64,000 bases of DNA. Origin: a bacterium (GTDB taxonomy: Bacteria > Synergistota > GBS-1). Positions within the stretch are counted from its first letter, which is position 1; each line of letters starts with the position of its first letter. Of the stretch, positions 1-64,000 are shown one piece after another. Made by a program: the position numbers and the translations under genes. The notes beneath the pieces were generated by a model. The model did not search any database. It saw only the letters and a program-made list of their open reading frames with translations, and was not told where the DNA came from. The stretch lies in the NCBI GenBank assembly GCA_030153785.1, contig JASKLF010000002.1, forward strand, positions 38,565-102,564, written 5' to 3'.

Positions 1-671
1 CCTTTAATAAAGCAACCCTTTCTTCAATACTATCAACTTCATAGAATTCTCTCTCAAGAAGCTTCCTTCTAAATTCGACACCGTTAGGGGTCAAGCTTCC
101 CAAAAAACCAAAAGGAAAAGACGAAAACGCATCTATACCGAAAGACTTCAACTTAATGATTTCAGAGGCAGCGTGAATTTCATCATTCATAACTACCAAT
201 ACCCCTTGACCAATAGCATCAAAACAGGAAGCCACCCTAATAGCGTTGTAGAGATTTCTTAACGCATCACTCCCAGGAAAACTCAAAGGATACATTGCCC
301 CCGTGAATACAACAGGGGTAGAACCTCCATATAGTAGGTCAACCATATAGGCCGTTTCCTCAAGAGCATCAGTCCCATGGGTTACAACTATTCCATCATA
401 GCCTTTAGAAAGCTCCCTTATTAGAAAAACTAACTCCAACACATCTTTAGCGCTTAAATGCGCCGACGGTAAAAGCTTCCACTCCCTAACATCTACCTCA
501 GATACTGCCGGAGGAAGCTTAGGCAATTTAGAAACGAGATCAATTCCTTTAAGTCGTGGCATAAAACCCCCATCATCGGCCTCATCCATTGAAATCGTCC
601 CACCAGTGGTAATTACAACAACCCTGCTTTCTCCTATCTTAAAACACCTCCTTTTGAAAACATTTTAACAT
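1..671 (-). CDS. L-asparaginase, type I family (3' end runs off the window; start uncertain, ATG 671 or GTG 647)
   Basis: The reverse-strand translation reads ...SRVVVITTGGTISMDE...GIVVTHGTDALEETAY...TGAM.... This contains the TGGTI catalytic-Thr motif and the HGTD motif of the asparaginase/glutaminase family. The ORF is missing from the ORF track because it is truncated. A GGAGG box abuts GTG 647, and ATG 671 has no obvious SD. Confidence 0.7.
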
Positions 672-702
672 AAAAATGATGGCCGTGAAAGGGTTATCTT
701 GC

Positions 703-1683
703 TTAGATATCCCGATAAGCTTTAATTCCATTAATACTTTCCGCACGCATAATAGCGTTTAAAACCGATTCGGCTACGACTTCTGCTGCCAAAGCTCCAA
801 CAAGACTAACGTCCGCTTCAATTTCACCCACAGACAGAGCGTATAAGGTATCCCCATCAAGCATTGTATGGCAAGGCCTTATAACTCTAGCAAGTCCATC
901 ATGAGCCATAAAGGCAACCCTTCTGGCTTCGGCCTTACTAAGCTTAGCATTGGTTGCAACAACTCCAATTGTAGTGTTTTCTGAAAAGACACTTTTAATA
1001 TCGCCATCCATATAAAGCCTTTCCATAACCTCTATGGTATCAGCAAAGCCAGACCCATCTTCTTTCAGAGCTCCTGCGATTATCCTTCCAGTTTTAGGAT
1101 CTATAATATCACCCAAAGCGTTAACGGCAACGATAGCACCAATTACAAGCTCCCCCACCCTTTTTGAAGAACTTCCTATGCCTCCCTTCATAGCGTTCTT
1201 AATCCCCAGAATTTTTCCAACTGTAGCACCCGTTCCCGCCCCATAGTTACCCTGTTCCAAATGCTCACTGCTGGCAACTAAGCAAGCTTGGTAGCCCATT
1301 TTTTTATCAGGCCTCACACGAGAAGACCCTACATGGAGATCGAACAAGACAGAGGCAGGAACTATTGGAACTACTGTAGCGCCAACGTCAAAACCAATTC
1401 CTCTTTCCTCCAAGTACTGGACTACCCCACAAGCACCCTCTAAGCCAAAGGCACTACCTCCACTTAAAAAGACGGCGTGTACCTTTTCAACCAAATTTTC
1501 GGGCCTTAACAACTCCGTTTCTCTACTTCCTGGTGCCCCACCCCTAACATCAACGCCACAAACAGCGCCTCTTTCACATAATACGACCGTGCAACCTGTA
1601 AGAGCATTTAAATCGGTTACCTGTCCCACCTTTATACCTGGAACATCTAAGATGGTAGCTTCCTTTTTCATTTTAACCACCAC
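703..1683 (-). CDS. DmpA/BapA-type aminopeptidase (peptidase family P1/S58)
   Basis: 326 aa. The N-terminal G(I/V)KVGQ...TGCTVV...GGAPG(S/T)RET and GGSAFGL motifs are typical of L-aminopeptidase/D-esterase DmpA-like Ntn hydrolases. Its start overlaps the stop of the upstream OPT gene. Confidence 0.8.
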   Translation of the reverse strand: MVVKMKKEATILDVPGIKVGQVTDLNALTGCTVVLCERGAVCGVDVRGGAPGSRETELLRPENLVEKVHAVFLSGGSAFGLEGACGVVQYLEERGIGFDVGATVVPIVPASVLFDLHVGSSRVRPDKKMGYQACLVASSEHLEQGNYGAGTGATVGKILGIKNAMKGGIGSSSKRVGELVIGAIVAVNALGDIIDPKTGRIIAGALKEDGSGFADTIEVMERLYMDGDIKSVFSENTTIGVVATNAKLSKAEARRVAFMAHDGLARVIRPCHTMLDGDTLYALSVGEIEADVSLVGALAAEVVAESVLNAIMRAESINGIKAYRDI

Positions 1684-3307
1684 TTAAAACTTTAATTATG
1701 GCCAAAAGAACCCCTGTAAAGCCTTCTCCCCCTAAGAACCCAGAAGAAATAAGGGTTCCCTCCTCCACATAGTTAGGACGTCTCTTTTCAACAAAATACC
1801 TAAGGATACCACCAAGACCAGCCGTTGTAGAAATTACCATGGGAAGGTACATACCTATTCCTATCGTCATCGCCGGAATTCTCAGGAAATACAAGACCAC
1901 ACCCGAAAAAAGTCCTATCAGGAAAGCATTAGGGTCTGGAAGCCCTTGAACCATGGTAGAAACAGCATAAGCCTGAGGAGCCACCAAATACTTGCCAGGC
2001 CCCATGGGTCCATAGGCTTTATGCATGACAAAGAGAACCACTATGGAAATAAAAGCTCCTATAAATCCCCCAACTGCTTCAGATAGTAGCTGGGCTTTGG
2101 GATTGGTTTTCAATATATATCCAGCCTTGAAATCTTGGAGAGCATCACCAGCAAGTCCACAAGCAATAGCAACAACTGCAGCTATCAAAAAGGCTTCTAT
2201 ATAGTCAAGTGTAAAGAAAAGCTTTACAAATAATAAAACCAATATGCCAAAAATTTCCATCGGGTCTATTCCTGTTTGTCCAGTTATCGTAGCTGCCATT
2301 ACCACAGTTGCCCAAACTCCTAAAATGGTTATCACACTTGGCAGTGGTCTCATCTCGGTAAAAGTGGCAAGGGCAAAAGCAACCAAGACAAACAATAAAG
2401 GAGCCCACTTAAGATTAATCCGCTCTCCTTCTCCAGACCTTCCACCAAGCATTGGAGCGAAAATCTCCCGAGCTCTGGGTAAAACACCTTTTAACAAAAC
2501 GCCTATCCCGGCACCCACGATTAACCCTATCCCCATGCTATTCTTAAAGGCATTCGCCATATCTAAGTTAGAAAACCACCCCAAAGAAACTCCCACAGGA
2601 ATTAAAAAGAAATAACTCACCAATGCTCCTAAGAACCATGTCCCCATATATAAAGGACCTATCACATACCCTATACCTAAAGCCATTGGAGATAACCACG
2701 CACCGAAGAAAACATTTTTAGAGAAAAGCCACTGAGATGTAAGAGCCGCTGGAACAAGACCAAATTGATCCCTTAAAGCGGTAAAAAGCGCTGCTCCTCC
2801 CAAAGAAGAAAATAAAATTTTTCCCTTCCTACCACCCTCATCTCCGGCAATAAGCGTCTGGGAAGCAGCTATTCCCATTGGGAAAGGAAGTTTCTCAGTC
2901 TCTATAAAATACTTTCTTATAGGCCCTGTAAATACGACACCTAAAGCGACGCCACATAAAGCTACTACAATCAAGCTCGTAACATTTACTTGAGCATCAG
3001 GTTTTACCATCCATATGCCAGGAACAGTAAAGGCTACACCACCAGCTACAAGACCTCCTGCAGACATGGCAGTATGAGTTACATTGATCTCATTTATGTT
3101 CGTACTACCCATAGCTTTTAAAATAGTTAAAGAAAGAATAGCAACAAAAATGGTTGGCCAAGGTAAAGCCCCCATACGAAGGGCTACATAGGTAGAGCTC
3201 GCAGTTATAATCACAGCACCAACAGCCCCAATAACAATACCCCTCAAGGTAAGTTGCTCACCAAAGCTCTTAGCATACCGAATCTTACCATTTTCTGAAT
3301 TTGCCAT
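1673..3307 (-). CDS. OPT-family oligopeptide transporter
   Basis: Polytopic membrane protein of about 545 aa with an OPT-like organisation. I prefer ATG 3307 (GGGAGAGGA 6 nt upstream, 2 nt after the stop of the upstream gene) over the track start at 3337. Confidence 0.75.
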   Translation of the reverse strand: MANSENGKIRYAKSFGEQLTLRGIVIGAVGAVIITASSTYVALRMGALPWPTIFVAILSLTILKAMGSTNINEINVTHTAMSAGGLVAGGVAFTVPGIWMVKPDAQVNVTSLIVVALCGVALGVVFTGPIRKYFIETEKLPFPMGIAASQTLIAGDEGGRKGKILFSSLGGAALFTALRDQFGLVPAALTSQWLFSKNVFFGAWLSPMALGIGYVIGPLYMGTWFLGALVSYFFLIPVGVSLGWFSNLDMANAFKNSMGIGLIVGAGIGVLLKGVLPRAREIFAPMLGGRSGEGERINLKWAPLLFVLVAFALATFTEMRPLPSVITILGVWATVVMAATITGQTGIDPMEIFGILVLLFVKLFFTLDYIEAFLIAAVVAIACGLAGDALQDFKAGYILKTNPKAQLLSEAVGGFIGAFISIVVLFVMHKAYGPMGPGKYLVAPQAYAVSTMVQGLPDPNAFLIGLFSGVVLYFLRIPAMTIGIGMYLPMVISTTAGLGGILRYFVEKRRPNYVEEGTLISSGFLGGEGFTGVLLAIIKVLSGG

Positions 3308-3309
3308 CT

Positions 3310-4593
3310 TTAATCCTCTCCCAACAATTTTAAGCATTCCTTCAAAATATCAAAGGCTTTCTCGAGCTCGCTCTTTGATATAACAAGAGGTGGTTGAAAT
3401 CTAATAACATTACCGTTAACTCCTCCAACACCAATAAGCAATCCCTTTTCCCTACAAAGATCCCTTAACCTTTGAGCCTCCTCCAAAGCGGGAGTTTTGT
3501 TTTCATCTTTGATGAGCTCTATTCCTATCATTAAGCCCTTACCTCTAATATCGCCTACGAGCTCAAATTCATCCTTTAGTTCCATAAGCTTTTCCATAAA
3601 CCATTTGCCTTTCTCTTCCGCTTGCTGGGGAAGATTCTCGCGAAGCATAAAATCAATGTTTGCCAAAGCAGCAGCACAAGAAACAGGATTTCCCCCAAAG
3701 GTACTCAAGTGGTCCCCCGGCTTAAAGGCATTCGCAAGCTCCTCTCTCGCTATGAAAGCCCCCAAAGGAAAGCCATCAGCTATTCCCTTAGCCATGGTCA
3801 TACCGTCAGGCTCAACACCATAGTGTTCTATGGCAAACATCTTTCCCGTTCTCCCAAAACCGCTCTGAACCTCGTCAGCTATGAAAAGAATCTCATACCT
3901 GTCAAGGATAGCTTTTATTTCCTTAAAATACTCCGGTGGAGGAACTATAATTCCTCCTTCACCCAACACTGGCTCTGCAAAAAATGCGGCAACACTACCG
4001 CTTGTGTTAAATCTTATAACATCCTCAAGAAACTTAGCACACCTTAATTCACAATTAGGATAGCTAAGACCGAACGAACAGCGATAGCAATAGGGAGCAG
4101 GAATAAACGTTGTTCCCGACAAATAGGGACCACCATTCCTTTTTCTACCCATGTTACCTGTTATACTTAAAGTTCCTACAGTTCTACCGTGAAAAGAACA
4201 CTGAAGAGCTATAAACTCATACTTCCCCGTAAACTGCTTGGAAGCTCTCATGGCAGCCTCGTTAGCCTCAGCTCCGCTATTAGAAAAGAAGGTCTTTTTT
4301 AACCTACCAGGTGTAATTTGGGCGAGCTTCTCAGCCAAATCAGCCACAGGCTTTATATAGTAAACATATGTGCAAGCATGTATTAGCTTTTCCATCTGTT
4401 CTTTAGCAGCTTTTATAACTTCCTCATTGCAATGACCTGCATTAACCACAGCTATCCCCGCAAAGCAATCTATATACTCTTTCCCATCCTCAGCGTATAT
4501 CACTGCTCCTTTAGCTCTTTCAATAACAACAGGCTCAATGGCTTTAACCATGCTCGTATTAACATACTCCTTATATTTTTCTATAGTCCTCAT
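3310..4593 (-). CDS. Class-III PLP-dependent aminotransferase (omega-amino acid / 4-aminobutyrate / acetylornithine type)
   Basis: 427 aa. Motifs are SGAEANE, ADEVQSGFGRTGKMFA, and the PLP-lysine context TMAKGIADGFPLGA. Confidence 0.85.
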   Translation of the reverse strand: MRTIEKYKEYVNTSMVKAIEPVVIERAKGAVIYAEDGKEYIDCFAGIAVVNAGHCNEEVIKAAKEQMEKLIHACTYVYYIKPVADLAEKLAQITPGRLKKTFFSNSGAEANEAAMRASKQFTGKYEFIALQCSFHGRTVGTLSITGNMGRKRNGGPYLSGTTFIPAPYCYRCSFGLSYPNCELRCAKFLEDVIRFNTSGSVAAFFAEPVLGEGGIIVPPPEYFKEIKAILDRYEILFIADEVQSGFGRTGKMFAIEHYGVEPDGMTMAKGIADGFPLGAFIAREELANAFKPGDHLSTFGGNPVSCAAALANIDFMLRENLPQQAEEKGKWFMEKLMELKDEFELVGDIRGKGLMIGIELIKDENKTPALEEAQRLRDLCREKGLLIGVGGVNGNVIRFQPPLVISKSELEKAFDILKECLKLLGED

Positions 4594-5830
4594 CCTTATC
4601 CCCCCTTAAGAAGTTTAATATGCTTAAGGCATAAATTCTGGCTGTATCAAGAAGCTCATCTATCCTAACATACTCGTCAACCTGATGCGGGACTTCCCTA
4701 TCCCCCGCCCCTATAACCACAACGGGAATATTCTTCCACGCTCTTAAGAAGGTACCATCGGTAGCGCCAGGCACCCCATTATAAACAGGCTCCCTATTTC
4801 TAACCTTTACATAGGCCCTATGCACTGCTTTAACAAGAGGATCATCCTTTGGAGTACTGACACAAGGTCTTTCCTCTATAACATCAAGCTGATATTTAAA
4901 ATCCTCAAGCTCAAACTTTATATTATCCAACGAGCTCTTCATTTTATCGATCAATCCTTTTTCGTCCTGTCCGGGGACTGTTCTGATATCGTATGCTATC
5001 AAGCTATCCTCAGGAATAACGTTAAGCTGACCCTTCCCATGGGAAGGGGACATTACGACCGTAGGAGTTATGCTTGGATAGCCCAAATACCTATGACAGC
5101 CAAGCCTTTGCTTCTCCTCAAGCTCAAGATCTCTTAACTTCAATATAGCCTTAGCCATACCTATATTTGGATTTACGCCAGCATAGGGCATACACCCATG
5201 AGCCATTTTCCCCTTAATCCTAAGAAGAGCCCTGATCGCTCCCTTTATATCAAGGCAAATTTGATTATCAACGGGCTCACAAATTATCGCTCCATCTATA
5301 TCATCAGCCCACCCTCGTCTTATAAACTCTTTTATGCCGATCATCATGCCTTCCTCGTCAACAGGGATACATAAAACTATTTTGCCTGGAAACTCTATTC
5401 CCGAATCTTTGATAGCTTTAGCCGCTATTATAGCTGCAGCAAGATTTCCTTTAGTATCACATGCTCCCCTTCCATAAATTTTTCCATTTACAATCTCTCC
5501 ACCAAAGGGATGATACGTCCACTGAGAAAAATCCCCCGGTGTAACCACATCAGTATGCCCCTCAAGAAGAACAGTTTTCCCGGGAAAGCTACCCCTAAGA
5601 AGCCCAACGACATTGGGCCTCTTAGGGGCAACTTCTTCCATATATACTTCAAATCCCATTTCCACCAATCTTTGATATAGGAAAGTAGCTATCTTCTCTT
5701 CATTCGCATCCTCATCAGAAGGGTCGTAGACGCTGGGAATCTTCACAAGCTCTTGAGTTAAAGACACAAGCTCTTCCTCCCTTATAAGATCCAAAACCTT
5801 CCTTTCCCAGATAGAATCCAGCATAATCAC
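4571..5830 (-). CDS. M20-family metallopeptidase/deacylase (ArgE/DapE/dipeptidase type)
   Basis: 419 aa. Metal ligand motifs are LEGHTDVV, GRGACDTKG and VDEEG. The start is either GTG 5830 (GTGA overlap with the symporter stop) or ATG 5824 (GGGGGTG SD). Confidence 0.8.
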   Translation of the reverse strand: MIMLDSIWERKVLDLIREEELVSLTQELVKIPSVYDPSDEDANEEKIATFLYQRLVEMGFEVYMEEVAPKRPNVVGLLRGSFPGKTVLLEGHTDVVTPGDFSQWTYHPFGGEIVNGKIYGRGACDTKGNLAAAIIAAKAIKDSGIEFPGKIVLCIPVDEEGMMIGIKEFIRRGWADDIDGAIICEPVDNQICLDIKGAIRALLRIKGKMAHGCMPYAGVNPNIGMAKAILKLRDLELEEKQRLGCHRYLGYPSITPTVVMSPSHGKGQLNVIPEDSLIAYDIRTVPGQDEKGLIDKMKSSLDNIKFELEDFKYQLDVIEERPCVSTPKDDPLVKAVHRAYVKVRNREPVYNGVPGATDGTFLRAWKNIPVVVIGAGDREVPHQVDEYVRIDELLDTARIYALSILNFLRGDKDEDYRKI

Positions 5831-7308
5831 CCCCAGAATTTTCGTATGGTTTCCTCCTTAGGAGGCTTAGTTATAAGTGAAACAACGACAAAGGCAAAAA
5901 GCCCAAGCAACAAGGTCAAAACTATGGGATGAGTCCCAAAGGGTCTCTTCCAATACTGGCTTAACAAAATAAAGCTCATCACTCCTACTATAATGGAAGC
6001 TATAGCTCCAGGTGCATTTGCCCTCTTCCAATAAAGCCCCAAAATTATCAACCAGAAGAAGGTAGCTTCAAGGCCACCGAAGGCAAACAAGTTTATCCAT
6101 ACAATCAAAGAGGGCGGCTTTATGGCCAAAAGAAGCACCATTAAACTGATGATTGCCGTTACAATCATACTGAGCTTTGATATCTTTCCCTTGTCAGCCG
6201 TAGGATTTATATAGTTAAGATAGAGATCCTTAACTATCGCACTAGAGGCAAGTATTAGCTGAGAGTCTACGGTAGACATTATCGCCGCAAGAGGAGCGGC
6301 TAAAAGCAAACCAGCTAACCATGGGGGAAGCAAGTTCAAAGCAAGAAGAGGTATAACGGCATCCCTGCCTAACCCCTTTGGAATCTCAGGAATTATAACT
6401 CTAGCTATGACACCCGCAAGGTGAAGAGAAAGCATGAGAAAACCTAAAACAAACGTCCCTACAATCATGGCCGTGTGCATAGACTTCGAATCCCTATACG
6501 CCATAGCTCTTAAAGCGTTTTGTGGAAGCCCTATTATCCCTATACACACTAATATCCAAAAAGAGGATATCCACGGGATAGAAATAAAATTTTTAACCCC
6601 AAATGGGGTTAATAGCTCAGGATTGATATCATAAAGGGACTGCATAGCGTTAAAAGGACCTCCCACCTTTTTAAAAGCCACTATCATCAACACAGTAATA
6701 CCAATAAACATAACTATGCCTTGAATAACATCACTCAAAACCACAGCCCTGAAGCCTCCGTAGGTAACATAAATCATCACAACAAAGCCAAAAAGTAATA
6801 ACCCCCAGACATATGGTAAGCCGGTCAAAGTCTGAAGAAGCTTAGCCCCACCAACAAACTGCGCAACAACTGCTACCATTAAGAAAATAACTGCGCCCAA
6901 GGAGGCTAACCAAACCAATACAGGGTTATTATCATACCTTTCCCTCAAAACATCTATTAGAGTTACTGCGTTTACCTTTCTCGATATTATCGCAAACCTT
7001 TTGCCTAAAATGCCCAATGTAACGTAAGCAGCTGGAAGCTGTGTCATTGCGAGCAAAATCCATCCAAGCCCCTGGGAATAAGCTACACCAGGACCTCCTA
7101 AATAACTTGATGCACTGACATAAGTAGCAACAAGAGTCATGGCTACGACAAAACCGCTAAAGTTAGCTCTTCCGAGAAAATACTCTCCTAAGAAGTCTTC
7201 TTCCTCTTTCAATTTTTTGCTACTATAAAACCCTATGTATATGACAATTCCAAGATAAACTATTAAAGGCACCCAAATCTGTATCAAGACCTCCTTTGAA
7301 AGGCTCAT
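5827..7308 (-). CDS. Sodium:solute symporter family protein, PanF/PutP-like
   Basis: 493 aa with about 13 predicted TM segments and an SSF-like sequence. It is preceded by a YhdT-like small membrane protein, as in the yhdT-panF arrangement of E. coli. Confidence 0.75.
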   Translation of the reverse strand: MSLSKEVLIQIWVPLIVYLGIVIYIGFYSSKKLKEEEDFLGEYFLGRANFSGFVVAMTLVATYVSASSYLGGPGVAYSQGLGWILLAMTQLPAAYVTLGILGKRFAIISRKVNAVTLIDVLRERYDNNPVLVWLASLGAVIFLMVAVVAQFVGGAKLLQTLTGLPYVWGLLLFGFVVMIYVTYGGFRAVVLSDVIQGIVMFIGITVLMIVAFKKVGGPFNAMQSLYDINPELLTPFGVKNFISIPWISSFWILVCIGIIGLPQNALRAMAYRDSKSMHTAMIVGTFVLGFLMLSLHLAGVIARVIIPEIPKGLGRDAVIPLLALNLLPPWLAGLLLAAPLAAIMSTVDSQLILASSAIVKDLYLNYINPTADKGKISKLSMIVTAIISLMVLLLAIKPPSLIVWINLFAFGGLEATFFWLIILGLYWKRANAPGAIASIIVGVMSFILLSQYWKRPFGTHPIVLTLLLGLFAFVVVSLITKPPKEETIRKFWG

Positions 7309-7310
7309 CT

Positions 7311-7595
7311 TTATGCACCTCCTTTATTCTCCGGATCGAGAGGAATATCTTTAAAGAAGATGGGTACAAGTATGGCAACTAAAAGACTAAATACTACGAA
7401 ACTTGCTATACAGCTCCAGAAAAACCAGGCAGGAAACCCCATAACGTAAGAATATTCTTGAGGAGGTTTCGAACCTAACCCGTAGGCAGAGACAAACCAC
7501 CATACAATGTTAGACAAAAGAAGGACAAAAACCACAATCGCTTCCTTTCGCGTCTGGGCATATCTTGGATCTTCTTTAAAACGCTCTCTTTCCAT
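7311..7595 (-). CDS. YhdT-like small membrane protein (DUF997)
   Basis: 94 aa with two TM helices. ATG 7595 is preceded by AAGGAGGG. The track start at 7643 would overlap a near-consensus promoter. The stop lies 2 nt before the symporter start. Confidence 0.6.
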   Translation of the reverse strand: MERERFKEDPRYAQTRKEAIVVFVLLLSNIVWWFVSAYGLGSKPPQEYSYVMGFPAWFFWSCIASFVVFSLLVAILVPIFFKDIPLDPENKGGA

Positions 7596-7626
7596 GAAAC
7601 ATCCCTCCTTCTTAGAAATTTCCTTT

Positions 7627-7655
7627 ATTATAAACCTACCCATCTAATACAGCAA
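7627..7655 (-). promoter_or_regulatory. Sigma-70-type promoter for the minus-strand peptide/amino-acid operon
   Basis: On the minus strand: TTGCTG (7655-7650), 17 nt spacer, TATAAT (7632-7627), about 30 nt upstream of ATG 7595. Confidence 0.55.
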
Positions 7656-7711
7656 GACATGGCAGAAAACCCAAGGGGAAAAAACAAGATAATCTTTAGA
7701 CACTTGCCGAC

Positions 7712-7740
7712 TTGATATACAACTTAGATTCCTGTATCAT
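7712..7740 (+). promoter_or_regulatory. Candidate promoter for the diguanylate cyclase-gcv transcription unit
   Basis: TTGATA (7712-7717), 17 nt spacer, TATCAT (7735-7740) preceded by TG. It lies 21 nt upstream of ATG 7762. Confidence 0.45.
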
Positions 7741-7761
7741 TGAAAAGAGGAGGCATGGAAG

Positions 7762-9648
7762 ATGAAAAGGTGGCTTCTCTCCAAAATTCCTGTAATAGCT
7801 GCTATTGTGATATTCATAGCTACCCCTATAACCCTCTTGTTTATCTTCAAGTCGATAGAGAACACGGTCTATTCAGCGGAAGGGAATCTAATAAGTGCCA
7901 CGTTAGACACCCTTATAAGCTTTATAGAAGCGCAGTTCAAAAACTTAAATCAAGAAAAAGAAATTCACACCAAACAAGTCCACGAAAAGCTAATAAAATG
8001 GACAAACATCATTGACGAGATCCTACAGAACGAAAAGGGGAACACGGAAAAAGGCAATTTAATAGAAAGACTTGCCACAATGAACGATGCTACTTTTATA
8101 GTATATAACAGAAGCTTAAACATCTTTGGGAAAAGGGTAGCCCTCCCTCAAGAGATATTAAACAGAATATTTAAAAGATTATCCCACCAAGAGTATCTAT
8201 TTATGAAATTCAATGAAGGCGATAATCCAGCGCTTATCTACGCTAAAAAGTTTCTTAAAGGGGGCAACATCATAATATCTATCTACCCCCTCGATGAGCT
8301 GGAAAACTTCTTAAGAAAATTAGAACACGAGGTTATAAGAACTATAAGAGAAACAATAATATCATTAAGAATAGAAGAAAGAGGTTATGTGGTTGTAATA
8401 TCCGGGAAAAAAGAAACCTTCTTCGCTCACCCAAACCCAAAATTCGATGGAAAACCTGTTCCTTTAGAACCTGAAAGAAATAGAAACTTAATGAAGATCA
8501 TAAGAGAATCTGTAACCAAAGGGGAAGGACTCTTTAACTACTTATGGTATGGCGATGAAGAAAACAAAGTGGTATCAAAATTAGCCTTTGTTAGATATTA
8601 CAAGCCTCTTGACTGGTACATATTGGGGACTATTTATGAAGACGACCTTAGAAAGATAATTAGGAAGTATAACTTTTTAGCCGCCACATTAGTGGGCATA
8701 GGCTCGACTATAGCTTTAATTCTCTACCTAACTCTAACTAGAAAACTAAGGGAAAACGTCAGGAACTTAAAGCCGACTTGGGAAACAGCGGGCGTGGGGT
8801 TAGTCACATGTTTAAATGGTGGATGGGAAATAGTAGAAATTAATAACCACTTTGAGTATATCTTGGGCAGAAAACGGAATGAAATAATAGGAAAACCGAT
8901 AACGAACTTCGTTCACACGGAAGATTATATCCCCTTCACCGAATACCTGGAGAAAGCGCATTACAAATCTTACAGCGATTTTCAAGCCAGGCTTCTGAAA
9001 GGCGAAGGCGAAATCGTTTATGCTATAATAAGATCGTCATTAATTAGAGAAAGAAACTTGCTTTTGCTTTCTGTAACCGACATCACCAAGATGATAGAAT
9101 TACAAAGGGAGTTGGAAAAAGCCAATGAAATTCTACAAAGCTTGTCTTCTAGAGATCATTTAACAGGCGCTTTCAATAGAAGAACCTTCGAGAACATACT
9201 GAAAGAGGAGCTTGAAAGGGCAAAATCGGAAAAAGAACACATATCTTTGATAATGCTTGACATAGACCACTTTAAGAGAATAAATGATACTCATGGTCAT
9301 TTAGTAGGAGATTACATCCTTAAAAGCTTAGTGAAGCTCTTAGGGTCTAAGCTACGGTTAGAGGATACTATCTTTAGATATGGCGGAGAAGAGTTTTTCA
9401 TACTACTTTTAAAAACGGACAAGAAAAAGGCTTTAAACATCGCTGAAAGATTAAGGAATGAAATAGAAAACTATGAATTCAACTACAGAGGTAAGGATAA
9501 AGCTCCTTTCAAAATCAGACTTACCTGTAGCTTTGGGGTTTCCACATTTCCAGAGGATGGAGATAGATTAGAAGAGCTTATATCAAAAGCAGATGAGGCC
9601 CTTTACCGAGCTAAAAAAGAGGGGAGAAATAGGGTAAAATCCGCATAA
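7762..9648 (+). CDS. Sensor diguanylate cyclase (N-terminal TM, Cache-like periplasmic domain, TM, PAS, GGDEF)
   Basis: 628 aa. The C-terminal GGDEF domain has an intact GGEEF active site and an RLED (RxxD) I-site 5 residues upstream. A PAS-like segment spans roughly residues 340-450. GAGGAGG lies 8 nt upstream of the ATG. Confidence 0.85.
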   Translation: MKRWLLSKIPVIAAIVIFIATPITLLFIFKSIENTVYSAEGNLISATLDTLISFIEAQFKNLNQEKEIHTKQVHEKLIKWTNIIDEILQNEKGNTEKGNLIERLATMNDATFIVYNRSLNIFGKRVALPQEILNRIFKRLSHQEYLFMKFNEGDNPALIYAKKFLKGGNIIISIYPLDELENFLRKLEHEVIRTIRETIISLRIEERGYVVVISGKKETFFAHPNPKFDGKPVPLEPERNRNLMKIIRESVTKGEGLFNYLWYGDEENKVVSKLAFVRYYKPLDWYILGTIYEDDLRKIIRKYNFLAATLVGIGSTIALILYLTLTRKLRENVRNLKPTWETAGVGLVTCLNGGWEIVEINNHFEYILGRKRNEIIGKPITNFVHTEDYIPFTEYLEKAHYKSYSDFQARLLKGEGEIVYAIIRSSLIRERNLLLLSVTDITKMIELQRELEKANEILQSLSSRDHLTGAFNRRTFENILKEELERAKSEKEHISLIMLDIDHFKRINDTHGHLVGDYILKSLVKLLGSKLRLEDTIFRYGGEEFFILLLKTDKKKALNIAERLRNEIENYEFNYRGKDKAPFKIRLTCSFGVSTFPEDGDRLEELISKADEALYRAKKEGRNRVKSA

Positions 9649-9669
9649 CTCTCAAAGGGAGGTGAAATA

Positions 9670-10728
9670 TTGAAAAGAACCCCGCTCTATCATAAGCACG
9701 TTGAGCTTGGAGCGAAAATGATAGATTTTAGCGGTTGGGAAATGCCTGTACAATATGAAAGCATACTTGAGGAACACATAACCGTTAGAAAAAGCGTAGG
9801 AATGTTCGATATAAGCCATATGGGAGAAATTAAAATCCAGGGAAAGGGAGCAAAAAAAACGGTTTTATATTTAACCCCCGTTCACGAACAAAAGCTTGTA
9901 CCTAAGAGAGCCTCTTACTCCTTCTTATTAAATGAGAACGGTGGAGTAATAGATGATCTTATCATCTATACTTTCTCAGAGGAAACATTCATACTCGTGG
10001 TTAACGCTGGAAATATAGAAAAGGACTTCAATTGGATAAAAGAAAATGCTCTTTCAGAAACAAGAGTGGAAAACATCTCCGAGAATATAAGCGCCATATC
10101 CATTCAAGGGCCCCATTCCACAAGAATTTCTGAAAGCTTATTTAGCTTAGAACTCTCAAATATGAAATACTACTCATTTGAAACCAATTTGGAATATCGA
10201 GGATCAAAGATTCTCTTTTTATCAAGAACAGGGTACACAGGAGAGTTAGGCTTTGAAATTTACACCCGCCCGGAAGACGTTGAAAACCTGTGGGATGAAT
10301 TGTTAACACTCAGAGTCAAACCATGCGGTTTAGGGGCAAGAGATGGCTTAAGACTTGAAGCAGGAATGCCACTTTACGGACACGAATTAAATGAAGATAT
10401 AACCCCCTTAGAGGCAAATCTGAGAAAGTTCTTAGACATGGAAAGAAATTTCATAGGAAAGAAAGCACTTATAGAAAGGGTCGTTGAAAAACGGTTGGTG
10501 GGATTCAAAATGATAGACAAGGGGGTTCCAAGAAAAGAGCAAAAAATAATCTATCAAGGGCAAGAAGTCGGTTACGTAACAAGCGGGGGATACTCTCCTT
10601 ATTTAAATGAGTACATCGGAATGGGATATGTAAAGAACAACGGCATAGAAAGTGAAATAAATATAGACATGCGCGGTAAAGAAAAAAGGGCAGTTATAAC
10701 TGCTCTACCATTTTATAGAAAGGGGTGA
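9670..10728 (+). CDS. gcvT: Glycine cleavage system aminomethyltransferase (T protein)
   Basis: 352 aa. Typical GcvT N-terminus: TPLY..H...GAKM..F.GWEMPVQY. TTG start with GGGAGGTG SD. Followed by gcvH and gcvP. Confidence 0.92.
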   Translation: MKRTPLYHKHVELGAKMIDFSGWEMPVQYESILEEHITVRKSVGMFDISHMGEIKIQGKGAKKTVLYLTPVHEQKLVPKRASYSFLLNENGGVIDDLIIYTFSEETFILVVNAGNIEKDFNWIKENALSETRVENISENISAISIQGPHSTRISESLFSLELSNMKYYSFETNLEYRGSKILFLSRTGYTGELGFEIYTRPEDVENLWDELLTLRVKPCGLGARDGLRLEAGMPLYGHELNEDITPLEANLRKFLDMERNFIGKKALIERVVEKRLVGFKMIDKGVPRKEQKIIYQGQEVGYVTSGGYSPYLNEYIGMGYVKNNGIESEINIDMRGKEKRAVITALPFYRKG

Positions 10729-10734
10729 ACCCAA

Positions 10735-11115
10735 TTGATACCAAAGGATCTTAAATATTCAAAGGAACATGAGTGGATAAAAGTGGAAAATGGTGTTGGA
10801 ACAGTGGGAATAACCCAATACGCTCAAGAACAATTAGGAGATATCGTCTTCGTTGAACTTCCTTCGATTGGAAGAGAAGTGGAGAAAATGGAAGCCGTTG
10901 CCGTAGTTGAATCAGTCAAGGCAGCGTCAGACATCTACACTCCTGTAAGTGGAAAAATTGTAGAAATTAACGAGGAGTTAAATAGCTCCCCGAACCTTAT
11001 AAATGAAGACCCCTATGGAAAGGGATGGATCTTTAAGATAGAACTTAAAGAACCGAAAGAGCTTGACGAGCTCCTTTCTGCAGAGGAATATGAAAGATTA
11101 ATCACGGAGGGATAA
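10735..11115 (+). CDS. gcvH: Glycine cleavage system H protein
   Basis: 126 aa. The lipoyl-lysine motif is VESVKAASD, and the KYSKEHEW and PYGKGW motifs are present. Confidence 0.93.
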   Translation: MIPKDLKYSKEHEWIKVENGVGTVGITQYAQEQLGDIVFVELPSIGREVEKMEAVAVVESVKAASDIYTPVSGKIVEINEELNSSPNLINEDPYGKGWIFKIELKEPKELDELLSAEEYERLITEG

Positions 11116-11118
11116 ACT

Positions 11119-12465
11119 ATGCCCTTCATCCCCCACTCCCAAATAGATGAAAGAGAAGTGCTATCAAGCCTCGGAATAAGTGAAAAGGAGGAGCTCTTCT
11201 CCCATATCCCTAAAGAAATAAGACTATCTAAGGAGCTATCTTTGCCCGCTCCCCTTTCTGAAATAGAAGTGGAGCAGGAAATAAAAAAAATATCCCTCAT
11301 GAACAAGGGAGTGAATGAGTATATTTCATTTTTGGGAGGGGGAAGTTATAATCACTGGATTCCCTCTACAGTAGAATACATACTCTCAAGGGGGGAAATA
11401 TTTTCACCATATACACCCTATCAACCAGAAGCAAGTCAGGGAACCCTAACCATTCTCTTTGAGTTTCAAACTATGATGTGTGAGCTATTCGACATGGAAG
11501 TCTCAAACGCATCGGTATACGATGGTGCTTCAGCTTTAGCCGAAGCCTGCCTCATGGCATTAAGAATAACTCAAAAAGAAGAAGTAATCATCTCCTCAGC
11601 AATCCACCCAGAATATAGAACGGTGGTCAAAACTCATCTTGAAAGCGCTGGATTCAAAGTTAAGGAAATAAAGTTTAGAGAAGATGGGAGAACCGACCTT
11701 GAAGCTTTGGAGAAAGCGTTATCATCAGATACAGCAGCTTTTGCCATTCAAAATCCAAACTTTTTTGGAATAATAGAAGATATAAAGGGCATACAAAGCT
11801 TAAGAGAAAAAACAAATATCCTCTTAATAGCTTGCGTAGTTGAACCAATCTCGCTTGGATTGCTAACTCCTCCTGGCAGTTACAAAGCAGATATAGCTGT
11901 TGGGGAAGGGAAATCATTCGGAATCCCGTTAAATTTCGGTGGTCCCTATCTTGGAATCTTTACAAGCAAGATGGAATATGTAAGAAACATGCCTGGAAGA
12001 ATAGTAGGAGAAACGACTGACACAGAGGGAAAACGTGGATTCGTCCTAACCCTTTCAACGAGGGAACAGCACATAAGAAGAGCCAAAGCCACTTCTAACA
12101 TATGCACAAATCACAATATGTGTGCCATCGCGGCCACCGTATATCTCGCATCTATAGGCAAAAAGGGGTTTAAGAAAATATCTGAAATGAATCTTAAAAA
12201 GGCTCATTTCTTAGCAAGAGAGCTTGGAAAAAGAAATATAGAGCTCTTATTTAAGTCTCCCTTCTATAATGAATTTGCAATTAAGGTCAAAAACCCTGAC
12301 AAAGTCTTAGAAGCAGGTCTTGAAAGGGGATTTTTGGCCGGACTATCGCTCAAAAGGTTCTATCCAGATCTTGAAAATAGCCTTCTTATAAATGTAACTG
12401 AAGTCCACGACACCCAAAGTTTAGAAAAGTTTGCAAATTTCCTGGGAGAGATCGAAAATGGCTGA
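11119..12465 (+). CDS. gcvPA: Glycine dehydrogenase (decarboxylating) subunit 1
   Basis: 448 aa with two-subunit P-protein architecture. Motifs are FLGGG.Y.H and TPYQPE(A/I)SQG. Confidence 0.92.
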   Translation: MPFIPHSQIDEREVLSSLGISEKEELFSHIPKEIRLSKELSLPAPLSEIEVEQEIKKISLMNKGVNEYISFLGGGSYNHWIPSTVEYILSRGEIFSPYTPYQPEASQGTLTILFEFQTMMCELFDMEVSNASVYDGASALAEACLMALRITQKEEVIISSAIHPEYRTVVKTHLESAGFKVKEIKFREDGRTDLEALEKALSSDTAAFAIQNPNFFGIIEDIKGIQSLREKTNILLIACVVEPISLGLLTPPGSYKADIAVGEGKSFGIPLNFGGPYLGIFTSKMEYVRNMPGRIVGETTDTEGKRGFVLTLSTREQHIRRAKATSNICTNHNMCAIAATVYLASIGKKGFKKISEMNLKKAHFLARELGKRNIELLFKSPFYNEFAIKVKNPDKVLEAGLERGFLAGLSLKRFYPDLENSLLINVTEVHDTQSLEKFANFLGEIENG

Positions 12466-13909
12466 AAAACTAATATTTGAATTAGGCAGGATAGATAGGG
12501 AAGGGGTTTCCATTCCCCCCGATGACCTTGAAAGCTTAAACATCGATGAGCTTATCCCCGAAGAGCTTTTAAGAAAAAGAGACCCAACATTACCCGAAGT
12601 AAGCGAGGTCGAAGTAATCAGACACTATACAAGATTGTCTCAATTGAACTTTTGTGTGGATACTCATTTTTATCCCTTAGGGTCTTGCACGATGAAATAT
12701 AACCCAAGAATAGGAGAAAAGCTTTCAACCTTAGAAGGTTTTACAAGCTTGCATCCCTACGAACCCGACGAGCTCGTTCAGGGAGTACTAAAAATCATGT
12801 TTGATTTAGGACAATATTTATGCGAAATAGGAGGATTTGATGCTATAACACTACAACCATCAGCGGGAGCTCACGGAGAGCTTACGGGACTCCTTATTAT
12901 AAGAGCCTATCATGAAACCAAAGGAAGAAAAAGAAGCAAGGTAATAATACCAGATTCAGCTCACGGTACCAATCCTGCATCCTGCACTTTAGCAGGTTAC
13001 AAAGCCATTGAAATTAAGTCGGGTAAAGATGGATGCATTGACCTAAAGAGATTACAAGAAGAACTTGATGAAGAGACTGCTGCTGTAATGATAACCAATC
13101 CCAACACCCTTGGAATTTTCGAAGAGGAAATTCTCAGAATTGCAGAAATCACTCACTCCGTGGGAGCCCTCCTTTATGGAGATGGAGCTAACCTCAATGC
13201 TTTAATGGGAATAACAAGACCTGGCGATATGGGATTTGACGTTCTTCATTTTAATCTTCACAAGACCTTTGCGGCTCCGCACGGAGGCGGGGGACCCGGT
13301 TCAGGGCCCGTGGCAGTAAAAAAAGAGCTTGAGCCATTCCTGCCAGTCCCAGTGATAGTAAAAAAAGATGGGAAATATACACTGGACTACAATAGACCCC
13401 TAAGCATAGGAAAAGTAAAAAGCTTTTATGGTAATCTTCCTGTAATAATAAAAGCCTACATATACATAAGAATGATGGGGGCTCAAGGATTGAAAAGGGC
13501 TTCTGAAAATGCTGTACTCAATGCAAGATATGTCATAAACAGGCTGAAGGGGGCTTTTGACTTGCCATACAATAAACCACCGATGCACGAAGGAGTCCTC
13601 TCAGGCAAGAAATTTAGAGAATACGGAGTTAGAACCTTAGATATAGCTAAAAGATTGCTTGACTACGGTTTTCACCCACCAACAATTTACTTCCCGCTTA
13701 TAGTAGAAGAGGCGTTAATGATTGAACCAACGGAAACAGAAACAAAAGAAACATTAGATGCCTTTATAGAAGCCATGCTAAAGATAGCGGAAGAAGCAGT
13801 TAAAACACCAGAGTTGCTCAAAAGTGCCCCCCATACCACACCTGTAAAGAGGTTAGATGAGGTTAAAGCGGCAAAAGAGCTTAAATTGCGCTGGAAAGAA
13901 TATAAGTAA
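12458..13909 (+). CDS. gcvPB: Glycine dehydrogenase (decarboxylating) subunit 2
   Basis: PLP-lysine motif is HFNLHKTFAAPHGGGGPG. I prefer ATG 12458 (ATGGCTGA overlap with the gcvPA stop) over the track start at 12431. Confidence 0.92.
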   Translation: MAEKLIFELGRIDREGVSIPPDDLESLNIDELIPEELLRKRDPTLPEVSEVEVIRHYTRLSQLNFCVDTHFYPLGSCTMKYNPRIGEKLSTLEGFTSLHPYEPDELVQGVLKIMFDLGQYLCEIGGFDAITLQPSAGAHGELTGLLIIRAYHETKGRKRSKVIIPDSAHGTNPASCTLAGYKAIEIKSGKDGCIDLKRLQEELDEETAAVMITNPNTLGIFEEEILRIAEITHSVGALLYGDGANLNALMGITRPGDMGFDVLHFNLHKTFAAPHGGGGPGSGPVAVKKELEPFLPVPVIVKKDGKYTLDYNRPLSIGKVKSFYGNLPVIIKAYIYIRMMGAQGLKRASENAVLNARYVINRLKGAFDLPYNKPPMHEGVLSGKKFREYGVRTLDIAKRLLDYGFHPPTIYFPLIVEEALMIEPTETETKETLDAFIEAMLKIAEEAVKTPELLKSAPHTTPVKRLDEVKAAKELKLRWKEYK

Positions 13910-13933
13910 GGGGTGGGATTCTTCCCACCCCTT
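13908..13933. terminator. Shared hairpin between convergent gcvPB and buk
   Basis: AAGGGGTGGGA-TTCT-TCCCACCCCTT, an 11-bp GC-rich stem spanning both stop codons. The flanking T tracts are weak on both sides. Confidence 0.5.
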
Positions 13934-14993
13934 ACTTATATATTTTGTGCTCTTCTTCCCCTCTTAAAACCCTTAAGGCGCCAAAAGCTAACGCTTCCAT
14001 TTCATCCTCTCCAGGATAAACCATTACAGGAGCAAGGAAAGATACTCTTTCCCTTATCCAAGAAACTATCCTTTTGCTGTGTGCCATGCCACCAGTGATA
14101 ACTATAGCGTCTATGTTTCCCTCTAAAGCAGAGGCCATCTTTCCTATCCACTTAGAAATCTGGTATGCCATAGCCCTAAGCACGGTTTCCGCCAAGAAAT
14201 CTCCGCTATCAATCTTCCGCTCTACATCTAAAGCACTGTTAGTTCCAAAATAGGCTACCAAACCACCACTTCCTACTATTCGCTTCATCAGAGTATCAAG
14301 GGACATACCCTTTCTGAAAAGCTCCAAGAGTTTTAAAGTTGGTATAGTCGGACATCTCTCAGGGGTAAAGGGACCATCGCCATTTAACGCATTATTGACA
14401 TCCACAACCCTACCGCCTTTATGAGCTCCTATAGATATCCCTCCGCCCAGATGTGCGACGATTAGATTAACCTTACTGTAATCCTTGCCAAGATCACGTG
14501 CCGCCTTTCTCGCCACAGCTTTCTGATTCAGGGCGTGAAAGATGCTCCTTCTATTAAGGCCTTTCAAGCCAGAAACACGAGCAATATCCTCAAGCTCATC
14601 AACTACCACGGGATCAACTATATAAGCAGGACATCCTGCCTCTTTCGCTATCTCATAAGCTAAAATTGCACCCAGGTTAGAGGCATGTTCTCCATATTTA
14701 GCAGTCTTAAGATCCTCTAATATTTCTTCATTTACCAAGAATGTCCCACCTGGGATTGGCTTAAGCAAGCCCCCTCTTCCTACGACAGCCGAGAGGCTGG
14801 AAACCGCGATGTTGTTTCTTCTCAAGAAGTCAAAAATTATTTCTTTTCTAAACTGATACTGATCTATTATTCTGCTATATTTGCTCAATTCCTCCTTAGA
14901 GTGTCTTAAGGTTTCACTGAAAAGCTCCTTATCGTTTTCGAAAACCGAGACTTTTGTTGATGTAGACCCAGGGTTTATAACCAGGATAAGCAT
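13932..14993 (-). CDS. buk: Butyrate kinase
   Basis: 353 aa. ASKHA N-terminus ILVINPGSTSTK, plus HLGGGIS and ITGGMA motifs. Located directly downstream of ptb. Confidence 0.9.
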   Translation of the reverse strand: MLILVINPGSTSTKVSVFENDKELFSETLRHSKEELSKYSRIIDQYQFRKEIIFDFLRRNNIAVSSLSAVVGRGGLLKPIPGGTFLVNEEILEDLKTAKYGEHASNLGAILAYEIAKEAGCPAYIVDPVVVDELEDIARVSGLKGLNRRSIFHALNQKAVARKAARDLGKDYSKVNLIVAHLGGGISIGAHKGGRVVDVNNALNGDGPFTPERCPTIPTLKLLELFRKGMSLDTLMKRIVGSGGLVAYFGTNSALDVERKIDSGDFLAETVLRAMAYQISKWIGKMASALEGNIDAIVITGGMAHSKRIVSWIRERVSFLAPVMVYPGEDEMEALAFGALRVLRGEEEHKIYK

Positions 14994-15011
14994 GGCTTCT
15001 TAAAGGAAAGC

Positions 15012-15908
15012 TTACATAGAACAAACCGCCGCTAAAGCTATAGATAGAAGCTTAGCTTCGGCACTATCAGCTCTTGAAGTTAATACAATGGGAACCTTAG
15101 CCCCCATAACAACACTAGCGGTCCTCGCGCCAGCTATAAATATTAACGCCTTATAAAGAACATTTCCAGCATTGATATCAGGGAGAACTATGATATCCGC
15201 CTTCCCAGCAACTGGACTTTCTATCTTCTTATGTTTAGCCGCTTCCTCCGAAACCGCATTATCAAGAGCAAACGGTCCATCTACTATGCAACCCTTAATT
15301 TGACCACGTTGATTCATTTTAGCAAGTAAGGCAGCATCAACCGTGGCTGGAATTTTAGGATTTACAACTTCAACAGCGCTTACCACAGCTACCTTCGGGT
15401 TCTCATAACCAAGCTTATGCATCACGTCTACAGCATTGTTTATTATATCGACCTTCTGGTCAAGCTCAGGAGCTATAGTTATTCCGGCATCGGTTATAGC
15501 AAAAACTCTTGGATAGGTAGAAAGTTCGAAAAGCGAAACCATGGAAAGAACTCTACCTGTTCTCAACCCTTTCTCCTTGTCAAGAACGGCTCTTGCAAGG
15601 TCGGCAGTCTGAATATACCCCTTCATCAAGAAATCGCACTTACCCTCTCTTACAAGCTCAACTGCCTTGTAGGCAGCCTGAACGGGATTAGGAACATCAT
15701 AGATTTCGTAATTACTCAAATCGATACCTAAATCACCAGCTATTTTCTCAATAGCTGGTCTTGAGCCCACTAAAGACCCTTTGATTATTTCTCTCTTTCG
15801 AGCATCCTCAACAGCCTCAAGCACATGGGCATCCTCAGCGGCAGCAACGGCAAGCCGCATTCCTTTACCACGAGCCATATCCAATAAGCTAAGTAAACTC
15901 TTCAACAA
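15012..15908 (-). CDS. ptb: Phosphate butyryltransferase
   Basis: 298 aa, phosphate acetyl/butyryltransferase family (e.g. the LPDINAGNVLYK region). Forms the ptb-buk pair. Confidence 0.88.
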   Translation of the reverse strand: MLKSLLSLLDMARGKGMRLAVAAAEDAHVLEAVEDARKREIIKGSLVGSRPAIEKIAGDLGIDLSNYEIYDVPNPVQAAYKAVELVREGKCDFLMKGYIQTADLARAVLDKEKGLRTGRVLSMVSLFELSTYPRVFAITDAGITIAPELDQKVDIINNAVDVMHKLGYENPKVAVVSAVEVVNPKIPATVDAALLAKMNQRGQIKGCIVDGPFALDNAVSEEAAKHKKIESPVAGKADIIVLPDINAGNVLYKALIFIAGARTASVVMGAKVPIVLTSRADSAEAKLLSIALAAVCSM

Positions 15909-17626
<1,718 letters not shown>

Positions 17627-17634
17627 GATTACAA

Positions 17635-17664
17635 TTGACGTTTCCTCTAAAATTGGTGTAAAAT
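17635..17664 (+). promoter_or_regulatory. Candidate promoter for the DUF3311-symporter pair
   Basis: TTGACG (17635-17640), 18 nt spacer, TAAAAT (17659-17664). Confidence 0.4.
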
Positions 17665-17704
17665 TAATCCATCATTATTATCCCAATAATACTTCTAAGG
17701 AGGG

Positions 17705-17923
17705 ATGAAAATGGGAAAGGGTGCGGCAGTGTTCTGGGGATTCGTTGTTCCGTGGCTCGCTTATGTAGTTATTTCTCCATTCTTCAATATTTTCAACCCA
17801 GAAACCAAAAGCCCATTAATTTTAGGGATGCCTCCACTCGTATTTTGGGACATACTGTGGATCGTCCTAACACCGTTCTGCTTGCTAATTGCTTATAACA
17901 TCGAGAAAAGGAGGTGGTCATGA
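17705..17923 (+). CDS. Small two-TM membrane protein (DUF3311-like partner of sodium:solute symporters)
   Basis: 72 aa with two hydrophobic helices and an AAGGAGGG SD. Its stop overlaps the start of the symporter gene. Confidence 0.55.
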   Translation: MKMGKGAAVFWGFVVPWLAYVVISPFFNIFNPETKSPLILGMPPLVFWDILWIVLTPFCLLIAYNIEKRRWS

Positions 17924-19377
17924 TGTCTCAAGCAACGATAGCATTAATGATCATTTTTGGCTGGATTGTCCTGACGCTAATAGTGGGAGTACTGGCAGGT
18001 ATTAAGAGAAAGTTTACATTAGACGGATACCTTGTATCAGGAAGATCTTTAGGTTTTATATTCTTGTATGTGCTACTGGCAGGAGAAATTTACAGCGCTT
18101 ACGCTTTCCTAGGAGCGGGAGGATGGGCTTATTCTTACGGCATGCCTATAATGTATGCTTTGGGTTACGGAATTTTAGCTTACGCGTTTGGCTATTTCTT
18201 CGCCGAATATGTTTGGAAAGCCGGAAAGGCTTTCGATCTTGTAACTCAAGCAGACTTCTTTAGGAAAAGGTACAACAGCAAATTCTTAGCAGTTCTGGTA
18301 GCACTGATAGGAATCGTATTTAATGTACCATATATTCAACTTCAGCTTCAAGGACTTGGATACATAATCAACGTTGCTTCCTTGGGAGCCATTTCCTTAA
18401 AAACAGGTATTGTTATAGGAATGCTGGTTATGCTTGTTTACGTTTACACCAGTGGACTAAGAGGTATAGCATGGACAAATCTTTTACAATCCATCATGAT
18501 GTTCATCGTGGCGTGGGTAATTGTATTCGCCATTCCTTTTGCAAAATTTGGTAGCTTAGAAAACCTCTTCAAGACCTTAGCAGAAGTCAAACCAGGACAT
18601 CTCGTGCTTTCAGGAAAGATGGGACTTCCTTGGTATATCTCCACTTTGATTCTCTGCGGTCTCGGATTCTTTATGTATCCTCAGATGTGGCCTTCCATAT
18701 ACAGTTCTAAAGATATAAGGGCACTAAAAAGAACTTATGTAGGTCTTCCCCTTTATTCACTCTTTATGGTTCCCGTTATCCTTACCGGTTTAACCATCGC
18801 AGCATTGAACATAAAGCTTCCACGCCCAGATGCTGCTGTTCTTGAAGGAGTTAAATTAGCTTATCCAGAATGGGTGTTAGGAATTGTAGGAGCAGCTGGT
18901 TTTGCAGCTGCAGCATCTACGGCAAGTGCCATCATGCTCACATTAGCTGGACTGCTCTCAAAGAACTTATATGGGCTAATAAAAGAAAATGCTTCAGACA
19001 GAGAACTAGTCATAGTAAGCCGAGTAAGTGTCTTGATATTCGGATTAGCAGCAATGTTTTTAGCACTCTTCGCAGGAGGAAGATTGGTAGCGCTACTCCT
19101 CCTTGCGTATGCGGGCATGACTCAGATGTTCCCTGGTGCCTTCTTAGGATTATTCTTCAGGAAATTCAACAAATTAGCTATCAGCTCTGGCATGATTGCC
19201 GGTCTTATTACCATAACTTATCTGAAGTTCTTCGGACCCGGAGACTACCTTGGAATCCACTTTGGATTATGGGGATTAGCTGTCAATCTAATAGTGGTCC
19301 TAATAGTTTCAGCCTTAACCAAAGAAGATGAAAACTTTGACTCATTCCTCGAGGGTATCAATTCAGTAAAACTATAA
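17914..19377 (+). CDS. Sodium:solute symporter family transporter
   Basis: 487 aa polytopic protein with SSF-like sequence. Translationally coupled to the preceding small membrane protein. ATGs at 17914, 17920 and 17923 are all possible starts. Confidence 0.75.
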   Translation: MVMMSQATIALMIIFGWIVLTLIVGVLAGIKRKFTLDGYLVSGRSLGFIFLYVLLAGEIYSAYAFLGAGGWAYSYGMPIMYALGYGILAYAFGYFFAEYVWKAGKAFDLVTQADFFRKRYNSKFLAVLVALIGIVFNVPYIQLQLQGLGYIINVASLGAISLKTGIVIGMLVMLVYVYTSGLRGIAWTNLLQSIMMFIVAWVIVFAIPFAKFGSLENLFKTLAEVKPGHLVLSGKMGLPWYISTLILCGLGFFMYPQMWPSIYSSKDIRALKRTYVGLPLYSLFMVPVILTGLTIAALNIKLPRPDAAVLEGVKLAYPEWVLGIVGAAGFAAAASTASAIMLTLAGLLSKNLYGLIKENASDRELVIVSRVSVLIFGLAAMFLALFAGGRLVALLLLAYAGMTQMFPGAFLGLFFRKFNKLAISSGMIAGLITITYLKFFGPGDYLGIHFGLWGLAVNLIVVLIVSALTKEDENFDSFLEGINSVKL

Positions 19378-19406
19378 AATCTATCGCAAAAGAAGATTGA
19401 AATAAA

Positions 19407-19445
19407 AGCTCCTGGTGTCTGATGATATAATAGGCACCAGGAGCT
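19407..19445 (+). terminator. Intrinsic terminator after the symporter gene
   Basis: AGCTCCTGGTG (19407-19417) pairs with CACCAGGAGCT (19435-19445), an 11-bp stem, followed by the T-rich TCTGTTTCTTTC. Confidence 0.65.
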
Positions 19446-19486
19446 TCTGTTTCTTTCAAACACGCTTTTAAGGGGAGGCTAAAGAA

Positions 19487-20902
19487 GTGAATTATGGAAA
19501 GATAGACATTGAGATTATAGAAAAACTTATAGAAATCTGCGGAGAGGGAGACGTAATTTATAAAGACGAAGAAAAACTCGAAAACTATGCCTGCGATGAA
19601 TCTGGAAAAATATTTTGCAACCCCCCTGAAGTAGTAGTTAAACCCGAAAACACAGGTGAAGTTTCTAAAATAATGAAGCTTGCGAACGTATACCACATAC
19701 CTGTAACCCCACGTGGAGCTGGAAGCGGACTCGCAGGAGCAGCTATACCCTTGTATGGAGGCATAGTAATATCTATGGAAAAAATGAACAGGATACTCGA
19801 GATAGACAAAACAAACAGAGTAGCTGTTGTTGAACCAGGAGTCATAACAAACGATTTATGTAGAAAAGTGGAGGAAGAAGGATTATATTATGCGGGATAC
19901 CCCATGAGTGTCGGTTTAAGCTCTATAGGAGGAAATGTGGCAACGAACGCCGGAGGAAGCAAAGTGATTAAATACGGAAGTACTAGAAAACACGTGCTCG
20001 GAGCCGAAGTAGTCCTTCCCACAGGAGAGGTGTTAAATCTGGGAGGAAAAAGAAGAAAGGAAACATGGGGATACGACTTACTCGACCTACTAATAGGTTC
20101 GGAAGGAACCCTTTGCATCTTCACTAAACTTATATTGAATTTGCTTCCTCTACCTAAGGGAACGGTAGATCTCCTGGTACCCTTTAGAAACATCGAAGAG
20201 GCCATAGAAGCGGTAAAAGCCTTATTTTTAGAAGCAAAAGTCTTGCCAACAGCTATTGAATTCATGGACAAAACATCAGTAGACATTGCAAGTCAATTCT
20301 TAAATTTTTCTTTACCCCTCCAAGGAAACGCCCAAGCATTTTTAATAATCCAAATTGAAGAAAGGTCAAAAAAGGAACTTGAAGAAGCTTATGAAAAAGT
20401 GGGAAAAAGCTGTCTTAAAAACAAAGCACTAGATGTTTTCGTTGCAGATAATAAGACTAACTCGGAAAAAATTTGGAGAATCAGGAGAGAACTTACAGAG
20501 GCCCTGAGAAACAAAGACCCATTCGTTTCCCTAAGCGGAGATATTATCGTTCCCGTATCGGAAATACCCATTATGTTAAAAAAGATTAAGGAAGTAGAGA
20601 AGAAATACAGCGTTAAAACAGCTACGATAGGACACATGGGGGATGGCAACCTTCACCCTGCCTTATTCAAACCCAAAGATGTCTCCCCCGAAGATTGGAT
20701 TTCCCTTTCTGAAAAGATAGTAGAAGAGCTAATAGAAGAAGCTATAAAACTCGGAGGATCTGGAAGTGGAGAACACGGGGTAGGCCTTTTAAAAAGGAAA
20801 ACCTTTCTTAAAACTAAGCCCTCAACGGAGATTAGAATAATGAGGGAAATAAAACGGATATTTGACCCCAATATGATACTTAACCCTGGAAAGGTAATAT
20901 AA
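19487..20902 (+). CDS. FAD-linked oxidase, GlcD / D-lactate dehydrogenase family
   Basis: 471 aa. FAD-binding PCMH-type N-terminal domain (VTPRGAGSGLAGAA) and a C-terminal GEHG.G motif. GTG start with GGGGAGG SD. Confidence 0.82.
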   Translation: MNYGKIDIEIIEKLIEICGEGDVIYKDEEKLENYACDESGKIFCNPPEVVVKPENTGEVSKIMKLANVYHIPVTPRGAGSGLAGAAIPLYGGIVISMEKMNRILEIDKTNRVAVVEPGVITNDLCRKVEEEGLYYAGYPMSVGLSSIGGNVATNAGGSKVIKYGSTRKHVLGAEVVLPTGEVLNLGGKRRKETWGYDLLDLLIGSEGTLCIFTKLILNLLPLPKGTVDLLVPFRNIEEAIEAVKALFLEAKVLPTAIEFMDKTSVDIASQFLNFSLPLQGNAQAFLIIQIEERSKKELEEAYEKVGKSCLKNKALDVFVADNKTNSEKIWRIRRELTEALRNKDPFVSLSGDIIVPVSEIPIMLKKIKEVEKKYSVKTATIGHMGDGNLHPALFKPKDVSPEDWISLSEKIVEELIEEAIKLGGSGSGEHGVGLLKRKTFLKTKPSTEIRIMREIKRIFDPNMILNPGKVI

Positions 20903-20924
20903 TATATACTTGAGGTGATCATGT

Positions 20925-22808
20925 GTGTTAGAATATCCCAAAAGGTATGATGTCATAGTCATTGGAGGAGGACACGCAGGCTGTGAAGCCGCACTGGCAG
21001 CCGCAAGAATGGGCTGTCAGACGCTGCTTTTAACTCTCTACTTAGACAGTATAGGCCTTATGGCGTGCAACCCATCTGTAGGAGGCCCTGGCAAAGGCCA
21101 CCTAGTTAGAGAGATAGATGCCCTTGGAGGAGAAATGGGTAGAAACATCGACGAAACAATGATTCACATAAGAATTCTAAATGAAAGTAAAGGACCAGCT
21201 GTTCAAGCCTACAGGGCTCAGGCAGACAAGAGAGAATACCACCTTAGAATGAAAAGGGTTCTTGAAAACCAGAAAAACTTGGATGTAAAACAGGGAATGG
21301 TAGAAGAGATTTTGGTAGAAAATGGGAAAGTAATAGGAGTAGGATTAAGAGAAGGATGGGTATTTAGAGGTAAATGCGTGATAGTAGCTACCGGAGTTTA
21401 CCTCAGGGGATTAGTTCATATAGGGTTAACCCACTTCGAAAGTGGACCACTTGGAGAAACGGCCGCATGGAAACTTTCAGAATCTCTTAAAAAAATAGGG
21501 CTTAAACTTGGGAGACTAAAAACAGGAACCTGTGCACGAATAGATGGGAAGACGATCGACTTCTCAAGCCTTGTCCCACAACCATCAGCAGATGAACCAC
21601 TTTCCTTTTCTTTCAGATCAGAAAAAAAGCTCTGCAGAGGATACTTCTGCTGGATGACCAGAACTAACGAAAAAACCCATGAAATAATAAGAAGCTCTCT
21701 TGACAGGTCTCCTCTCTTTACGGGAGTTATAGAAGGAAGAGGACCAAGATACTGTCCCTCTATAGAAGATAAAGTAGTAAGATTTCCAGATAGAAGTTCC
21801 CACACCGTATTTTTAGAGCCCGAGGGCAAACGAACATTAGAATTTTATCTCCAAAACTTTTCCACCAGTTTACCAGTAGACGTTCAAATAAAGATGGTAA
21901 GATCGCTACCCGGGCTAGAAAAGGCGGAAATTATGAGACCCGGGTACGCCATAGAATATGATTTCGTGTTTCCAACCCAGCTTAAACCTTCTCTTGAAAC
22001 CAAAGAGATAGAAGGACTATTTATGGCAGGGCAAATAAACGGAACATCGGGATACGAAGAGGCAGCAGCTCAAGGCCTTATAGCAGGTATAAACGCCGCT
22101 TTAAAGCTGAGAGGAGAAGAACCCCTCATACTAAGCAGGGCAGAAGCATATATAGGAGTTCTAATAGACGATCTTGTAACCAAGGGAACAGAAGAACCTT
22201 ATAGAATATTAACATCAAGAGCGGAGTATAGACTCCTTTTAAGGCAAGATAACGCCGACTTTAGACTAACCCCCTATGGATACAAGGTAGGATTGATAAG
22301 AAAAGATGAGTACGAAAGGTTTCTTCTAAAAAGGAAAAGAGTTGAAGAGGAGATAAGAAGATTAAACGCAGTCCGAGTCCCTCCCAGCGATAGGGTAAAC
22401 GAAATTCTTAGGTCGATAGGAAGCTCTCCTATAGAGCAACCCGTTACGTTAGCTCAACTTCTAAAAAGACCAGAAGTAACAATAGAAAAGATCATGGAAA
22501 TAGATCCTTCTTGTAACAACAATCTAAACCCTGAAGAAAGAAAGCAAGTGGAAATTGAAATAAAATATGAAGGATATATAAAAAGAGAACTTTCCTTAGT
22601 GGAATACTTTAAGAAGATGGAAAACAAAAAGATCCCATCTGATATAGACTACGATGCAATTCCCGGTTTGTCAAACGAGGGAAGAGAAAAGCTGAAGAAG
22701 ATAAAACCCATTTCGTTAGGACAAGCATCAAGAATTTCAGGGGTAAGCCCTGCAGATATATCTTTGTTAAGCATCTACCTTTCTACGAGAGGACAAAGCT
22801 CTTCGTGA
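20925..22808 (+). CDS. mnmG: tRNA uridine 5-carboxymethylaminomethyl modification enzyme MnmG (GidA)
   Basis: 627 aa. Motifs are DVIVIGGGHAGCEAA, GPRYCPSIEDK and QINGT(S/T)GYEEAAAQG. GTG start. Confidence 0.93.
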   Translation: MLEYPKRYDVIVIGGGHAGCEAALAAARMGCQTLLLTLYLDSIGLMACNPSVGGPGKGHLVREIDALGGEMGRNIDETMIHIRILNESKGPAVQAYRAQADKREYHLRMKRVLENQKNLDVKQGMVEEILVENGKVIGVGLREGWVFRGKCVIVATGVYLRGLVHIGLTHFESGPLGETAAWKLSESLKKIGLKLGRLKTGTCARIDGKTIDFSSLVPQPSADEPLSFSFRSEKKLCRGYFCWMTRTNEKTHEIIRSSLDRSPLFTGVIEGRGPRYCPSIEDKVVRFPDRSSHTVFLEPEGKRTLEFYLQNFSTSLPVDVQIKMVRSLPGLEKAEIMRPGYAIEYDFVFPTQLKPSLETKEIEGLFMAGQINGTSGYEEAAAQGLIAGINAALKLRGEEPLILSRAEAYIGVLIDDLVTKGTEEPYRILTSRAEYRLLLRQDNADFRLTPYGYKVGLIRKDEYERFLLKRKRVEEEIRRLNAVRVPPSDRVNEILRSIGSSPIEQPVTLAQLLKRPEVTIEKIMEIDPSCNNNLNPEERKQVEIEIKYEGYIKRELSLVEYFKKMENKKIPSDIDYDAIPGLSNEGREKLKKIKPISLGQASRISGVSPADISLLSIYLSTRGQSSS

Positions 22809-23773
22809 GTTAAACCAAGCTTGAGCTTTTTACCTTGCCATGTATCTTCGCTTATTAATCTTTCTTCTATCCTCTTTAAAACCTTTGTCTTATCAAGAAT
22901 CCAATCAGGCGCAAGAAGGTTCTCTTTAGCAGTCTCACCCGTTAACCTATGAACTACCACATCAGGAGATAAATGCTCCAAAAAGGCAACACATAAATCC
23001 ACATACTCATCAAGCATAAGAGGTTTATATTCCTCTTCGTTAACCATCTCCTCCAAAGGAGTTCCCTTAACCACATAAAGTGGATGAACTTTTACTCCAT
23101 CTACCCTTAAGGCGGATAGAATTCTCGCCATTTCGATGGCATCTTCTTTCCCTTCGCCCGGCAAGCCAAGTATGACATGCGCACAAACTTTTATCCCCCA
23201 TTTTTTACTTCTTATCACCGCATCTATAAATTCTGCAAGCGTGTGCCCCCTGTTTATAAGCTTCAAAGTCTTATGGTTTATGCTTTGCAAACCAAGCTCC
23301 AACCATAGCTCTTCTACCCTTCCCTTAAAGGAAGCATACATCTCTGGAAAAGGATCGGGAACGCAATCGGGCCGTGTTCCTACAGACAACCCTACTACTT
23401 TAAAAAGCTTTGAAGCTTCTTTTAATCCCTCCTCAAATATATTTATACACTTTTGAAGGGGAGCATACGTATTTGTGAATGCCTGAAAGTAAAGCATAAA
23501 CAGATCAGTCCCATAGCGTTTGCTTAAAAACATATAAGCCCTTTCCATCTGTTCCTTGAGGCTTAAAATCCCATATTCCCCTCGACCGCTACCCTTCTCA
23601 TCGCAAAATATACACCCTCCGCGACTTAAGCGACCATCTCTGTTGGGACAATAAAAGCCAGCATCTAATGTAACTTTTTGAACTCTTTTTCCAAATTTTT
23701 CTCTAAAATATTCGTTGAGGGAATTATATCTCCTCTTCACGAACGGGTTCCCAATTCTTAGATTCAAGAGCAC
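22775..23773 (-). CDS. Radical SAM protein, TIGR01212 (YhcC-like) family
   Basis: 332 aa. Cluster motif is CPNRDG...GGCIFCD, typical of the TIGR01212 subgroup. The start is uncertain: GTG 23773, TTG 23767 or GTG 23740. The 3' end overlaps mnmG convergently by 34 nt. Confidence 0.8.
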   Translation of the reverse strand: MLLNLRIGNPFVKRRYNSLNEYFREKFGKRVQKVTLDAGFYCPNRDGRLSRGGCIFCDEKGSGRGEYGILSLKEQMERAYMFLSKRYGTDLFMLYFQAFTNTYAPLQKCINIFEEGLKEASKLFKVVGLSVGTRPDCVPDPFPEMYASFKGRVEELWLELGLQSINHKTLKLINRGHTLAEFIDAVIRSKKWGIKVCAHVILGLPGEGKEDAIEMARILSALRVDGVKVHPLYVVKGTPLEEMVNEEEYKPLMLDEYVDLCVAFLEHLSPDVVVHRLTGETAKENLLAPDWILDKTKVLKRIEERLISEDTWQGKKLKLGLTHEELCPLVER

Positions 23774-24131
23774 AATTAACAGAAAGCCTTATCCCTAAAA
23801 CACGCTGAAAAACCTTCTCGATAAACTTCTTCACCTTTGGATCCTCAACATATTCTATAAAGCTAATGTCGAGTCCTCTAAAAAAAATCCTAACAGATGC
23901 ATCCTCAAAAGAAACCCTTGTAGCTTCCGCTCCTCTGAAATAGGCAAAAACTATCTTATCCTCCCTGTTAAACTCCTCTAATACCTCAAGCCATTTTTTC
24001 TTTATCTCCTCAAGAAGCTCCTCTTCGCTGTACATAACTCTCTCTCTTAATTCGCTTTCTTTGCGCCTTATATCGCTTAAAATCTCGCCTTTCCAAGCCT
24101 CCTCCTGAACCTCCTTTCCAAGTTCTTCCAT
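23724..24131 (-). CDS. Hypothetical acidic protein (135 aa)
   Basis: ATG 24131 is preceded by GGAGGTG at 8 nt spacing. The longer track ORF (to 24287) reads through tRNA-Gly and is rejected. The N-terminal half is E/K-rich, probably helical. Confidence 0.55.
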   Translation of the reverse strand: MEELGKEVQEEAWKGEILSDIRRKESELRERVMYSEEELLEEIKKKWLEVLEEFNREDKIVFAYFRGAEATRVSFEDASVRIFFRGLDISFIEYVEDPKVKKFIEKVFQRVLGIRLSVNCALESKNWEPVREEEI

Positions 24132-24169
24132 CAAGTTTGCACCTCCTCTCCGAAGATAAAAATAAAAGG

Positions 24170-24245
24170 TGGAGCGGATAACGGGACTCGAACCCGCGAC
24201 CCTCGGCTTGGGAAGCCGATGCTCTACCCACTGAGCTATATCCGC
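24170..24245 (-). tRNA. tRNA-Gly (anticodon CCC), CCA encoded
   Basis: The reverse complement GCGGATATAGCTCAGTGGGTAGAGCATCGGCTTCCCAAGCCGAGGGTCGCGGGTTCGAGTCCCGTTATCCGCTCCA folds as a 76-nt cloverleaf: 7-bp acceptor stem, GCTC/GAGC D stem, anticodon loop TTCCCAA, and T loop TTCGAGT. Confidence 0.92.
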
Positions 24246-24258
24246 ACCACCATCATCG

Positions 24259-24287
24259 ATTATACCAACCAGGAAGGAAAAAATCAA
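24259..24287 (-). promoter_or_regulatory. Promoter for tRNA-Gly (and probably the downstream genes)
   Basis: On the minus strand: TTGATT (24287-24282), 17 nt spacer, TATAAT (24264-24259). It lies 13 nt upstream of the mature tRNA 5' end. Confidence 0.6.
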
Positions 24288-24302
24288 GTTAAGCAGATAA
24301 AC

Positions 24303-24539
24303 TTAGCCTTGAGCCTCAAAAACTTCTCCCGGTGGAACATAAGATACGCGTTCTCCATCTTTAGTATAAGTCTCTTTTTCCGCAGGAGGTTGAGCCTCTC
24401 GCTGATGAGCTACCCTTAAAACCAATTTATTATTTTCTTCAATGCCGTTCTTACTAACCTGATTAACAGGTTGGTTCTCACTTTTGTAAATCTGATTAAC
24501 CCTATTCCAAAGGTAAAACCTACCTGTTTCTATGCGCAT
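24303..24539 (-). CDS. Hypothetical small protein (78 aa)
   Basis: ATG 24539 is preceded by AGGAGGGTGGAGGG. The longer track ORF start (24632) lies inside the divergent GntR promoter. No family recognised. Confidence 0.4.
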   Translation of the reverse strand: MRIETGRFYLWNRVNQIYKSENQPVNQVSKNGIEENNKLVLRVAHQREAQPPAEKETYTKDGERVSYVPPGEVFEAQG

Positions 24540-24622
24540 ATCCCTCCACCCTCCTTTTCTCTTATTATAACACTGGACATATATAAGAGATAAGACACCC
24601 ATTTCATTTTTTAAATTGCATA

Positions 24623-24651
24623 TTGACTTCACATAGCAAAATTGCTATCAT
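24623..24651 (+). promoter_or_regulatory. Promoter with embedded palindromic operator upstream of the GntR regulator
   Basis: TTGACT (24623-24628), 17 nt spacer, TATCAT (24646-24651). The spacer and -10 contain the perfect 7-2-7 inverted repeat ATAGCAA-AA-TTGCTAT (24633-24648). Confidence 0.5.
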
Positions 24652-24687
24652 ACGTGAAGAAATTTGATACATCAGGGGTGATGGAAA

Positions 24688-25344
24688 TTGAAAAGAAAGA
24701 AAACACTCGGAGACAAAATTTACGAAAAATTAAAGGAAGAAATAATCTCGCGCAAGAGAAAGGTTGGAGAAAAGCTGGTAGAGAGAGAGCTCGCTCAGAT
24801 ATTCAAGGTAAGTATGACCCCTGTACGTGATGCTCTCAAAAAGCTCGAGGATGAAGGATTAGTGATCAAAAGGGGAAAGCTCAGAACGGTAAGAGGAGTA
24901 AATACCAAGGAGCTCGAAGACTACTATGAAGTCCGAATCCTTCTTGAACCTAAAGCAGCTGAAAAGGCGGCCTCAAACATATCCGAAGAAGGAAAGAAAA
25001 AACTCGACGAGATTATCCAAAGAATGGAAATGGCAGCTAAACAAGAAGACTACAACACTCTTGATTTATTAAACAAGGAGTTTGACGAAACGATTTATGA
25101 AGCCTGTGGAAATAAGTACCTTAAGGAAGTTTTAGAAGAAATTCTTGCAATAACCCTACCTTATAGAGAAATAGCAAGTAGAATGCCTGAAAGAACCTAT
25201 GCAATGTTGGAAGAACACAAGGAGATATGTAACGCCATCAAATCTGGAGATGGAAAAAGAGCAGCTGAATTAACTGAAAAGCATATAAGAGGAGCAGGAC
25301 AAAGGGTCCTAAGGGTATTGAAAGAACTCGAAGAGATAATATAG
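24688..25344 (+). CDS. GntR-family transcriptional regulator (FadR/FCD subfamily)
   Basis: 218 aa. N-terminal winged HTH (GEKLVERELAQIFKVSMTPVRDAL) and an all-helical FCD-like C-terminal domain. TTG start. Confidence 0.82.
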   Translation: MKRKKTLGDKIYEKLKEEIISRKRKVGEKLVERELAQIFKVSMTPVRDALKKLEDEGLVIKRGKLRTVRGVNTKELEDYYEVRILLEPKAAEKAASNISEEGKKKLDEIIQRMEMAAKQEDYNTLDLLNKEFDETIYEACGNKYLKEVLEEILAITLPYREIASRMPERTYAMLEEHKEICNAIKSGDGKRAAELTEKHIRGAGQRVLRVLKELEEII

Positions 25345-25355
25345 GGGGGAGGAAA

Positions 25356-26270
25356 TTGGTAGAAAAGAGCGCTGGTAAAAAGGCAAGGGAGCTTTTAGAA
25401 AGACCCGGGATAATTGTAGCACCAGGAACCTATGATGCACTTACTGCTCGGTTAGCCGAAAGTGTAGGGTTCGAAATGGTATTTCACTCAGGATATGGAA
25501 CGGCTGCTTCTCTCTTAGGCCAACCTGATGTAGGACTGGTAAGCTTCAGTGAAATGTGTGAAAGGGTTAAATACATGGCAAGAGCCATTAAAATTCCACT
25601 TCTTTGCGATGCCGACACAGGTTACGGCAATGCCATAAATGTGTATAGAACGGTAAAAGAATACATTTGGGCAGGAGCAGCGGGGCTATTTATCGAAGAC
25701 CAAGTATGGCCAAAGAGGTGCGGACATCTTGAAGGAAAACAGTTGATATCAATCGAAGAAATGGTCGGTAAAATAAAAGCAGCCGTGGATGCAAAAAAAG
25801 AGGAAGATCCTAACTTTCTGATAGGTGCAAGAACCGATGCCATAGCTGTATACGGCTTTGAAGAAGCTATTAAAAGAGGCCTTGCTTACAGGGAAGCAGG
25901 TGCAGACTTTATTTTCATCGAATCACCTATATCCTTGGAACAAATGGAAAAGATACCCGAGCTTATTCCAGATACGCCTTTAATGCTCAATCTAGTGGAA
26001 AAGGGAAAAACACCATTCGTAACGGTAAAAGAAGCAGAAGAGCTTGGATACAAAATAGTGGTTCACTCCGTATTCGTCCTTTTTACCGCTGCAAAGGCTG
26101 TTAAAGACGCCTTGACATACCTTAAAGAACACGGAGTCACACCGGCAGAAGGCAATATGATGCCCTTCCCAGAATTCGCTGAGTTCATAGGATACCCGAG
26201 GATAAGAGAAATGGAAAAGAAGTATCTTCCCAAGGAGATATTAGAAGAGAAATACGGGAGGCGAGCTTAA
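25356..26270 (+). CDS. Isocitrate lyase/PEP mutase superfamily lyase (methylisocitrate lyase / dimethylmalate lyase-like)
   Basis: 304 aa. Motifs are SGYG.AAS, DADTGYGN, and the lyase signature KRCGH (WPKRCGHLEGK) with the catalytic Cys present. TTG start with GGGGGAGG SD. Confidence 0.8.
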   Translation: MVEKSAGKKARELLERPGIIVAPGTYDALTARLAESVGFEMVFHSGYGTAASLLGQPDVGLVSFSEMCERVKYMARAIKIPLLCDADTGYGNAINVYRTVKEYIWAGAAGLFIEDQVWPKRCGHLEGKQLISIEEMVGKIKAAVDAKKEEDPNFLIGARTDAIAVYGFEEAIKRGLAYREAGADFIFIESPISLEQMEKIPELIPDTPLMLNLVEKGKTPFVTVKEAEELGYKIVVHSVFVLFTAAKAVKDALTYLKEHGVTPAEGNMMPFPEFAEFIGYPRIREMEKKYLPKEILEEKYGRRA

Positions 26271-26305
26271 GCCCGCCTCCCCACTACTTCTTAAGGTAAT
26301 ACATT

Positions 26306-26554
26306 ATGATAAGGGCTGACTTAAGAATTTTACCAGCAACGGGTGACAAAGACAAAGTTATAAAACTGGTCGATAAGGCTATCAATATTATCGAGGCTTC
26401 TGGCATCTCCCATGAAGTTACTCCGACCTGCACACTATTGATGGGAAGTTTAGATCAGATATTGGCTCTCGTAAAAAAGATTCACGAAGAGTTGAGCAAG
26501 GAAAATATTTGCTTCCTCACCTGGGAACTAAGAGTCTTCGAGTTTAAGCCTTAA
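26306..26554 (+). CDS. MTH1187/YkoF-family (DUF77, UPF0045) small protein
   Basis: 82 aa. The pattern is a beta-alpha-beta ferredoxin-like fold (..LRILPATGDK...V.KAI.IIEASGISHEVTP.CT.L.G.LDQIL.LVKKIHE), typical of this family. Confidence 0.55.
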   Translation: MIRADLRILPATGDKDKVIKLVDKAINIIEASGISHEVTPTCTLLMGSLDQILALVKKIHEELSKENICFLTWELRVFEFKP

Positions 26555-27432
26555 AGCATTTCAAGCAAAACTGGCACCGTCTTCTCCGCCCCTATAGCCA
26601 TTATATGGACACCATGAGCCAGACCGTGTTCTCTTACTTTCTTTATAAAATCTGCAGCTATTTTGAGTCCCTCAAGCTTGGGATCTTCTGCTACTTCCAT
26701 CCGATGCATTAACTCCTTCGATATCTTAACTCCTGGAATCATTCTACTTATAAATTGAGCAGACTTCACACTCCTCAAGGGGATTATACCTAACAAGATT
26801 TTCACATTAAATTTTGCTACTCTCTTTATAAATTGCTCAGCTACTCTCAAATCATAAACCGCCTGAGTCTGAAAAAAACGAGCTCCCGCACTTACCTTTT
26901 TCTCCACCTTTATTAACTCTAATTCCAATGGTGAAAAGTTGGGGTTAGCTGTTGCTCCAAGGTAGAATTTTGGAGGATTACCCTTAAGAGGATTGCCCGC
27001 AAGGTCTTTGCCATTCATCAAAGAAGACGCAGCTAAAAGGATACCCACAGAGTCTAGGTCATACACAGGTTTTGCGTTAGGATTATCCCCAAGAGTAGGA
27101 TAATCCCCCGTTATTGCGAGAACATTCCTAACTCCAAGGGCATAAGCTCCCAAAAGCTCCGACTGGATAGCTATCCTATTTCTATCCCTTCCCGTTATTT
27201 GCATAACGGGCTCCTCTCCCTCACTCAATACAACAAGACAACCGGCTAAAGAAGAGAGTCTCATGGAAGCTCCTTGCCCATCAGTAACGTTGAAGGCATC
27301 TATACGTCCCTTCAGCAAATTAACCTTCTCCCTGAAATCATTAACATCCGAACCTTTAGGAGGACCCACTTCCGCAGTTATAACGAACCTGCCACTTTCG
27401 AGTAACTCCCTAAGCCTGCTCACTTGAAACAC
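26551..27432 (-). CDS. metF: Methylenetetrahydrofolate reductase (MetF, acetogen/anaerobe type)
   Basis: 293 aa with MTHFR TIM-barrel sequence. Preceded by, and overlapping, a MetV-type gene. Confidence 0.82.
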   Translation of the reverse strand: MFQVSRLRELLESGRFVITAEVGPPKGSDVNDFREKVNLLKGRIDAFNVTDGQGASMRLSSLAGCLVVLSEGEEPVMQITGRDRNRIAIQSELLGAYALGVRNVLAITGDYPTLGDNPNAKPVYDLDSVGILLAASSLMNGKDLAGNPLKGNPPKFYLGATANPNFSPLELELIKVEKKVSAGARFFQTQAVYDLRVAEQFIKRVAKFNVKILLGIIPLRSVKSAQFISRMIPGVKISKELMHRMEVAEDPKLEGLKIAADFIKKVREHGLAHGVHIMAIGAEKTVPVLLEML

Positions 27433-28081
27433 CTCTTCTCACCAAATGTTGTCCTGGTCTAACCTTGATAGAATAGTCAAGCGGATAATTAATCTTTCTA
27501 AAATCGCCAAGGCGGCCCATTGCCTTTAGTTTCTCGTATATTTCTATCCAAACACATTTAAGGTCTTGGGCAACCTCACACTTGCCGTCGTTAGCTCCCC
27601 CACAAGGGCCATTGAGTATTCCTTTAGGACACCTTGAAAGTGGACATATAGCCACTCCGCTGGTCAAAAGACATCTACCACACTGCAAACATCTCTCTTC
27701 AAAGACACCAAACCGCTTCACTTCTCCTAAAAAGAGAGTATCATTAGCTGGAAAAACAGGCTTATCCCCCAATATTTCTCCCAAAGTCTGAAGCCCGTTC
27801 CCACATGCCATACATAAAACAGCATCACTTCCTTTAATCTCTGAATCATACCTTTTCAAATCTAACCTACTTTTCTGCAAATTACAAACGGGATCCAAAA
27901 CTATACTACCCGTAATTTTCTTCCCAAAGCTTTCAAGCTTCCTCTTCATTCCCTCTACCTCTTCCTCTCCACCAGTCTTACTTGCCGTTGCACAAAGTGA
28001 ACAGCCTACAATGAATATTTTCTCTAAGCCTTCAAGTTCACTCAAAATCTCATCTAAGGGTTTGCCTTTGGTAATTATCAA
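27410..28081 (-). CDS. metV: Methylene-THF reductase C-terminal-domain protein (MetV-type Cys-rich subunit)
   Basis: 223 aa with multiple Cys motifs (CSLC, CMACGNG, CLQCGRC, CPLSRCPK, NGPCGG). TTG start with AAGGAGGT 8 nt upstream. Overlaps metF by 23 nt. Confidence 0.75.
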   Translation of the reverse strand: MIITKGKPLDEILSELEGLEKIFIVGCSLCATASKTGGEEEVEGMKRKLESFGKKITGSIVLDPVCNLQKSRLDLKRYDSEIKGSDAVLCMACGNGLQTLGEILGDKPVFPANDTLFLGEVKRFGVFEERCLQCGRCLLTSGVAICPLSRCPKGILNGPCGGANDGKCEVAQDLKCVWIEIYEKLKAMGRLGDFRKINYPLDYSIKVRPGQHLVRRGVSSEQA

Positions 28082-28100
28082 GCCTCAGGACCTCCTTTCT

Positions 28101-29189
28101 CTAATCTCCAAAAGATATTCCAACCGCCCTCGCTACCTTCACAAGCTCACAATCGGGAGAAACCAGCTTAAGTCGCTCAACAGCCTTTTCTATAGGAACA
28201 GATGAGATTTCTCCCCCCTTCAAGCAAACCATTTCACCAAATCGCCCTTCCAAAGCAAGCTCCACTGCCTTAACTCCAAAGCGGGTTGCGAGGAGTCTAT
28301 CCATTGGCGTAGGAGAACCACCCCGCTGAAGATGACCCAAAACCGTAACCCTTGTTTCAAGCTCTATCATCTGCTCTATCCTGTCCGCAACGTATTTTCC
28401 TATACCACCGAGGCGAATAGGATCTGGGCTACCCTCCACTACTTTCTGAACCACAAAATCTTTGCCTTTTTCCCTTGCCCCTTCAGCAACCATTACCAAA
28501 CTGAACCTCTTTCCTTCTTTCTCCCTCTGTTTAATCTTTTCGCAAACTTTCTCTAAATCAAAGGGAATCTCTGGAATCAAGATTATATCAGCCCCGCCAG
28601 CGATACCCGCCACAAGGGCTATCCAACCAGCGTATCTCCCCATTACCTCCAATATCATAACCCTATGATGAGATTCAGCCGTAGTGTGAAGTTTATCCAA
28701 AGCCTCCGTAGCAGTCAACACCGCAGTATCAAATCCGAAAGTTAGATCCGTTGCTTCAAGATCGTTATCTATCGTCTTAGGAACACCAATAACGGGCATC
28801 CCCTTCCTCTTCCAGAACTCAAGAGCTATCTTTAAGCTACCATCTCCTCCAACAACTATAAGGACATCAAGTTTATATTTCTTGAAGTTCTCCAAAGCCA
28901 CATCAGACATGTCTTTGTAAATTAACCTTCCATTTTCATAAACGGGAAAATGAAAGGGATCATCTCTATTAGTGGTTCCAAGGATAGTGCCTCCTCGAGG
29001 AAGCGAACCGGAAACATCACTTGGGGTCAAAGGTCTTATTTCCCTCCTCACAAGTCCTCTAAATCCGTTTTCTATTCCCCAAACCTCTATTCCATACTTA
29101 CCAACAGCGCTTTTAACAACCGCCCTTATTACGGCATTCAAGCCCGCGCAATCTCCTCCGCCCGTCAATATCCCAATCCTACTAACCAT
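28101..29189 (-). CDS. 6-phosphofructokinase, long PfkA-family paralogue (phosphoryl donor uncertain: ATP or PPi)
   Basis: Motifs are GILTGGGDCAGLNAVIR, GGDGS and GVPKTIDNDL. The Lys replaces the Gly of classical ATP-PFKs. I prefer ATG 29189 (MVSRIGILTGGGD) over the track start at 29225. Confidence 0.82.
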   Translation of the reverse strand: MVSRIGILTGGGDCAGLNAVIRAVVKSAVGKYGIEVWGIENGFRGLVRREIRPLTPSDVSGSLPRGGTILGTTNRDDPFHFPVYENGRLIYKDMSDVALENFKKYKLDVLIVVGGDGSLKIALEFWKRKGMPVIGVPKTIDNDLEATDLTFGFDTAVLTATEALDKLHTTAESHHRVMILEVMGRYAGWIALVAGIAGGADIILIPEIPFDLEKVCEKIKQREKEGKRFSLVMVAEGAREKGKDFVVQKVVEGSPDPIRLGGIGKYVADRIEQMIELETRVTVLGHLQRGGSPTPMDRLLATRFGVKAVELALEGRFGEMVCLKGGEISSVPIEKAVERLKLVSPDCELVKVARAVGISFGD

Positions 29190-29205
29190 ACCAATCAACC
29201 CCTTC

Positions 29206-29949
29206 TTAAGGAATGGATAAAGCACATGGATAGGTTATACATTTACCACATATATCGGTTTTAGGCAAGTCACCATGATAAAGATCGTTTTCAAGACAAT
29301 GCTTATAACAAGAAAACCTGTCAAAGCCATCGATCTTAAGAGCTCCCACGGGACATTTCTCTATACATAAGCCACAAGTCCCTTCCCTTTTAAACAAACA
29401 GGCTTCCTCAGTAAACTTTTCATCGGGATCGAGAATTGCATCGGTAACAAAGGAATTCAGTCTCCCCCCACAACCTTCTTCCGTAATAAGCATGTTATTT
29501 ATGCCAAAGGTTCCCATTCCTGCTATAAATCCTACATGTCTATGAGACCAATAACTAATAAGCTTCTCCTCATCGAAATTATGAGTAGGTTTAACGGAAA
29601 TTCCGGTATAACCGTGCTCCTTTAAAAATCCTAACATTTCAAGAGAGAGTTCATAAAGAAAAGCGTTTGTTTCCACGTAAGCTATAGCCCACTCTCTTGA
29701 AGAATAATATCCTCTCTGATTACTTTCTATTACATCCTCTGTAAAGGGAAGAAAGGAAACAACAACACTTTTTGCCCCCTCAAAGATCTCCCAAGGCATA
29801 AGGTGACTAGGAAAGTTTTCCTTCAACTTTAACCACATAGGATCACTAACAGATGCAACCTTCAAAATTGGTCTTCTGTATCTTGTTGCACCCTTCCAGC
29901 CCTTAACTTTCGCTTCCAATAAATCTTTTAATTTTTGCTTTAAATTCAA
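29206..29949 (-). CDS. 4Fe-4S protein of the epoxyqueuosine reductase (QueG)/reductive dehalogenase-like superfamily
   Basis: 247 aa. Contains the ferredoxin motif CGLCIEKCPVGAL and a second Cys cluster (C..C...CGKC). Shorter than canonical QueG, so the functional assignment is tentative. TTG start. Confidence 0.55.
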   Translation of the reverse strand: MNLKQKLKDLLEAKVKGWKGATRYRRPILKVASVSDPMWLKLKENFPSHLMPWEIFEGAKSVVVSFLPFTEDVIESNQRGYYSSREWAIAYVETNAFLYELSLEMLGFLKEHGYTGISVKPTHNFDEEKLISYWSHRHVGFIAGMGTFGINNMLITEEGCGGRLNSFVTDAILDPDEKFTEEACLFKREGTCGLCIEKCPVGALKIDGFDRFSCYKHCLENDLYHGDLPKTDICGKCITYPCALSIP

Positions 29950-30021
29950 GGCATAATCCCCCCTTTATGAGGATTATACCACGCAAGCTATGGTAAAATT
30001 ACTCCTCGGAGGTGGTGAAAG

Positions 30022-30486
30022 TTGTTAATTGTTCCAAAGAAAGCAACGCTTGTCATAGGAAAAGGCGAAGGAAAAACACATTTAACTGCTTTTGACAATG
30101 CCCTATTATCAGCAGGAATAGGTAACTATAATCTTCTCAAAGTCAGCAGTATTCTACCTCCTCATGTAGAAATCACGGAAAGTTTCTCCGTCCCCTTAGG
30201 TGCGCTTTTACCAGTAGCATATGGCAGCTTAACAAGCGAGGAACCAGGGCAGAAAATTGCAGCAGCAATTGGAATAGGAATTCCCGCCAATCCTGATGAA
30301 GTAGGGCTTATAATGGAGTTCAGCGGATATTGTTCTGCAAAAGAAGCTATGGAAATTGTTGAAGAAATGGTAAGAGAATCTTTCGACATGAGAGGGCAGG
30401 CGTTAAAAGAAGTAAGAAGCAAAGCTATCGAACATACGGTTGAAAAAATTGGCTGCGTGATAGCAGCCACGGTCCTATGGGGGTAA
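30022..30486 (+). CDS. pdaD: Pyruvoyl-dependent arginine decarboxylase
   Basis: 154 aa. Close pattern match to archaeal PdaD: LTAFDNALLSAGIGNYNLLKVSSILPP (Ser-Ser self-cleavage site) and the C-terminal IEHTVEKIGCV.AA..LW. Confidence 0.9.
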   Translation: MLIVPKKATLVIGKGEGKTHLTAFDNALLSAGIGNYNLLKVSSILPPHVEITESFSVPLGALLPVAYGSLTSEEPGQKIAAAIGIGIPANPDEVGLIMEFSGYCSAKEAMEIVEEMVRESFDMRGQALKEVRSKAIEHTVEKIGCVIAATVLWG

Positions 30487-31310
30487 AGTTTATGGGAGCT
30501 TCTCATAACCTGAGAAGCTCCAAAATCATTTTATGGGGAATACCCCTTGATGAAACTACAAGTTTTCGAAGGGGCACATATTTAGGACCCGAAAGAATAA
30601 GGCAATGTTCCTATGGACTTGAAACTTACTCCCCCGTTTTTGAGAGAGACTTAAGCGAGGTAAAATTCTTTGATGCAGGCGATATTTCGCTTCCAAGAGG
30701 AAAGCTTGAACAAAGCCTTAAAAATATTGAAAAATTTGCATACTCATTCTTAAAACGAAACTTTAAGCTACTTTCGTTAGGAGGAGAACACCTTATTTCA
30801 TTACCCCTAATAAAGGCAGCTTCCTCTGTCTTCCCTGAACTAAGAGTCATACATCTTGACGCTCATGCTGATTTAAGGGGAAAATACCTCGGTAATGAAT
30901 TATCTCATGCAAGCGTAATGAGAAGAGTCTGTGAATTTTTAAAGCCATCAAACCTATACCAGTTTGGAATACGATCCGGATTAAAGGAAGAATTTGATTT
31001 TGGCAAAAAAAACACACGCTTTTACCCCTTCTCCTTAGAAAAGGTGGATAAAGTAATAGACGAGCTCTCTCCCAAACCTGTTTATCTATCTATCGACATA
31101 GATGTAATAGACCCCGCTTTTGCACCAGGGACGGGAACTCCTGAACCCAATGGAATTACGCCTAAAGAACTTTTCAATTTCTTGGAAAAAATAAAATCGC
31201 TCAACCTTATAGCAGTAGATGTGGTTGAAGTATCACCTCCTAACGACACTTCAGACATAACGTCCCTCTTAGGAGCGAAAATCGTTAGGGAAATACTCTT
31301 TCTCCTTTAA
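30477..31310 (+). CDS. speB: Agmatinase / ureohydrolase family (agmatine or N1-aminopropylagmatine ureohydrolase)
   Basis: 277 aa. Mn-binding motifs are GGEH, HLDAHADL and SIDIDVIDPAFAPGTGTPEPNG. The start is ATG 30477 (overlaps the pdaD stop) or ATG 30492. Confidence 0.88.
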   Translation: MGVKFMGASHNLRSSKIILWGIPLDETTSFRRGTYLGPERIRQCSYGLETYSPVFERDLSEVKFFDAGDISLPRGKLEQSLKNIEKFAYSFLKRNFKLLSLGGEHLISLPLIKAASSVFPELRVIHLDAHADLRGKYLGNELSHASVMRRVCEFLKPSNLYQFGIRSGLKEEFDFGKKNTRFYPFSLEKVDKVIDELSPKPVYLSIDIDVIDPAFAPGTGTPEPNGITPKELFNFLEKIKSLNLIAVDVVEVSPPNDTSDITSLLGAKIVREILFLL

Positions 31311-32739
31311 TATAAGTAGCTTTAACCTCTTTAAGGTCCGGGGAGACAACTACGAAATCAGCCCAGGTCCCTTCTTTAATGTCTCCCCGTTCCTTTTCCA
31401 TAAAAACAGCATACGCCCCGTTATAAGTGTAAAGCCTGATAGCCTCATCAAAATCTAACCTTTCATCCTCGTTAGGCAAGGTCATAGCCGCCCTTATCCC
31501 CAAAAGCGGATCCATAGGAGTAACATCGCTATCAGACCCTCCCGCCAATATTAACCCCATTTTCGTCATTGTTTTTAACGGATTGGTTTTCCTCCATCTT
31601 TCCCCCAATCTCGATGCATACATCCCTAGTGGCCCTCCCCATAGTATCTCAAAGAAGGGTTGGACACTTATAATCAAACCAAGCTCCAAAGCCTTTTCTA
31701 TTCCGCCAGGCGGAGGAAGCTCAAAATGTTCAATTCTATGCCTGTGATTATCGCGAGGAAAAGCTTTTAAAAGCTTATCATAACACTTCAAGGTAAGCTC
31801 TATAGCTCTATCACCGATTGCATGAACCGCCAATTGTAAATTTGCATTATGGGCTTTAGAGAAGAAAGCAAAAAGCGCTTCCTCCGTAAAATAAAGTCTG
31901 CCCATGTTGGAGGGATCATCTGCATATGGCTCAAGCAAGGCTGCCGTTCGAGAACCAAAGGATCCATCTATAGTTACGCACCCGCCAATCCTTTTGAAAC
32001 CATATTCCAAGACCTTATCAACATCGGTAAACTGGGGGAATATAACTATCTCTATGGGAAGGCTTTCCTTCATCTCTAAAAGCTTATTAAGAGCCCTGTT
32101 ACTAAACCACTCCCCGCCCTCAAGAGCGTTCACCAAGGTAATCCCCTTAGAAATAGCCAATTCCGTAGCTCTTCTAATACCTTCCTCTATCACCTCATCG
32201 GGAATCATTTCCCAAAACTTGGCTCTCGCAATTTCGTTGGCCTCTGCCCTAAGCCAGCCATAACTAACCCCCTCAACATTCTCGTCAAGTTCTAAAATCT
32301 CCACAGCTTTACTATTAACGAGACAGGAGTGATGGTCTATCCTCAAGAGCATCACAGGATTATTAGGAGCGACATCATCTAAGTCTGCTCTTGAAGGAAT
32401 GGCCTTATCTTGGAAGGAACTTTCATCCCAACCTATACCCCAAATCCATTCTCCACGATCCCTTTTTAATACTGCCTCTCTAACTAAGCCCAAAAGCTCA
32501 TCCTTGCTTTTTACAAACTTCAGGTCCAAAGCCAAGGAGTCCACTCCCGTAGCCGTAAAATGAGCATGTGAGTCAACAAAACCAGGGAAAATATAGCTAT
32601 CTCCCCAGTCTACAATTTCAAAAAATGAACCCTCCTCGAAAGGAGGGTTCATGCCAATCCACCTTATCCTTTCATCACCTACCACAAAAGCCTTGTACTC
32701 TCCCCTTGTAGTCCAAACCCTTCCTTTAAAAAGTTTCAA
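31285..32739 (-). CDS. Metal-dependent amidohydrolase (Amidohydro_3-like)
   Basis: 484 aa. Motifs are GFVDSHAHF (HxH), an internal HAIGD, and C-terminal GSD. TTG start. The 3' end overlaps speB convergently by 26 nt. Confidence 0.75.
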   Translation of the reverse strand: MKLFKGRVWTTRGEYKAFVVGDERIRWIGMNPPFEEGSFFEIVDWGDSYIFPGFVDSHAHFTATGVDSLALDLKFVKSKDELLGLVREAVLKRDRGEWIWGIGWDESSFQDKAIPSRADLDDVAPNNPVMLLRIDHHSCLVNSKAVEILELDENVEGVSYGWLRAEANEIARAKFWEMIPDEVIEEGIRRATELAISKGITLVNALEGGEWFSNRALNKLLEMKESLPIEIVIFPQFTDVDKVLEYGFKRIGGCVTIDGSFGSRTAALLEPYADDPSNMGRLYFTEEALFAFFSKAHNANLQLAVHAIGDRAIELTLKCYDKLLKAFPRDNHRHRIEHFELPPPGGIEKALELGLIISVQPFFEILWGGPLGMYASRLGERWRKTNPLKTMTKMGLILAGGSDSDVTPMDPLLGIRAAMTLPNEDERLDFDEAIRLYTYNGAYAVFMEKERGDIKEGTWADFVVVSPDLKEVKATYIKGERVFP

Positions 32740-32742
32740 CGA

Positions 32743-33552
32743 CTACACCTCCTCATAAAGAGTAAAGTTTAGAACTGCCCTATGAAGATGAGGAGAGTAA
32801 ATTTTAGTTTCCACCGCCGTATCTTTTCTAAAATTCATTGGGTCAACTCTCTTGGAACCCATGGAAAATGTCCATAAACCTCCAGGATATGTAGGGACTA
32901 CCGTCCAATATAGGGTATGATACTTAAAGAGTTCAGAAAGATATCCTTGAACTCTTCTTATCACATTTCCCATGATATATGGGTTTTCCGTCTGAGAACA
33001 GCAGACGCCATCCTCTCCAAGGATGCAGGAAACCGAGAGGAAAAAGTCTCTACTAAATAGTAGTTCAGCAAAGTCGTAAGGATCCGTTGAGTCAACCAAA
33101 GCTACATCGAATTTTTCTTTCGTTTCCTTGACATATTTAACCCCATCTTCGTATAGAATCTCAAGACGAGGATCTTCTAAAGCACAAGATATCTTGGGGA
33201 AAAACTCCTTACAAATTTCAACTACCCTTTTATCTATCTCAACCATGGTTACCTTCTCAACACCAGGGTGCTTTAAAACTTCCCTTGCCGTTCCTCCATC
33301 CCCTCCTCCTATGATTAAAACCCTCTTAGGAGAAGGATGCGTGAACATGGGGACATGTACAAGCATTTCATGATAGAAAACTTCATCCTTTTCTGTGACC
33401 TGAATCGCACCATTCAATACCAGTGCCTTGCCATAGCTTTCTGTTAAAACCACAGCTATTTCCTGAAAATCGCTTTTTTCATAATGTAGAACTTGTAAGA
33501 CCTTAACATCACAAGCTTGGCCCTCCACCTTGTCATGTAGCCACAATTCCAT
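32743..33552 (-). CDS. speE: Spermidine synthase / aminopropyltransferase
   Basis: 269 aa. Motifs are LVLNG..Q..E.DE..YHEML, VLIIGGGDGG..REVLKH and DSTDP. Confidence 0.9.
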   Translation of the reverse strand: MELWLHDKVEGQACDVKVLQVLHYEKSDFQEIAVVLTESYGKALVLNGAIQVTEKDEVFYHEMLVHVPMFTHPSPKRVLIIGGGDGGTAREVLKHPGVEKVTMVEIDKRVVEICKEFFPKISCALEDPRLEILYEDGVKYVKETKEKFDVALVDSTDPYDFAELLFSRDFFLSVSCILGEDGVCCSQTENPYIMGNVIRRVQGYLSELFKYHTLYWTVVPTYPGGLWTFSMGSKRVDPMNFRKDTAVETKIYSPHLHRAVLNFTLYEEV

Positions 33553-33566
33553 ATCCTTTCCACCCC

Positions 33567-34625
33567 TTACCGAGAAATGAGTGTTAATCTTTTAAACAAT
33601 TTCTCCTTTTCACTTCTTGCCAACTCTGCCCTCCTAACTATACTTTCAAGTATTTGTATAGTCTTACTGTAGGTCTCCCTGTCCACAGGATATGGATAAC
33701 CATCTTTTCCTCCATGAGCATAAGTGTATCTTACAGGATCCCTATAGCTCGGGGCTTTTCCTGTCAAAAGTTCTGCCGTTAAAGAGAGAGCTCTCAATGT
33801 TTTTGCCCCCAACCCCTTTACAAGGAGAAGCTCCTCGAAATCGGCCGGCTTATATTCCTTCAGCTCCTCAAACTTTCTTAGAAATCTGTTTAAATCCATC
33901 TGGGAAAAGCTAATGATAGGGTTATCCCTTCCCAAAAACATTCTCCTTATTTCCTTAAAGCTTAACTCCTTTACCATCTCTAAGGTAGCATTTCTATTAG
34001 CCGCGCTCTCCGAAGCTACAAGATTTAGAACCTTGTCATGCTTGATAGGAGAAGCTATTCCAGAATGAGGCTCGTTAACAAAGCTTCCGATCCCTATAGA
34101 AAGCCAATGATACCTCCTCGCGTACATTAACTCCAGGTTCATCCCTTGCTGCACAACAGCCCAATTCCCTTTGCTGTCAAAGAAAATCATATGCTGGTAT
34201 AGCGAATATCCATCCTGTAAAGCTACATTGTCAACCTTCGCCGATAACCTGCTAGCCAAAACCAAAGATTCACCATCGATCCCTAATATTCCAGACCAGT
34301 AGGTCACCTCCTCCGGAGTTTTAAGGGCCCTTTGACCTTTTCCTCCAGCAGCAAAAAATCCTAAAGACTTCTCCTTGCCACGAATACCCTCCTTTATAGC
34401 CGCACAAACGGTTGTAGTAAGACCGCTGGAATGCCAATCGAAACCCAAAAGACATCCAAATGATTGAAACCAAAAAGGATCGGACAGCCTACGCAAAAGC
34501 TCCTCTGTCCCATAAAGTCCTATAATAGCTTCTATCAAAAGCGAAGAAAGTTTTTTCATTTTTTCCAAAAGCCACCGTGGAGCTTTACCATCGTGAAGAG
34601 GAAGAAAAGCCTCTCCCGATTTCAA
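33567..34625 (-). CDS. DUF763-family protein (function unknown)
   Basis: 352 aa. The N-terminal LPLHDGKAPRWL...DPFWFQSFGCLLGFDWHSSGLTTT pattern matches my recollection of DUF763 proteins. Confidence 0.6.
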   Translation of the reverse strand: MKSGEAFLPLHDGKAPRWLLEKMKKLSSLLIEAIIGLYGTEELLRRLSDPFWFQSFGCLLGFDWHSSGLTTTVCAAIKEGIRGKEKSLGFFAAGGKGQRALKTPEEVTYWSGILGIDGESLVLASRLSAKVDNVALQDGYSLYQHMIFFDSKGNWAVVQQGMNLELMYARRYHWLSIGIGSFVNEPHSGIASPIKHDKVLNLVASESAANRNATLEMVKELSFKEIRRMFLGRDNPIISFSQMDLNRFLRKFEELKEYKPADFEELLLVKGLGAKTLRALSLTAELLTGKAPSYRDPVRYTYAHGGKDGYPYPVDRETYSKTIQILESIVRRAELARSEKEKLFKRLTLISR

Positions 34626-34637
34626 AATCGCACCTCC

Positions 34638-35615
34638 CTATACGAGGTGGCAAGCAACTTTATGTCCACCACCAACATCTTTAAGCTCCGGTTCAACCTC
34701 AGCACAAATCTGAGTGGCAAAAGAGCACCGTGGATGAAACCTACACCCCTTAGCTGGATCCATCGGATTAGGCGGCTCCCCTTTAAGAACGTTTCTTTTG
34801 CTACGCATCTTAGGATTGGGAACGGGAATAGAACTCAATAGAGCTTTAGTATAGGGATGTAAAGCCTCCTCAAAAAGCTCCCTTTTGGGAGCCTCTTCAA
34901 CAAGCTTTCCAAGATACATTACCCCTACTCTATCACTCATGTATTTTATCACAGAAAGGTCATGAGAAATAAAAAGATAAGTCAAACCTAATTCCTCCCT
35001 TAAATCCTTAAGAAGATTTAAAACCTGCGCCTGAACCGAAACATCAAGAGCCGATACAGGTTCATCGCAAACCATGAAAGAAGGCCTTAAGGCCAGAGCC
35101 CGAGCAATAGCTATTCTTTGTCGCTGTCCCCCGGAAAACTCGTGAGGATATCTATCTAAACACTCCCTACTTAAACCAACCTTTTCTAAAACTTCTGCTG
35201 CAATATCATAAGCTTCTCTTTTGCCTTCCACAATACCATGAACTAATAAGCCCTCAGATATTATATCCTTTACCTTAAACCTAGGATTAAGGGAGCTATA
35301 AGGGTCTTGAAAAACTATTTGCATAAACTTCTTTAAGCTGTTTTTCTCTGCACCGTTTAGAGAAGAGAGTCTTAAAACTTTACCCTCTTTATGGATAAAA
35401 ATCTCCCCTTCATTTAACGCAACGAGGCCAACCAATGCCAACCCCAAAGTGGTTTTGCCACAACCTGACTCTCCCACAAGCCCATAAACTTCTCCCCTCT
35501 CTATAGAAAATGTGACACCATCAACAGCCTTTACCCACCCAACTCTTCTTCTAAAAATCCCTCTCAAGACAGGGAAATATTTTTTCACATTCTCTAATTC
35601 TATGATATAATTCAC
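34638..35615 (-). CDS. ABC transporter ATP-binding protein, OppF/DppF type (no cognate permease or binding protein nearby)
   Basis: 325 aa. Walker A is GESGCGKTT, signature FSGGQRQRIAIARAL, Walker B MVCDEPVSALD, and a C-terminal oligopeptide-type extension (HPYTKALLSS.P...CRFHPRC). Confidence 0.85.
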   Translation of the reverse strand: MNYIIELENVKKYFPVLRGIFRRRVGWVKAVDGVTFSIERGEVYGLVGESGCGKTTLGLALVGLVALNEGEIFIHKEGKVLRLSSLNGAEKNSLKKFMQIVFQDPYSSLNPRFKVKDIISEGLLVHGIVEGKREAYDIAAEVLEKVGLSRECLDRYPHEFSGGQRQRIAIARALALRPSFMVCDEPVSALDVSVQAQVLNLLKDLREELGLTYLFISHDLSVIKYMSDRVGVMYLGKLVEEAPKRELFEEALHPYTKALLSSIPVPNPKMRSKRNVLKGEPPNPMDPAKGCRFHPRCSFATQICAEVEPELKDVGGGHKVACHLV

Positions 35616-35698
35616 AAAGGACTACCTCCCACGCCAAGCACTTATGACTTCTATAAATAATATCACTTTCTCCTCGAGAATAGAAGGAGGCATAAGCC

Positions 35699-36178
35699 AT
35701 GGAAATAAGAACATTGAAAGAAGAAGAATTTAGTAAGCTCTTATCAAAACTATGCTCAATCTATATGGAAGCCTATAAAGAACTTCCAAACTACGGTTAC
35801 CAGAATAAAAGCGAAACTAAAAGATATCTTAAGTGGCTTTATAGAGGAGACCCCGAGGGCTTTCTCGTAGCCTTCAAAGACTCTGAGCCTATAGGTTTTA
35901 TTTCTTGCCATAGCAATTGGTGGGACTCAAAGCTCGAAAAGGTCGTCGGAGAAATCCATGAATTCGTAGTTTCTCCATCATTTCAAGGAAAGGGAATAGG
36001 AAGCAAGCTATTTGAGGAAAGCATAAAATACTTACGAAATAAGGGAAGAAATACAGTAGGATTGTGGGTTGGAGAAGAAAACGATAAAGCACGTAGATCT
36101 TACGAAAAGAGAGGCTTTAGGTATGCTGGCAATTGGGGGAAATGGAGGAGGATGATCAAGGAATATGAAATTGATTGA
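35699..36178 (+). CDS. GNAT-family N-acetyltransferase
   Basis: 159 aa. Acetyl-CoA motif is VVSPSFQGKGIGSKLFEE. Confidence 0.8.
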   Translation: MEIRTLKEEEFSKLLSKLCSIYMEAYKELPNYGYQNKSETKRYLKWLYRGDPEGFLVAFKDSEPIGFISCHSNWWDSKLEKVVGEIHEFVVSPSFQGKGIGSKLFEESIKYLRNKGRNTVGLWVGEENDKARRSYEKRGFRYAGNWGKWRRMIKEYEID

Positions 36179-37214
36179 AATACTCGAAGAACTAATACGC
36201 ATCGAAAGTGTGACTGGAAACGAAGGGAAACTACAAGAGTGGCTTAAAAAATACTTAGAACAACGCGGTTTTGAAGTAAAATTACAAGAAGTATTACCCC
36301 ACAGACCCAATCTATACGCCCAAAGGGGATCCTCAAATATGCTTATTGCCACGCATGCAGACACGGTACCAGCATGGGAACATCCTTACGCATTCCTTCC
36401 CTTTCAAAAAGATGGCAGAGTTTATGGAAGAGGCGCCATAGACACAAAAGGACAAATAGCTTCTCTCCTTAAAGCCATAGATGAATGTGACTATCCCTGC
36501 GAAATAGCCATTTTTGTAGACGAAGAAAAAGATGGTAGAGGATCAGAAAGCTTTGTTCCCCCAAAGCGTTATGACTTCGCCATAGTCCTTGAACCTACAG
36601 AGCTGAAAGTAGCTTATGGAGAAATGGGAGGGATAAGCTTAGAAATAGAAGTAAAGGGAAAGTTTGCCCACGGGTCTACTCCTTACGCTGGCAAAAACGC
36701 CATAGAGGAAGCCTTAGACTTATACCAGAAGATTAAAGAAATAGCATTATCTCAAGAGAAGAGCCCCTGTTCATCTTTAAACCCCTGGATTAATCTTGGT
36801 AAAATAGAGGGAGGGCGAGACAGTTACGTTGTTCCAGACTACTGTAGGATCGCAATAGAAATAGGCATTCTACCAGGAAATAGAGCCATCGATGTTTTTG
36901 AGAAAATCTCACCACTTCTAAAAGAGAAAAACTATCATCTAAAAGACATTGACGACCCAATAGAGATAGAAAAAGACAATCCAATCTTAGAGCTTATAGC
37001 CTCTATATATGATGAAATCGGTTTAAAGTTTGAAAAAACTTTCTTTCCCTCCTGGAGCGATGCACATAATCTCGCCACAAAAGGAATTCCCTCTCTCATC
37101 CTCGGCGCAGGAAAACTGGAGCTTGCCCACACTCCAAGCGAATTCGTAGATTTAAAAGAGCTTGAACAATTAAAGGAAATAATTAAAGCCCTTCTACGCT
37201 TAACTCAAACTTGA
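36165..37214 (+). CDS. M20-family peptidase/deacetylase (ArgE/DapE-like)
   Basis: 349 aa. Motifs are ATHADTVP, GRGAIDTKG and VDEEKDGRGS. Overlaps the GNAT gene by 14 nt. Confidence 0.8.
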   Translation: MKLIEILEELIRIESVTGNEGKLQEWLKKYLEQRGFEVKLQEVLPHRPNLYAQRGSSNMLIATHADTVPAWEHPYAFLPFQKDGRVYGRGAIDTKGQIASLLKAIDECDYPCEIAIFVDEEKDGRGSESFVPPKRYDFAIVLEPTELKVAYGEMGGISLEIEVKGKFAHGSTPYAGKNAIEEALDLYQKIKEIALSQEKSPCSSLNPWINLGKIEGGRDSYVVPDYCRIAIEIGILPGNRAIDVFEKISPLLKEKNYHLKDIDDPIEIEKDNPILELIASIYDEIGLKFEKTFFPSWSDAHNLATKGIPSLILGAGKLELAHTPSEFVDLKELEQLKEIIKALLRLTQT

Positions 37215-38011
37215 CAATTGGGACAAAAATACGTGCCTCTTCCCCCCACCTCGATTCTAACTATTTTTGCCCCACAGCGAGGACATGGCTCTCCTTGCCT
37301 TCCGTGAACCTTTATAAACTTATCGAATCCCCCTACTTCCTCATCATCTGAGAAAAGAGAGGTATACTCACTCATGCCTTTGTGGTTTAAAGCTTCTTTT
37401 AAAACATCCTTTACAGAAAGATAAAGCCTTTCCAATTCGGAGGGAGATAAGGTTTTTGCCTTTCTTTCAGGATGAATTCCGGCCCTAAACAAAATTTCGT
37501 CAGCATATACATTTCCTATGCCAGCAATGAACGATTGGTCCATAAGTATAGCTTTCACCGTCTTTGAGCTCTTTGATAAACCCTCCTTAAAAAAATCAAA
37601 ACTAAAATCTTCATTCAAAGGTTCAGGGCCCATATTAGCTATAGCCTTTATCTCGCTCAAATCCTTCACAAGATCCAAAGTTGCCATCCTCCTTGGGTCG
37701 CCAAAAAACAAGCTATTTCCCGTATCAAATTTAATCTCAATCCATGGATTTTTGAGATCTCCACTATCCAAACCGTAAACGAGTTTTCCTTTAAGTCTGA
37801 GATGAAAGACAAGCTTGCTTCCAGAAGAAAGCTCTAAATAGAGATGTTTGCCCCTTCTTCCCACATCTAAGACAGTATCCCCAACTATTAGCTCAGCCCT
37901 AACTCCCTTAAGTCTTGAATCGTCATATATTTTTACCTCTTCTATTTTGCTTCCCTCTAAAAGCCTTTTTAATTTTCTCCTTAAAACTTCAACTTCAGGA
38001 AGTTCCGGCAT
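37205..38011 (-). CDS. mutM: Formamidopyrimidine-DNA glycosylase
   Basis: Start chosen at ATG 38011 so that the catalytic N-terminal Pro follows Met (MPELPEVE); GGAGGT lies 7 nt upstream. C-terminal zinc finger is CPRCG...GGRGTYFCPNCQ. Confidence 0.9.
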   Translation of the reverse strand: MPELPEVEVLRRKLKRLLEGSKIEEVKIYDDSRLKGVRAELIVGDTVLDVGRRGKHLYLELSSGSKLVFHLRLKGKLVYGLDSGDLKNPWIEIKFDTGNSLFFGDPRRMATLDLVKDLSEIKAIANMGPEPLNEDFSFDFFKEGLSKSSKTVKAILMDQSFIAGIGNVYADEILFRAGIHPERKAKTLSPSELERLYLSVKDVLKEALNHKGMSEYTSLFSDDEEVGGFDKFIKVHGRQGEPCPRCGAKIVRIEVGGRGTYFCPNCQV

Positions 38012-38032
38012 CACTAATACCTCCAACCTAAT

Positions 38033-39787
38033 TTAAATCAGCTTTACCTCGCCCTCATAAACTACTCCCCTCTCCGCATCTACGGAAATTACCATCCCAT
38101 CCCTAATTTTATTGAGTGCGCCCTCAGCCCCCACTATAACGGGTATCCCGTATTGAAGTCCAACAATTGCAGCATGTGATGAAAGCCCTCCTTCCTCAGC
38201 CACTATACCAGAAACCCTATCCATCACAGGAATATAATCTTTATCGGTCTCCCTAACTACAAGAATACAGTTCTCTTCAGCCCGGCAAATAGCATCCTCC
38301 GCACGAGGAGCAAGCACAGCTTTACCTATCACCTTAGCCTTGCCAATACCTATGCCTTTTACAAGAATCTTAGCTACGACATGAACCTTTATTAGATTAG
38401 TAGTTCCAGGGATTCCAACAGGCACACCCGCGGTTAATACAACTACGTCACCTTCCTTGATATACCCGCTTTCTAAGGCTTTATTCACGCTCAACTCAAG
38501 GAGCTTGTCTGTGCTTCTCACATCTTCAACCATTAGCGGGTATACTCCCCACGTTAAAACCAACTCCCTTAAAGTCCTTCGAGAAGGTGTCGTAGCTATT
38601 ATTGGACAGTTAGGCCTATACTCCGCCACCATTCTTGCTGTAGAACCAGACTGAGTTGCCGTTATTATGGCAGATGCACCAAGGTCTCGCGCTATAGTGC
38701 AAGAAGCATGACTAACTGCATCGGGAATAGAAAGACTTATGTAAACCGACGGGTTACCTCCGTTTTTAAGTATTTCTTCCTCGGTCTTTTCTATTATCCT
38801 TCTCATAATCTTAACGGACTCAACAGGATACTTTCCTTTCGCTGTTTCCCCAGAGAGCATCACTGCATCAGCGCCATCAAAAATTGCATTGGCCACATCA
38901 TTAGCTTCTGCCCTTGTAGGTCTCGGGTTATATATCATCGTCTCAAGCATCTGAGTAGCCACTATGACAGGCTTGCCAACCTTTTTACAGCTATTGATGA
39001 ACCTTTTTTGAAGCAATGGAACTTCCTCGGTAGGTAATTCTACCCCCAAATCACCCCTCGCCACCATTATTCCATCGGATACATTTAATATTTCCTCGAA
39101 GTTTTGAACCGCTTGCCGGGTCTCTATCTTAGCTATTATCTTGGTGTTTCCCCCTGCCTCCTCTATTACCTTTCTAACTTCGATTAAATCACTTGCCTTT
39201 CTAACGAAAGAAATAGCAAACCAATCAACTTCCTTTTCAACACCCCATTTTATGTCTTGTATATCTTTATCCGAAAGAGCCGGTAATGAAATATCCACAC
39301 CAGGAACATTAACCCCTTTATTCTCAGACAACTCCCCTCCTACAACAACTTTACAATATATATCTTGTCCCTTCACTTCAAGGACTTCCAAGTCTATCTT
39401 TCCATCATCAATGAGGATGTGGTCCCCAGGTTTAACATCCCTATAGAGGTCTGGAAAAGAAATAGACACCCTCTTTTCGTCACCCTCTACATCTTCCGGC
39501 GTCAAGATGAAAAGCTCTCCCTCTTTTAGAAATACACTCTTCTCCCTTAATCTACCGGTCCTTATCTCTGGTCCCTTCGTATCCAGCATAACCGCCAATG
39601 GAATACCTAAACGTTCTTCGACCTCCCTAACCATTTTCAGCGATCTCTCGTGACTCTCATAGGTCCCGTGAGAAAAATTCAGCCTCGCAACATTCATTCC
39701 TTCCCTGACCATCTTTTCAAGAATAGATTCGCTGTTTGACGCCGGACCAAGAGTGGCTATTATTTTTGTCCTTTTAAGGCAAGCCAC
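38033..39787 (-). CDS. pyk: Pyruvate kinase with C-terminal PEP-utilizer mobile domain
   Basis: 584 aa. Motifs are TKIIATLGPAS, MVARGDLGVE, and a C-terminal GGLSSHAAIVG phospho-His-type domain as in Bacillus/Geobacillus Pyk. GTG start. Confidence 0.92.
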   Translation of the reverse strand: MACLKRTKIIATLGPASNSESILEKMVREGMNVARLNFSHGTYESHERSLKMVREVEERLGIPLAVMLDTKGPEIRTGRLREKSVFLKEGELFILTPEDVEGDEKRVSISFPDLYRDVKPGDHILIDDGKIDLEVLEVKGQDIYCKVVVGGELSENKGVNVPGVDISLPALSDKDIQDIKWGVEKEVDWFAISFVRKASDLIEVRKVIEEAGGNTKIIAKIETRQAVQNFEEILNVSDGIMVARGDLGVELPTEEVPLLQKRFINSCKKVGKPVIVATQMLETMIYNPRPTRAEANDVANAIFDGADAVMLSGETAKGKYPVESVKIMRRIIEKTEEEILKNGGNPSVYISLSIPDAVSHASCTIARDLGASAIITATQSGSTARMVAEYRPNCPIIATTPSRRTLRELVLTWGVYPLMVEDVRSTDKLLELSVNKALESGYIKEGDVVVLTAGVPVGIPGTTNLIKVHVVAKILVKGIGIGKAKVIGKAVLAPRAEDAICRAEENCILVVRETDKDYIPVMDRVSGIVAEEGGLSSHAAIVGLQYGIPVIVGAEGALNKIRDGMVISVDAERGVVYEGEVKLI

Positions 39788-39800
39788 TACCCCCCACCCC

Positions 39801-40772
39801 CTAAATACTAAGTATATCGGCCAGCTTATAAAGCTCCATATCTATTTCCTTCTTTACTTCCCAAGAATACGGTAGGTCATAAACGGAAATTCCACCTTTC
39901 TCCCAACCTACTACCTTCCCTTCCACACCCTCCATAAGAAGCTCGACGGCTTTTGCCCCAAGACGGCTAGCAAGTATTCTATCAAAGGCTGTTGGAGACC
40001 CACCTCTCTGAAGGTGACCTAAAACCACAACCCTAACCTCGTAACCCGACTTATCCAATATTTGATCCCTTATCTGAGACGCAGAGGCCACTCCCTCAGC
40101 GACTATTATAATGCTATGCGTCTTTCCTCTTTGATGTCCTCTCCGCAATTTTGCGCATACTTCCTCAATATCATAAGGGACCTCTGGAATAAGTATAGAC
40201 TCTGCACCACTTGCTACTCCTGCCATAAGAGCTATGTAGCCCGATTTCCTCCCCATGACCTCAACTATAAACATCCGCTCATGAGAAGAAGCCGTATCCC
40301 TCAATCTATTAACAGCTTCAACAGCAATATTAACTGCTGTATCAAACCCTATAGTATAATCTGTTCCCGCTATGTCGTTATCTATCGTTCCAGGAACACC
40401 TATAGTTGGTATTCCTCTCTTGTTAAGTTCCCATGCCCCTTTAAAAGATCCCTCTCCACCTATAACAACCAAGCCCTCTATTCCTGCATCGTTAAGTCGC
40501 TTCACTGCCTCATTTATCCCTTCCTCAGTTTTAAACTTCTCGGAACGAGCAGTCTGAAGTATCGTCCCACCTCTCTGAAGTATCCCCCCTACATCACCAA
40601 GATTTAACTTTACAAAGTCTCCCTCCATTAAACCCAGAAAACCCCTTTTTATACCAATAACTTCAAGGTTATTATAAATGGCAGTTCTTGTAACCGCTCT
40701 TATAGCTGCGTTCATCCCAGGTGCGTCTCCACCGCTTGTCAACACTCCTATCCTTCTAATCTTCACCGACAC
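39801..40772 (-). CDS. pfkA: ATP-dependent 6-phosphofructokinase (classical PfkA)
   Basis: 323 aa. Motifs are [24 protein letters not shown] and GVPGTIDND (Gly at the ATP-type position). The start is GTG 40772 or GTG 40766, and either overlaps the mtrB stop. Confidence 0.92.
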
Positions 40773-40998
40773 CCGCCATCACCGTTCCATGCCTGCAAAC
40801 TATCTTAGCCTTACCTCTCACTTTTATAGCAGATGTATGCATTGTAAACTGAGCAATCAGAACTTCACCTTTGTCAAGCTTCTCGGTATGATGAAATTTA
40901 GTTTCCTCTCCTCTCGTAAGCCCTATTACAGAAACGCCGTTTTCTAAAGCTTTGACTACTATAAAATCAGCCAACACTACACTTTCATCTTTCATCAC
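40756..40998 (-). CDS. mtrB: trp RNA-binding attenuation protein (TRAP) homologue
   Basis: 80 aa. [56 protein letters not shown] is near-identical in pattern to B. subtilis MtrB as I recall it ([56 protein letters not shown]). The GLTRG / HTS Trp-pocket residues and the E-K-x-D / K-x-R RNA-contact residues are included. The start is GTG 40998 or ATG 40995, with a GAGGGGGG SD. Confidence 0.85.
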
Positions 40999-41010
40999 TG
41001 TCCCCCCTCT

Positions 41011-44000
41011 CTAAAACTTAACTGATACTTCACCTTTGCTAAAAATCTTTTGAATTTCCTCCTTCAGCTTCTCTGAAGGAGAAACCCTGTACCTAGAGCT
41101 CAAGTCAAGAACCACTCTGCTATAAGTATCCTTCACCTCTATAAGAACCCTACTTTTCCCACTATATTTCCTTAGCAGTTCTTCCAGTTCAAAAAGCTTC
41201 TCCCTATCTAAAAGGTCGATATCAACAGAAATCCAAAGGCAAGGATTAAAGTGCTTAGAAGCCTCCTCAATTGGGACTACCTTAGAAGCCACAACCCTGA
41301 TTCTATCTCCACTCTTATCCACATTCCCCTCAACAAGTATAACCTTCCCCTTTTTAAGAAGTTCCTCATTAACCCCTTCAAGTTTAGGAAAAACAACCAC
41401 ATCAATTGTTCCATCGAAGTCCTCAAGAGTTACAAGCAAGGCACTCCTCCTTTTGGCAACCTTGCTTACCATTCCCCCTACTATTACATTTCTATCTCCC
41501 TTAATAGAAAGCAACCTCTTGCTTGTTACAGTCACATACCTGAAAAACTCGTCAGCACATAAATCCAGAGGATGACAAGTTATATAAAAACCAGTAACTT
41601 CTTCCTCCCACGACAAAATTTCCTCTATGCCTGGTTCAGGAACACAGTTAAAATCGAAATCAAACATGGACTTTTGAAACAGGCCTTCCTCCTCCGCCAT
41701 AGATAAAACCTTAGGAAGCATCTTAAGTTTTTGACTCCTCGAGCCGGGTAGAGAATCAAAAGCTCCCGCTTTTATTAAACTTTCTATAACCCTACTGTTA
41801 ACAACCTTTAAGTTGACTCTCTTGCAAAAGTCTTCAAGACTTAAAAACTTCCCACCTTCTTCACGTGCCCTTATTATCTCGGAAATAGCGCTTTCCCCAA
41901 CATTCTTAACTGCAGCAAGTCCAAACCTTATTCCGTCTCCAACTACCTTGAAGCCCACATCACTTTCATTTACATCTGGAGGGAAAATTTTTATTCCCTT
42001 TTTTCTTGCCTCTCTTATGTAAAAGCCTATCTCATCTACCTTGTTCATCTTGCTAGAAAGCAAAGCTGCCATAAACTCGACAGGGTAATGAGCCTTAAGA
42101 TAAGCTGTTTGATAAGACAAAAGAGCGTAAGCTGCACTGTGAGATTTGTTAAATCCGTATCCAGCAAAATATTCCATTAAATCAAAAATCCTTTCTGCAT
42201 CAACCTTGCTTATACCCCTCTCAACGGCTCTTTTTACAAAATCATCCCTCACCTGAATCATTATCTCCGCTTCCTTTTTCCCCATGGCGCGCCTAAGAAG
42301 ATCAGCCTCTCCCAAAGAAAAGCCAGCCAAAATAGAAGCTATCTGCATAACCTGTTCTTGATATAAAATAACCCCATAAGTTTCTTTAAGCACCCCTTCA
42401 AGCTTTGGATGAGGATATATAACTGGTGAAACTCCATGCTTCCTTTGAATATAGTCATCCACCATGCCGCTTCCCAAAGGCCCCGGTCTATATAAAGCTA
42501 AAACTGCAATTAAATCTTCAAAACAATTAGGTTTGAGCCTCTGAAGAAGCCTTCTCATTCCTTCACTTTCAAGCTGAAACACACCAGTAGTATCACCGCT
42601 TTGAAGGAGTTCATAAGTCTTTTCATCATCGAGGGGAATCTCATCTATATCTATGGATATACCTCTACTCTTTTTAACGTTTTCAACCACATCGCTTACC
42701 ATAGTTAAGGTTCTTAAACCAAGAAAATCTACCTTCAAAAGACCAAGTTTCTCAAGAGGTTTCATGGAATACTGTGTAACCACTGAACCATCAGACATCC
42801 TCTGAAGAGGGGTAAACTCCGTCAAAGGTGCAGGGGCAACAATTACACCTGCAGCATGCTGGGAAGCATGTCTGGGTAGCCCTTCAATCCTTCGTGCTGC
42901 CTCTACTAGTCTGGCCACTTGAGGATCCCCCTTAACTAACCTCGCCAGCTCAGGGCTTTCCGAAAGGGCATCTTCTATCGTAACCTTTGGGCCAGGAGGA
43001 ACGAGCTTTGCTATTTTATCAACCTCTTTATAAGGCAGGCCTAAAACTCTTCCTACATCCCTTATAGCTCCCCTTGCAGCCATTGTTCCAAAGGTTATAA
43101 TATGCGCCACCCTATCCTCCCCATATTTTTGTCGGACATAGTTTATAATTTCATCCCTTCTTCTATCACAGAAATCCACATCTATATCCGGAGGAGAAAT
43201 TCTTTCTGGATTTAGAAACCTTTCAAACAAAAGCCCATACTGAAGAGGGTTAAGATTCGTTATCCCAAGAAGATAAGCAACAAGGCTACCTGCAGCCGAA
43301 CCTCTACCAGGACCAACAGGAATCCCAACGCTCTTTGCATAACGAATAAAATCGGAAACTATGAGAAAGTATCCAGAATATCCTGTTCTCTTTATAACCT
43401 CAAGTTCATAGTTCATCCTATCAATTACTTCCGAAGGAGGATTCTCTCCAAACTTCTCTCTTAATCCTTCGTTGCAAAGATATACTAAATAGCCATGAAG
43501 ATCATATCCTTCTGGAACATCATAGTGAGGTAAATGAAGCTTTCCAAATTGGAGATTAACTTCGCACATTTCAGCTATCTTGAGAGTATTATCCAAGCTC
43601 TCAGGAAGATCCTTAAAATCCCTTTCCATCTCCTCGGCACTTTTAAAATAAAACTCATCGGTGGGAAACTTTAACCTGTTTTCATCGGTCAAGCTGGAAT
43701 TTGTTTGAACACATAAGAGAATATCATGCCAAAAGGCATCATCCCTATTTAAATAATGGACATCGTTTGTTGCAACAAGAGGAATGCCTGTTCTCTTGCT
43801 TAAAGCAACTAATCCTTTATTTGCAATGTCTTGCTGAGGCATCCCGTTCTTCTGAACCTCTAAAAAAAAGCTATCTTTACCAAAAATATCCCTGTATTCT
43901 AAAGCAACTCTTTCAGCCTCTTCATGCCTTCCTAAAAGAATTAGAGATGGAACCTCACCCGCAATGCAACCGCTTAAAGCTATCAAGCCTTCACTATATT

Positions 44001-44376
44001 CACTTAAAATTCTTTTATCTACCCGCGGTTTATAATAAAAGCCTTCCAAATGAGACAGGGTAACAAGTTTCATAAGATTTTTATACCCCTTTTCGTTTTT
44101 AGCTAGTAGGGTCAAGTGGTAAAGAATTTGATTTTTATTGCCTTTCTTAGTATATTCCTCTGGAGTTATGTAAACTTCACAACCTATGATAGGTTTAACC
44201 CCTTCAGAAACGCAAGCTTCATAGAAGTCTATGACTCCATAAAGAACTCCATGGTCAGTTATCGCCACCGCTGGCATGTTCTCCTCCTTGGCCTTTTTAA
44301 CGAGCTCCTTTACCCTACAGGAACCGTCAAGCAAACTATATTCACTGTGAACGTGAAGATGAACAAATCCTCTCAT
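41011..44376 (-). CDS. dnaE: DNA polymerase III alpha subunit
   Basis: PHP domain start is FVHLHVHSEYSLLDG, with polymerase core and OB-fold regions. I prefer ATG 44376, which forms an ATGA overlap with the stop of the upstream gene, over the track start at 44403. Confidence 0.93.
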   Translation of the reverse strand: MRGFVHLHVHSEYSLLDGSCRVKELVKKAKEENMPAVAITDHGVLYGVIDFYEACVSEGVKPIIGCEVYITPEEYTKKGNKNQILYHLTLLAKNEKGYKNLMKLVTLSHLEGFYYKPRVDKRILSEYSEGLIALSGCIAGEVPSLILLGRHEEAERVALEYRDIFGKDSFFLEVQKNGMPQQDIANKGLVALSKRTGIPLVATNDVHYLNRDDAFWHDILLCVQTNSSLTDENRLKFPTDEFYFKSAEEMERDFKDLPESLDNTLKIAEMCEVNLQFGKLHLPHYDVPEGYDLHGYLVYLCNEGLREKFGENPPSEVIDRMNYELEVIKRTGYSGYFLIVSDFIRYAKSVGIPVGPGRGSAAGSLVAYLLGITNLNPLQYGLLFERFLNPERISPPDIDVDFCDRRRDEIINYVRQKYGEDRVAHIITFGTMAARGAIRDVGRVLGLPYKEVDKIAKLVPPGPKVTIEDALSESPELARLVKGDPQVARLVEAARRIEGLPRHASQHAAGVIVAPAPLTEFTPLQRMSDGSVVTQYSMKPLEKLGLLKVDFLGLRTLTMVSDVVENVKKSRGISIDIDEIPLDDEKTYELLQSGDTTGVFQLESEGMRRLLQRLKPNCFEDLIAVLALYRPGPLGSGMVDDYIQRKHGVSPVIYPHPKLEGVLKETYGVILYQEQVMQIASILAGFSLGEADLLRRAMGKKEAEIMIQVRDDFVKRAVERGISKVDAERIFDLMEYFAGYGFNKSHSAAYALLSYQTAYLKAHYPVEFMAALLSSKMNKVDEIGFYIREARKKGIKIFPPDVNESDVGFKVVGDGIRFGLAAVKNVGESAISEIIRAREEGGKFLSLEDFCKRVNLKVVNSRVIESLIKAGAFDSLPGSRSQKLKMLPKVLSMAEEEGLFQKSMFDFDFNCVPEPGIEEILSWEEEVTGFYITCHPLDLCADEFFRYVTVTSKRLLSIKGDRNVIVGGMVSKVAKRRSALLVTLEDFDGTIDVVVFPKLEGVNEELLKKGKVILVEGNVDKSGDRIRVVASKVVPIEEASKHFNPCLWISVDIDLLDREKLFELEELLRKYSGKSRVLIEVKDTYSRVVLDLSSRYRVSPSEKLKEEIQKIFSKGEVSVKF

Positions 44377-45368
44377 GTCTCTTCTCCCAATCCCCTCCAC
44401 CAATTATCAAGTATCTTCATTATTTCCTCTTTCGTTAGAAACCTCTCTTCCACAAAAACAGCAGGTTCACCCTGCTTATCCGAAAGTATATAAAAATCCC
44501 CCAATTCCCTCAATCGCAGGGCCTCCTCATCGGAAAAAAGCTTTTCATCAATTTTCTCTCCAAGCTGTGCTCCTATAACCTCTATCTTTATATCTCTCGG
44601 TGAAAAACCAAACTTAGGCGCAAAAAACTCAATCATTGCCTCAGCCAAGTCACATATCCAAACCTTAGGCATCTTTAAAATAAACACCTCTTCCCCCTTT
44701 GTCAAAAAAGCTGCTTCAAGGACAAGATTCACCGCATCAGAAATGGTCATCATATAGCGCCTCATAGAAGGATGAGTCAGTGTCAGAGGCCCTCCTCTTC
44801 TAATTTGAGAAAGAAACTTAGGGATAACAGAACCACGAGAGCCTAAAACGTTGCCAAACCTAACTACAGAAAACACAGAGTCTCTTTTGCCTTTATAGCG
44901 ATTAGCAGAAAGAGTTAGCTTCTCTGCTAAAAGCTTAGATGCACCAAGAGTGTTCGTCGGATTAACCGCCTTATCCGAGCTAATAGTTATAAAAACAGAG
45001 ACCTCTTTCTCTATAGAGACCTCTATCAGATTTTGGGTTCCCACAACGTTCGTCTTTACACTCTCAAAAGGATTATACTCACAAAAAGTCACATGCTTTA
45101 AAGCCGCTGCGTGGAAAACTATATCTATATCTTCAAGAGCCCACCTAAGTCTTTCTTTATCTCTTATGTCTCCAAGTAAATATCTAACCCTCTTATCCTC
45201 GCCTATCCGTTCTTTCAATTCAAAAAGTTTATGCTCGTCTCTTGAAAGCACCCTTATAACCTGTGGATTAAACCTGAGAAGTTGAAAAACTATCTCTCTT
45301 CCTATGGAACCCGTGCCCCCACTAACTAATATTCTTTTCCCTTCAAAAAAGCTTTCAAGATTCTTCAT
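44373..45368 (-). CDS. CapD/PseB-like NAD-dependent nucleotide-sugar 4,6-dehydratase (polysaccharide biosynthesis protein family)
   Basis: Rossmann motif is VSGGTGSIG, and the GASK(L/R)LAE active-site context is typical of the CapD/FlaA1 family. The start is ATG 45368 (alternative TTG 45380), inside the dnaX 3' end. Confidence 0.7.
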   Translation of the reverse strand: MKNLESFFEGKRILVSGGTGSIGREIVFQLLRFNPQVIRVLSRDEHKLFELKERIGEDKRVRYLLGDIRDKERLRWALEDIDIVFHAAALKHVTFCEYNPFESVKTNVVGTQNLIEVSIEKEVSVFITISSDKAVNPTNTLGASKLLAEKLTLSANRYKGKRDSVFSVVRFGNVLGSRGSVIPKFLSQIRRGGPLTLTHPSMRRYMMTISDAVNLVLEAAFLTKGEEVFILKMPKVWICDLAEAMIEFFAPKFGFSPRDIKIEVIGAQLGEKIDEKLFSDEEALRLRELGDFYILSDKQGEPAVFVEERFLTKEEIMKILDNWWRGLGEET

Positions 45369-46962
45369 CTTCTTCACCAATCTCCCTTTCTATTTCGACT
45401 ATGTCGCCACCGAACAGCTTCAAGATAGTTTGAAATGTCGGATGTTCGAGAATATCCTTCGAGGACTCCCCTTTCTCTTCCTCCGAATCCACTTTTTGCT
45501 CTTCTCTATCCGGCACAGTAAGTGTAACCTCTATCTCCATATCTTTCCCAAATACCTCTTTCAAGACATCCTTCAAAATCGCCATATTTTCAGGTCTTCT
45601 TATCTGCTCATAGTGAAATCTGAGCTCAGAGGGATACTCTATCCGAAGCTTCCCATCCCTAATAGAGCGGTCAGCCTCTAACATAAATGTGTAAAGTGAT
45701 ATTTTTCTTTCCTTCAACTTACTCAAAAATTCTTCCAGCTTCTCTAAATCATTCTTTTGAGTTCCTACATCTTTAGCAGTAACCTCTGTTTTAAGAACCT
45801 CCCTTTTGACCTTTCCTTCATCACTCCTGGCTTCATCTGTGGGGAAATCCCTTTTCTCCAAGGACAAAAGCTCCGAAGACATCTTTTTTTTCAGTTCCCA
45901 GAAAAACATTTCAAGTTCCCTAAATGGGGAACTACCCATACGAATCCTGTCCCCTCTTCTCTCTACAATATTCAGGATACTCCACAAGACATCTTCATCC
46001 CAATGTTTACTCTCCGTATGATAAAACTCCCTTTCGCTAGCAGAAAGACCAAAAATCTCATCTGCTCGAGAAGATAATTTGAAAACCCAAATTCTCCTAA
46101 AGATTTCTCCTAAATCCTCGAAAAGATATGGAACCATAACCCCTCTCTCTTTTAAGGAATTAATCCACAAAAAGACTTCCTCCCATTTACCCTCCCTAAA
46201 GAGAGGGATCTTCTCCATAACCTCTGACCTTGAAAGTATTCCAAAATTCCTTTCAAGGGACTCTAAGGTTATTTCCCCACCAAAAGCCAAAAGCTGCTCC
46301 AAAAGTGAAATAGCATCCCTAAGAGAACCATCGGCACGTCTCGCTATCTCCCACAAAACATCCTGCAAAATCTCTATGTTTTCTTTCTCCAATATTTCTT
46401 CAAGTCTTTTAACCATATATTTGGGATCTATGGGTCTGAAAGCTAAAAATAGGCAGCGAGACCTGATAGTCAAAGGTAATTTGTGGGGTTCCGTTGTAGC
46501 TAAGATAAATATAACTCGTGGTGGGGGCTCTTCCAAAGTCTTAAGAAGAGCATTAAAGGCCTCCAGCGTTAACATATGGACCTCATCCACTATATATACT
46601 TTATATCTACCCTCCACAGGAGCTAGGTTTACCCTTTCCTTCAGGCCCCTAACCTCATCCACTCCCCTGTTAGAGGCTCCATCTATCTCAAGAACATCAA
46701 AAGAACTTCCATCTGTAATCTTTCTACAAGAAGAACATTCATTACACGGTTCTTCTGCCGGCCCTTTCTCGCAATTTAAGGCTTTAGCAAGTATTCTTGC
46801 GACAGAAGTCTTACCAACACCTCTTGGTCCCGCAAAAAGATATGCATGAGAGATGCGGTTCATTTTTACAGCGTTTTGAAGAATCTTTACCACTACCTCT
46901 TGTCCAACGACTTCAGCAAACTTCTGAGGTCTCCACTTCCTATAAAGAGAAAGGTAGCTCAT
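45355..46962 (-). CDS. dnaX: DNA polymerase III subunit tau/gamma
   Basis: 535 aa. Motifs are RP..F.EVVGQE, Walker A GPRGVGKTS, Zn module C.EC..C, DEVHML and the sensor region. Confidence 0.93.
   Translation of the reverse strand: MSYLSLYRKWRPQKFAEVVGQEVVVKILQNAVKMNRISHAYLFAGPRGVGKTSVARILAKALNCEKGPAEEPCNECSSCRKITDGSSFDVLEIDGASNRGVDEVRGLKERVNLAPVEGRYKVYIVDEVHMLTLEAFNALLKTLEEPPPRVIFILATTEPHKLPLTIRSRCLFLAFRPIDPKYMVKRLEEILEKENIEILQDVLWEIARRADGSLRDAISLLEQLLAFGGEITLESLERNFGILSRSEVMEKIPLFREGKWEEVFLWINSLKERGVMVPYLFEDLGEIFRRIWVFKLSSRADEIFGLSASEREFYHTESKHWDEDVLWSILNIVERRGDRIRMGSSPFRELEMFFWELKKKMSSELLSLEKRDFPTDEARSDEGKVKREVLKTEVTAKDVGTQKNDLEKLEEFLSKLKERKISLYTFMLEADRSIRDGKLRIEYPSELRFHYEQIRRPENMAILKDVLKEVFGKDMEIEVTLTVPDREEQKVDSEEEKGESSKDILEHPTFQTILKLFGGDIVEIEREIGEEDEES
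45883..45891 (-). other. Candidate recoding/slippage site in dnaX (A8-G; in-frame A AAA AAG)
   Basis: The minus strand reads CTG AAA AAA AAG ATG (codons 358-360 = KKK). The heptamer A AAA AAG is in the same phase as the E. coli dnaX frameshift site. The -1 frame terminates 16 codons later at TGA 45835-45833. Confidence 0.4.
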
Positions 46963-47060
46963 CCTTTATCCCTCCTCATTCATTATACTACACATTGGAT
47001 TTTTCCCCCAAATATGGTATCATTATTCTATCCAACAGGGTATCTGTGGGAGGTGATACT

Positions 47061-47768
47061 ATGTTGAAAGGGAGTTGGAAAAATTTAGTTTTGGGGATAT
47101 CAATAATTTTTCTCACGATCTTATTATCCTCCCCATCATTCGCTGAAGTCAACCTTTTCATAGATAAAAATACCGTTAGAGTTTACGACCCAGAGCTTAA
47201 AAATTGGTCTATTCTTAACGATTTTAAACCCACAGGATGGAGAACAGGCAATTATCTTGCACTTGTATGGAACAAGAATCACGCATACATATATGATGTA
47301 AGAATTCATCAGTGGCACCCTCTTCTTGATTGCAACCCAGTTAATGGTGTAGTTAGAAATACACTTGCAATTGTGTGGAACCCTAATAGGGCCTATGCAT
47401 ACGATGTGAATTTGAGACAATGGGTTCCAAAAGATACTATTGACACAATTACAGCAGCAAATGCCACCGATTCGTTTGCAACAATTGTGACAGTAGCTTC
47501 GGTATATCTATATGATGCTTTTTTAAAACAGTGGGTCGGTCTTGATGATATAGATCCTACTGGTTGGGCTATGAATGAAAACTTCTTGCTGGTTTGGAAT
47601 TCTGAAAATGCCTATGTATATGATCTCTCTCTTCATCAATGGGCCGTTGCTGAAGGGATAAAGCCCCAAAGCGGAATGGTTGAACCCCAACAAGTAGTGG
47701 TTTATACTGTAGACAAGATCTTCTTCTATGATAGAAATACTCACAGATGGAGGGCGACCTACCGTTAA
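47061..47768 (+). CDS. Secreted repeat protein: signal peptide plus six 36-residue repeats (function unknown)
   Basis: ATG 47061 is preceded by GGAGGTG. The N-terminus MLKGSWKNLVLGISIIFLTILLSSPSFA-EV resembles a Sec signal peptide. YD dipeptides fall at residues 42, 78, 114, 151, 187 and 223, each followed 7 residues later by W. The track ORF start at 46797 is an antisense extension into dnaX and is rejected. Confidence 0.7.
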   Translation: MLKGSWKNLVLGISIIFLTILLSSPSFAEVNLFIDKNTVRVYDPELKNWSILNDFKPTGWRTGNYLALVWNKNHAYIYDVRIHQWHPLLDCNPVNGVVRNTLAIVWNPNRAYAYDVNLRQWVPKDTIDTITAANATDSFATIVTVASVYLYDAFLKQWVGLDDIDPTGWAMNENFLLVWNSENAYVYDLSLHQWAVAEGIKPQSGMVEPQQVVVYTVDKIFFYDRNTHRWRATYR

Positions 47769-48621
47769 AGGTTTCAGGCTTTATATTCTTCCAATAGTCC
47801 TTTTTCTTGCTACACCTGTAATACTTCATAAGGAATTTAGTGGAGAAATTATATTAAAGCCCTATATATTCAAAGTGGGCAACTTTGACATAAGATGGTA
47901 TGCTATTCTAATAGTTACAGGATTTGTATTAGGAGCTCGGTTAGTATACAACCGAGCTCCTAAATACGGTATAGCTACTAAGGATATAGACTTACTTTTG
48001 ATTTCAGGTTATATAGCGGGACTGATAGGAGCACGATTATACTATGTTATTTTTAACTGGAACTATTATGCAAGGAACCCTTTTGAAATCATCGCCTTTT
48101 GGCATGGCGGATTAGCTATCCACGGAGCATGGATAGGTGCACTTTTAACAGGCATTATCTTTGCAAGAATAAAGAAAATTCCCTTTCTAAAGCTGGCCGA
48201 TTTATGCGTTGTAGCTTTCCCCTTGGCACAAAGTATTGGAAGATGGGGGAACTTTTTCAACTACGAAGCTTTCGGCACTCCAACTGACCTTCCGTGGAAG
48301 CTTTTTATTCCAAAAGGGGCAAGACCTATAGCTTATAGAGACTTCTCTTATTTCCATCCAACTTTCTTATACGAGTCAGCATGGGATCTCTTTGTGTTCA
48401 TCTATCTCTACCAACTTGAGAAAAAGGAACCCCCTCAAGGTGTACTTTTCTTCCGATACCTTCTTCTTTACTCAATAGGAAGACTTTTTATAGAATCCCT
48501 TAGAACAGACAGCCTATACTTTGGAAATTTCCGAGTCGCCCAACTCATAAGCCTCTTCTTCATTGCCATAGCCATATATTTTGAGCTGAGTATCAAGAAA
48601 AGACTTTATAGTGAGGGCTAA
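47728..48621 (+). CDS. lgt: Prolipoprotein diacylglyceryl transferase
   Basis: Motifs are IRWYA, HGGLAIHGA and the signature GRWGNFFN.EAFG. The start codon is uncertain: ATG 47728 has no SD and overlaps the upstream gene by 41 nt. Confidence 0.85.
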   Translation: MIEILTDGGRPTVKGFRLYILPIVLFLATPVILHKEFSGEIILKPYIFKVGNFDIRWYAILIVTGFVLGARLVYNRAPKYGIATKDIDLLLISGYIAGLIGARLYYVIFNWNYYARNPFEIIAFWHGGLAIHGAWIGALLTGIIFARIKKIPFLKLADLCVVAFPLAQSIGRWGNFFNYEAFGTPTDLPWKLFIPKGARPIAYRDFSYFHPTFLYESAWDLFVFIYLYQLEKKEPPQGVLFFRYLLLYSIGRLFIESLRTDSLYFGNFRVAQLISLFFIAIAIYFELSIKKRLYSEG

Positions 48622-50016
48622 CTTCTCTCCTATTCCATCAACCTCTGAAATCTCCTTCACAGAAGCTCTTTTTATGCCATAAACTGACTTGAAAACCTTA
48701 AGAAGCTTCTTAACTCTTTCCTCTCCTACGCCAGGAATATCTTTAAGCACCGTTTTAAAAAGCTCTTTTTCCCGCAACTTCCTGTGATATCTAATAGCAA
48801 ATCTATGGGCTTCGTTTCTAACCCTTTGAAGAAGATGAAGTGCTGGAGAATCCTCGGGAATCCTCACGGGAACGGAACTATTAGGCAAATAGACGAGTTC
48901 CTCCCTTTTAGCAAGTCCGATAACGGGAACATCTAAACCGAGTTCGTCCAAGGTCTTTTTAGCAGAGTTAACCTGAGTTATTCCTCCATCAACTAGTATA
49001 AGATCGGGAATCCCCTCTTCAAGGTGCTTGCCATACCTCCTCCTAATCACCTCAGCTATCATCCCAGGATCATCTATACCTTTAACTGTCTTTATCTTAT
49101 ACCTTCTATATTTTTTCTTATAGGGGACACCTCCTTGAAAACAAACCACAACGCCGACCGCTTCTTTGCCATAAAGGTTAGAAATATCTATGCCCTCTAT
49201 AATCTCAGGAACACGTTCAAGCCCAAAAAGCTCTTGAAGCTTTAAAAGTGTCGTTTCCAAATAGTCTTGAGGATAATCTAAAGACATCCTCGGTTGTCTA
49301 AAAACCTTTTCCAAAGCCTTAATCTGATCCCTAACCTTGGCAGCCTCTTCAAATCTCAATTCAAGAGCTAAGGCCTCCATCTTCTTCACAAGCTCAGAAA
49401 TAAGAGTCTTACTTTTTCCGGAAAGAAAAAGAGAAAGGTTTTCCACCATTTCTCTATACTCCTCCTCACCAATCCATCCCATACACGGAGCTTTACACTT
49501 ACCCATATAATAGTTTATACATGGGCGGTCCCTCTTAAGGAGTCTCGAACATAGCCTTAGAGGATAAAACCTTTCTATAAATCTTAAAAGATGCCTCATT
49601 CTTTTTACATTAGTGTATGGCCCAAAATAAAGGTTACCATCGTTTTCCTTAAATACACGTGTCACAACCAAGCGAGGAAACTTTTCAGATATAGTCAAAC
49701 AAAGATAGGGATACTTTATACCATACTTAAGCATTGTATTATATTTAGGTTTATATTTTCTTATAAGGTCCGCTTCAAGAATCAAAGCCTCGGCCTCACT
49801 CTCAGTAGTAATATAAGTAAAGGAAGCTATCTCGTCTATAAGCTTTTTGACTTTGGGTGAAAAATCAAAGGATCGCGTAAAGTAAGAACTAACCCTCCTC
49901 TTAAGGCAACGGGATTTGCCAACATATATAACCTCTCCCCTTTTATTTAACATAAGGTATACCCCAGGAGTTTCAGGCAAAGATAGGGCTTTTTCTTTCA
50001 GCTTCTCCTTAATAAT
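48514..50016 (-). CDS. uvrC: Excinuclease ABC subunit C
   Basis: GIY-YIG motif is PGVYLM.N..GEVIYVGKS..LK.RV.SYF, with a UVR domain (FEEAAKVRDQIKALE) and C-terminal HhH motifs (IPGVGE..., VDGIGEKLA). The track start TTG 49980 removes a conserved N-terminal segment. The frame is open back to TAA 50040-50038 and contains only ATT ATT (50016/50013) and CTG (50001) as possible initiators. GAGGAGG lies 8 nt upstream of ATT 50016. Confidence 0.8.
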   Translation of the reverse strand: MIKEKLKEKALSLPETPGVYLMLNKRGEVIYVGKSRCLKRRVSSYFTRSFDFSPKVKKLIDEIASFTYITTESEAEALILEADLIRKYKPKYNTMLKYGIKYPYLCLTISEKFPRLVVTRVFKENDGNLYFGPYTNVKRMRHLLRFIERFYPLRLCSRLLKRDRPCINYYMGKCKAPCMGWIGEEEYREMVENLSLFLSGKSKTLISELVKKMEALALELRFEEAAKVRDQIKALEKVFRQPRMSLDYPQDYLETTLLKLQELFGLERVPEIIEGIDISNLYGKEAVGVVVCFQGGVPYKKKYRRYKIKTVKGIDDPGMIAEVIRRRYGKHLEEGIPDLILVDGGITQVNSAKKTLDELGLDVPVIGLAKREELVYLPNSSVPVRIPEDSPALHLLQRVRNEAHRFAIRYHRKLREKELFKTVLKDIPGVGEERVKKLLKVFKSVYGIKRASVKEISEVDGIGEKLALTIKSFLDTQLKIYGYGNEEEAYELGDSEISKV

Positions 50017-50987
50017 CCTTCTAACCTCCTCATTCCTTTATTAATTTCATTCATTATTTCCTCATATAGCCTTTGCGTAGAAGCTGAAAAACCGGAAACC
50101 AAACCATCTACAGACCAATCAAGCAGACTTCTATCATCGTAGGGAACGCCATATGCATCGGTTAGGGGGACACCTGCTTCTTTTAAAATCAAATTAATAG
50201 CTGCAAGGTCGTAAGGCAACATACCCACAGGCTTACCCTTTGTTATCTGGTGAAACTCTTCTCTTAAGGAAGGAAAATCTCTGTAAAGTCTATTCCCCAC
50301 ATCGACCCATGCATGAAATTGACCTGTTAGTATTCTTGTTAAGGAAAAGGTGCAACTATTCAAAACGAAAAACCCACCTCTTATAGCAGACCTATTTATT
50401 AACTCCTCCATACATACAGCAATCCAACGAGCAGGTCTTCCTATAAAACCGAGACTCCAGAAAAGTCCGTCAAGGCTCTCCGGCTCCACAGGACAGGGGT
50501 CAAATATCTTGCCTTCCTCCTCTATCCAAGCTCCTTTTCCCCTTTCTGCCCAAAAGAACCTATCATCCTTAAGCTCTAGTATACAGGCTAAAAAAACATC
50601 CTTATACTTGGGATCATCGTTCATAGGGCTCACAGCTACAGAAACGGTGCAAGCCTCCAAACCAGCAGCAGCCGAGCGTGTCCCGTCGATTGGATCAATT
50701 ACGAGAAGATACTCCGGGTTTCCTTTTTTAACCAAGCCCTCGTCCTCTGTGCAATAGGCCAGTTCCCCCCTATCAACCAGAGGTTGAAGAACCTTTTTAA
50801 TTTCTCTTTCCGCTACCATATCTATTCCATAAGTTACATCCCCACTATAGGCAACCTTCTCTATATTTTTGGCAAATTTGGTTCCCAAAAAGGGCTTAAC
50901 TGCGGACTTAACATTAAGGGTCAAATTCCTAAGAAGAGATTTAAGATCCAACTTTAGAAACACCTCCTTCAGTTCATTCGGCATCAT
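49998..50987 (-). CDS. Inositol monophosphatase / FBPase-family phosphatase
   Basis: Motifs are DVTYGID.VAE and LLVIDPIDGT. The start is uncertain: ATG 50987 or 50984 gives a family-typical N-terminus, whereas the track start TTG 51065 would run antisense across the cysS start and promoter. Confidence 0.7.
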   Translation of the reverse strand: MMPNELKEVFLKLDLKSLLRNLTLNVKSAVKPFLGTKFAKNIEKVAYSGDVTYGIDMVAEREIKKVLQPLVDRGELAYCTEDEGLVKKGNPEYLLVIDPIDGTRSAAAGLEACTVSVAVSPMNDDPKYKDVFLACILELKDDRFFWAERGKGAWIEEEGKIFDPCPVEPESLDGLFWSLGFIGRPARWIAVCMEELINRSAIRGGFFVLNSCTFSLTRILTGQFHAWVDVGNRLYRDFPSLREEFHQITKGKPVGMLPYDLAAINLILKEAGVPLTDAYGVPYDDRSLLDWSVDGLVSGFSASTQRLYEEIMNEINKGMRRLEGLLRRS

Positions 50988-51034
50988 TATATATGGTATA
51001 ATTCTTTTAATCAAGGAGGGAGGTGTGGAAAAGC

Positions 51035-52450
51035 ATGGGAATCGTCTTTCAAAACACCTTAACAAAAAAGAAGGAGCCTTTTAAAACTATAGAATCTGGA
51101 AAAGTTAGAATGTATGTTTGTGGTCCTACCGTATACAATTACTTTCATATAGGAAACGCAAGACCATTTATAATATTCGATATAGCGAGAAGATACATGG
51201 AATACAAGGGTTACGTAGTCAAGTATGTTCAAAACTTTACTGATATAGACGATAAAATTATAAAAAGAGCACGCGAAGAGGGTAAAAGCTGGAAAGAAAT
51301 AGCAGAAAAATATATAGAAGCTTATTTTGAAGACGCCGATGCTTTGAAAATAAAGAGAGCTACTTATTATCCAAGGGCAACGGAACACATAAAGGAAATG
51401 ATAGAACTCATAAATACTTTGATAGAAAAGGGGCACGCCTATGTCGTTGAGGGAGATGTATACTACGATGTTTATAGCTTCCCCGAATACGGTAAGCTTT
51501 CTGGAAAACCCATAAGTGAACTTGAAGCTGGTGCCAGGGTAGAACCAGATCCTAAAAAGAAAAATCCCTTAGATTTCGCTCTATGGAAAAGGGCCAAGGA
51601 GGGCGAACCTTACTGGGAAAGCCCTTGGGGGAAGGGAAGGCCAGGATGGCACATAGAATGTTCTGTAATGTCAATGAAACACTTAGGGGAAACCATTGAC
51701 ATTCACGCGGGTGGAGAGGATCTGGTTTTCCCACATCATGAAAACGAAATAGCTCAAAGTGAAGGGGCAACAGGAAAACCCTTCTGTAACTTTTGGCTTC
51801 ACAATGGCTATCTTTTAATAAATGAAGAGAAGATGTCAAAATCTTTAGGCAACATTTTAACAGCAAGAGAACTAAGACAAAGATATCCCGCTGAAGTTTT
51901 AAGATTATTCATGTTATCAGCTCATTATAGACACCCGATTAACTTTAGCGATGAAACTCTAAAACAGGCTGAAAGCAGTCAGCGAAGAATTCAAAATGCA
52001 GTGGTCAACCTTAGGGAAGCCTTAAACAGCAGCGACCTCTCAAAACCCATATCTAAAGAAGACTTTAAATTTGCAGAAGAAATAGAAAAAGCAAGAACGG
52101 GTTTCGAGGAGAGCATGGACGACGATTTAAACACTCCTGAAGCGCTGGCAAGCATCTTTGAGTTCATAAAATCTATGAACACCTATTTAACAGAAACAAC
52201 AACCCCTAAAAGAGACCTTCTGGAAAAATCCATATCATTTCTGAACAATATAAACGAAGTATTCGGAATAATAAAAACGGAAGAGAAGTTACCCATAGAA
52301 GTGGAAGAAATAGAAAAGCTCATTAAGGAAAGAGAAAAAGCTAGAAAGGAGAAAAACTGGGAAAAGGCTGATTCGATAAGAGATTTCCTGCTATCCAAAG
52401 GTATCATTTTAGAAGACACTCCTTGGGGAACAAGATGGAAGGTGAAGTAA
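51035..52450 (+). CDS. cysS: Cysteine--tRNA ligase
   Basis: Motifs are MYVCGPTVYNYFHIGNARP (HIGH-type), WHIECS and KMSKSLGN. ATG 51035 is preceded by GGAGGGAGGTG. An extended -10 TGgTATAAT sits at 50994-51002. Confidence 0.93.
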   Translation: MGIVFQNTLTKKKEPFKTIESGKVRMYVCGPTVYNYFHIGNARPFIIFDIARRYMEYKGYVVKYVQNFTDIDDKIIKRAREEGKSWKEIAEKYIEAYFEDADALKIKRATYYPRATEHIKEMIELINTLIEKGHAYVVEGDVYYDVYSFPEYGKLSGKPISELEAGARVEPDPKKKNPLDFALWKRAKEGEPYWESPWGKGRPGWHIECSVMSMKHLGETIDIHAGGEDLVFPHHENEIAQSEGATGKPFCNFWLHNGYLLINEEKMSKSLGNILTARELRQRYPAEVLRLFMLSAHYRHPINFSDETLKQAESSQRRIQNAVVNLREALNSSDLSKPISKEDFKFAEEIEKARTGFEESMDDDLNTPEALASIFEFIKSMNTYLTETTTPKRDLLEKSISFLNNINEVFGIIKTEEKLPIEVEEIEKLIKEREKARKEKNWEKADSIRDFLLSKGIILEDTPWGTRWKVK

Positions 52451-52452
52451 AC

Positions 52453-52486
52453 AAAAGGCGTGCCTCCACGTGGAGGCACGCCTTTT
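52453..52486. terminator. Bidirectional intrinsic terminator between convergent cysS and speD
   Basis: Perfect palindrome AAAAGGCGTGCCTCCACGTGGAGGCACGCCTTTT, an 11-bp GC-rich stem with loop ACGT. It is flanked by an A run upstream and TTTTGTTTTT downstream. Confidence 0.8.
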
Positions 52487-52541
52487 GTTTTTGCCACTTC
52501 CCTTAGCAGACATCTGACCCTCTCCCAAGGAGGGGGCATGC

Positions 52542-52943
52542 TTAGGATGTGGCCTCATTGAAAAATCTTGTGGGGGTTAGATCCCTAAACCTACCCCTTT
52601 GCACTTCCAAAGTAGTTACCTTTTTACTTTCCAAAGCTTCTGCAAGATAACTAAAAGCTTTCCAGGGGTCTGCGGTTTCCCCGCAGGTAAACAAATCAAT
52701 AGCAGCGTAACCGTACTCAGGCCAAGTATGGATGGCCAGGTGGGACTCCGAGATTACAACTACTCCACTCACCCCATAAGGTTGGAATTTCCTGAAAACA
52801 ACATCGACAACTTCTGCTCCTGTTCTTGTAGCTGCTTCAACCATCGCTTCTTGAAGAAATTGAATATCATCAAGTAACTCAGGGTTACACTCGTAAGCCT
52901 CCACCAGGACATGCCTGCCCAAGGCCTTGTCGGTTACTCTCAA
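52542..52943 (-). CDS. speD: S-adenosylmethionine decarboxylase proenzyme (small bacterial/archaeal type)
   Basis: 133 aa. Self-processing motif is VVISESHLAIHTWPE, followed by DLFTCG. TTG start with AAGGAGGGGG SD. Confidence 0.9.
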   Translation of the reverse strand: MRVTDKALGRHVLVEAYECNPELLDDIQFLQEAMVEAATRTGAEVVDVVFRKFQPYGVSGVVVISESHLAIHTWPEYGYAAIDLFTCGETADPWKAFSYLAEALESKKVTTLEVQRGRFRDLTPTRFFNEATS

Positions 52944-52978
52944 TCCAACCCCCTCCTTTCCACTCAGAGTCCAAATTT

Positions 52979-53018
52979 AAAAACGGGAAGCCGCCCCTCA
53001 CGGGACTTAACCCCCCGT
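52979..53018 (-). terminator. Terminator-like hairpin plus U tract inside the speD 5' leader (candidate attenuator)
   Basis: The minus-strand RNA ACGGGGGG-UUAAGU-CCC-GUGA-GGG-GCGG-CUUCCCGU-UUUU has an 8-bp outer stem (including two G-U pairs) and an inner 3-bp hairpin, followed by a U run. It lies between the promoter and the speD SD. Confidence 0.4.
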
Positions 53019-53038
53019 CCTTATTCACGCTAAGGATT

Positions 53039-53066
53039 ATTATAGCGACATTACCCTTCTTGTCAA
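53039..53066 (-). promoter_or_regulatory. Near-consensus sigma-70-type promoter for speD
   Basis: On the minus strand: TTGACA (53066-53061), 16 nt spacer, TATAAT (53044-53039), about 95 nt upstream of the TTG start at 52943. Confidence 0.6.
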
Positions 53067-53093
53067 GCCATTTAAGATAAATTTCTCAAAAAA

Positions 53094-53519
53094 TCATAGC
53101 TTATGCTTCATAGGTTGCGTAAAAGCAATCTTATTTACCTCCTCAAAGGTATATAACCTACCCCTATTTATTCCAGGACAGCTTTTAGCCAAGGAATCCC
53201 ATTTTTCCTTTGAAGCTAATATCGATGGCCAGAAAGGAAAGGTCTTACACTGAGATGGTCTAACCTCGTATATCAAACATTTGGCGCTTTTTCTATCATA
53301 AAAAACACAATCACCATTATGCTCTTCCTTTAAAGACCACTCTTTACCGATTTGTATAGCATACATACTAATAAAAAGCTGGAGAGGCATCCCCACAAAG
53401 GAGGATATCCTCTCCAGCTCTTCCATGCTACACCAAACGTATCCTGGCTCTCCCCTACAACATCTGCCACACGCAAGACACTCAAATCTCAAACCTGTTT
53501 CATACCACTTCCTTAACAT
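53094..53519 (-). CDS. YkgJ-family cysteine-cluster protein (CxxCxxCC)
   Basis: 141 aa. N-terminal motif is [18 protein letters not shown], with further conserved Cys residues. Confidence 0.7.
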
Positions 53520-54267
53520 AGTTAAGGAGTTTCCCTATTCCTTCTATCTCAACAATAACTTCATCCCCATCTTTTATGGGGCCAATTCCTGGAGGAGTTC
53601 CTGTAGCTATAACATCCCCTGGCTCCAATGTCATTATTTTTGAAACAAAAGAAACTATCTCGTATACATTGAAAATCATGTCAGAAGTCCGACCGTCTTG
53701 TTTGACTTCTCCATTAAGATAGAGTTTTATAGAAAGGTCTAAAGGATCCAAATCAGTAGCGATCCAAGGCCCAAAAGGAGCAAATGTGTCAAAAGACTTA
53801 GAACGTGTCCACTGGCCGTCCTTTTGCTGTAAAGTTCTCGCTGTAACATCATTAAAACAAGTGTAACCCAATATGTAATTGTAAGCCTCCTCTTTAGAAA
53901 CATTTTTACATTTTTTCCCTATAACTATAGCAAGCTCCGCCTCATAATCAACCCTTCCCACGCCTTTAGGAATTTGAATCACATCTCCTAATCCTATTAC
54001 AGCAGATGGAGGCTTAAGAAAAATCAAAGGCTCTTCTGGTATTGGAAATCCTGTCTCCTTAGCATGATCCTTGTAGTTAAGACCAAGCGCAATTATCTTT
54101 GTAGGTGATGTTGGAGAAAGAAACTTAACATTAGACACAGGAACTTCCTTTTCGAAGTCATCGCTTATACCATTCCACGGTTCACTCTTCAAGACCAACA
54201 CATTGTCACCTTTAACAATTCCCCATTTCGTTTCTCCGTCAAGCAAGAAACGCGCCAAGAAAGGCAT
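53500..54267 (-). CDS. Fumarylacetoacetate hydrolase (FAH) family protein
   Basis: 255 aa. Motifs are [10 protein letters not shown] and YE.ELA.VIGK, with the C-terminal GD.I.TGTP.G. The start lies 8 nt after the rpoC stop. Confidence 0.82.
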
Positions 54268-54274
54268 CTAATCA

Positions 54275-57200
54275 TCACTCCCCTTCAGCAAAAATTCCTT
54301 CTGCGGTCATTTCCTGAGCTCTCACAATCTCCTGTGGACCCTTGGGTTTTTCCTTCACCTTAACCTTCCTATATAGCTCTATCCCAGTTCCCGCAGGGAT
54401 TAAGTGACCTATTATAACGTTTTCCTTAAGACCAATTAATGGGTCATACGCCCCCTTAACAGCAGCTGATGTAAGAACTTGGGCTGTTTGCTGGAAGGAA
54501 GCAGCCGAAAGGAAACTTTCCGTTGTAAGAGCCGCTTTCGTAATGCCTTGGAGTAGTGGCCTTACTACAGGCTTCCTCTTTTGACGCCCCACATAGCTTA
54601 CCTTCTGCTCTAACTCATATGTTATACTTCCTGAAAGCAAGCTTCTAACCACAATTTCATCTACGTTTAAATGAGCAATTTCTTGAAGCACCTTCTGATT
54701 AATTTCTTGCCCCGCAGGGAAAATTTCCTCTCCCTCTGCATTAACCAGCGGCTGCGCAAGAATCTTTCCGTAAATTTCATCTGTTAGTATATTCATCTTC
54801 ATTTCCACAAGGTCTATCAACTTCCCATCAATCTCAATAGCTACAGGATTAGCATCTATTATAGAAACTAGCGCCTCAGGAGTATCTATCCTATAGCCCT
54901 TCTCAAATAATATATTTTCACCATCTATTACAGGAGACGTAAGCGTTCCTCCCAATGCATCCGTCAGGAGTCTCTCTCTGAGCCTTTCCTTCAATGATAC
55001 CCTTTCAACCCTTCTCCAAACCTTGATTTCTTTAATCCTTCTATTACGGATAAGCTCTATATGTTCATCAGTTATAAGCAAATTGGATGGCAATACTTCA
55101 ACTCCCGTGTCAGGGTCAACAACAGGCTCAGCAGTTATTTCGCCAAGTATTTCCTTAAATACACTCTCGTCCTTTATGGAAATCTGCCTGACGCCACTGT
55201 CTATTATCTTATTCAACAAACTGCGCGTCAAAACTTCTCCTTCATCTGCTAATAAGTTACCCTCAAGGTCAAAGACAGGCTCAGCAAGAGATTTATTCAG
55301 AACTTTTTGATAAAACTCTAACTCACCAAATATCATACGCACATGTGAACCATCTTCTTCTTCCACCACAACCTCCTTAATCGAGCAGTCTGAAGAGCTT
55401 AAGAAAGCTACAGTGTCTTCATCCAATACATCGCCTTTGTGAAGTGCAAATCCACCATCATCCTTTTCTCTAACTGTTTCTCCTACCCTTTTACCGACAA
55501 GCAATGCCATGTTATCTTCTAATATCTTTCTGTTTTCCACATCTATAAATTTCTCTATAGCCTCAAGGTCTTCGGTATAAATTATCTCCCCTGGCAGAAG
55601 ATGCGTATCTCCCTCGCTAACAACCCTAACCTTATTGGGAGGCACAATTTTCCTTATTATGGTTTCTATATGCTTATCATTTATGCTAACTCCCTGAGAT
55701 CTGTAAACCATTTGAATTTGATCAACCAGGTACCTTTGAACAGCATTTACCCCCTGAACGGAAAGGATCCCTTGAGGATCAAGATCCCCTTCGGTTAAAA
55801 GCTCTCCCTTTTTAACCTCATCCCCCTCATCAACGAGAAGAGGTAAAGTTGCTGGTATACTGTATATCTTTTTAGTTCCATCCTCTCCTTCTAAGGTAAG
55901 TTTGTATCTTCCATCTTGTTGCTTTATCTCAGTCACAACTCCATCAAACTCAGCTATAAAAGCAGCTTTCTTCGGCCTTCTTACTTCAAATAGCTGTTCT
56001 GCTCTTGGTAAACCTTGAGTAATATCTTCTGCAGTTCTTATACCCCCTGTATGGAACGTTCTCATCGTAAGCTGAGTCCCAGGTTCTCCTATAGATTGAG
56101 CAGCTACTACTCCAACAGCTTCACCTATATCAACTTTTTTCATCATAGCAAGGTTTCTACCATAACACTTGGCACATACTCCGTAACGAAGAGCACAGGT
56201 CAACGGAGACCTAACCTTAACTTTCTTTATACCCCTCTCCACAATGATACTAGCTTTATCTTCTGTTATTTCCTCATCCTTCTTAACTATAATTTCACCT
56301 GTGGTAGGATCAACAACATCTTCAGCAGCATACCTGCCTATAATTCTTTCTTCAAGGGGTATTATCACCTTTCCCCCTCTTACAAGAGCACTAACTTCTA
56401 TCCCACTATCTGTGCCACAATCCTCTGCATTAACTATTATGTCATGAGCTACATCTACTAACCTTCTTGTGAGATAACCGGATTTAGCTGTTCTTAACGC
56501 AGTATCCGCTAATCCCTTTCGTGCCCCATGGGTGGATATGAAATATTCCAAAACACTTAGCCCTTCCCTAAAGTTAGACCTTATCGGAAATTCTATAACT
56601 CTACCAGATGGGTCCATCATCAACCCTCTTATTCCAGCCATCTGCCCAAGCTGGGTACGGCTTCCCCTTGCTCCCGATGATACCATCATACCAAAAGGAT
56701 TCAGCGGGCCCATTTCTTCCAAAGCCATATCGGTCAATTCACTGACGACTTTACTCCAAATTCTTTCCTTTTCTTGTATTCTTTCTTCCTCAGTTATTAC
56801 CCCTTTCTTAAACCTCTCGTCCACTATCTCACTCTTTCTCTCTGCTTCTTCTATTATCTCTTTCTTTTTCGTTGGGATATGAACATCGACTATGGAAACA
56901 GAGAGCCCTATCCTGGTAGCCATATGAAAGCCTACCTCTTTTATCTTATCTAAGAGCTCCACAGTTACTCTTTGACCGCATTCCCTATAACAGAGATCAA
57001 CTATCGAGGCAAGCTTCTTTTTATCCACCAGCTCATTAACAAAACGTAATTCCCTCGGCAAAAGACTATTAAAGTATATTCTCCCCACGGTAGTCTTAAA
57101 CCATCCATCTTCAACAGGCTCAACCTTTACCTTTCCATCTTCAAAGATAACGTAACCATCCTTCGCTCTCAAATAGACAGGAGCATGAATATGAACAACC

Positions 57201-59305
57201 TTATGCTCATATGCCATAAGAGCCTCCTCAGCCGTCATAAACCTTCTTCCTTCGCCCTTAACACCGCTTCTTTCGATTGTCATGTAGTAACAACCTATAA
57301 CCATATCCTGTGTAGGAGTAACAATAGGTTTCCCACTGGCTGGTGAAAGAAGGTTATTAGCAGAAAGCATGATAATCCTACTTTCAGCCTGGGCTTCATA
57401 AGACAAGGGAACATGAACAGCCATCTGGTCCCCATCGAAATCAGCATTATAGGCGGTGCAAACAAGTGGATGTATTCTAATAGCCTTCCCATCCATAAGA
57501 ACAGGTTCAAACGCCTGAATACTCAATCTATGCAACGTAGGTGCCCTATTTAAAAGCACAGGGTGCTCTTTAACTACCTCTTCAAGAACATCCCAAGCTT
57601 CCGGCCTTCCACGCTCGATCATCTTTCGAGCGCTCTTTATATTAGGAGCTATTCCTTTCTCAACAAGTCTTCTTTTAACAAATGGTTTGAAAAGCTCCAT
57701 AGCCATCTGCCGTGGCAGGCCACACTGATAAAGCTTAAGCTCAGGACCTATAACGATAACAGACCTACCAGAATAATCAACACGCTTGCCAAGAAGGTTT
57801 TGACGAAATCTACCCTTTTTGCCTCGCAACATATCAGTTAAAGACTTAAGAGGTCTGTTACCAGGACCCACCACAGGCCTTGCTCTCCTACCATTATCAA
57901 GAAGAGCATCTACCGCCTCTTGAAGCATTCTCTTCTCATTTCTAACTATTATCTCAGGTGCCTTAAGAGCTAAGAGTTTTTTCAAACGATTGTTCCTATT
58001 TATAACCCTCCTGTAAAGGTCATTCAAATCGGATGTAGCAAATCTTCCCCCATCTAACTGAACCATGGGTCTGAGCTCTGGTGGAATCACCGGTAAAACA
58101 TCTAAAACCATCCACTCAGGCTTGTTCCCAGAGTATCTAAAAGCCTCCACAACTTCAAGCCTCTTTATAAGCTTGCTTCTCTTCTGACCAGTGGACTCTT
58201 TTATTTGAAGTCTTAGCTCTTCTGCCAAGTGATCTAAGTCAAGATTTTGAAGAAGCTTCTTTATCGCCTCAGCACCCACGCCAGCCTCAAAGGATGAATC
58301 GTACCGTTTGCAAAGTTCATACTCGCTCTCTATTATGATATCTCCCTGTTTGAACGGAGAACTCCCCGGATTAATAACTATGTAACAGCTTTCCTCTAAA
58401 TTAGCTGTTTCTAAACGAACCTTAAATTTCTCACCATATCTCTTTCTATAAAGCTCGTATTCAGAAGCTCCAAGAAAATCCCCTTTTCCAAAAGGCATTT
58501 TCAAAATTTTAGTTATAATATAAGTTTCCTCGCCCTTGATTAAAAAAGGTTCTGCCTTAATTTTTTCTGCCCCATATTCAGACCTAATGGCCTCAAGCTC
58601 GGATAGAGAAATAAGGTCCCCTGCCTTATAGGTAACCCCTGCGATGCTGGCATCTATATCTACTATCTCAAAACATGGTTCACCATCAACCATATCAGCA
58701 AATTCCGACTTAAGACGCTCAAGCTGTTTAGCAGTTATAACTTCACCCTTTTCTAAAGGAATCTCCGTCAAATCAACTACTCTATAAGCCTCTTCAGCTT
58801 TAAACTGCTTATCGAAATGAGAGTGTATCCTATATTGGGAAGCAGTTATAATATCTCCTCTTTTGCAAACGCCCCTGCTCTCATTCATAACCTTGTAGAG
58901 CTGTTCTCTTCTGCGCAAGGAAGCAAAATAGACTACCTTTTCTAAATCTTTGGAAGGAATTCCCAAAAGCAGGCTTAGTTTACTTGGAATACCTTTAAGA
59001 TACCATATATGAACAACGGGAACAGCTAATTCTATGTGCCCCATTCTTTCCCTTCTGACCCTTGATTCAGTTACCTCAACGCCACACCTTTCACATACCA
59101 TACCTTTATATTTAATATGCTTATATTTGCCACAGTAACACTCGTAATCACGCGTAGGACCAAAAATTCTTTCACAGAAAAGCCCGTCCCTCTCAGGTTT
59201 GAGTGTCCTATAATTTATGGTTTCGGGCTTTCTAACCTCTCCTCTCGACCACTTTCTTATCTGCTCTGGGGAAGCTAATCTTATCTTTATAGCCCTAATC
59301 TCCAT
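54275..59305 (-). CDS. rpoC: DNA-directed RNA polymerase subunit beta' (1676 aa, with two large lineage-specific insertions)
   Basis: Zn finger is CYCGKYK...CERCGVEV, catalytic motif [13 protein letters not shown], trigger-loop region TFHTGG...GLPR..QLFE, and C-terminal [21 protein letters not shown]. Confidence 0.95.
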
Positions 59306-62300
59306 CGTTGGTTACCCCTCCCTTTTCCTCCTCTTCTGCCTCCCCTTCCTCTCCTTCAAGCTCTACCTCTACATCTAAACACAATCCTTGTAGTTCCTTA
59401 ACCAGGACTTTAAAGGATTCAGGTAAGCCCGCTTCGGTTATGTCTTCCCCTTTTACAATAGCCTCGTAAGTTTTCATTCTCCCAGGGATATCATCAGACT
59501 TTATGGTTAACATTTCCTGAAGAGTATAAGCGGCGCCGTATCCCTCAAGAGCCCACACTTCCATTTCTCCAAATCTCTGTCCACCAAACTGAGCTTTTCC
59601 TCCAAGGGGCTGTTGGGTTATGAGAGAATAAGGACCTGTAGAACGAGCATGGATTTTGTCGTCTACCATATGAATTAACTTCATCATATACATGTATCCA
59701 ACCGTAACCTCTTGATCGAATGGTTCTCCAGTTCTTCCATCGTAAAGGATAGTTTTGCCCGTTGGCTTAAACCAGGGTTTAATCTCTGAGACCTTTTTAA
59801 GTCCCTCTAAGACATCTTCTTCCTTAGCACCTTCAAAAGCGGGAGTGGCTACTTTAAAACCAAACTCCTTAGCTACCAAGCCCAAGTGAGTCTCAAGGAC
59901 CTGCCCTAAATTCATTCTCGATGGAACTCCAAGAGGGTTAAGGACTATATCTACTGGCGTACCATCGGGTAGATAAGGCATATCTTCCACAGGCAAAATT
60001 ACGGAAATTACACCTTTATTTCCATGCCTACCCGCCATTTTATCCCCAACAGAAATCTTTCTTATCTGAGCAACATAAACACGCACAAGCTTATTTACAC
60101 CGGGAGGAAGTTCATCATTGTTTTCTCGAGAAAAGATCTTAACATCAACCACCTTACCGCCTTCGCCGTGTGGAACCCTTAAAGAAGTATCTCTTACTTC
60201 CCTTGCTTTTTCCCCGAAAATAGCTCTTAACAACCTCTCTTCCGGAGTTAAATCCGTTTCCCCTTTAGGCGTCACCTTCCCAACAAGTATATCGCCCGCC
60301 TTAACTTCAGCTCCTACCCTGACTATACCGTTCTCGTCAAGGTTTTTCAGCTGGTCTTCTCCTACATTTGGAATGTCCCGGGTTATCTCTTCGGGACCGA
60401 GCTTTGTCTCTCTGGCCTCTATCTCATACTCCTCAATATGTATGGAGGTATAAACATCTTCCTTAACTAATCGTTCACTTATTACAATAGCATCTTCAAA
60501 GTTATAGCCCTCCCACGGCATAAAAGCAACTAAAACATTATTACCAAGAGCAAGTTCTCCATTATCGGTAGACATCCCATCAGCTATGACATCGCCGGCC
60601 TCGACTTTATCTCCCTTTCTTACTATGGGTCTTTGATTTATACAAGTTCCTTGATTGGATCTCTTAAACTTAAGTAGCTTATAAACATCTCTTTCACCGG
60701 ATGGAGTTCTTATCACTATCTCATCTGCCCATACCTTCTCAACGATACCCCCCCTTTTCGCAACAACAACGGCATTAGAATCCAAAGCAACTTTTCTCTC
60801 TATCCCAGTTCCCACAAGTGGGGCCTCGGGTTTAACAAGAGGAACAGCCTGACGTTGCATGTTAGATCCCATGAGGGCTCTATTGGCATCATCATGTTCA
60901 AGGAAAGGAATTAAGGAAGTAGAAACACTAAAAACCTGCTTTGGGGATATATCCATAAAATTAACCATTTTAGGGTCAACCCACACTATGTCTCTACGAT
61001 GACGAGCTATCACCTTATCTCCGATTAAATTCCCATCCTCATCAACGGGGGTATTGGCCTGTGCTATATAGTATCTATCTTCTTCATCTGCCGTGAGATA
61101 CACAACCTCATTGGTTACTTTTCCATTAATGACTTTTCTGTAAGGCGTTTCTATAAATCCAAATTCATTTACCCGAGCATAAGTGCTCAAAGATGTAACG
61201 AGACCAATGTTTGGACCTTCTGGAGTCTCTATAGGACAAATCCTTCCGTAATGGGTGTAGTGAACATCTCTAACCTCAAATCCCGCTCTTTCCCTCGTTA
61301 AACCGCCAGGGCCTAACGCACTAAGCCTTCTCCTATGAGTTAACTCAGCTAGCGGGTTAGTCTGGTCCATAAATTGAGATAACTGGTTTGAGCCAAAAAA
61401 TTCTCTAACTATGGCCACGATTGGCCTCACATTCATCAAAACTTGAGGAGTTGCGTTAGGATAAAGTGTCATTCTATCCCTTACCATTCTCTCAACTCTC
61501 AAAAGCCCTATCCTGAACTGGTTCTGTAAAAGCCCTCCTACTCCTCTTACCCTTCTATTTCCAAGATGATCTATATCATCTATTTCTCCTTTACCATCTC
61601 TTAACTGTAAAAGATAATCAACAACACCACAGATATCCTCTTTTTGTAGAGTCACCACCTCGAGAGGAATTTCGAGCCCCAATTTTTTGTTAAGCTTAAA
61701 CCTTCCCACTCTTCCCAAATTGTACCTTCGAGGGTCTCCAAAGAGGGCATGAGCAAGCTCCTTTGCCCCTTCAAGCCTCGCAGGCTCGCTGGGCCTCAGC
61801 CTTCTAAAGAGGTCTATAAGAGCATCCTCCATTGTAAGGGTCGGGTCTCTCTCTAAGGTATTAGCTATAGCAGCGTCAACCTTATACAAAGTAACAGTAG
61901 AAATTCCCCGCTCTATCAGAAACTCTATATCCTCCTTCGTCAACCTATCTCCCTTTCTCATTAAAACCTCGCCAGTTTCCGGGTCCAAAACAGGCTCAGC
62001 GAGTATCTTACCTTTAACGAGTTCCTCTATGATTTCTGCATCATAAACCCCTTCCGAAAAGTACTCAAGTATCTCTTGGTTGTCTTTAAAGCCAAGGACT
62101 TTCAAAAGCAAGGTAACGGGAACCTTCTTTCTACGGTCAACCTTCACAGATATTACTTCTCCTGGAGTAAGCTCAAATTCCAACCAGGCCCCTCTATCGG
62201 GTATAAGACGTGCCGTAAAAATTTCTCTTCCCTGGGTTCCAATTTCCTTGTCAAAGTAAACACCTGGCGATCTTATAAGCTGGTTAACAATTACTCGTTC

Positions 62301-62681
62301 GGTGCCGTTAACGATAAATGTTCCTCGCTCCGTCATAAGAGGAAGGTCTCCCATATACACATCTTCCTCTTTAACTTCACCGGACAAGCGATTTATCAAT
62401 CTTAGCTTTGCAAAGAGTGGAGCCTGATAAGACAAATCCTTCTCTTTGGCCTCATACTCGCTGCACTTAACTTCTCCCAAGTAATAATCAACAAACTCTA
62501 AAACCATATCACCTTTATAGCTTTCGATAGGGAAAATCTCATTAAAAACTTCACGAAGTCCACTCTCTAAGAACCACCTAAAGGAATTCTTCTGAACCTC
62601 AATGAGGTCTGGCAGAGGAAGAAATTCCGTGGAATTACCATAAAAAACCCTTTCCCTTCCCACCTTATTAAAATTTTCCAT
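59295..62681 (-). CDS. rpoB: DNA-directed RNA polymerase subunit beta
   Basis: Conserved beta regions are present (e.g. [21 protein letters not shown]). I prefer ATG 62681 (GAGGTGA 8 nt upstream, N-terminus [11 protein letters not shown]) over the track start at 62723. Overlaps the rpoC start by 11 nt. Confidence 0.95.
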
Positions 62682-62881
62682 GCAAAAAATCACCTCACAA
62701 GGTAACAGGCTTGGGAGGGGCAATCAGATGACAAGTTATGATGTTACCGGAGGAGAAAGCAAAAAAACAAACACCATCTTTCCCCTTTCTGAGGGTTTTA
62801 GCGGGGTTTAGGAAGGTTTTCATCCTCTTTTTCCTTAAATACTCACACTTTCTTTTAAAATCTTCCTCAATCTCCTTTCAC

Positions 62882-62957
62882 TGGCGTGCCTGGCGGGATT
62901 TGAACCCGCGACCTTTGGATCCGGAGTCCAACGCTCTATCCCCTGAGCTACAGGCAC
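62882..62957 (-). tRNA. tRNA-Arg (anticodon CCG), CCA encoded
   Basis: The reverse complement GTGCCTGTAGCTCAGGGGATAGAGCGTTGGACTCCGGATCCAAAGGTCGCGGGTTCAAATCCCGCCAGGCACGCCA is a 76-nt cloverleaf with anticodon loop CTCCGGA. Confidence 0.9.
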
Positions 62958-62971
62958 GCCTCCCAAGATAA

Positions 62972-62999
62972 AGGATACTCTAAAAATATCAATATGTCA
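62972..62999 (-). promoter_or_regulatory. Candidate promoter for tRNA-Arg (and possibly rpoBC)
   Basis: On the minus strand: TTGACA (62999-62994), 16 nt spacer, TATCCT (62977-62972). It lies 14 nt upstream of the mature tRNA 5' end. Confidence 0.4.
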
Positions 63000-63007
63000 A
63001 GTCAGGG

Positions 63008-63037
63008 TTGACAACATGCCGTTGGATGTGGTATAAG
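63008..63037 (+). promoter_or_regulatory. Promoter of the Tyr-rich leader / transporter receptor transcription unit
   Basis: TTGACA (63008-63013), 18 nt spacer, TATAAG (63032-63037) with an upstream TG (TGgTATAAG, extended -10). Confidence 0.55.
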
Positions 63038-63058
63038 TTTTAAAGAGGAGTGATAGCG

Positions 63059-63169
63059 ATGCTGATGGTAACGAGCGCAGCCAGTGAGAAAGTTTATTAT
63101 TACGCTTATTATTATTTCTACTATTACAGCCCACCAGAAGGTGGGAAAGGCTGGCTGCGCAAAGGCTGA
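63059..63169 (+). CDS. Leader peptide ORF (36 codons) with nine Tyr and one Phe in eleven consecutive codons
   Basis: GAGGAG lies 8 nt upstream of ATG 63059. The translation is MLMVTSAASEKVYYYAYYYFYYYSPPEGGKGWLRKG*. Tyr/Phe codons occupy 63095-63127. The ORF is embedded in alternative terminator/antiterminator pairings. It is below the ORF-track length cutoff. Confidence 0.65.
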   Translation: MLMVTSAASEKVYYYAYYYFYYYSPPEGGKGWLRKG

Positions 63170-63226
63170 GGTAAAGTCAACCTCGGCAAGCTTGGCAAAA
63201 AGCCGCCACCTTTCCCAGGTGGCGGC
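63130..63226 (+). promoter_or_regulatory. Attenuator RNA: mutually exclusive 1:2, 2:3 and 3:4 pairings
   Basis: Pairing 1:2 is CCCACC (63130-35) with GGTGGG (63140-45). Pairing 2:3 is TGGGAAAGG(c)TGGC (63142-55) with GCCACCTTTCCCA (63205-17), 13 bp with one bulge. Pairing 3:4 is GCCGCCACC (63202-10) with GGTGGCGGC (63218-26). Segment 1 starts 3 nt after the last Tyr codon. Confidence 0.6.
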
Positions 63227-63236
63227 TTTTTATTTT
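63197..63236 (+). terminator. Intrinsic terminator of the leader transcript
   Basis: AAAAAGCCGCCACC-TTTCCCA-GGTGGCGGCTTTTTATTTT. This is a 9-bp GC stem extendable by A-U pairs, with a 7-nt loop and a T run, and it lies 25 nt upstream of the receptor gene start. Confidence 0.8.
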
Positions 63237-63260
63237 AACCTTAAAAGGAGGTACCCAAAC

Positions 63261-64000
63261 ATGAAAAAGGTATCAGTAATAACCATTATCAGTGGCCTAA
63301 TATTAAGTATGGTAGGGTTTTCCTTTGCCTCAGAAAAAGTCATAAAACTGTCCTACGCAAACTTTTTCCCACCATCCCACATTCAGTCCATTTTAGCTGA
63401 AGAATGGATAAAGGAAATTCAGAAAAAAACAAATGGAAAGGTCGAAATCTCCTACTTCCCTGGAGGTTCTCTCCTGCAAGGGCCAAATGTTTTTGAAGGA
63501 GTAGTAAATGGGATAGCGGATATAGGAATGTCATGCTTTGCCTATACAAGTGGGAGATTTCCTATCATGGAGGCTATAGACCTCCCCTTAGGATATCCCG
63601 ATGGAATTACAGCAACAAGAGTAATAAACAAATACTTCAAGGCCATGAACCCCAAAGAATTATCGAATGTTAAAGTTTTATACTTACACGCCCATGGCCC
63701 TGGAATCCTTCACTCTAAAATAAAAATAGAGAAATTAGAAGATATAAAAGGTGTTAAGATAAGAACTACAGGCTTCAGTGCAAGAGTTGCAAAAGCACTG
63801 GGGGGCGTACCTGTGGCAATGAGTCAAGGAATGGCATACGAAGCATTACAAAAAGGAATAGTAGAAGCAACTTTTACCCCAATGGAAACCCTGAAAGGAT
63901 GGAAACAAGCAGAAGTAATAAAATACACTATAATGTGCACCAAAATAGGTTATACAACAGGAATGTACGTCATTATGAACAAAGCAAAATGGGAGAACTT
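63261..64000 (+). CDS. Tripartite ATP-independent periplasmic transporter solute receptor, DctP family (3' end runs off the window)
   Basis: AAGGAGGT SD and a signal peptide (MKKVSVITIISGLILSMVGFSFA). The mature part has the DctP-family pattern (KLSYAN..P..H......W...I...T.GKVEI..FPGG.L......FEGV..G.AD.G.....Y..GRFP......LP...........LEDIKG.KIR). Confidence 0.75.
   Translation, partial: MKKVSVITIISGLILSMVGFSFASEKVIKLSYANFFPPSHIQSILAEEWIKEIQKKTNGKVEISYFPGGSLLQGPNVFEGVVNGIADIGMSCFAYTSGRFPIMEAIDLPLGYPDGITATRVINKYFKAMNPKELSNVKVLYLHAHGPGILHSKIKIEKLEDIKGVKIRTTGFSARVAKALGGVPVAMSQGMAYEALQKGIVEATFTPMETLKGWKQAEVIKYTIMCTKIGYTTGMYVIMNKAKWEN

Follow-up and report, generated by a model that had tools for sequence, protein, structure and literature searches.

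A small open-reading frame on the minus strand of the 64-kb window (the window being the whole stretch of DNA analysed here) lies between dnaE, encoding the DNA polymerase III alpha subunit, and pfkA, encoding ATP-phosphofructokinase. [quoted passage not shown] The locus therefore raises two questions: is this a genuine TRAP, and does its position tie tryptophan sensing to replication and glycolysis, or is the position a matter of history?

A near-canonical TRAP between dnaE and pfkA

The predicted protein matches the Pfam TrpBP family (PF02081) with an E-value of 1.3e-38 and 131.1 bits against a cutoff of 21.3, over profile positions 3–67 of 69, and reaches 132.5 bits against a cutoff of 117 with the NCBIfam equivalog model NF009724, 'trp RNA-binding attenuation protein MtrB'. 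Among solved structures every significant sequence match is a TRAP, with the Geobacillus stearothermophilus protein (PDB 1c9s) matched at E = 1.7e-29 over residues 10–74, and identity to G. stearothermophilus TRAP is 74–75% over 65–66 residues. An AlphaFold monomer model, built on 41 homologues (pLDDT 82.9), has seven strands and aligns in Foldseek to 1c9s with a target-normalised TM-score of 0.90, an rmsd of 1.0 Å and 74% identity; the first 41 Foldseek matches are TRAP chains only, and the modelled subunit has the same beta-sandwich fold as the TRAPs of G. stearothermophilus and B. subtilis (1c9s, 1qaw, 1wap). The similarity is thus neither confined to a short segment nor shared with some other fold, and the earlier assignment of the frame at 40756–40998 as a TRAP homologue over nearly its whole length is borne out by Pfam, NCBIfam, 1c9s and Foldseek alike.

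The residues expected to bind tryptophan and RNA are also retained, as the earlier note had stated. We number them as in B. subtilis TRAP (the window protein is numbered two higher, so that E36 is window E38) and assign them the roles that we take them to have in the solved TRAP structures. Nine of the ten residues of the predicted tryptophan pocket are identical (G23, T25, R26, G27, T30, Q47, T49, T52 and S53), the exception being D29, which is conservatively changed to E and is the sole change among the pocket and RNA-contact residues. The predicted RNA contacts F32, E36, K37, D39, K56 and R58 are identical, as is H34, and the HTS and K-V-R motifs are kept. In an alignment of 45 TRAPs, E38, K39, D41 and K58 (window numbering) are invariant, whilst F34 and R60 reach a conservation of at least 90%. 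Having E at position 29 does not conflict with canonical function, since the TRAP of another locus (L043) carries an identical 17-residue string that includes the same E, and its gene lies directly upstream of a 10-repeat (G/U)AG array and trpE. Differences from the well-studied proteins do exist: the N-terminus is five residues longer than that of G. stearothermophilus TRAP, the C-terminal tail is acidic (…AGVGED) where the tails of the G. stearothermophilus and B. subtilis proteins are basic, and E50 of these proteins is replaced by M. The small gene is nonetheless a genuine, near-canonical TRAP/MtrB orthologue.

The nearest TRAPs are those of 'bacterium 42_11' (99% identity), 'Synergistetes bacterium' MAGs (84–89%) and 'bacterium GBS-1' (80–81%); public records already give the 99%-identical protein and the 84–89% relatives the name MtrB or 'Tryptophan RNA-binding attenuator protein'. 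The window DnaE, PfkA and pyruvate kinase (Pyk) are 81–84% identical to those of GBS-1 and ~46–63% identical to those of Clostridia, and in comparison with two other Synergistota-labelled MAGs, DnaE and Pyk share 50–54% identity and PfkA 70% (L002 only). NCBI lists bacterium GBS-1 as unclassified Bacteria; GTDB presumably places the GBS-1 lineage in the Synergistota class 'GBS-1'.

In five clade genomes the 79-codon frame of mtrB is intact, with pN of 0.05–0.12, pS of 0.57–0.81 (near saturation) and finite dN/dS estimates of 0.05–0.11. The low pN against near-saturated synonymous sites indicates strong purifying selection on mtrB, and the protein is therefore in use. Nothing more than the small size of the gene would speak for a chance open-reading frame or a functionless pseudogene remnant, an idea that we regard as refuted by the family E-values of 1e-38 and below, the intact frame, the low dN/dS and a Shine–Dalgarno sequence of the gene's own.

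Packing of the cluster around mtrB

Called mechanically, the mtrB frame spans 40756..40998 on the minus strand and encodes 80 amino acids from a GTG at 40998. The adjoining ATG at 40995 is the likelier start, because a Shine–Dalgarno-like GAGGGGGG (41009..41002, minus strand) lies 6 nt upstream of it, within the dnaE–mtrB spacer, and because the resulting length of 79 amino acids (40756..40995, minus strand, stop TAG at 40758..40756) is that of all seven closest homologues (P0001–P0007) and of every public gene call consulted for relatives. A purine-rich GG run at the Shine–Dalgarno position is kept in five of five clade genomes. From the dnaE stop (TAG, 41013..41011) to the GTG the distance is 12 nt, the gap given in the earlier note, but with the likelier ATG start the gap becomes 15 nt.

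At its other end mtrB does overlap the start of pfkA, as had been noted, and the overlap measures 17 nt. The pfkA gene (39801..40772, minus strand) begins with a GTG at 40772..40770 that is invariant in five of five related genomes, and a Shine–Dalgarno-like GGTGAT (40783..40778, minus strand) lies 5 nt upstream of this GTG, inside mtrB codons 71–73, and is likewise invariant in the five genomes compared. Where four diverged genomes encode the identical amino acid, 5 of 7 codons within mtrB codons 67–79 keep the same third base, against 13 of 52 within codons 2–66, numbers that are small but fit a second constraint imposed on the mtrB 3' end by the ribosome-binding site and first codons of pfkA.

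Both genes belong to a packed, co-directional cluster on the minus strand, which runs from dnaX (45355..46962) through a gene for a polysaccharide-biosynthesis epimerase/dehydratase (44373..45380), dnaE (41011..44403, whose true start is probably an ATG close to 44376 that overlaps the upstream gene's stop), mtrB and pfkA to pyk (38033..39787, pyruvate kinase with a PEP-utilizer C-terminal domain), which follows pfkA by 13 nt, and fpg/mutM (37205..38026), the last gene. After fpg, a terminator-like hairpin (37137..37116, minus strand) is a possible terminator of the cluster. The entire block from dnaX to fpg, with the same tight spacing, is present in GBS-1 (L001) and in L081 and L084, the shorter L087 contig retains the stretch from dnaE to fpg, and the 15-nt gap and 17-nt overlap around mtrB are conserved in all four. 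A promoter and terminator scan between 36.5 and 47.5 kb, in which promoters were sought with a sigma-70 consensus that is perhaps ill-suited to this organism, gave counts at background, with none above it between the genes, and was uninformative. The narrow spacing itself leaves no space for signals belonging to each gene. Judged from the spacing and the sequence conservation, mtrB is probably co-transcribed with dnaE, pfkA, pyk and fpg, and it is plausible that translation of pfkA starts inside mtrB or is coupled to it.

The mtrB neighbourhood across genomes

We compared the synteny of mtrB in the 80 species-representative genomes that best match the window TRAP. In 54 of the 80 species-level loci, dnaE lies on the same strand no more than 2.6 kb upstream of mtrB, and in 33 of those 54, pfkA and/or pyk is found no more than 4 kb downstream as well. 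The window, with dnaE upstream and pfkA and pyk downstream on the same strand, fits this dnaE-linked class, and its 'wedged' position is accordingly not the peculiarity that it had been taken for. It is the usual place of mtrB in anaerobic, Firmicutes-like bacteria, and the order dnaE, mtrB, (accDA), pfkA, pyk is common across Clostridia, Halanaerobiales, Heliobacteria, Syntrophomonadaceae, Moorellaceae and Synergistota-labelled MAGs. The class includes loci from Acetivibrio, Ruminiclostridium, Anaerobacterium, Carboxydothermus, Heliorestis, Moorellaceae, Thermanaeromonas, Desulfoscipio, Syntrophomonas, Halanaerobiales and a Thermovirgaceae MAG, whilst the Paenibacillaceae and Bacillaceae mtrB loci are without dnaE. 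The absence from the window of a Bacillus-type mtrAB operon, in which folE (mtrA) precedes mtrB, was correctly seen before, with dnaE standing there instead; among the loci examined just two, from Geobacillus (L049) and a Bacillaceae MAG (L065), have folE immediately before mtrB. In this sample the Bacillus mtrAB arrangement is the narrow one, and linkage to dnaE is the common location outside Bacillus. A literature search returned no description of mtrB beside dnaE or pfkA, nor of TRAP regulons in Clostridia or Synergistota, and we do not claim that the synteny is unreported.

Two complete genomes of cultured Halanaerobiales, Halobacteroides halobius DSM 5150 (CP003359, L091) and Acetohalobium arabaticum (CP002105, L092), were reached through a TrpE search seeded from L043. 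Like the window they have dnaE upstream of mtrB, pfkA and pyk downstream on the same strand and a highly similar TRAP, but where the window genes abut or overlap, these loci are filled with further genes: their order is ytrH (on the opposite strand), dnaE, pgpA, one gene, mtrB, a whole trp operon, accD, accA, pfkA and pyk, with a gene for an SSF-family symporter between trpA and accD in Acetohalobium. Between mtrB and the first gene of the trp operon, both genomes carry a (G/U)AG array of 10 repeats, then a GC-rich hairpin and a T run, which is the classical layout of a TRAP attenuator. Acetohalobium has two additional arrays, a 6-repeat array that spans the start of the DAHP-synthase gene and an 8-repeat array over the trpE–trpD junction, and these resemble translational control sites known in B. 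subtilis.

The remaining dnaE-linked loci form a graded series. The order dnaE, pgpA, mtrB, accD, accA, pfkA, pyk is found in L021 and L026, the same order lacking pgpA in Carboxydothermus, Heliorestis and others, dnaE, mtrB, pfkA, pyk is the most common full pattern and that of the window, and dnaE, mtrB, pyk occurs in a Syntrophomonas (L045) and a Thermovirgaceae genome (L071). The Clostridia-type loci (Acetivibrio, Ruminiclostridium, Carboxydothermus, Heliorestis, Moorellaceae, Desulfoscipio) share the order and orientation of the window genes and, like it, show neither a trp operon nor an array within ±10 kb; however, in most of them mtrB is flanked on either side by a spacer of ~200–550 nt, wide enough for separate promoters, in contrast to the 15 nt and the 17-nt overlap of the window. 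Packing of similar tightness is found in Syntrophomonadaceae (L045, L059, L080) and in Synergistota-labelled MAGs (L002, L071), as well as on the dnaE side in L042.

The simplest reading of this series is that the window holds the most compact, or reduced, form of an old dnaE…(accDA) pfkA pyk neighbourhood, in which mtrB was once, or in Halanaerobiales is still, adjacent to its target operon. As a TRAP-controlled trp operon follows mtrB in the same neighbourhood in Halobacteroides and Acetohalobium, inherited synteny is the best account of where the window gene lies. Either the dnaE–mtrB…pfkA site once held the trp operon and lost it, or the operon was inserted there in Halanaerobiales; in both cases the adjacency to dnaE and pfkA is historical.

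Where the window TRAP may act

To locate (G/U)AG arrays, triplets were chained at 5–6 nt spacing, with one skipped unit allowed, in the window, the 80 loci and 12 extra loci, a scan which recovers the arrays of 9–11 repeats in control loci. The window contains no such array, in agreement with the earlier note: the best chain scores 5.0 (59318..59377), a score reached by 10 of 50 shuffles, and is part of a Glu-rich coding region where rpoB meets rpoC, and there is no meaningful chain of at least 4 upstream of the transporter genes or other gene starts. No chain of at least 6 was present in the flanks (±10 kb) of four clade genomes or of L002 and L071, the best flank chain being one of 5.5 in L001 that is inside a coding region and is not conserved in the window. 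The 57 mtrB-flanking intergenic regions of dnaE-linked loci likewise gave chain scores no higher than those of shuffled controls. Autoregulation by TRAP and TRAP control of pfkA were both considered and rejected, as there are no arrays near mtrB in the dnaE-linked loci.

Other regulatory elements and partners were also sought. Rfam models identified two tRNAs only and no T-box in the window, and no known RNA family adjoining mtrB in seven Clostridia-type loci. Neither the 64-kb window nor the flanking DNA of its relatives contained trp genes, and when TrpE was searched for with L043 as the seed, the matches came from Halanaerobiales and unrelated phyla, none being from the window's clade. One locus (L089) illustrates a trp leader suited to action in trans: its trpE is preceded by ~14 triplets and a terminator, but the 4 kb upstream hold no mtrB. 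As to the TRAP/anti-TRAP system, no small, Cys-rich anti-TRAP (RtpA) gene was found in the window, where tblastn with an anti-TRAP query gave no credible match (the best being the Fpg zinc finger, E = 0.03) and no open-reading frame has the C..C…C..C.G.G motif. Separately, a leader at 63059, which the earlier note had read together with mtrB as a sign of RNA-level control of aromatic amino acid metabolism, does encode a Tyr-rich leader peptide followed by a terminator; it is not a T-box, it precedes a gene for a DctP-family binding protein, and it is a separate matter from mtrB.

We put at about 0.8 the probability that the window encodes a canonical, trans-acting TRAP in an inherited and compacted dnaE…pfkA–pyk neighbourhood, with coupling to its neighbours a by-product of compaction. 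From the conservation of its residues, MtrB would be expected to assemble into a ring of 11 or 12 subunits, which when loaded with L-tryptophan would bind (G/U)AG triplet arrays with 2–3 nt spacers in mRNA leaders, and binding would lead either to transcription termination or to a block of the ribosome-binding site. The protein would act in trans on genes outside the 64-kb window, most likely those for tryptophan biosynthesis and/or tryptophan transport. The lineage of the window lacks the intervening genes, and its intergenic DNA appears to have been squeezed out, hence the probable co-transcription of mtrB with its four neighbours, and pfkA translation would initiate from the ribosome-binding site inside the mtrB 3' end. 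The coupling would then be a consequence of compaction, and not a regulatory tie of tryptophan sensing to replication or glycolysis. Of what the earlier note had proposed here, co-transcription and coupling stay plausible from the spacing, but a functional tie is not called for, the same gene order being common elsewhere.

Such a tie would mean that TRAP regulates glycolysis or replication, or is regulated with them, for example by binding the dnaE–mtrB–pfkA–pyk transcript, and that its placement is adaptive. The persistence of this gene order over very large phylogenetic distances and the start of pfkA inside mtrB in the window's clade both point that way, yet the cluster and its surroundings have no triplet array, either in the window or in its clade relatives, the 57 flanking intergenic regions do not rise above shuffled sequence, and a neighbourhood that elsewhere holds a trp operon offers the simpler, historical explanation; B. 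subtilis, in which we take dnaE…pfkA–pyk to be linked without mtrB, counts against it too, and we consider an adaptive placement very improbable. A further possibility is that this lineage, which may be an amino-acid fermenter, lacks a trp operon and has kept TRAP for genes of tryptophan uptake, export or catabolism. The strong purifying selection shows that the protein is used, the lack of trp genes in the 64 kb and in relatives' flanks would be expected, and TRAP of B. subtilis also controls transporter genes. However, 64 kb are too small a part of a genome for the absence to mean much, the canonical RNA- and tryptophan-contact residues make a changed ligand or RNA motif unlikely, and the transporter genes of the window have no candidate array ahead of them, so that we hold such retargeting to be unlikely.

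Returning to the inherited, compacted neighbourhood that we prefer, its history can be extended tentatively, in a form that we consider doubtful. TRAP may have arisen, or become fixed, beside a trp operon at the dnaE…accDA–pfkA–pyk site of an ancestor common to Firmicutes and Synergistota-like lineages; in the compact thermophile lineage the operon would have left or been lost, and TRAP would have become a constitutive member of a housekeeping operon, its dose set by transcription that follows growth, and would now control genes of tryptophan uptake or catabolism in place of biosynthesis.

The window mtrB, itself uncharacterised, belongs to a known family and lies in that family's common genomic setting. 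What it offers is in part corrective, in that the order dnaE–mtrB–pfkA should not be taken for a regulatory link. The Halanaerobiales preserve what looks like the fuller arrangement, with a TRAP-controlled trp operon at the same site, and the comparison gives a simple basis on which to study how TRAP regulons came to be rewired beyond the Bacillales and which genes TRAP controls in the Synergistota-labelled lineages.

The Tyr-rich leader and the surrounding gene content

The metabolic genes of the window include a glycine-cleavage operon (gcvT-H-P1-P2, 9670..13909, + strand), a split methylene-THF reductase (26551..28081, − strand) and a polyamine cluster of pyruvoyl arginine decarboxylase, agmatinase/arginase and spermidine synthase (30022..33552), with which an AdoMet decarboxylase at 52542..52943 is grouped. 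Genes for the synthesis of tryptophan or other aromatic amino acids are absent across the whole 64 kb. The window also encodes a second phosphofructokinase paralogue of 374 aa (28101..29225, − strand; PF00365, E = 5e-113), at a distance of 11 kb from pfkA, whose start overlaps mtrB, the TRAP gene.

The Tyr leader which the earlier note had placed at 63059 is indeed present, in a region (63008..63263, + strand) where a promoter-like TTGACA-N17-TATAAG motif (63008..63036) precedes a 36-codon open-reading frame (63059..63169; MLMVTSAASEKVYYYAYYYFYYYSPPEGGKGWLRKG), in which 11 codons contain nine Tyr and one Phe. A strong hairpin and T run follow (~63197..63237), and then a gene for a DctP-family (tripartite ATP-independent periplasmic transporter) binding protein starting at 63261; the 211-nt region folds with a z-score of −5.5. 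Rfam returned Thr_leader matches alone, all sub-threshold. By its sequence, the region is a leader-peptide attenuator rather than a T-box.

The only triplet chain of at least five in the window lies at 59318..59377 (− strand), just upstream of rpoC; it is coding sequence, the Glu-rich, GAG-rich 3′ end of rpoB, and was rejected as a TRAP site. The rpoC gene itself (54275..59305, − strand) is unusually long at 1676 aa.

Substituted TRAP homologues in other genomes

Five TRAP homologues from the comparison loci carry substitutions at positions which are near-invariant elsewhere, four of them encoded at ~10001..10230 of their respective loci (L046, L047, L071 and L072) and the fifth at ~7072..7299 (L073). 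The FHH motif is replaced by FNH in a Halanaerobiales MAG (L047) and by FAH in a Thermovirgaceae genome (L071), F32 is replaced by Leu in both L046 and L072, whilst an Aerophobetes MAG (L073) combines F32 to Val with T52 to Val. In this last locus trpE lies 1.7 kb downstream of the TRAP gene, and the triplet scan detected no (G/U)AG array of six or more repeats. Ligand or RNA binding may be altered in these variants.

TRAP target arrays beside and away from mtrB

In a Firmicutes MAG (L089, VENM01000018), the trpE leader (3778..3859) contains ~14 (G/U)AG/TAG triplets, arranged as two neighbouring runs with a terminator hairpin after them, and mtrB is absent from the 4 kb upstream; this leader exemplifies, outside Bacillales, a TRAP target that is not linked to mtrB. 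In Acetohalobium arabaticum (L092, CP002105), a single trp locus possesses three distinct (G/U)AG arrays. The first (9022..9069), of 10 repeats, lies in the leader ahead of a terminator; the second (9176..9203), of 6 repeats, spans the start of a DAHP-synthase gene that is fused into the trp operon; and the third (11466..11511), of 8 repeats, spans the trpE-trpD junction. The presence of these three arrays suggests that TRAP acts at both the transcriptional and translational level in Halanaerobiales.

Follow-up and report, generated by a model that had tools for sequence, protein, structure and literature searches.

Introduction

Leader-peptide attenuation is a textbook mechanism, and its known targets are nearly all biosynthetic operons from few well-studied phyla. 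The leader-peptide attenuators established in Enterobacteria, trpL, pheL, hisL, thrL, leuL and ilvL, are off by default. In Salmonella, the speed at which the proline-codon leader ORFs mgtL and mgtP are translated sets the read-through into Mg2+ transporter genes. For tyrosine, specific T-box leaders were first described for Bacillus subtilis tyrS; they bind uncharged tRNA directly and do not need translation. The DNA-binding protein TyrR of E. coli has a regulon that contains tyrP, aroP and mtr.

Two further leaders are located upstream of aroF. In Acholeplasma, the candidate uORFC-13-1 has a promoter, a ribosome-binding site and a run of Phe codons before an intrinsic terminator (PMC8632094). 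The aroR leader of Corynebacterium glutamicum contains Phe-Tyr-Phe codons and acts on aromatic amino-acid genes through ribosome stalling; it answers to Phe, and tyrosine is without effect (Neshat et al. 2014, as summarised in PMC11802643). We found no tyrosine-specific leader peptide in the literature that was searched, and the element described below matches no Rfam family at threshold, in line with the remark in the preliminary description that no canonical tyrosine leader is known from the classical set.

Here we analyze a short unit in the window, by which we mean the whole 64 kb stretch of DNA under study. Sequence comparison and RNA folding together give us good confidence that it functions as a ribosome-mediated leader-peptide attenuator, likely reporting charged tRNA-Tyr, that would gate a scavenging operon with dctPQM, a chemoreceptor gene and a gene for an M18 aminopeptidase.

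Results and Discussion

The unit is located between a tRNA-Arg(CCG) gene on the minus strand (62882-62957), its upstream neighbour, and a receptor gene downstream, as was first described, and each of the five parts that had been listed (promoter, leader ORF, 1:2 hairpin, 2:3 antiterminator and terminator) was found at its given position. All features that follow are on the plus strand. The receptor gene dctP, the first of the regulated operon, occupies 63245-64000 together with its Shine-Dalgarno (SD) sequence and is cut by the window end; the SD AAGGAGG is at 63245-51 and the ATG at 63261. The encoded protein belongs to the DctP family (PF03480, E = 3e-37; NF037995 above cut-off). A DctP of 397 amino acids had been called from GTG 63084; we rejected this call as an artefact that arises because the Ile frame is open.

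The preliminary description had suggested that orthologous receptor genes be searched for a conserved Tyr-rich mini-ORF with a terminator. We found 12 distinct versions of the element, that of the window included, all within the GBS-1 lineage, a small hot-spring lineage labelled Synergistota by the depositors. The genes upstream of these versions vary (rpoB/tRNA-Arg, an AMP-binding enzyme gene, an enoyl-CoA hydratase gene). The promoter, the SD and start codon, the aromatic run, the stop position and the terminator are common to all 12.

From the sequence we read a sigma-70-type promoter at 63008-63037, composed of the −35 element TTGACA (63008-13), an 18-nt spacer that ends in TGg and the extended −10 element TGgTATAAG (63029-37) with the hexamer TATAAG at 63032-37. 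It is the promoter that had been reported, and it is kept in 12/12 versions as TTGAC(A/T), a spacer of 17-18 nt and TG before TATA(A/T)N; the 12th version, L096, was judged from its sequence. A consensus scan for promoters and terminators reported neither here. Both sites are nonetheless real, and the promoter was missed because the rule of the tool excludes a −10 element that ends in G.

Between this promoter and the first structural gene we find a short ORF that is preceded by a ribosome-binding site. The SD AAAGAGGAG (63042-63050, core GAGGAG at 63045-50) is placed 8 nt 5' of the ATG at 63059, and the ORF MLMVTSAASEKVYYYAYYYFYYYSPPEGGKGWLRKG (63059-63169) comprises the 36 codons that had been counted plus the TGA at 63167-69. 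Homologous mini-ORFs of 34-40 codons are present in all relatives, and an SD-preceded start in the aromatic frame exists in 12/12 versions. The Ile-rich and Leu-rich frames of the aromatic run were rejected, as neither offers a start that an SD precedes consistently. Codons 13-23 (63095-63127) indeed read YYYAYYYFYYY, so that 9 of these 11 codons specify Tyr, the presumed regulatory amino acid, and 1 specifies Phe. No other run of this kind occurs in any of the six frames over the 64 kb, nor did 50 shuffles give one. Within the family, TAT and TAC swap freely in the runs (62 TAT, 26 TAC) and the amino acid is conserved. The dctP-type leaders have 6-10 Tyr codons (7-10 in all except the shortest, L089), 0-2 Phe and no Trp.

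We next turn to the RNA. The 201-nt leader folds with −78.8 kcal/mol compared with −55.2 ± 4.2 kcal/mol for shuffled sequences (z = −5.6). Hairpin P1, CCCACC-AGAA-GGTGGG at 63130-63145, appears in the minimum free energy (MFE) structure and in RNAalifold and is the 1:2 hairpin that had been proposed. It pairs CCCACC (63130-35) with GGTGGG (63140-45) at −10.1 kcal/mol and has one compensated pair, A-U in 2 sequences and G-C in 10. P1 begins 3 nt past the last Tyr codon in the window and 0-6 nt past the aromatic run across the versions, so that a stalled ribosome would cover it.

Segment 2, TGGGAAAGGCTGGCTGCGC at 63142-63160, has its 5' end in P1 and its 3' end in a second helix, P0, or is engaged with 63142-55 in the antiterminator. 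Its motif GGGAAAGG(C/T)TGG is conserved in 12/12 versions, with a C-to-T in L096 as the sole change. P0 joins the 5' arm GCGCAGCCAGT (63075-63085), located in leader codons 6-9, to the 3' arm GCTGGCTGCGC (63150-63160). The helix is found in the MFE structure and by RNAalifold, by analysis 5 to 6 of its pairs show compensatory changes, and the duplex has −24.5 kcal/mol at 37 °C. In our folding model, P0 would act as the anti-antiterminator; the preliminary description had missed this helix.

Segment 3, GCCACCTTTCCCA at 63205-63217, forms the loop and most of the left arm of the terminator and is at the same time the 3' strand of the antiterminator. As had been stated, TGGGAAAGGcTGGC (63142-55) is complementary to it with one bulged C, and all 12 pairs can form in 11/11 sequences, with the terminator loop taking part. 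Because both strands are constant, covariation cannot prove this pairing. The loop is TTTCCC in 12/12 versions; such invariance is unusual for a terminator loop and is expected if it has to pair with GGGAAA. The stop codon lies in a hairpin of its own (63165-63187), likewise missed before, with the TGA in the 5' arm. A hairpin at the stop site exists in 12/12 versions (−13.7 to −17.7 kcal/mol) with differing stem sequences, and the stop codon falls either within the 5' arm or on the edge of the loop. Finally, the predicted intrinsic terminator (63197-63236) separates the leader ORF from the regulated gene. It has a G+C-rich stem of 9 bp, GCCGCCACC (63202-10) with GGTGGCGGC (63218-26), that is extended by A/U pairs and followed by T5AT4, in agreement with the earlier reading. 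The terminator is present in 12/12 versions, with a predicted energy of −25.1 kcal/mol at 37 °C and −10.1 kcal/mol at 77 °C. The energies of the terminator, P0 and the antiterminator (−25.1, −24.5 and −26.0 kcal/mol) are balanced.

The sequences themselves show that these parts exist and are conserved, that P0, P1 and the terminator covary and that the two antiterminator strands are able to pair. Unguided RNAalifold recovered P0, P1, the stop hairpin and the terminator with 10 compensated pairs. The named structure pairs in 92.6% of cells vs 37-51% in slid controls and contains 8 pairs with double changes, a number that 0-1 of 500 shuffles equalled. The mini-ORF and the pairing scheme, whose absence from relatives would have spoken against an attenuator, are thus kept, and the helices covary. 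Mean column identity over the 12 versions is 68% vs the near-invariant segments 2 and 3.

In 11 versions, translation of the conserved RNA GGGAAAGGCTGG gives R-E-R-L. The window reads this RNA in another frame, which gives G-K-G-W, so that selection acts on the RNA and not on the peptide. This observation bears on the idea that the mini-ORF is a small gene, complete with a terminator, for a functional Tyr-rich peptide, modified or secreted, and that dctP is expressed separately. In the versions other than that of the window, the C-terminal half KPAKxRERLAA does look conserved, and gene callers annotate the ORF (the 37-codon ORFs of L087 and L088). The window, however, reads the same RNA as SPPEGGKGWLRKG, the ORF has no signal sequence and no adjacent gene for a modifying enzyme or exporter, and its own 3' part pairs with the terminator loop. 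Moreover, the dctP SD follows the T-tract so closely that a second promoter would not fit, and a peptide-profile search of 5.8 billion proteins gave 6 matches, all of this leader family. We regard a functional peptide as highly unlikely and read the ORF as the sensor of an attenuator.

The element is narrowly distributed. RpoB identity is 85-100% inside the clade and at most 68% outside, so that 12 sequences from one small clade represent few independent events. DctP relatives with 53-80% identity were inspected at 80 genome loci, including those of Thermodesulfobacteriota, Spirochaetota and others, and a leader was found only in GBS-1; it is therefore lineage-restricted and not general to the transporter family. 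At one locus (L091), which comes from the same sample as L089, a dctP of 70% identity has its own promoter without the leader. A search with nhmmer and the family profile gave no further copies in the window or in any retrieved locus. Rfam models at gathering threshold found only tRNAs in the whole window, and riboswitch and T-box covariance models, applied permissively (E <= 10) to 62700-63400, gave no match. Thr_leader (RF00506, 27.4 bits) and Phe_leader (RF01859, 17.3-18.9 bits) stayed below the threshold of 55 and were rejected; these weak matches, which occur on both strands, reflect the terminator alone. Relatives come from samples that carry "77" in their names (GBSCECS77c, GBSCSSed77C). 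We know of no cultured member of these organisms, and a literature search for bacterium GBS-1 found no paper.

How would the switch operate? Transcription would start about 7 nt 3' of the −10 element, and the leader ORF would be translated while it emerges. Without translation, P0 and P1 would lock segment 2 and segment 3 would form the terminator, giving a transcript of about 190 nt that ends at the T-tract. When Tyr is plentiful, the ribosome would reach the stop codon in the hairpin between segments 2 and 3, where it masks the 3' half of segment 2; P1 would re-form behind it, the terminator would form and transcription would end. When Tyr is scarce, the ribosome would stall in the Tyr run, with its front edge masking or opening P1. 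The 5' arm of P0 would presumably be unavailable as well, due to following or initiating ribosomes or to steric hindrance, so that segments 2 and 3 could pair as the antiterminator, pre-empt the terminator and let RNA polymerase enter dctP. We infer the response to Tyr-tRNA and the steps of pausing and synchronisation from this scheme.

Folding with the ribosome placed at different positions is consistent with part of this course. In a ribosome-front model, the RNA 5' of the ribosome front is excluded and the transcript is cut before segment 4. With the A site anywhere in the run or up to about 3 codons past it, the antiterminator forms; a ribosome at the stop codon abolishes it, and free RNA does not show it. 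The outcome is the same in 11/11 sequences at 70 °C. The earlier claim that a ribosome at the stop (63167-69) favours the terminator matches the course proposed above. The companion claim, that a stalled ribosome frees segment 2, holds in the folding when the 5' arm of P0 is blocked and fails under simple masking, where P0 is free to close around the ribosome and the antiterminator is mostly not formed. The model therefore hinges on the unproven assumption that this arm is blocked. The trpL/pheL/hisL geometry that had been assigned to the locus finds support in the conserved parts and the covarying helices. It does not cover the second hold on segment 2, which has two partners, P1 and the stronger, covarying P0, whose 5' arm is upstream of the Tyr codons. 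Since a Tyr-stalled ribosome leaves this arm uncovered, the three-hairpin geometry needs an extra, unproven step, for which we consider queued or initiating ribosomes or steric exclusion.

That a Tyr-stalled ribosome does not obviously disable P0 could also mean that a trans-acting factor gives the decisive signal. Either a small molecule or an RNA-binding protein would then recognise the invariant GGGAAAGGCUGG or CCGCCACCUUUCCC, and the mini-ORF would be secondary or a second input. The near-invariance of segments 2 and 3 and of the terminator loop, against the lower mean identity of the columns, would suit such a binding site. This invariance is, however, explained by three overlapping pairing duties, in P1, in P0 and in the antiterminator and terminator. 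A trans-acting factor would also leave aside that the SD, the start, the aromatic run and the stop position are conserved together with synonymous TAT/TAC drift, and that the composition of the run depends on which pathway lies downstream, with no change in the proposed binding site; no riboswitch or protein-binding family was matched. We consider a decisive trans-acting factor unlikely and return to the translating ribosome as the preferred sensor.

Which genes are placed under this control? In the relatives the operon contains dctP, dctQ, dctM and the genes for a methyl-accepting chemotaxis protein (MCP) and an M18 aminopeptidase. DctQ and DctM follow dctP in L001, L002-L005, L088 and L089, and the PF03480 domain, a signal peptide and the adjacent dctQ/dctM identify the receptor as a TRAP substrate-binding protein of the DctP family. 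The Tyr-only leader stands before dctPQM-MCP-M18 in 9 versions. In 3 versions, a mixed Trp/Phe/Tyr leader on the same scaffold precedes aroE-aroD-tctCBA, which encodes shikimate-pathway enzymes and a transporter; one of these copies shares its source, a Great Boiling Spring population, with a dctP copy. In a single small clade, the contrast of Tyr-only and mixed leaders is that of two paralogous lineages.

The best sequence matches of the receptor are 4n6d, 4pgn and 4nap (E 1e-47 to 1e-51). Its structure model has a pLDDT of 92.5, and the best 24 PDB neighbours in Foldseek are, by their entry titles, all aromatic-acid TRAP receptors (25-32% identity, query-normalised TM-scores 0.81-0.85); the nearest structures include one with 4-hydroxyphenylacetate. 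The transported substrate is probably tyrosine or a 4-hydroxyphenyl acid, e.g. 4-hydroxyphenylpyruvate, which agrees with the initial guess that tyrosine or a precursor is taken up.

These targets also inform on the signal. Decoding of Tyr codons may be slowed by causes other than tyrosine supply, such as the queuosine status of the tRNA-Tyr with its GUN anticodon or a general slowdown, and the operon would then belong to a broader stress response. An excess of TAT over TAC in the runs (62 vs 26) points in this direction, as does a reported effect of queuosine on the decoding of tyrosine codons (PMC11703503). A signal of this type would have to account for the mixed Trp/Phe/Tyr codons that precede shikimate-pathway genes in the paralogue and for the aromatic-acid-type receptor behind the Tyr-only leader. 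Amino-acid supply therefore fits better than tRNA modification, and we consider the slow-decoding explanation quite unlikely and tyrosine supply the preferred signal.

Conclusion

In summary, we lean towards the view that this deep-branching hot-spring lineage employs a reusable attenuator cassette in which the RNA switch is held constant and the sensor codons are retuned. In this joint reading, the Tyr-only leader would drive tyrosine foraging by an operon for an aromatic-acid transporter, a chemoreceptor and an aminopeptidase, and the Trp/Phe/Tyr leader would drive import and conversion of shikimate-pathway intermediates by aroE-aroD-tctCBA. If this is true, the element would be, to our knowledge and within the literature searched, the first leader-peptide attenuator specific for tyrosine, and also the first to govern a chemotaxis receptor and TRAP or TTT transporters. 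The aromatic amino-acid needs of these organisms would then be met largely through scavenging. Attenuation logic would here serve uptake, chemotaxis and peptide cleavage, and it would do so in a thermophilic lineage that is uncultured. The Tyr-only and mixed leaders constitute a natural specificity swap, and because both use one RNA scaffold, the codon runs can be exchanged in direct tests. Regulator specificity may also help to annotate substrates, suggesting a tyrosine-related aromatic acid for the TRAP and a shikimate-pathway intermediate for the TTT system. The compact switch would have to work at hot-spring temperature and could serve as an amino-acid-responsive genetic part.

How does the element compare with the known systems? 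With T-box leaders, which also antiterminate, and with the TyrR regulon it shares that tyrosine-related genes, transporters included, would be coupled to tyrosine or to the charging of tRNA-Tyr; Rfam covariance models found no T-box at the locus or in the window. Like mgtL and mgtP, it places a leader ORF outside biosynthetic operons. Those leaders differ in their proline codons, in their Mg2+ or osmotic signals and in a partly Rho-dependent termination, and their RNA is unrelated. The Acholeplasma candidate uORFC-13-1 has Phe codons, another structure, another lineage and a biosynthetic gene downstream.

The aroR leader (PMC11802643) resembles the mixed Trp/Phe/Tyr paralogue before aroE-aroD. 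It differs in having 3 sensor codons vs 7-10 Tyr here, a DAHP synthase as target and another phylum as host. The insensitivity of its F-Y-F leader to tyrosine counts against tyrosine sensing.

The likeness to the trpL-type attenuators comprises the promoter, the SD-led mini-ORF, the run of sensor codons, the predicted mutually exclusive anti-antiterminator, antiterminator and terminator, the stop codon just 5' of the terminator and the off state that we propose as default. Unlike in these systems, tyrosine is the presumed signal and the target is an operon for uptake, chemotaxis and a peptidase instead of a biosynthetic one. Segment 2 has two partners, of which the stronger, P0, has its 5' arm 5' of the sensor codons, a separate hairpin bears the stop codon, and no sequence relationship exists. 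Judged from its sequence, the attenuator described here is most likely a case of ribosome-mediated attenuation with a sensed amino acid, a target and a lineage that all appear new for this mechanism.

Results and Discussion

The preliminary description had placed a promoter, an SD-led 36-codon ORF, a Tyr run, a hairpin behind it, an antiterminator pairing and a terminator in front of dctP, and all of these parts were confirmed on the forward strand. The promoter, read from the sequence, consists of the -35 TTGACA (63008-13), an 18-nt spacer with terminal TGg and the -10 TATAAG (63032-37). The SD GAGGAG (63045-50) leads the ORF MLMVTSAASEKVYYYAYYYFYYYSPPEGGKGWLRKG, which extends from ATG 63059 to TGA 63167-69 and contains the Tyr run (63095-63127). 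Behind the run, CCCACC (63130-35) is paired with GGTGGG (63140-45) in a small hairpin, here named P1. The antiterminator strands TGGGAAAGGcTGGC (63142-55) and GCCACCTTTCCCA (63205-17) are complementary, and the terminator stem GCCGCCACC/GGTGGCGGC (63202-10/63218-26) is followed by T5AT4. The minimum-energy fold adds a stop hairpin (63165-87) with the stop codon within its 5' arm, and a long-range helix, P0, whose arms (63075-85, leader codons 6-9, and 63150-60) surround both the Tyr run and P1. Because the run is found just once when all six reading frames of the 64 kb are considered and never in 50 shuffles, and the folding energy of the leader lies 5.6 standard deviations below that of shuffles, this arrangement is not due to chance.

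Upstream of the element lies tRNA-Arg(CCG) (62882-62957, reverse strand). Its divergent promoter-like sites (62965-63014, reverse strand; for example TTGACA 63000-62995, a 17-nt spacer and TATCCT) stand back to back with the leader promoter, with a region of about 50 nt common to both. At threshold, Rfam returned only tRNAs for the whole window, the other match being a second tRNA gene (24173-24245, reverse strand).

The downstream gene dctP (forward strand; PF03480, E = 3e-37) belongs to the DctP family. An automatic gene call, P0001, starts this protein at GTG 63084 (63084-64000, forward strand; 397 aa), which we rejected: the call crosses the Tyr run in the Ile frame and then the leader and terminator, the frame is open by chance for 177 nt upstream of ATG 63261, and DctP has 337-341 aa in relatives compared with 397 aa in the call. 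The real start is ATG 63261, with an SD at 63245-51 and a signal peptide.

Relatives of the DctP fragment number in the thousands. We fetched the DNA around the closest and scanned 80 orthologous reference-genome loci; in this set the Tyr mini-ORF was confined to the closest DctP relatives (74-100% protein identity). The carriers are the window, two MAGs deposited as Synergistetes/Synergistota, several metagenome contigs and the unclassified 'bacterium GBS-1' from Great Boiling Spring. Orthologues at 53-70% identity among the 80 loci (Thermodesulfobacteriota, Spirochaetota and others) are without the leader, as is L091, a copy with 70% identity whose sample also yielded the carrier locus L089. 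RpoB of the window (gene at 59295-62723, reverse strand) has only five close clusters (85-100% identity) among 5.8 billion proteins; outside this tight group, identity to the named Synergistota (Synergistaceae, Thermanaerovibrio, Aminobacterium) is at most 68%, with Moorella (Bacillota) at about the same level. This drop argues that the element is restricted to a small, deep lineage, which depositors label Synergistota or leave unclassified. Despite varying upstream neighbours (rpoB and tRNA-Arg, an AMP-binding enzyme gene or an enoyl-CoA hydratase gene), the Tyr leader stays joined to dctP in all its carriers.

The proposed conservation of mini-ORF and terminator is borne out within this lineage, since the aromatic run and the terminator are kept in all 12 distinct sequences aligned (9 before dctP and 3 of the paralogous type described below). 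The same holds for the promoter (12/12; TTGAC(A/T), 17-18 nt spacer, TATA(A/T)N -10 after TG) and for an SD-led ATG or TTG, which occurs solely in the aromatic frame (12/12). The stop codon, 12 nt after GGGAAAGGYTGG in the window and 17 nt after it in the other 11, always falls within a hairpin of variable sequence, either in its 5' arm or at the edge of its loop (12/12). From the alignment alone, RNAalifold predicted P0, P1, the stop hairpin and the terminator with 10 compensated pairs. When pairs of this named structure were counted in an 11-sequence alignment, 92.6% of the cells paired, compared with 37-51% after sliding the partners by 1-3 columns, and double changes appeared in 8 pairs (P0 5, P1 1, terminator 2), a count matched by at most 1 in 500 shuffles. 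The twelfth sequence contributes an extra compensated P0 pair (CCAACC with GGTTGG). All 12 antiterminator pairs are possible in every sequence; because both strands are invariant, covariation is uninformative here. The terminator loop TTTCCC is invariant as well, which would be expected only with a pairing partner and so favours the candidate antiterminator.

In the window, one base is lost between the run and P1, and the nucleotides beyond the run are still conserved; this RNA reads R-E-R-L-A-A in 11 versions and G-K-G-W-L-R in the window. Within the run, TAT (62) and TAC (26) interchange and the amino acid is kept. The frame shift across conserved RNA and the codon exchange together indicate that selection maintains codon identity within the run and, beyond the run, the RNA sequence itself. 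Such a pattern marks a leader peptide that serves as a sensor, not a product. The leader ORF of the window ends at the UGA of the conserved CUGAGGUAA, most others at UAA or UAG four bases later. This motif (63165-63173 and aligned positions) holds stop codons in two frames, so that a one-base frame change after the run still terminates at most 4 nt from the usual place.

How could such a leader switch? In the window, the 37 C energies of terminator (-25.1 kcal/mol), P0 duplex (-24.5) and antiterminator duplex (-26.0) are closely balanced; P1 has -10.1 and the stop hairpin -12.8 kcal/mol. For the 11 sequences that were found first, we folded the leader with the ribosome placed at each codon in turn. 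With all RNA behind the ribosome front unavailable and the transcript cut directly before segment 4, the right arm of the terminator, the antiterminator formed with the A site in the run or up to about 3 codons past it. It was lost as the ribosome neared the stop codon and was absent in untranslated RNA, where P0 formed (11/11 sequences at 70 C, 10/11 at 37 C). For the window itself, antitermination at 70 C was limited to the final three Tyr codons and the two codons after them, because P1 competes. When the ribosome was a masked stretch only and P0 could close around it, however, P0 prevailed and the antiterminator mostly failed to form. The ribosome-covered folding proposed earlier therefore holds in the first model and mostly not under simple masking.

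The three-hairpin geometry stands for the terminator, P1 and the candidate antiterminator, but segment 2 (63142-60) is also held by P0. The P0 5' arm is found 16-26 nt past the start codon and 10-50 nt before the Tyr codons, where one ribosome stalled on these codons leaves it uncovered, and the mechanism would need one more step. Following and initiating ribosomes may queue over codons 6-9 and block the arm, a plausible course in view of the strong SD and the short distance from the start codon; or the helix may be unable to close around a 70S ribosome in the available time. Without translation, P0 and P1 would form, and then the terminator. A ribosome stalled in the run would let the antiterminator form and polymerase read into dctP, and with one at the stop codon segment 2 would be half covered and P1 restored, and the terminator would form.

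Scanning metagenome contigs for exact matches to the two invariant RNA segments and searching 5.8 billion proteins with the peptide profile together gave 3 further sequences with the same RNA scaffold and a different leader and target. These leaders, MRKGTASLNVWFSFNYYYFYFTWPAKLRERLAVLSLR and two relatives, mix Trp, Phe and Tyr codons in the run. Their targets are aroE (shikimate dehydrogenase), aroD (type I dehydroquinase) and tctC, tctB and tctA (tripartite tricarboxylate transporter), at the relatives' loci L092 (5162-6421), L094 (745-5961, reverse strand), L096 (89-4298) and L097 (9001-15065); in L097 only, an IclR regulator joins the set. One of these copies shares its Great Boiling Spring population with a dctP-type copy. 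The operon looks as if it serves to import a shikimate-pathway intermediate and convert it, with aromatic amino acids in control. Thus a three-aromatic leader precedes common-pathway genes and an almost Tyr-only leader a separate uptake operon. This match would be predicted by ribosome-mediated sensing and left unexplained by a structural or peptide role; as the two leader types are two paralogous lineages, it counts as one contrast, not twelve.

In longer contigs, dctP is followed by dctQ, dctM and genes for a methyl-accepting chemotaxis protein and an M18 aminopeptidase (the latter two at 8853-12205 of the relative's locus L002, with equivalents in L004, L088 and L089). The chemoreceptor (674 aa; HAMP, MCPsignal, weak dCache_1 match) is broken into two ORFs in L088; the aminopeptidase matches NF002600 with 629 bits. 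One may speculate that their co-transcription serves a wider foraging response. An AlphaFold model of the receptor reached a mean pLDDT of 92.5 and is thus confident; it was built on P0002, a relative with 88% identity, from an alignment of 24 sequences. Each of its best 24 PDB neighbours is a TRAP receptor for aromatic carboxylates, among them Dde_0634, Desal_3247, TarP proteins with coumarate, ferulate, caffeate, cinnamate or 4-hydroxyphenylacetate, and marine receptors described as 'specific for aromatic acid ligands'. In a review, the TRAP ligands named include 'indole acids' (PMC5812351). The earlier proposal of a receptor for tyrosine or an aromatic precursor fits these neighbours, but at 25-32% identity they indicate a ligand class and no single ligand. 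Our most economical guess is tyrosine, or a 4-hydroxyphenyl 2-oxo or 2-hydroxy acid, which a transaminase could convert to tyrosine. The leaderless L091 (1-5330) has dctPQM under its own TTGACA promoter, with two HGD-D genes (2-hydroxyacyl-CoA dehydratase family) downstream; these neighbours hint that the transporter clade may handle amino-acid-derived 2-hydroxy or 2-oxo acids.

Conclusion

The comparative sequence data support the attenuator interpretation with a corrected anatomy, and we consider it likely that the leader responds to Tyr-tRNA; we are less confident about the substrate and about what P0 does in detail. The preliminary description knew of no tyrosine-specific leader peptide, and we found none in the literature searched, although most subscription journals lie outside it and the absence is thus unproven. 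The nearest published cases found are the C. glutamicum aroR leader (Phe-Tyr-Phe), which responds to Phe, not Tyr (PMC11802643), and the Acholeplasma candidate uORFC-13-1, a Phe run before aroF (PMC8632094). By sequence the element is a member of none of the curated families (Rfam at the locus: Thr_leader 27.4 bits, Phe_leader at most 18.9 bits, against thresholds of 55), yet its mode of action would match that of the classical trp, phe and his attenuators. It extends the known class of leader-peptide regulators by what appears to be a new form, well supported by comparative evidence.
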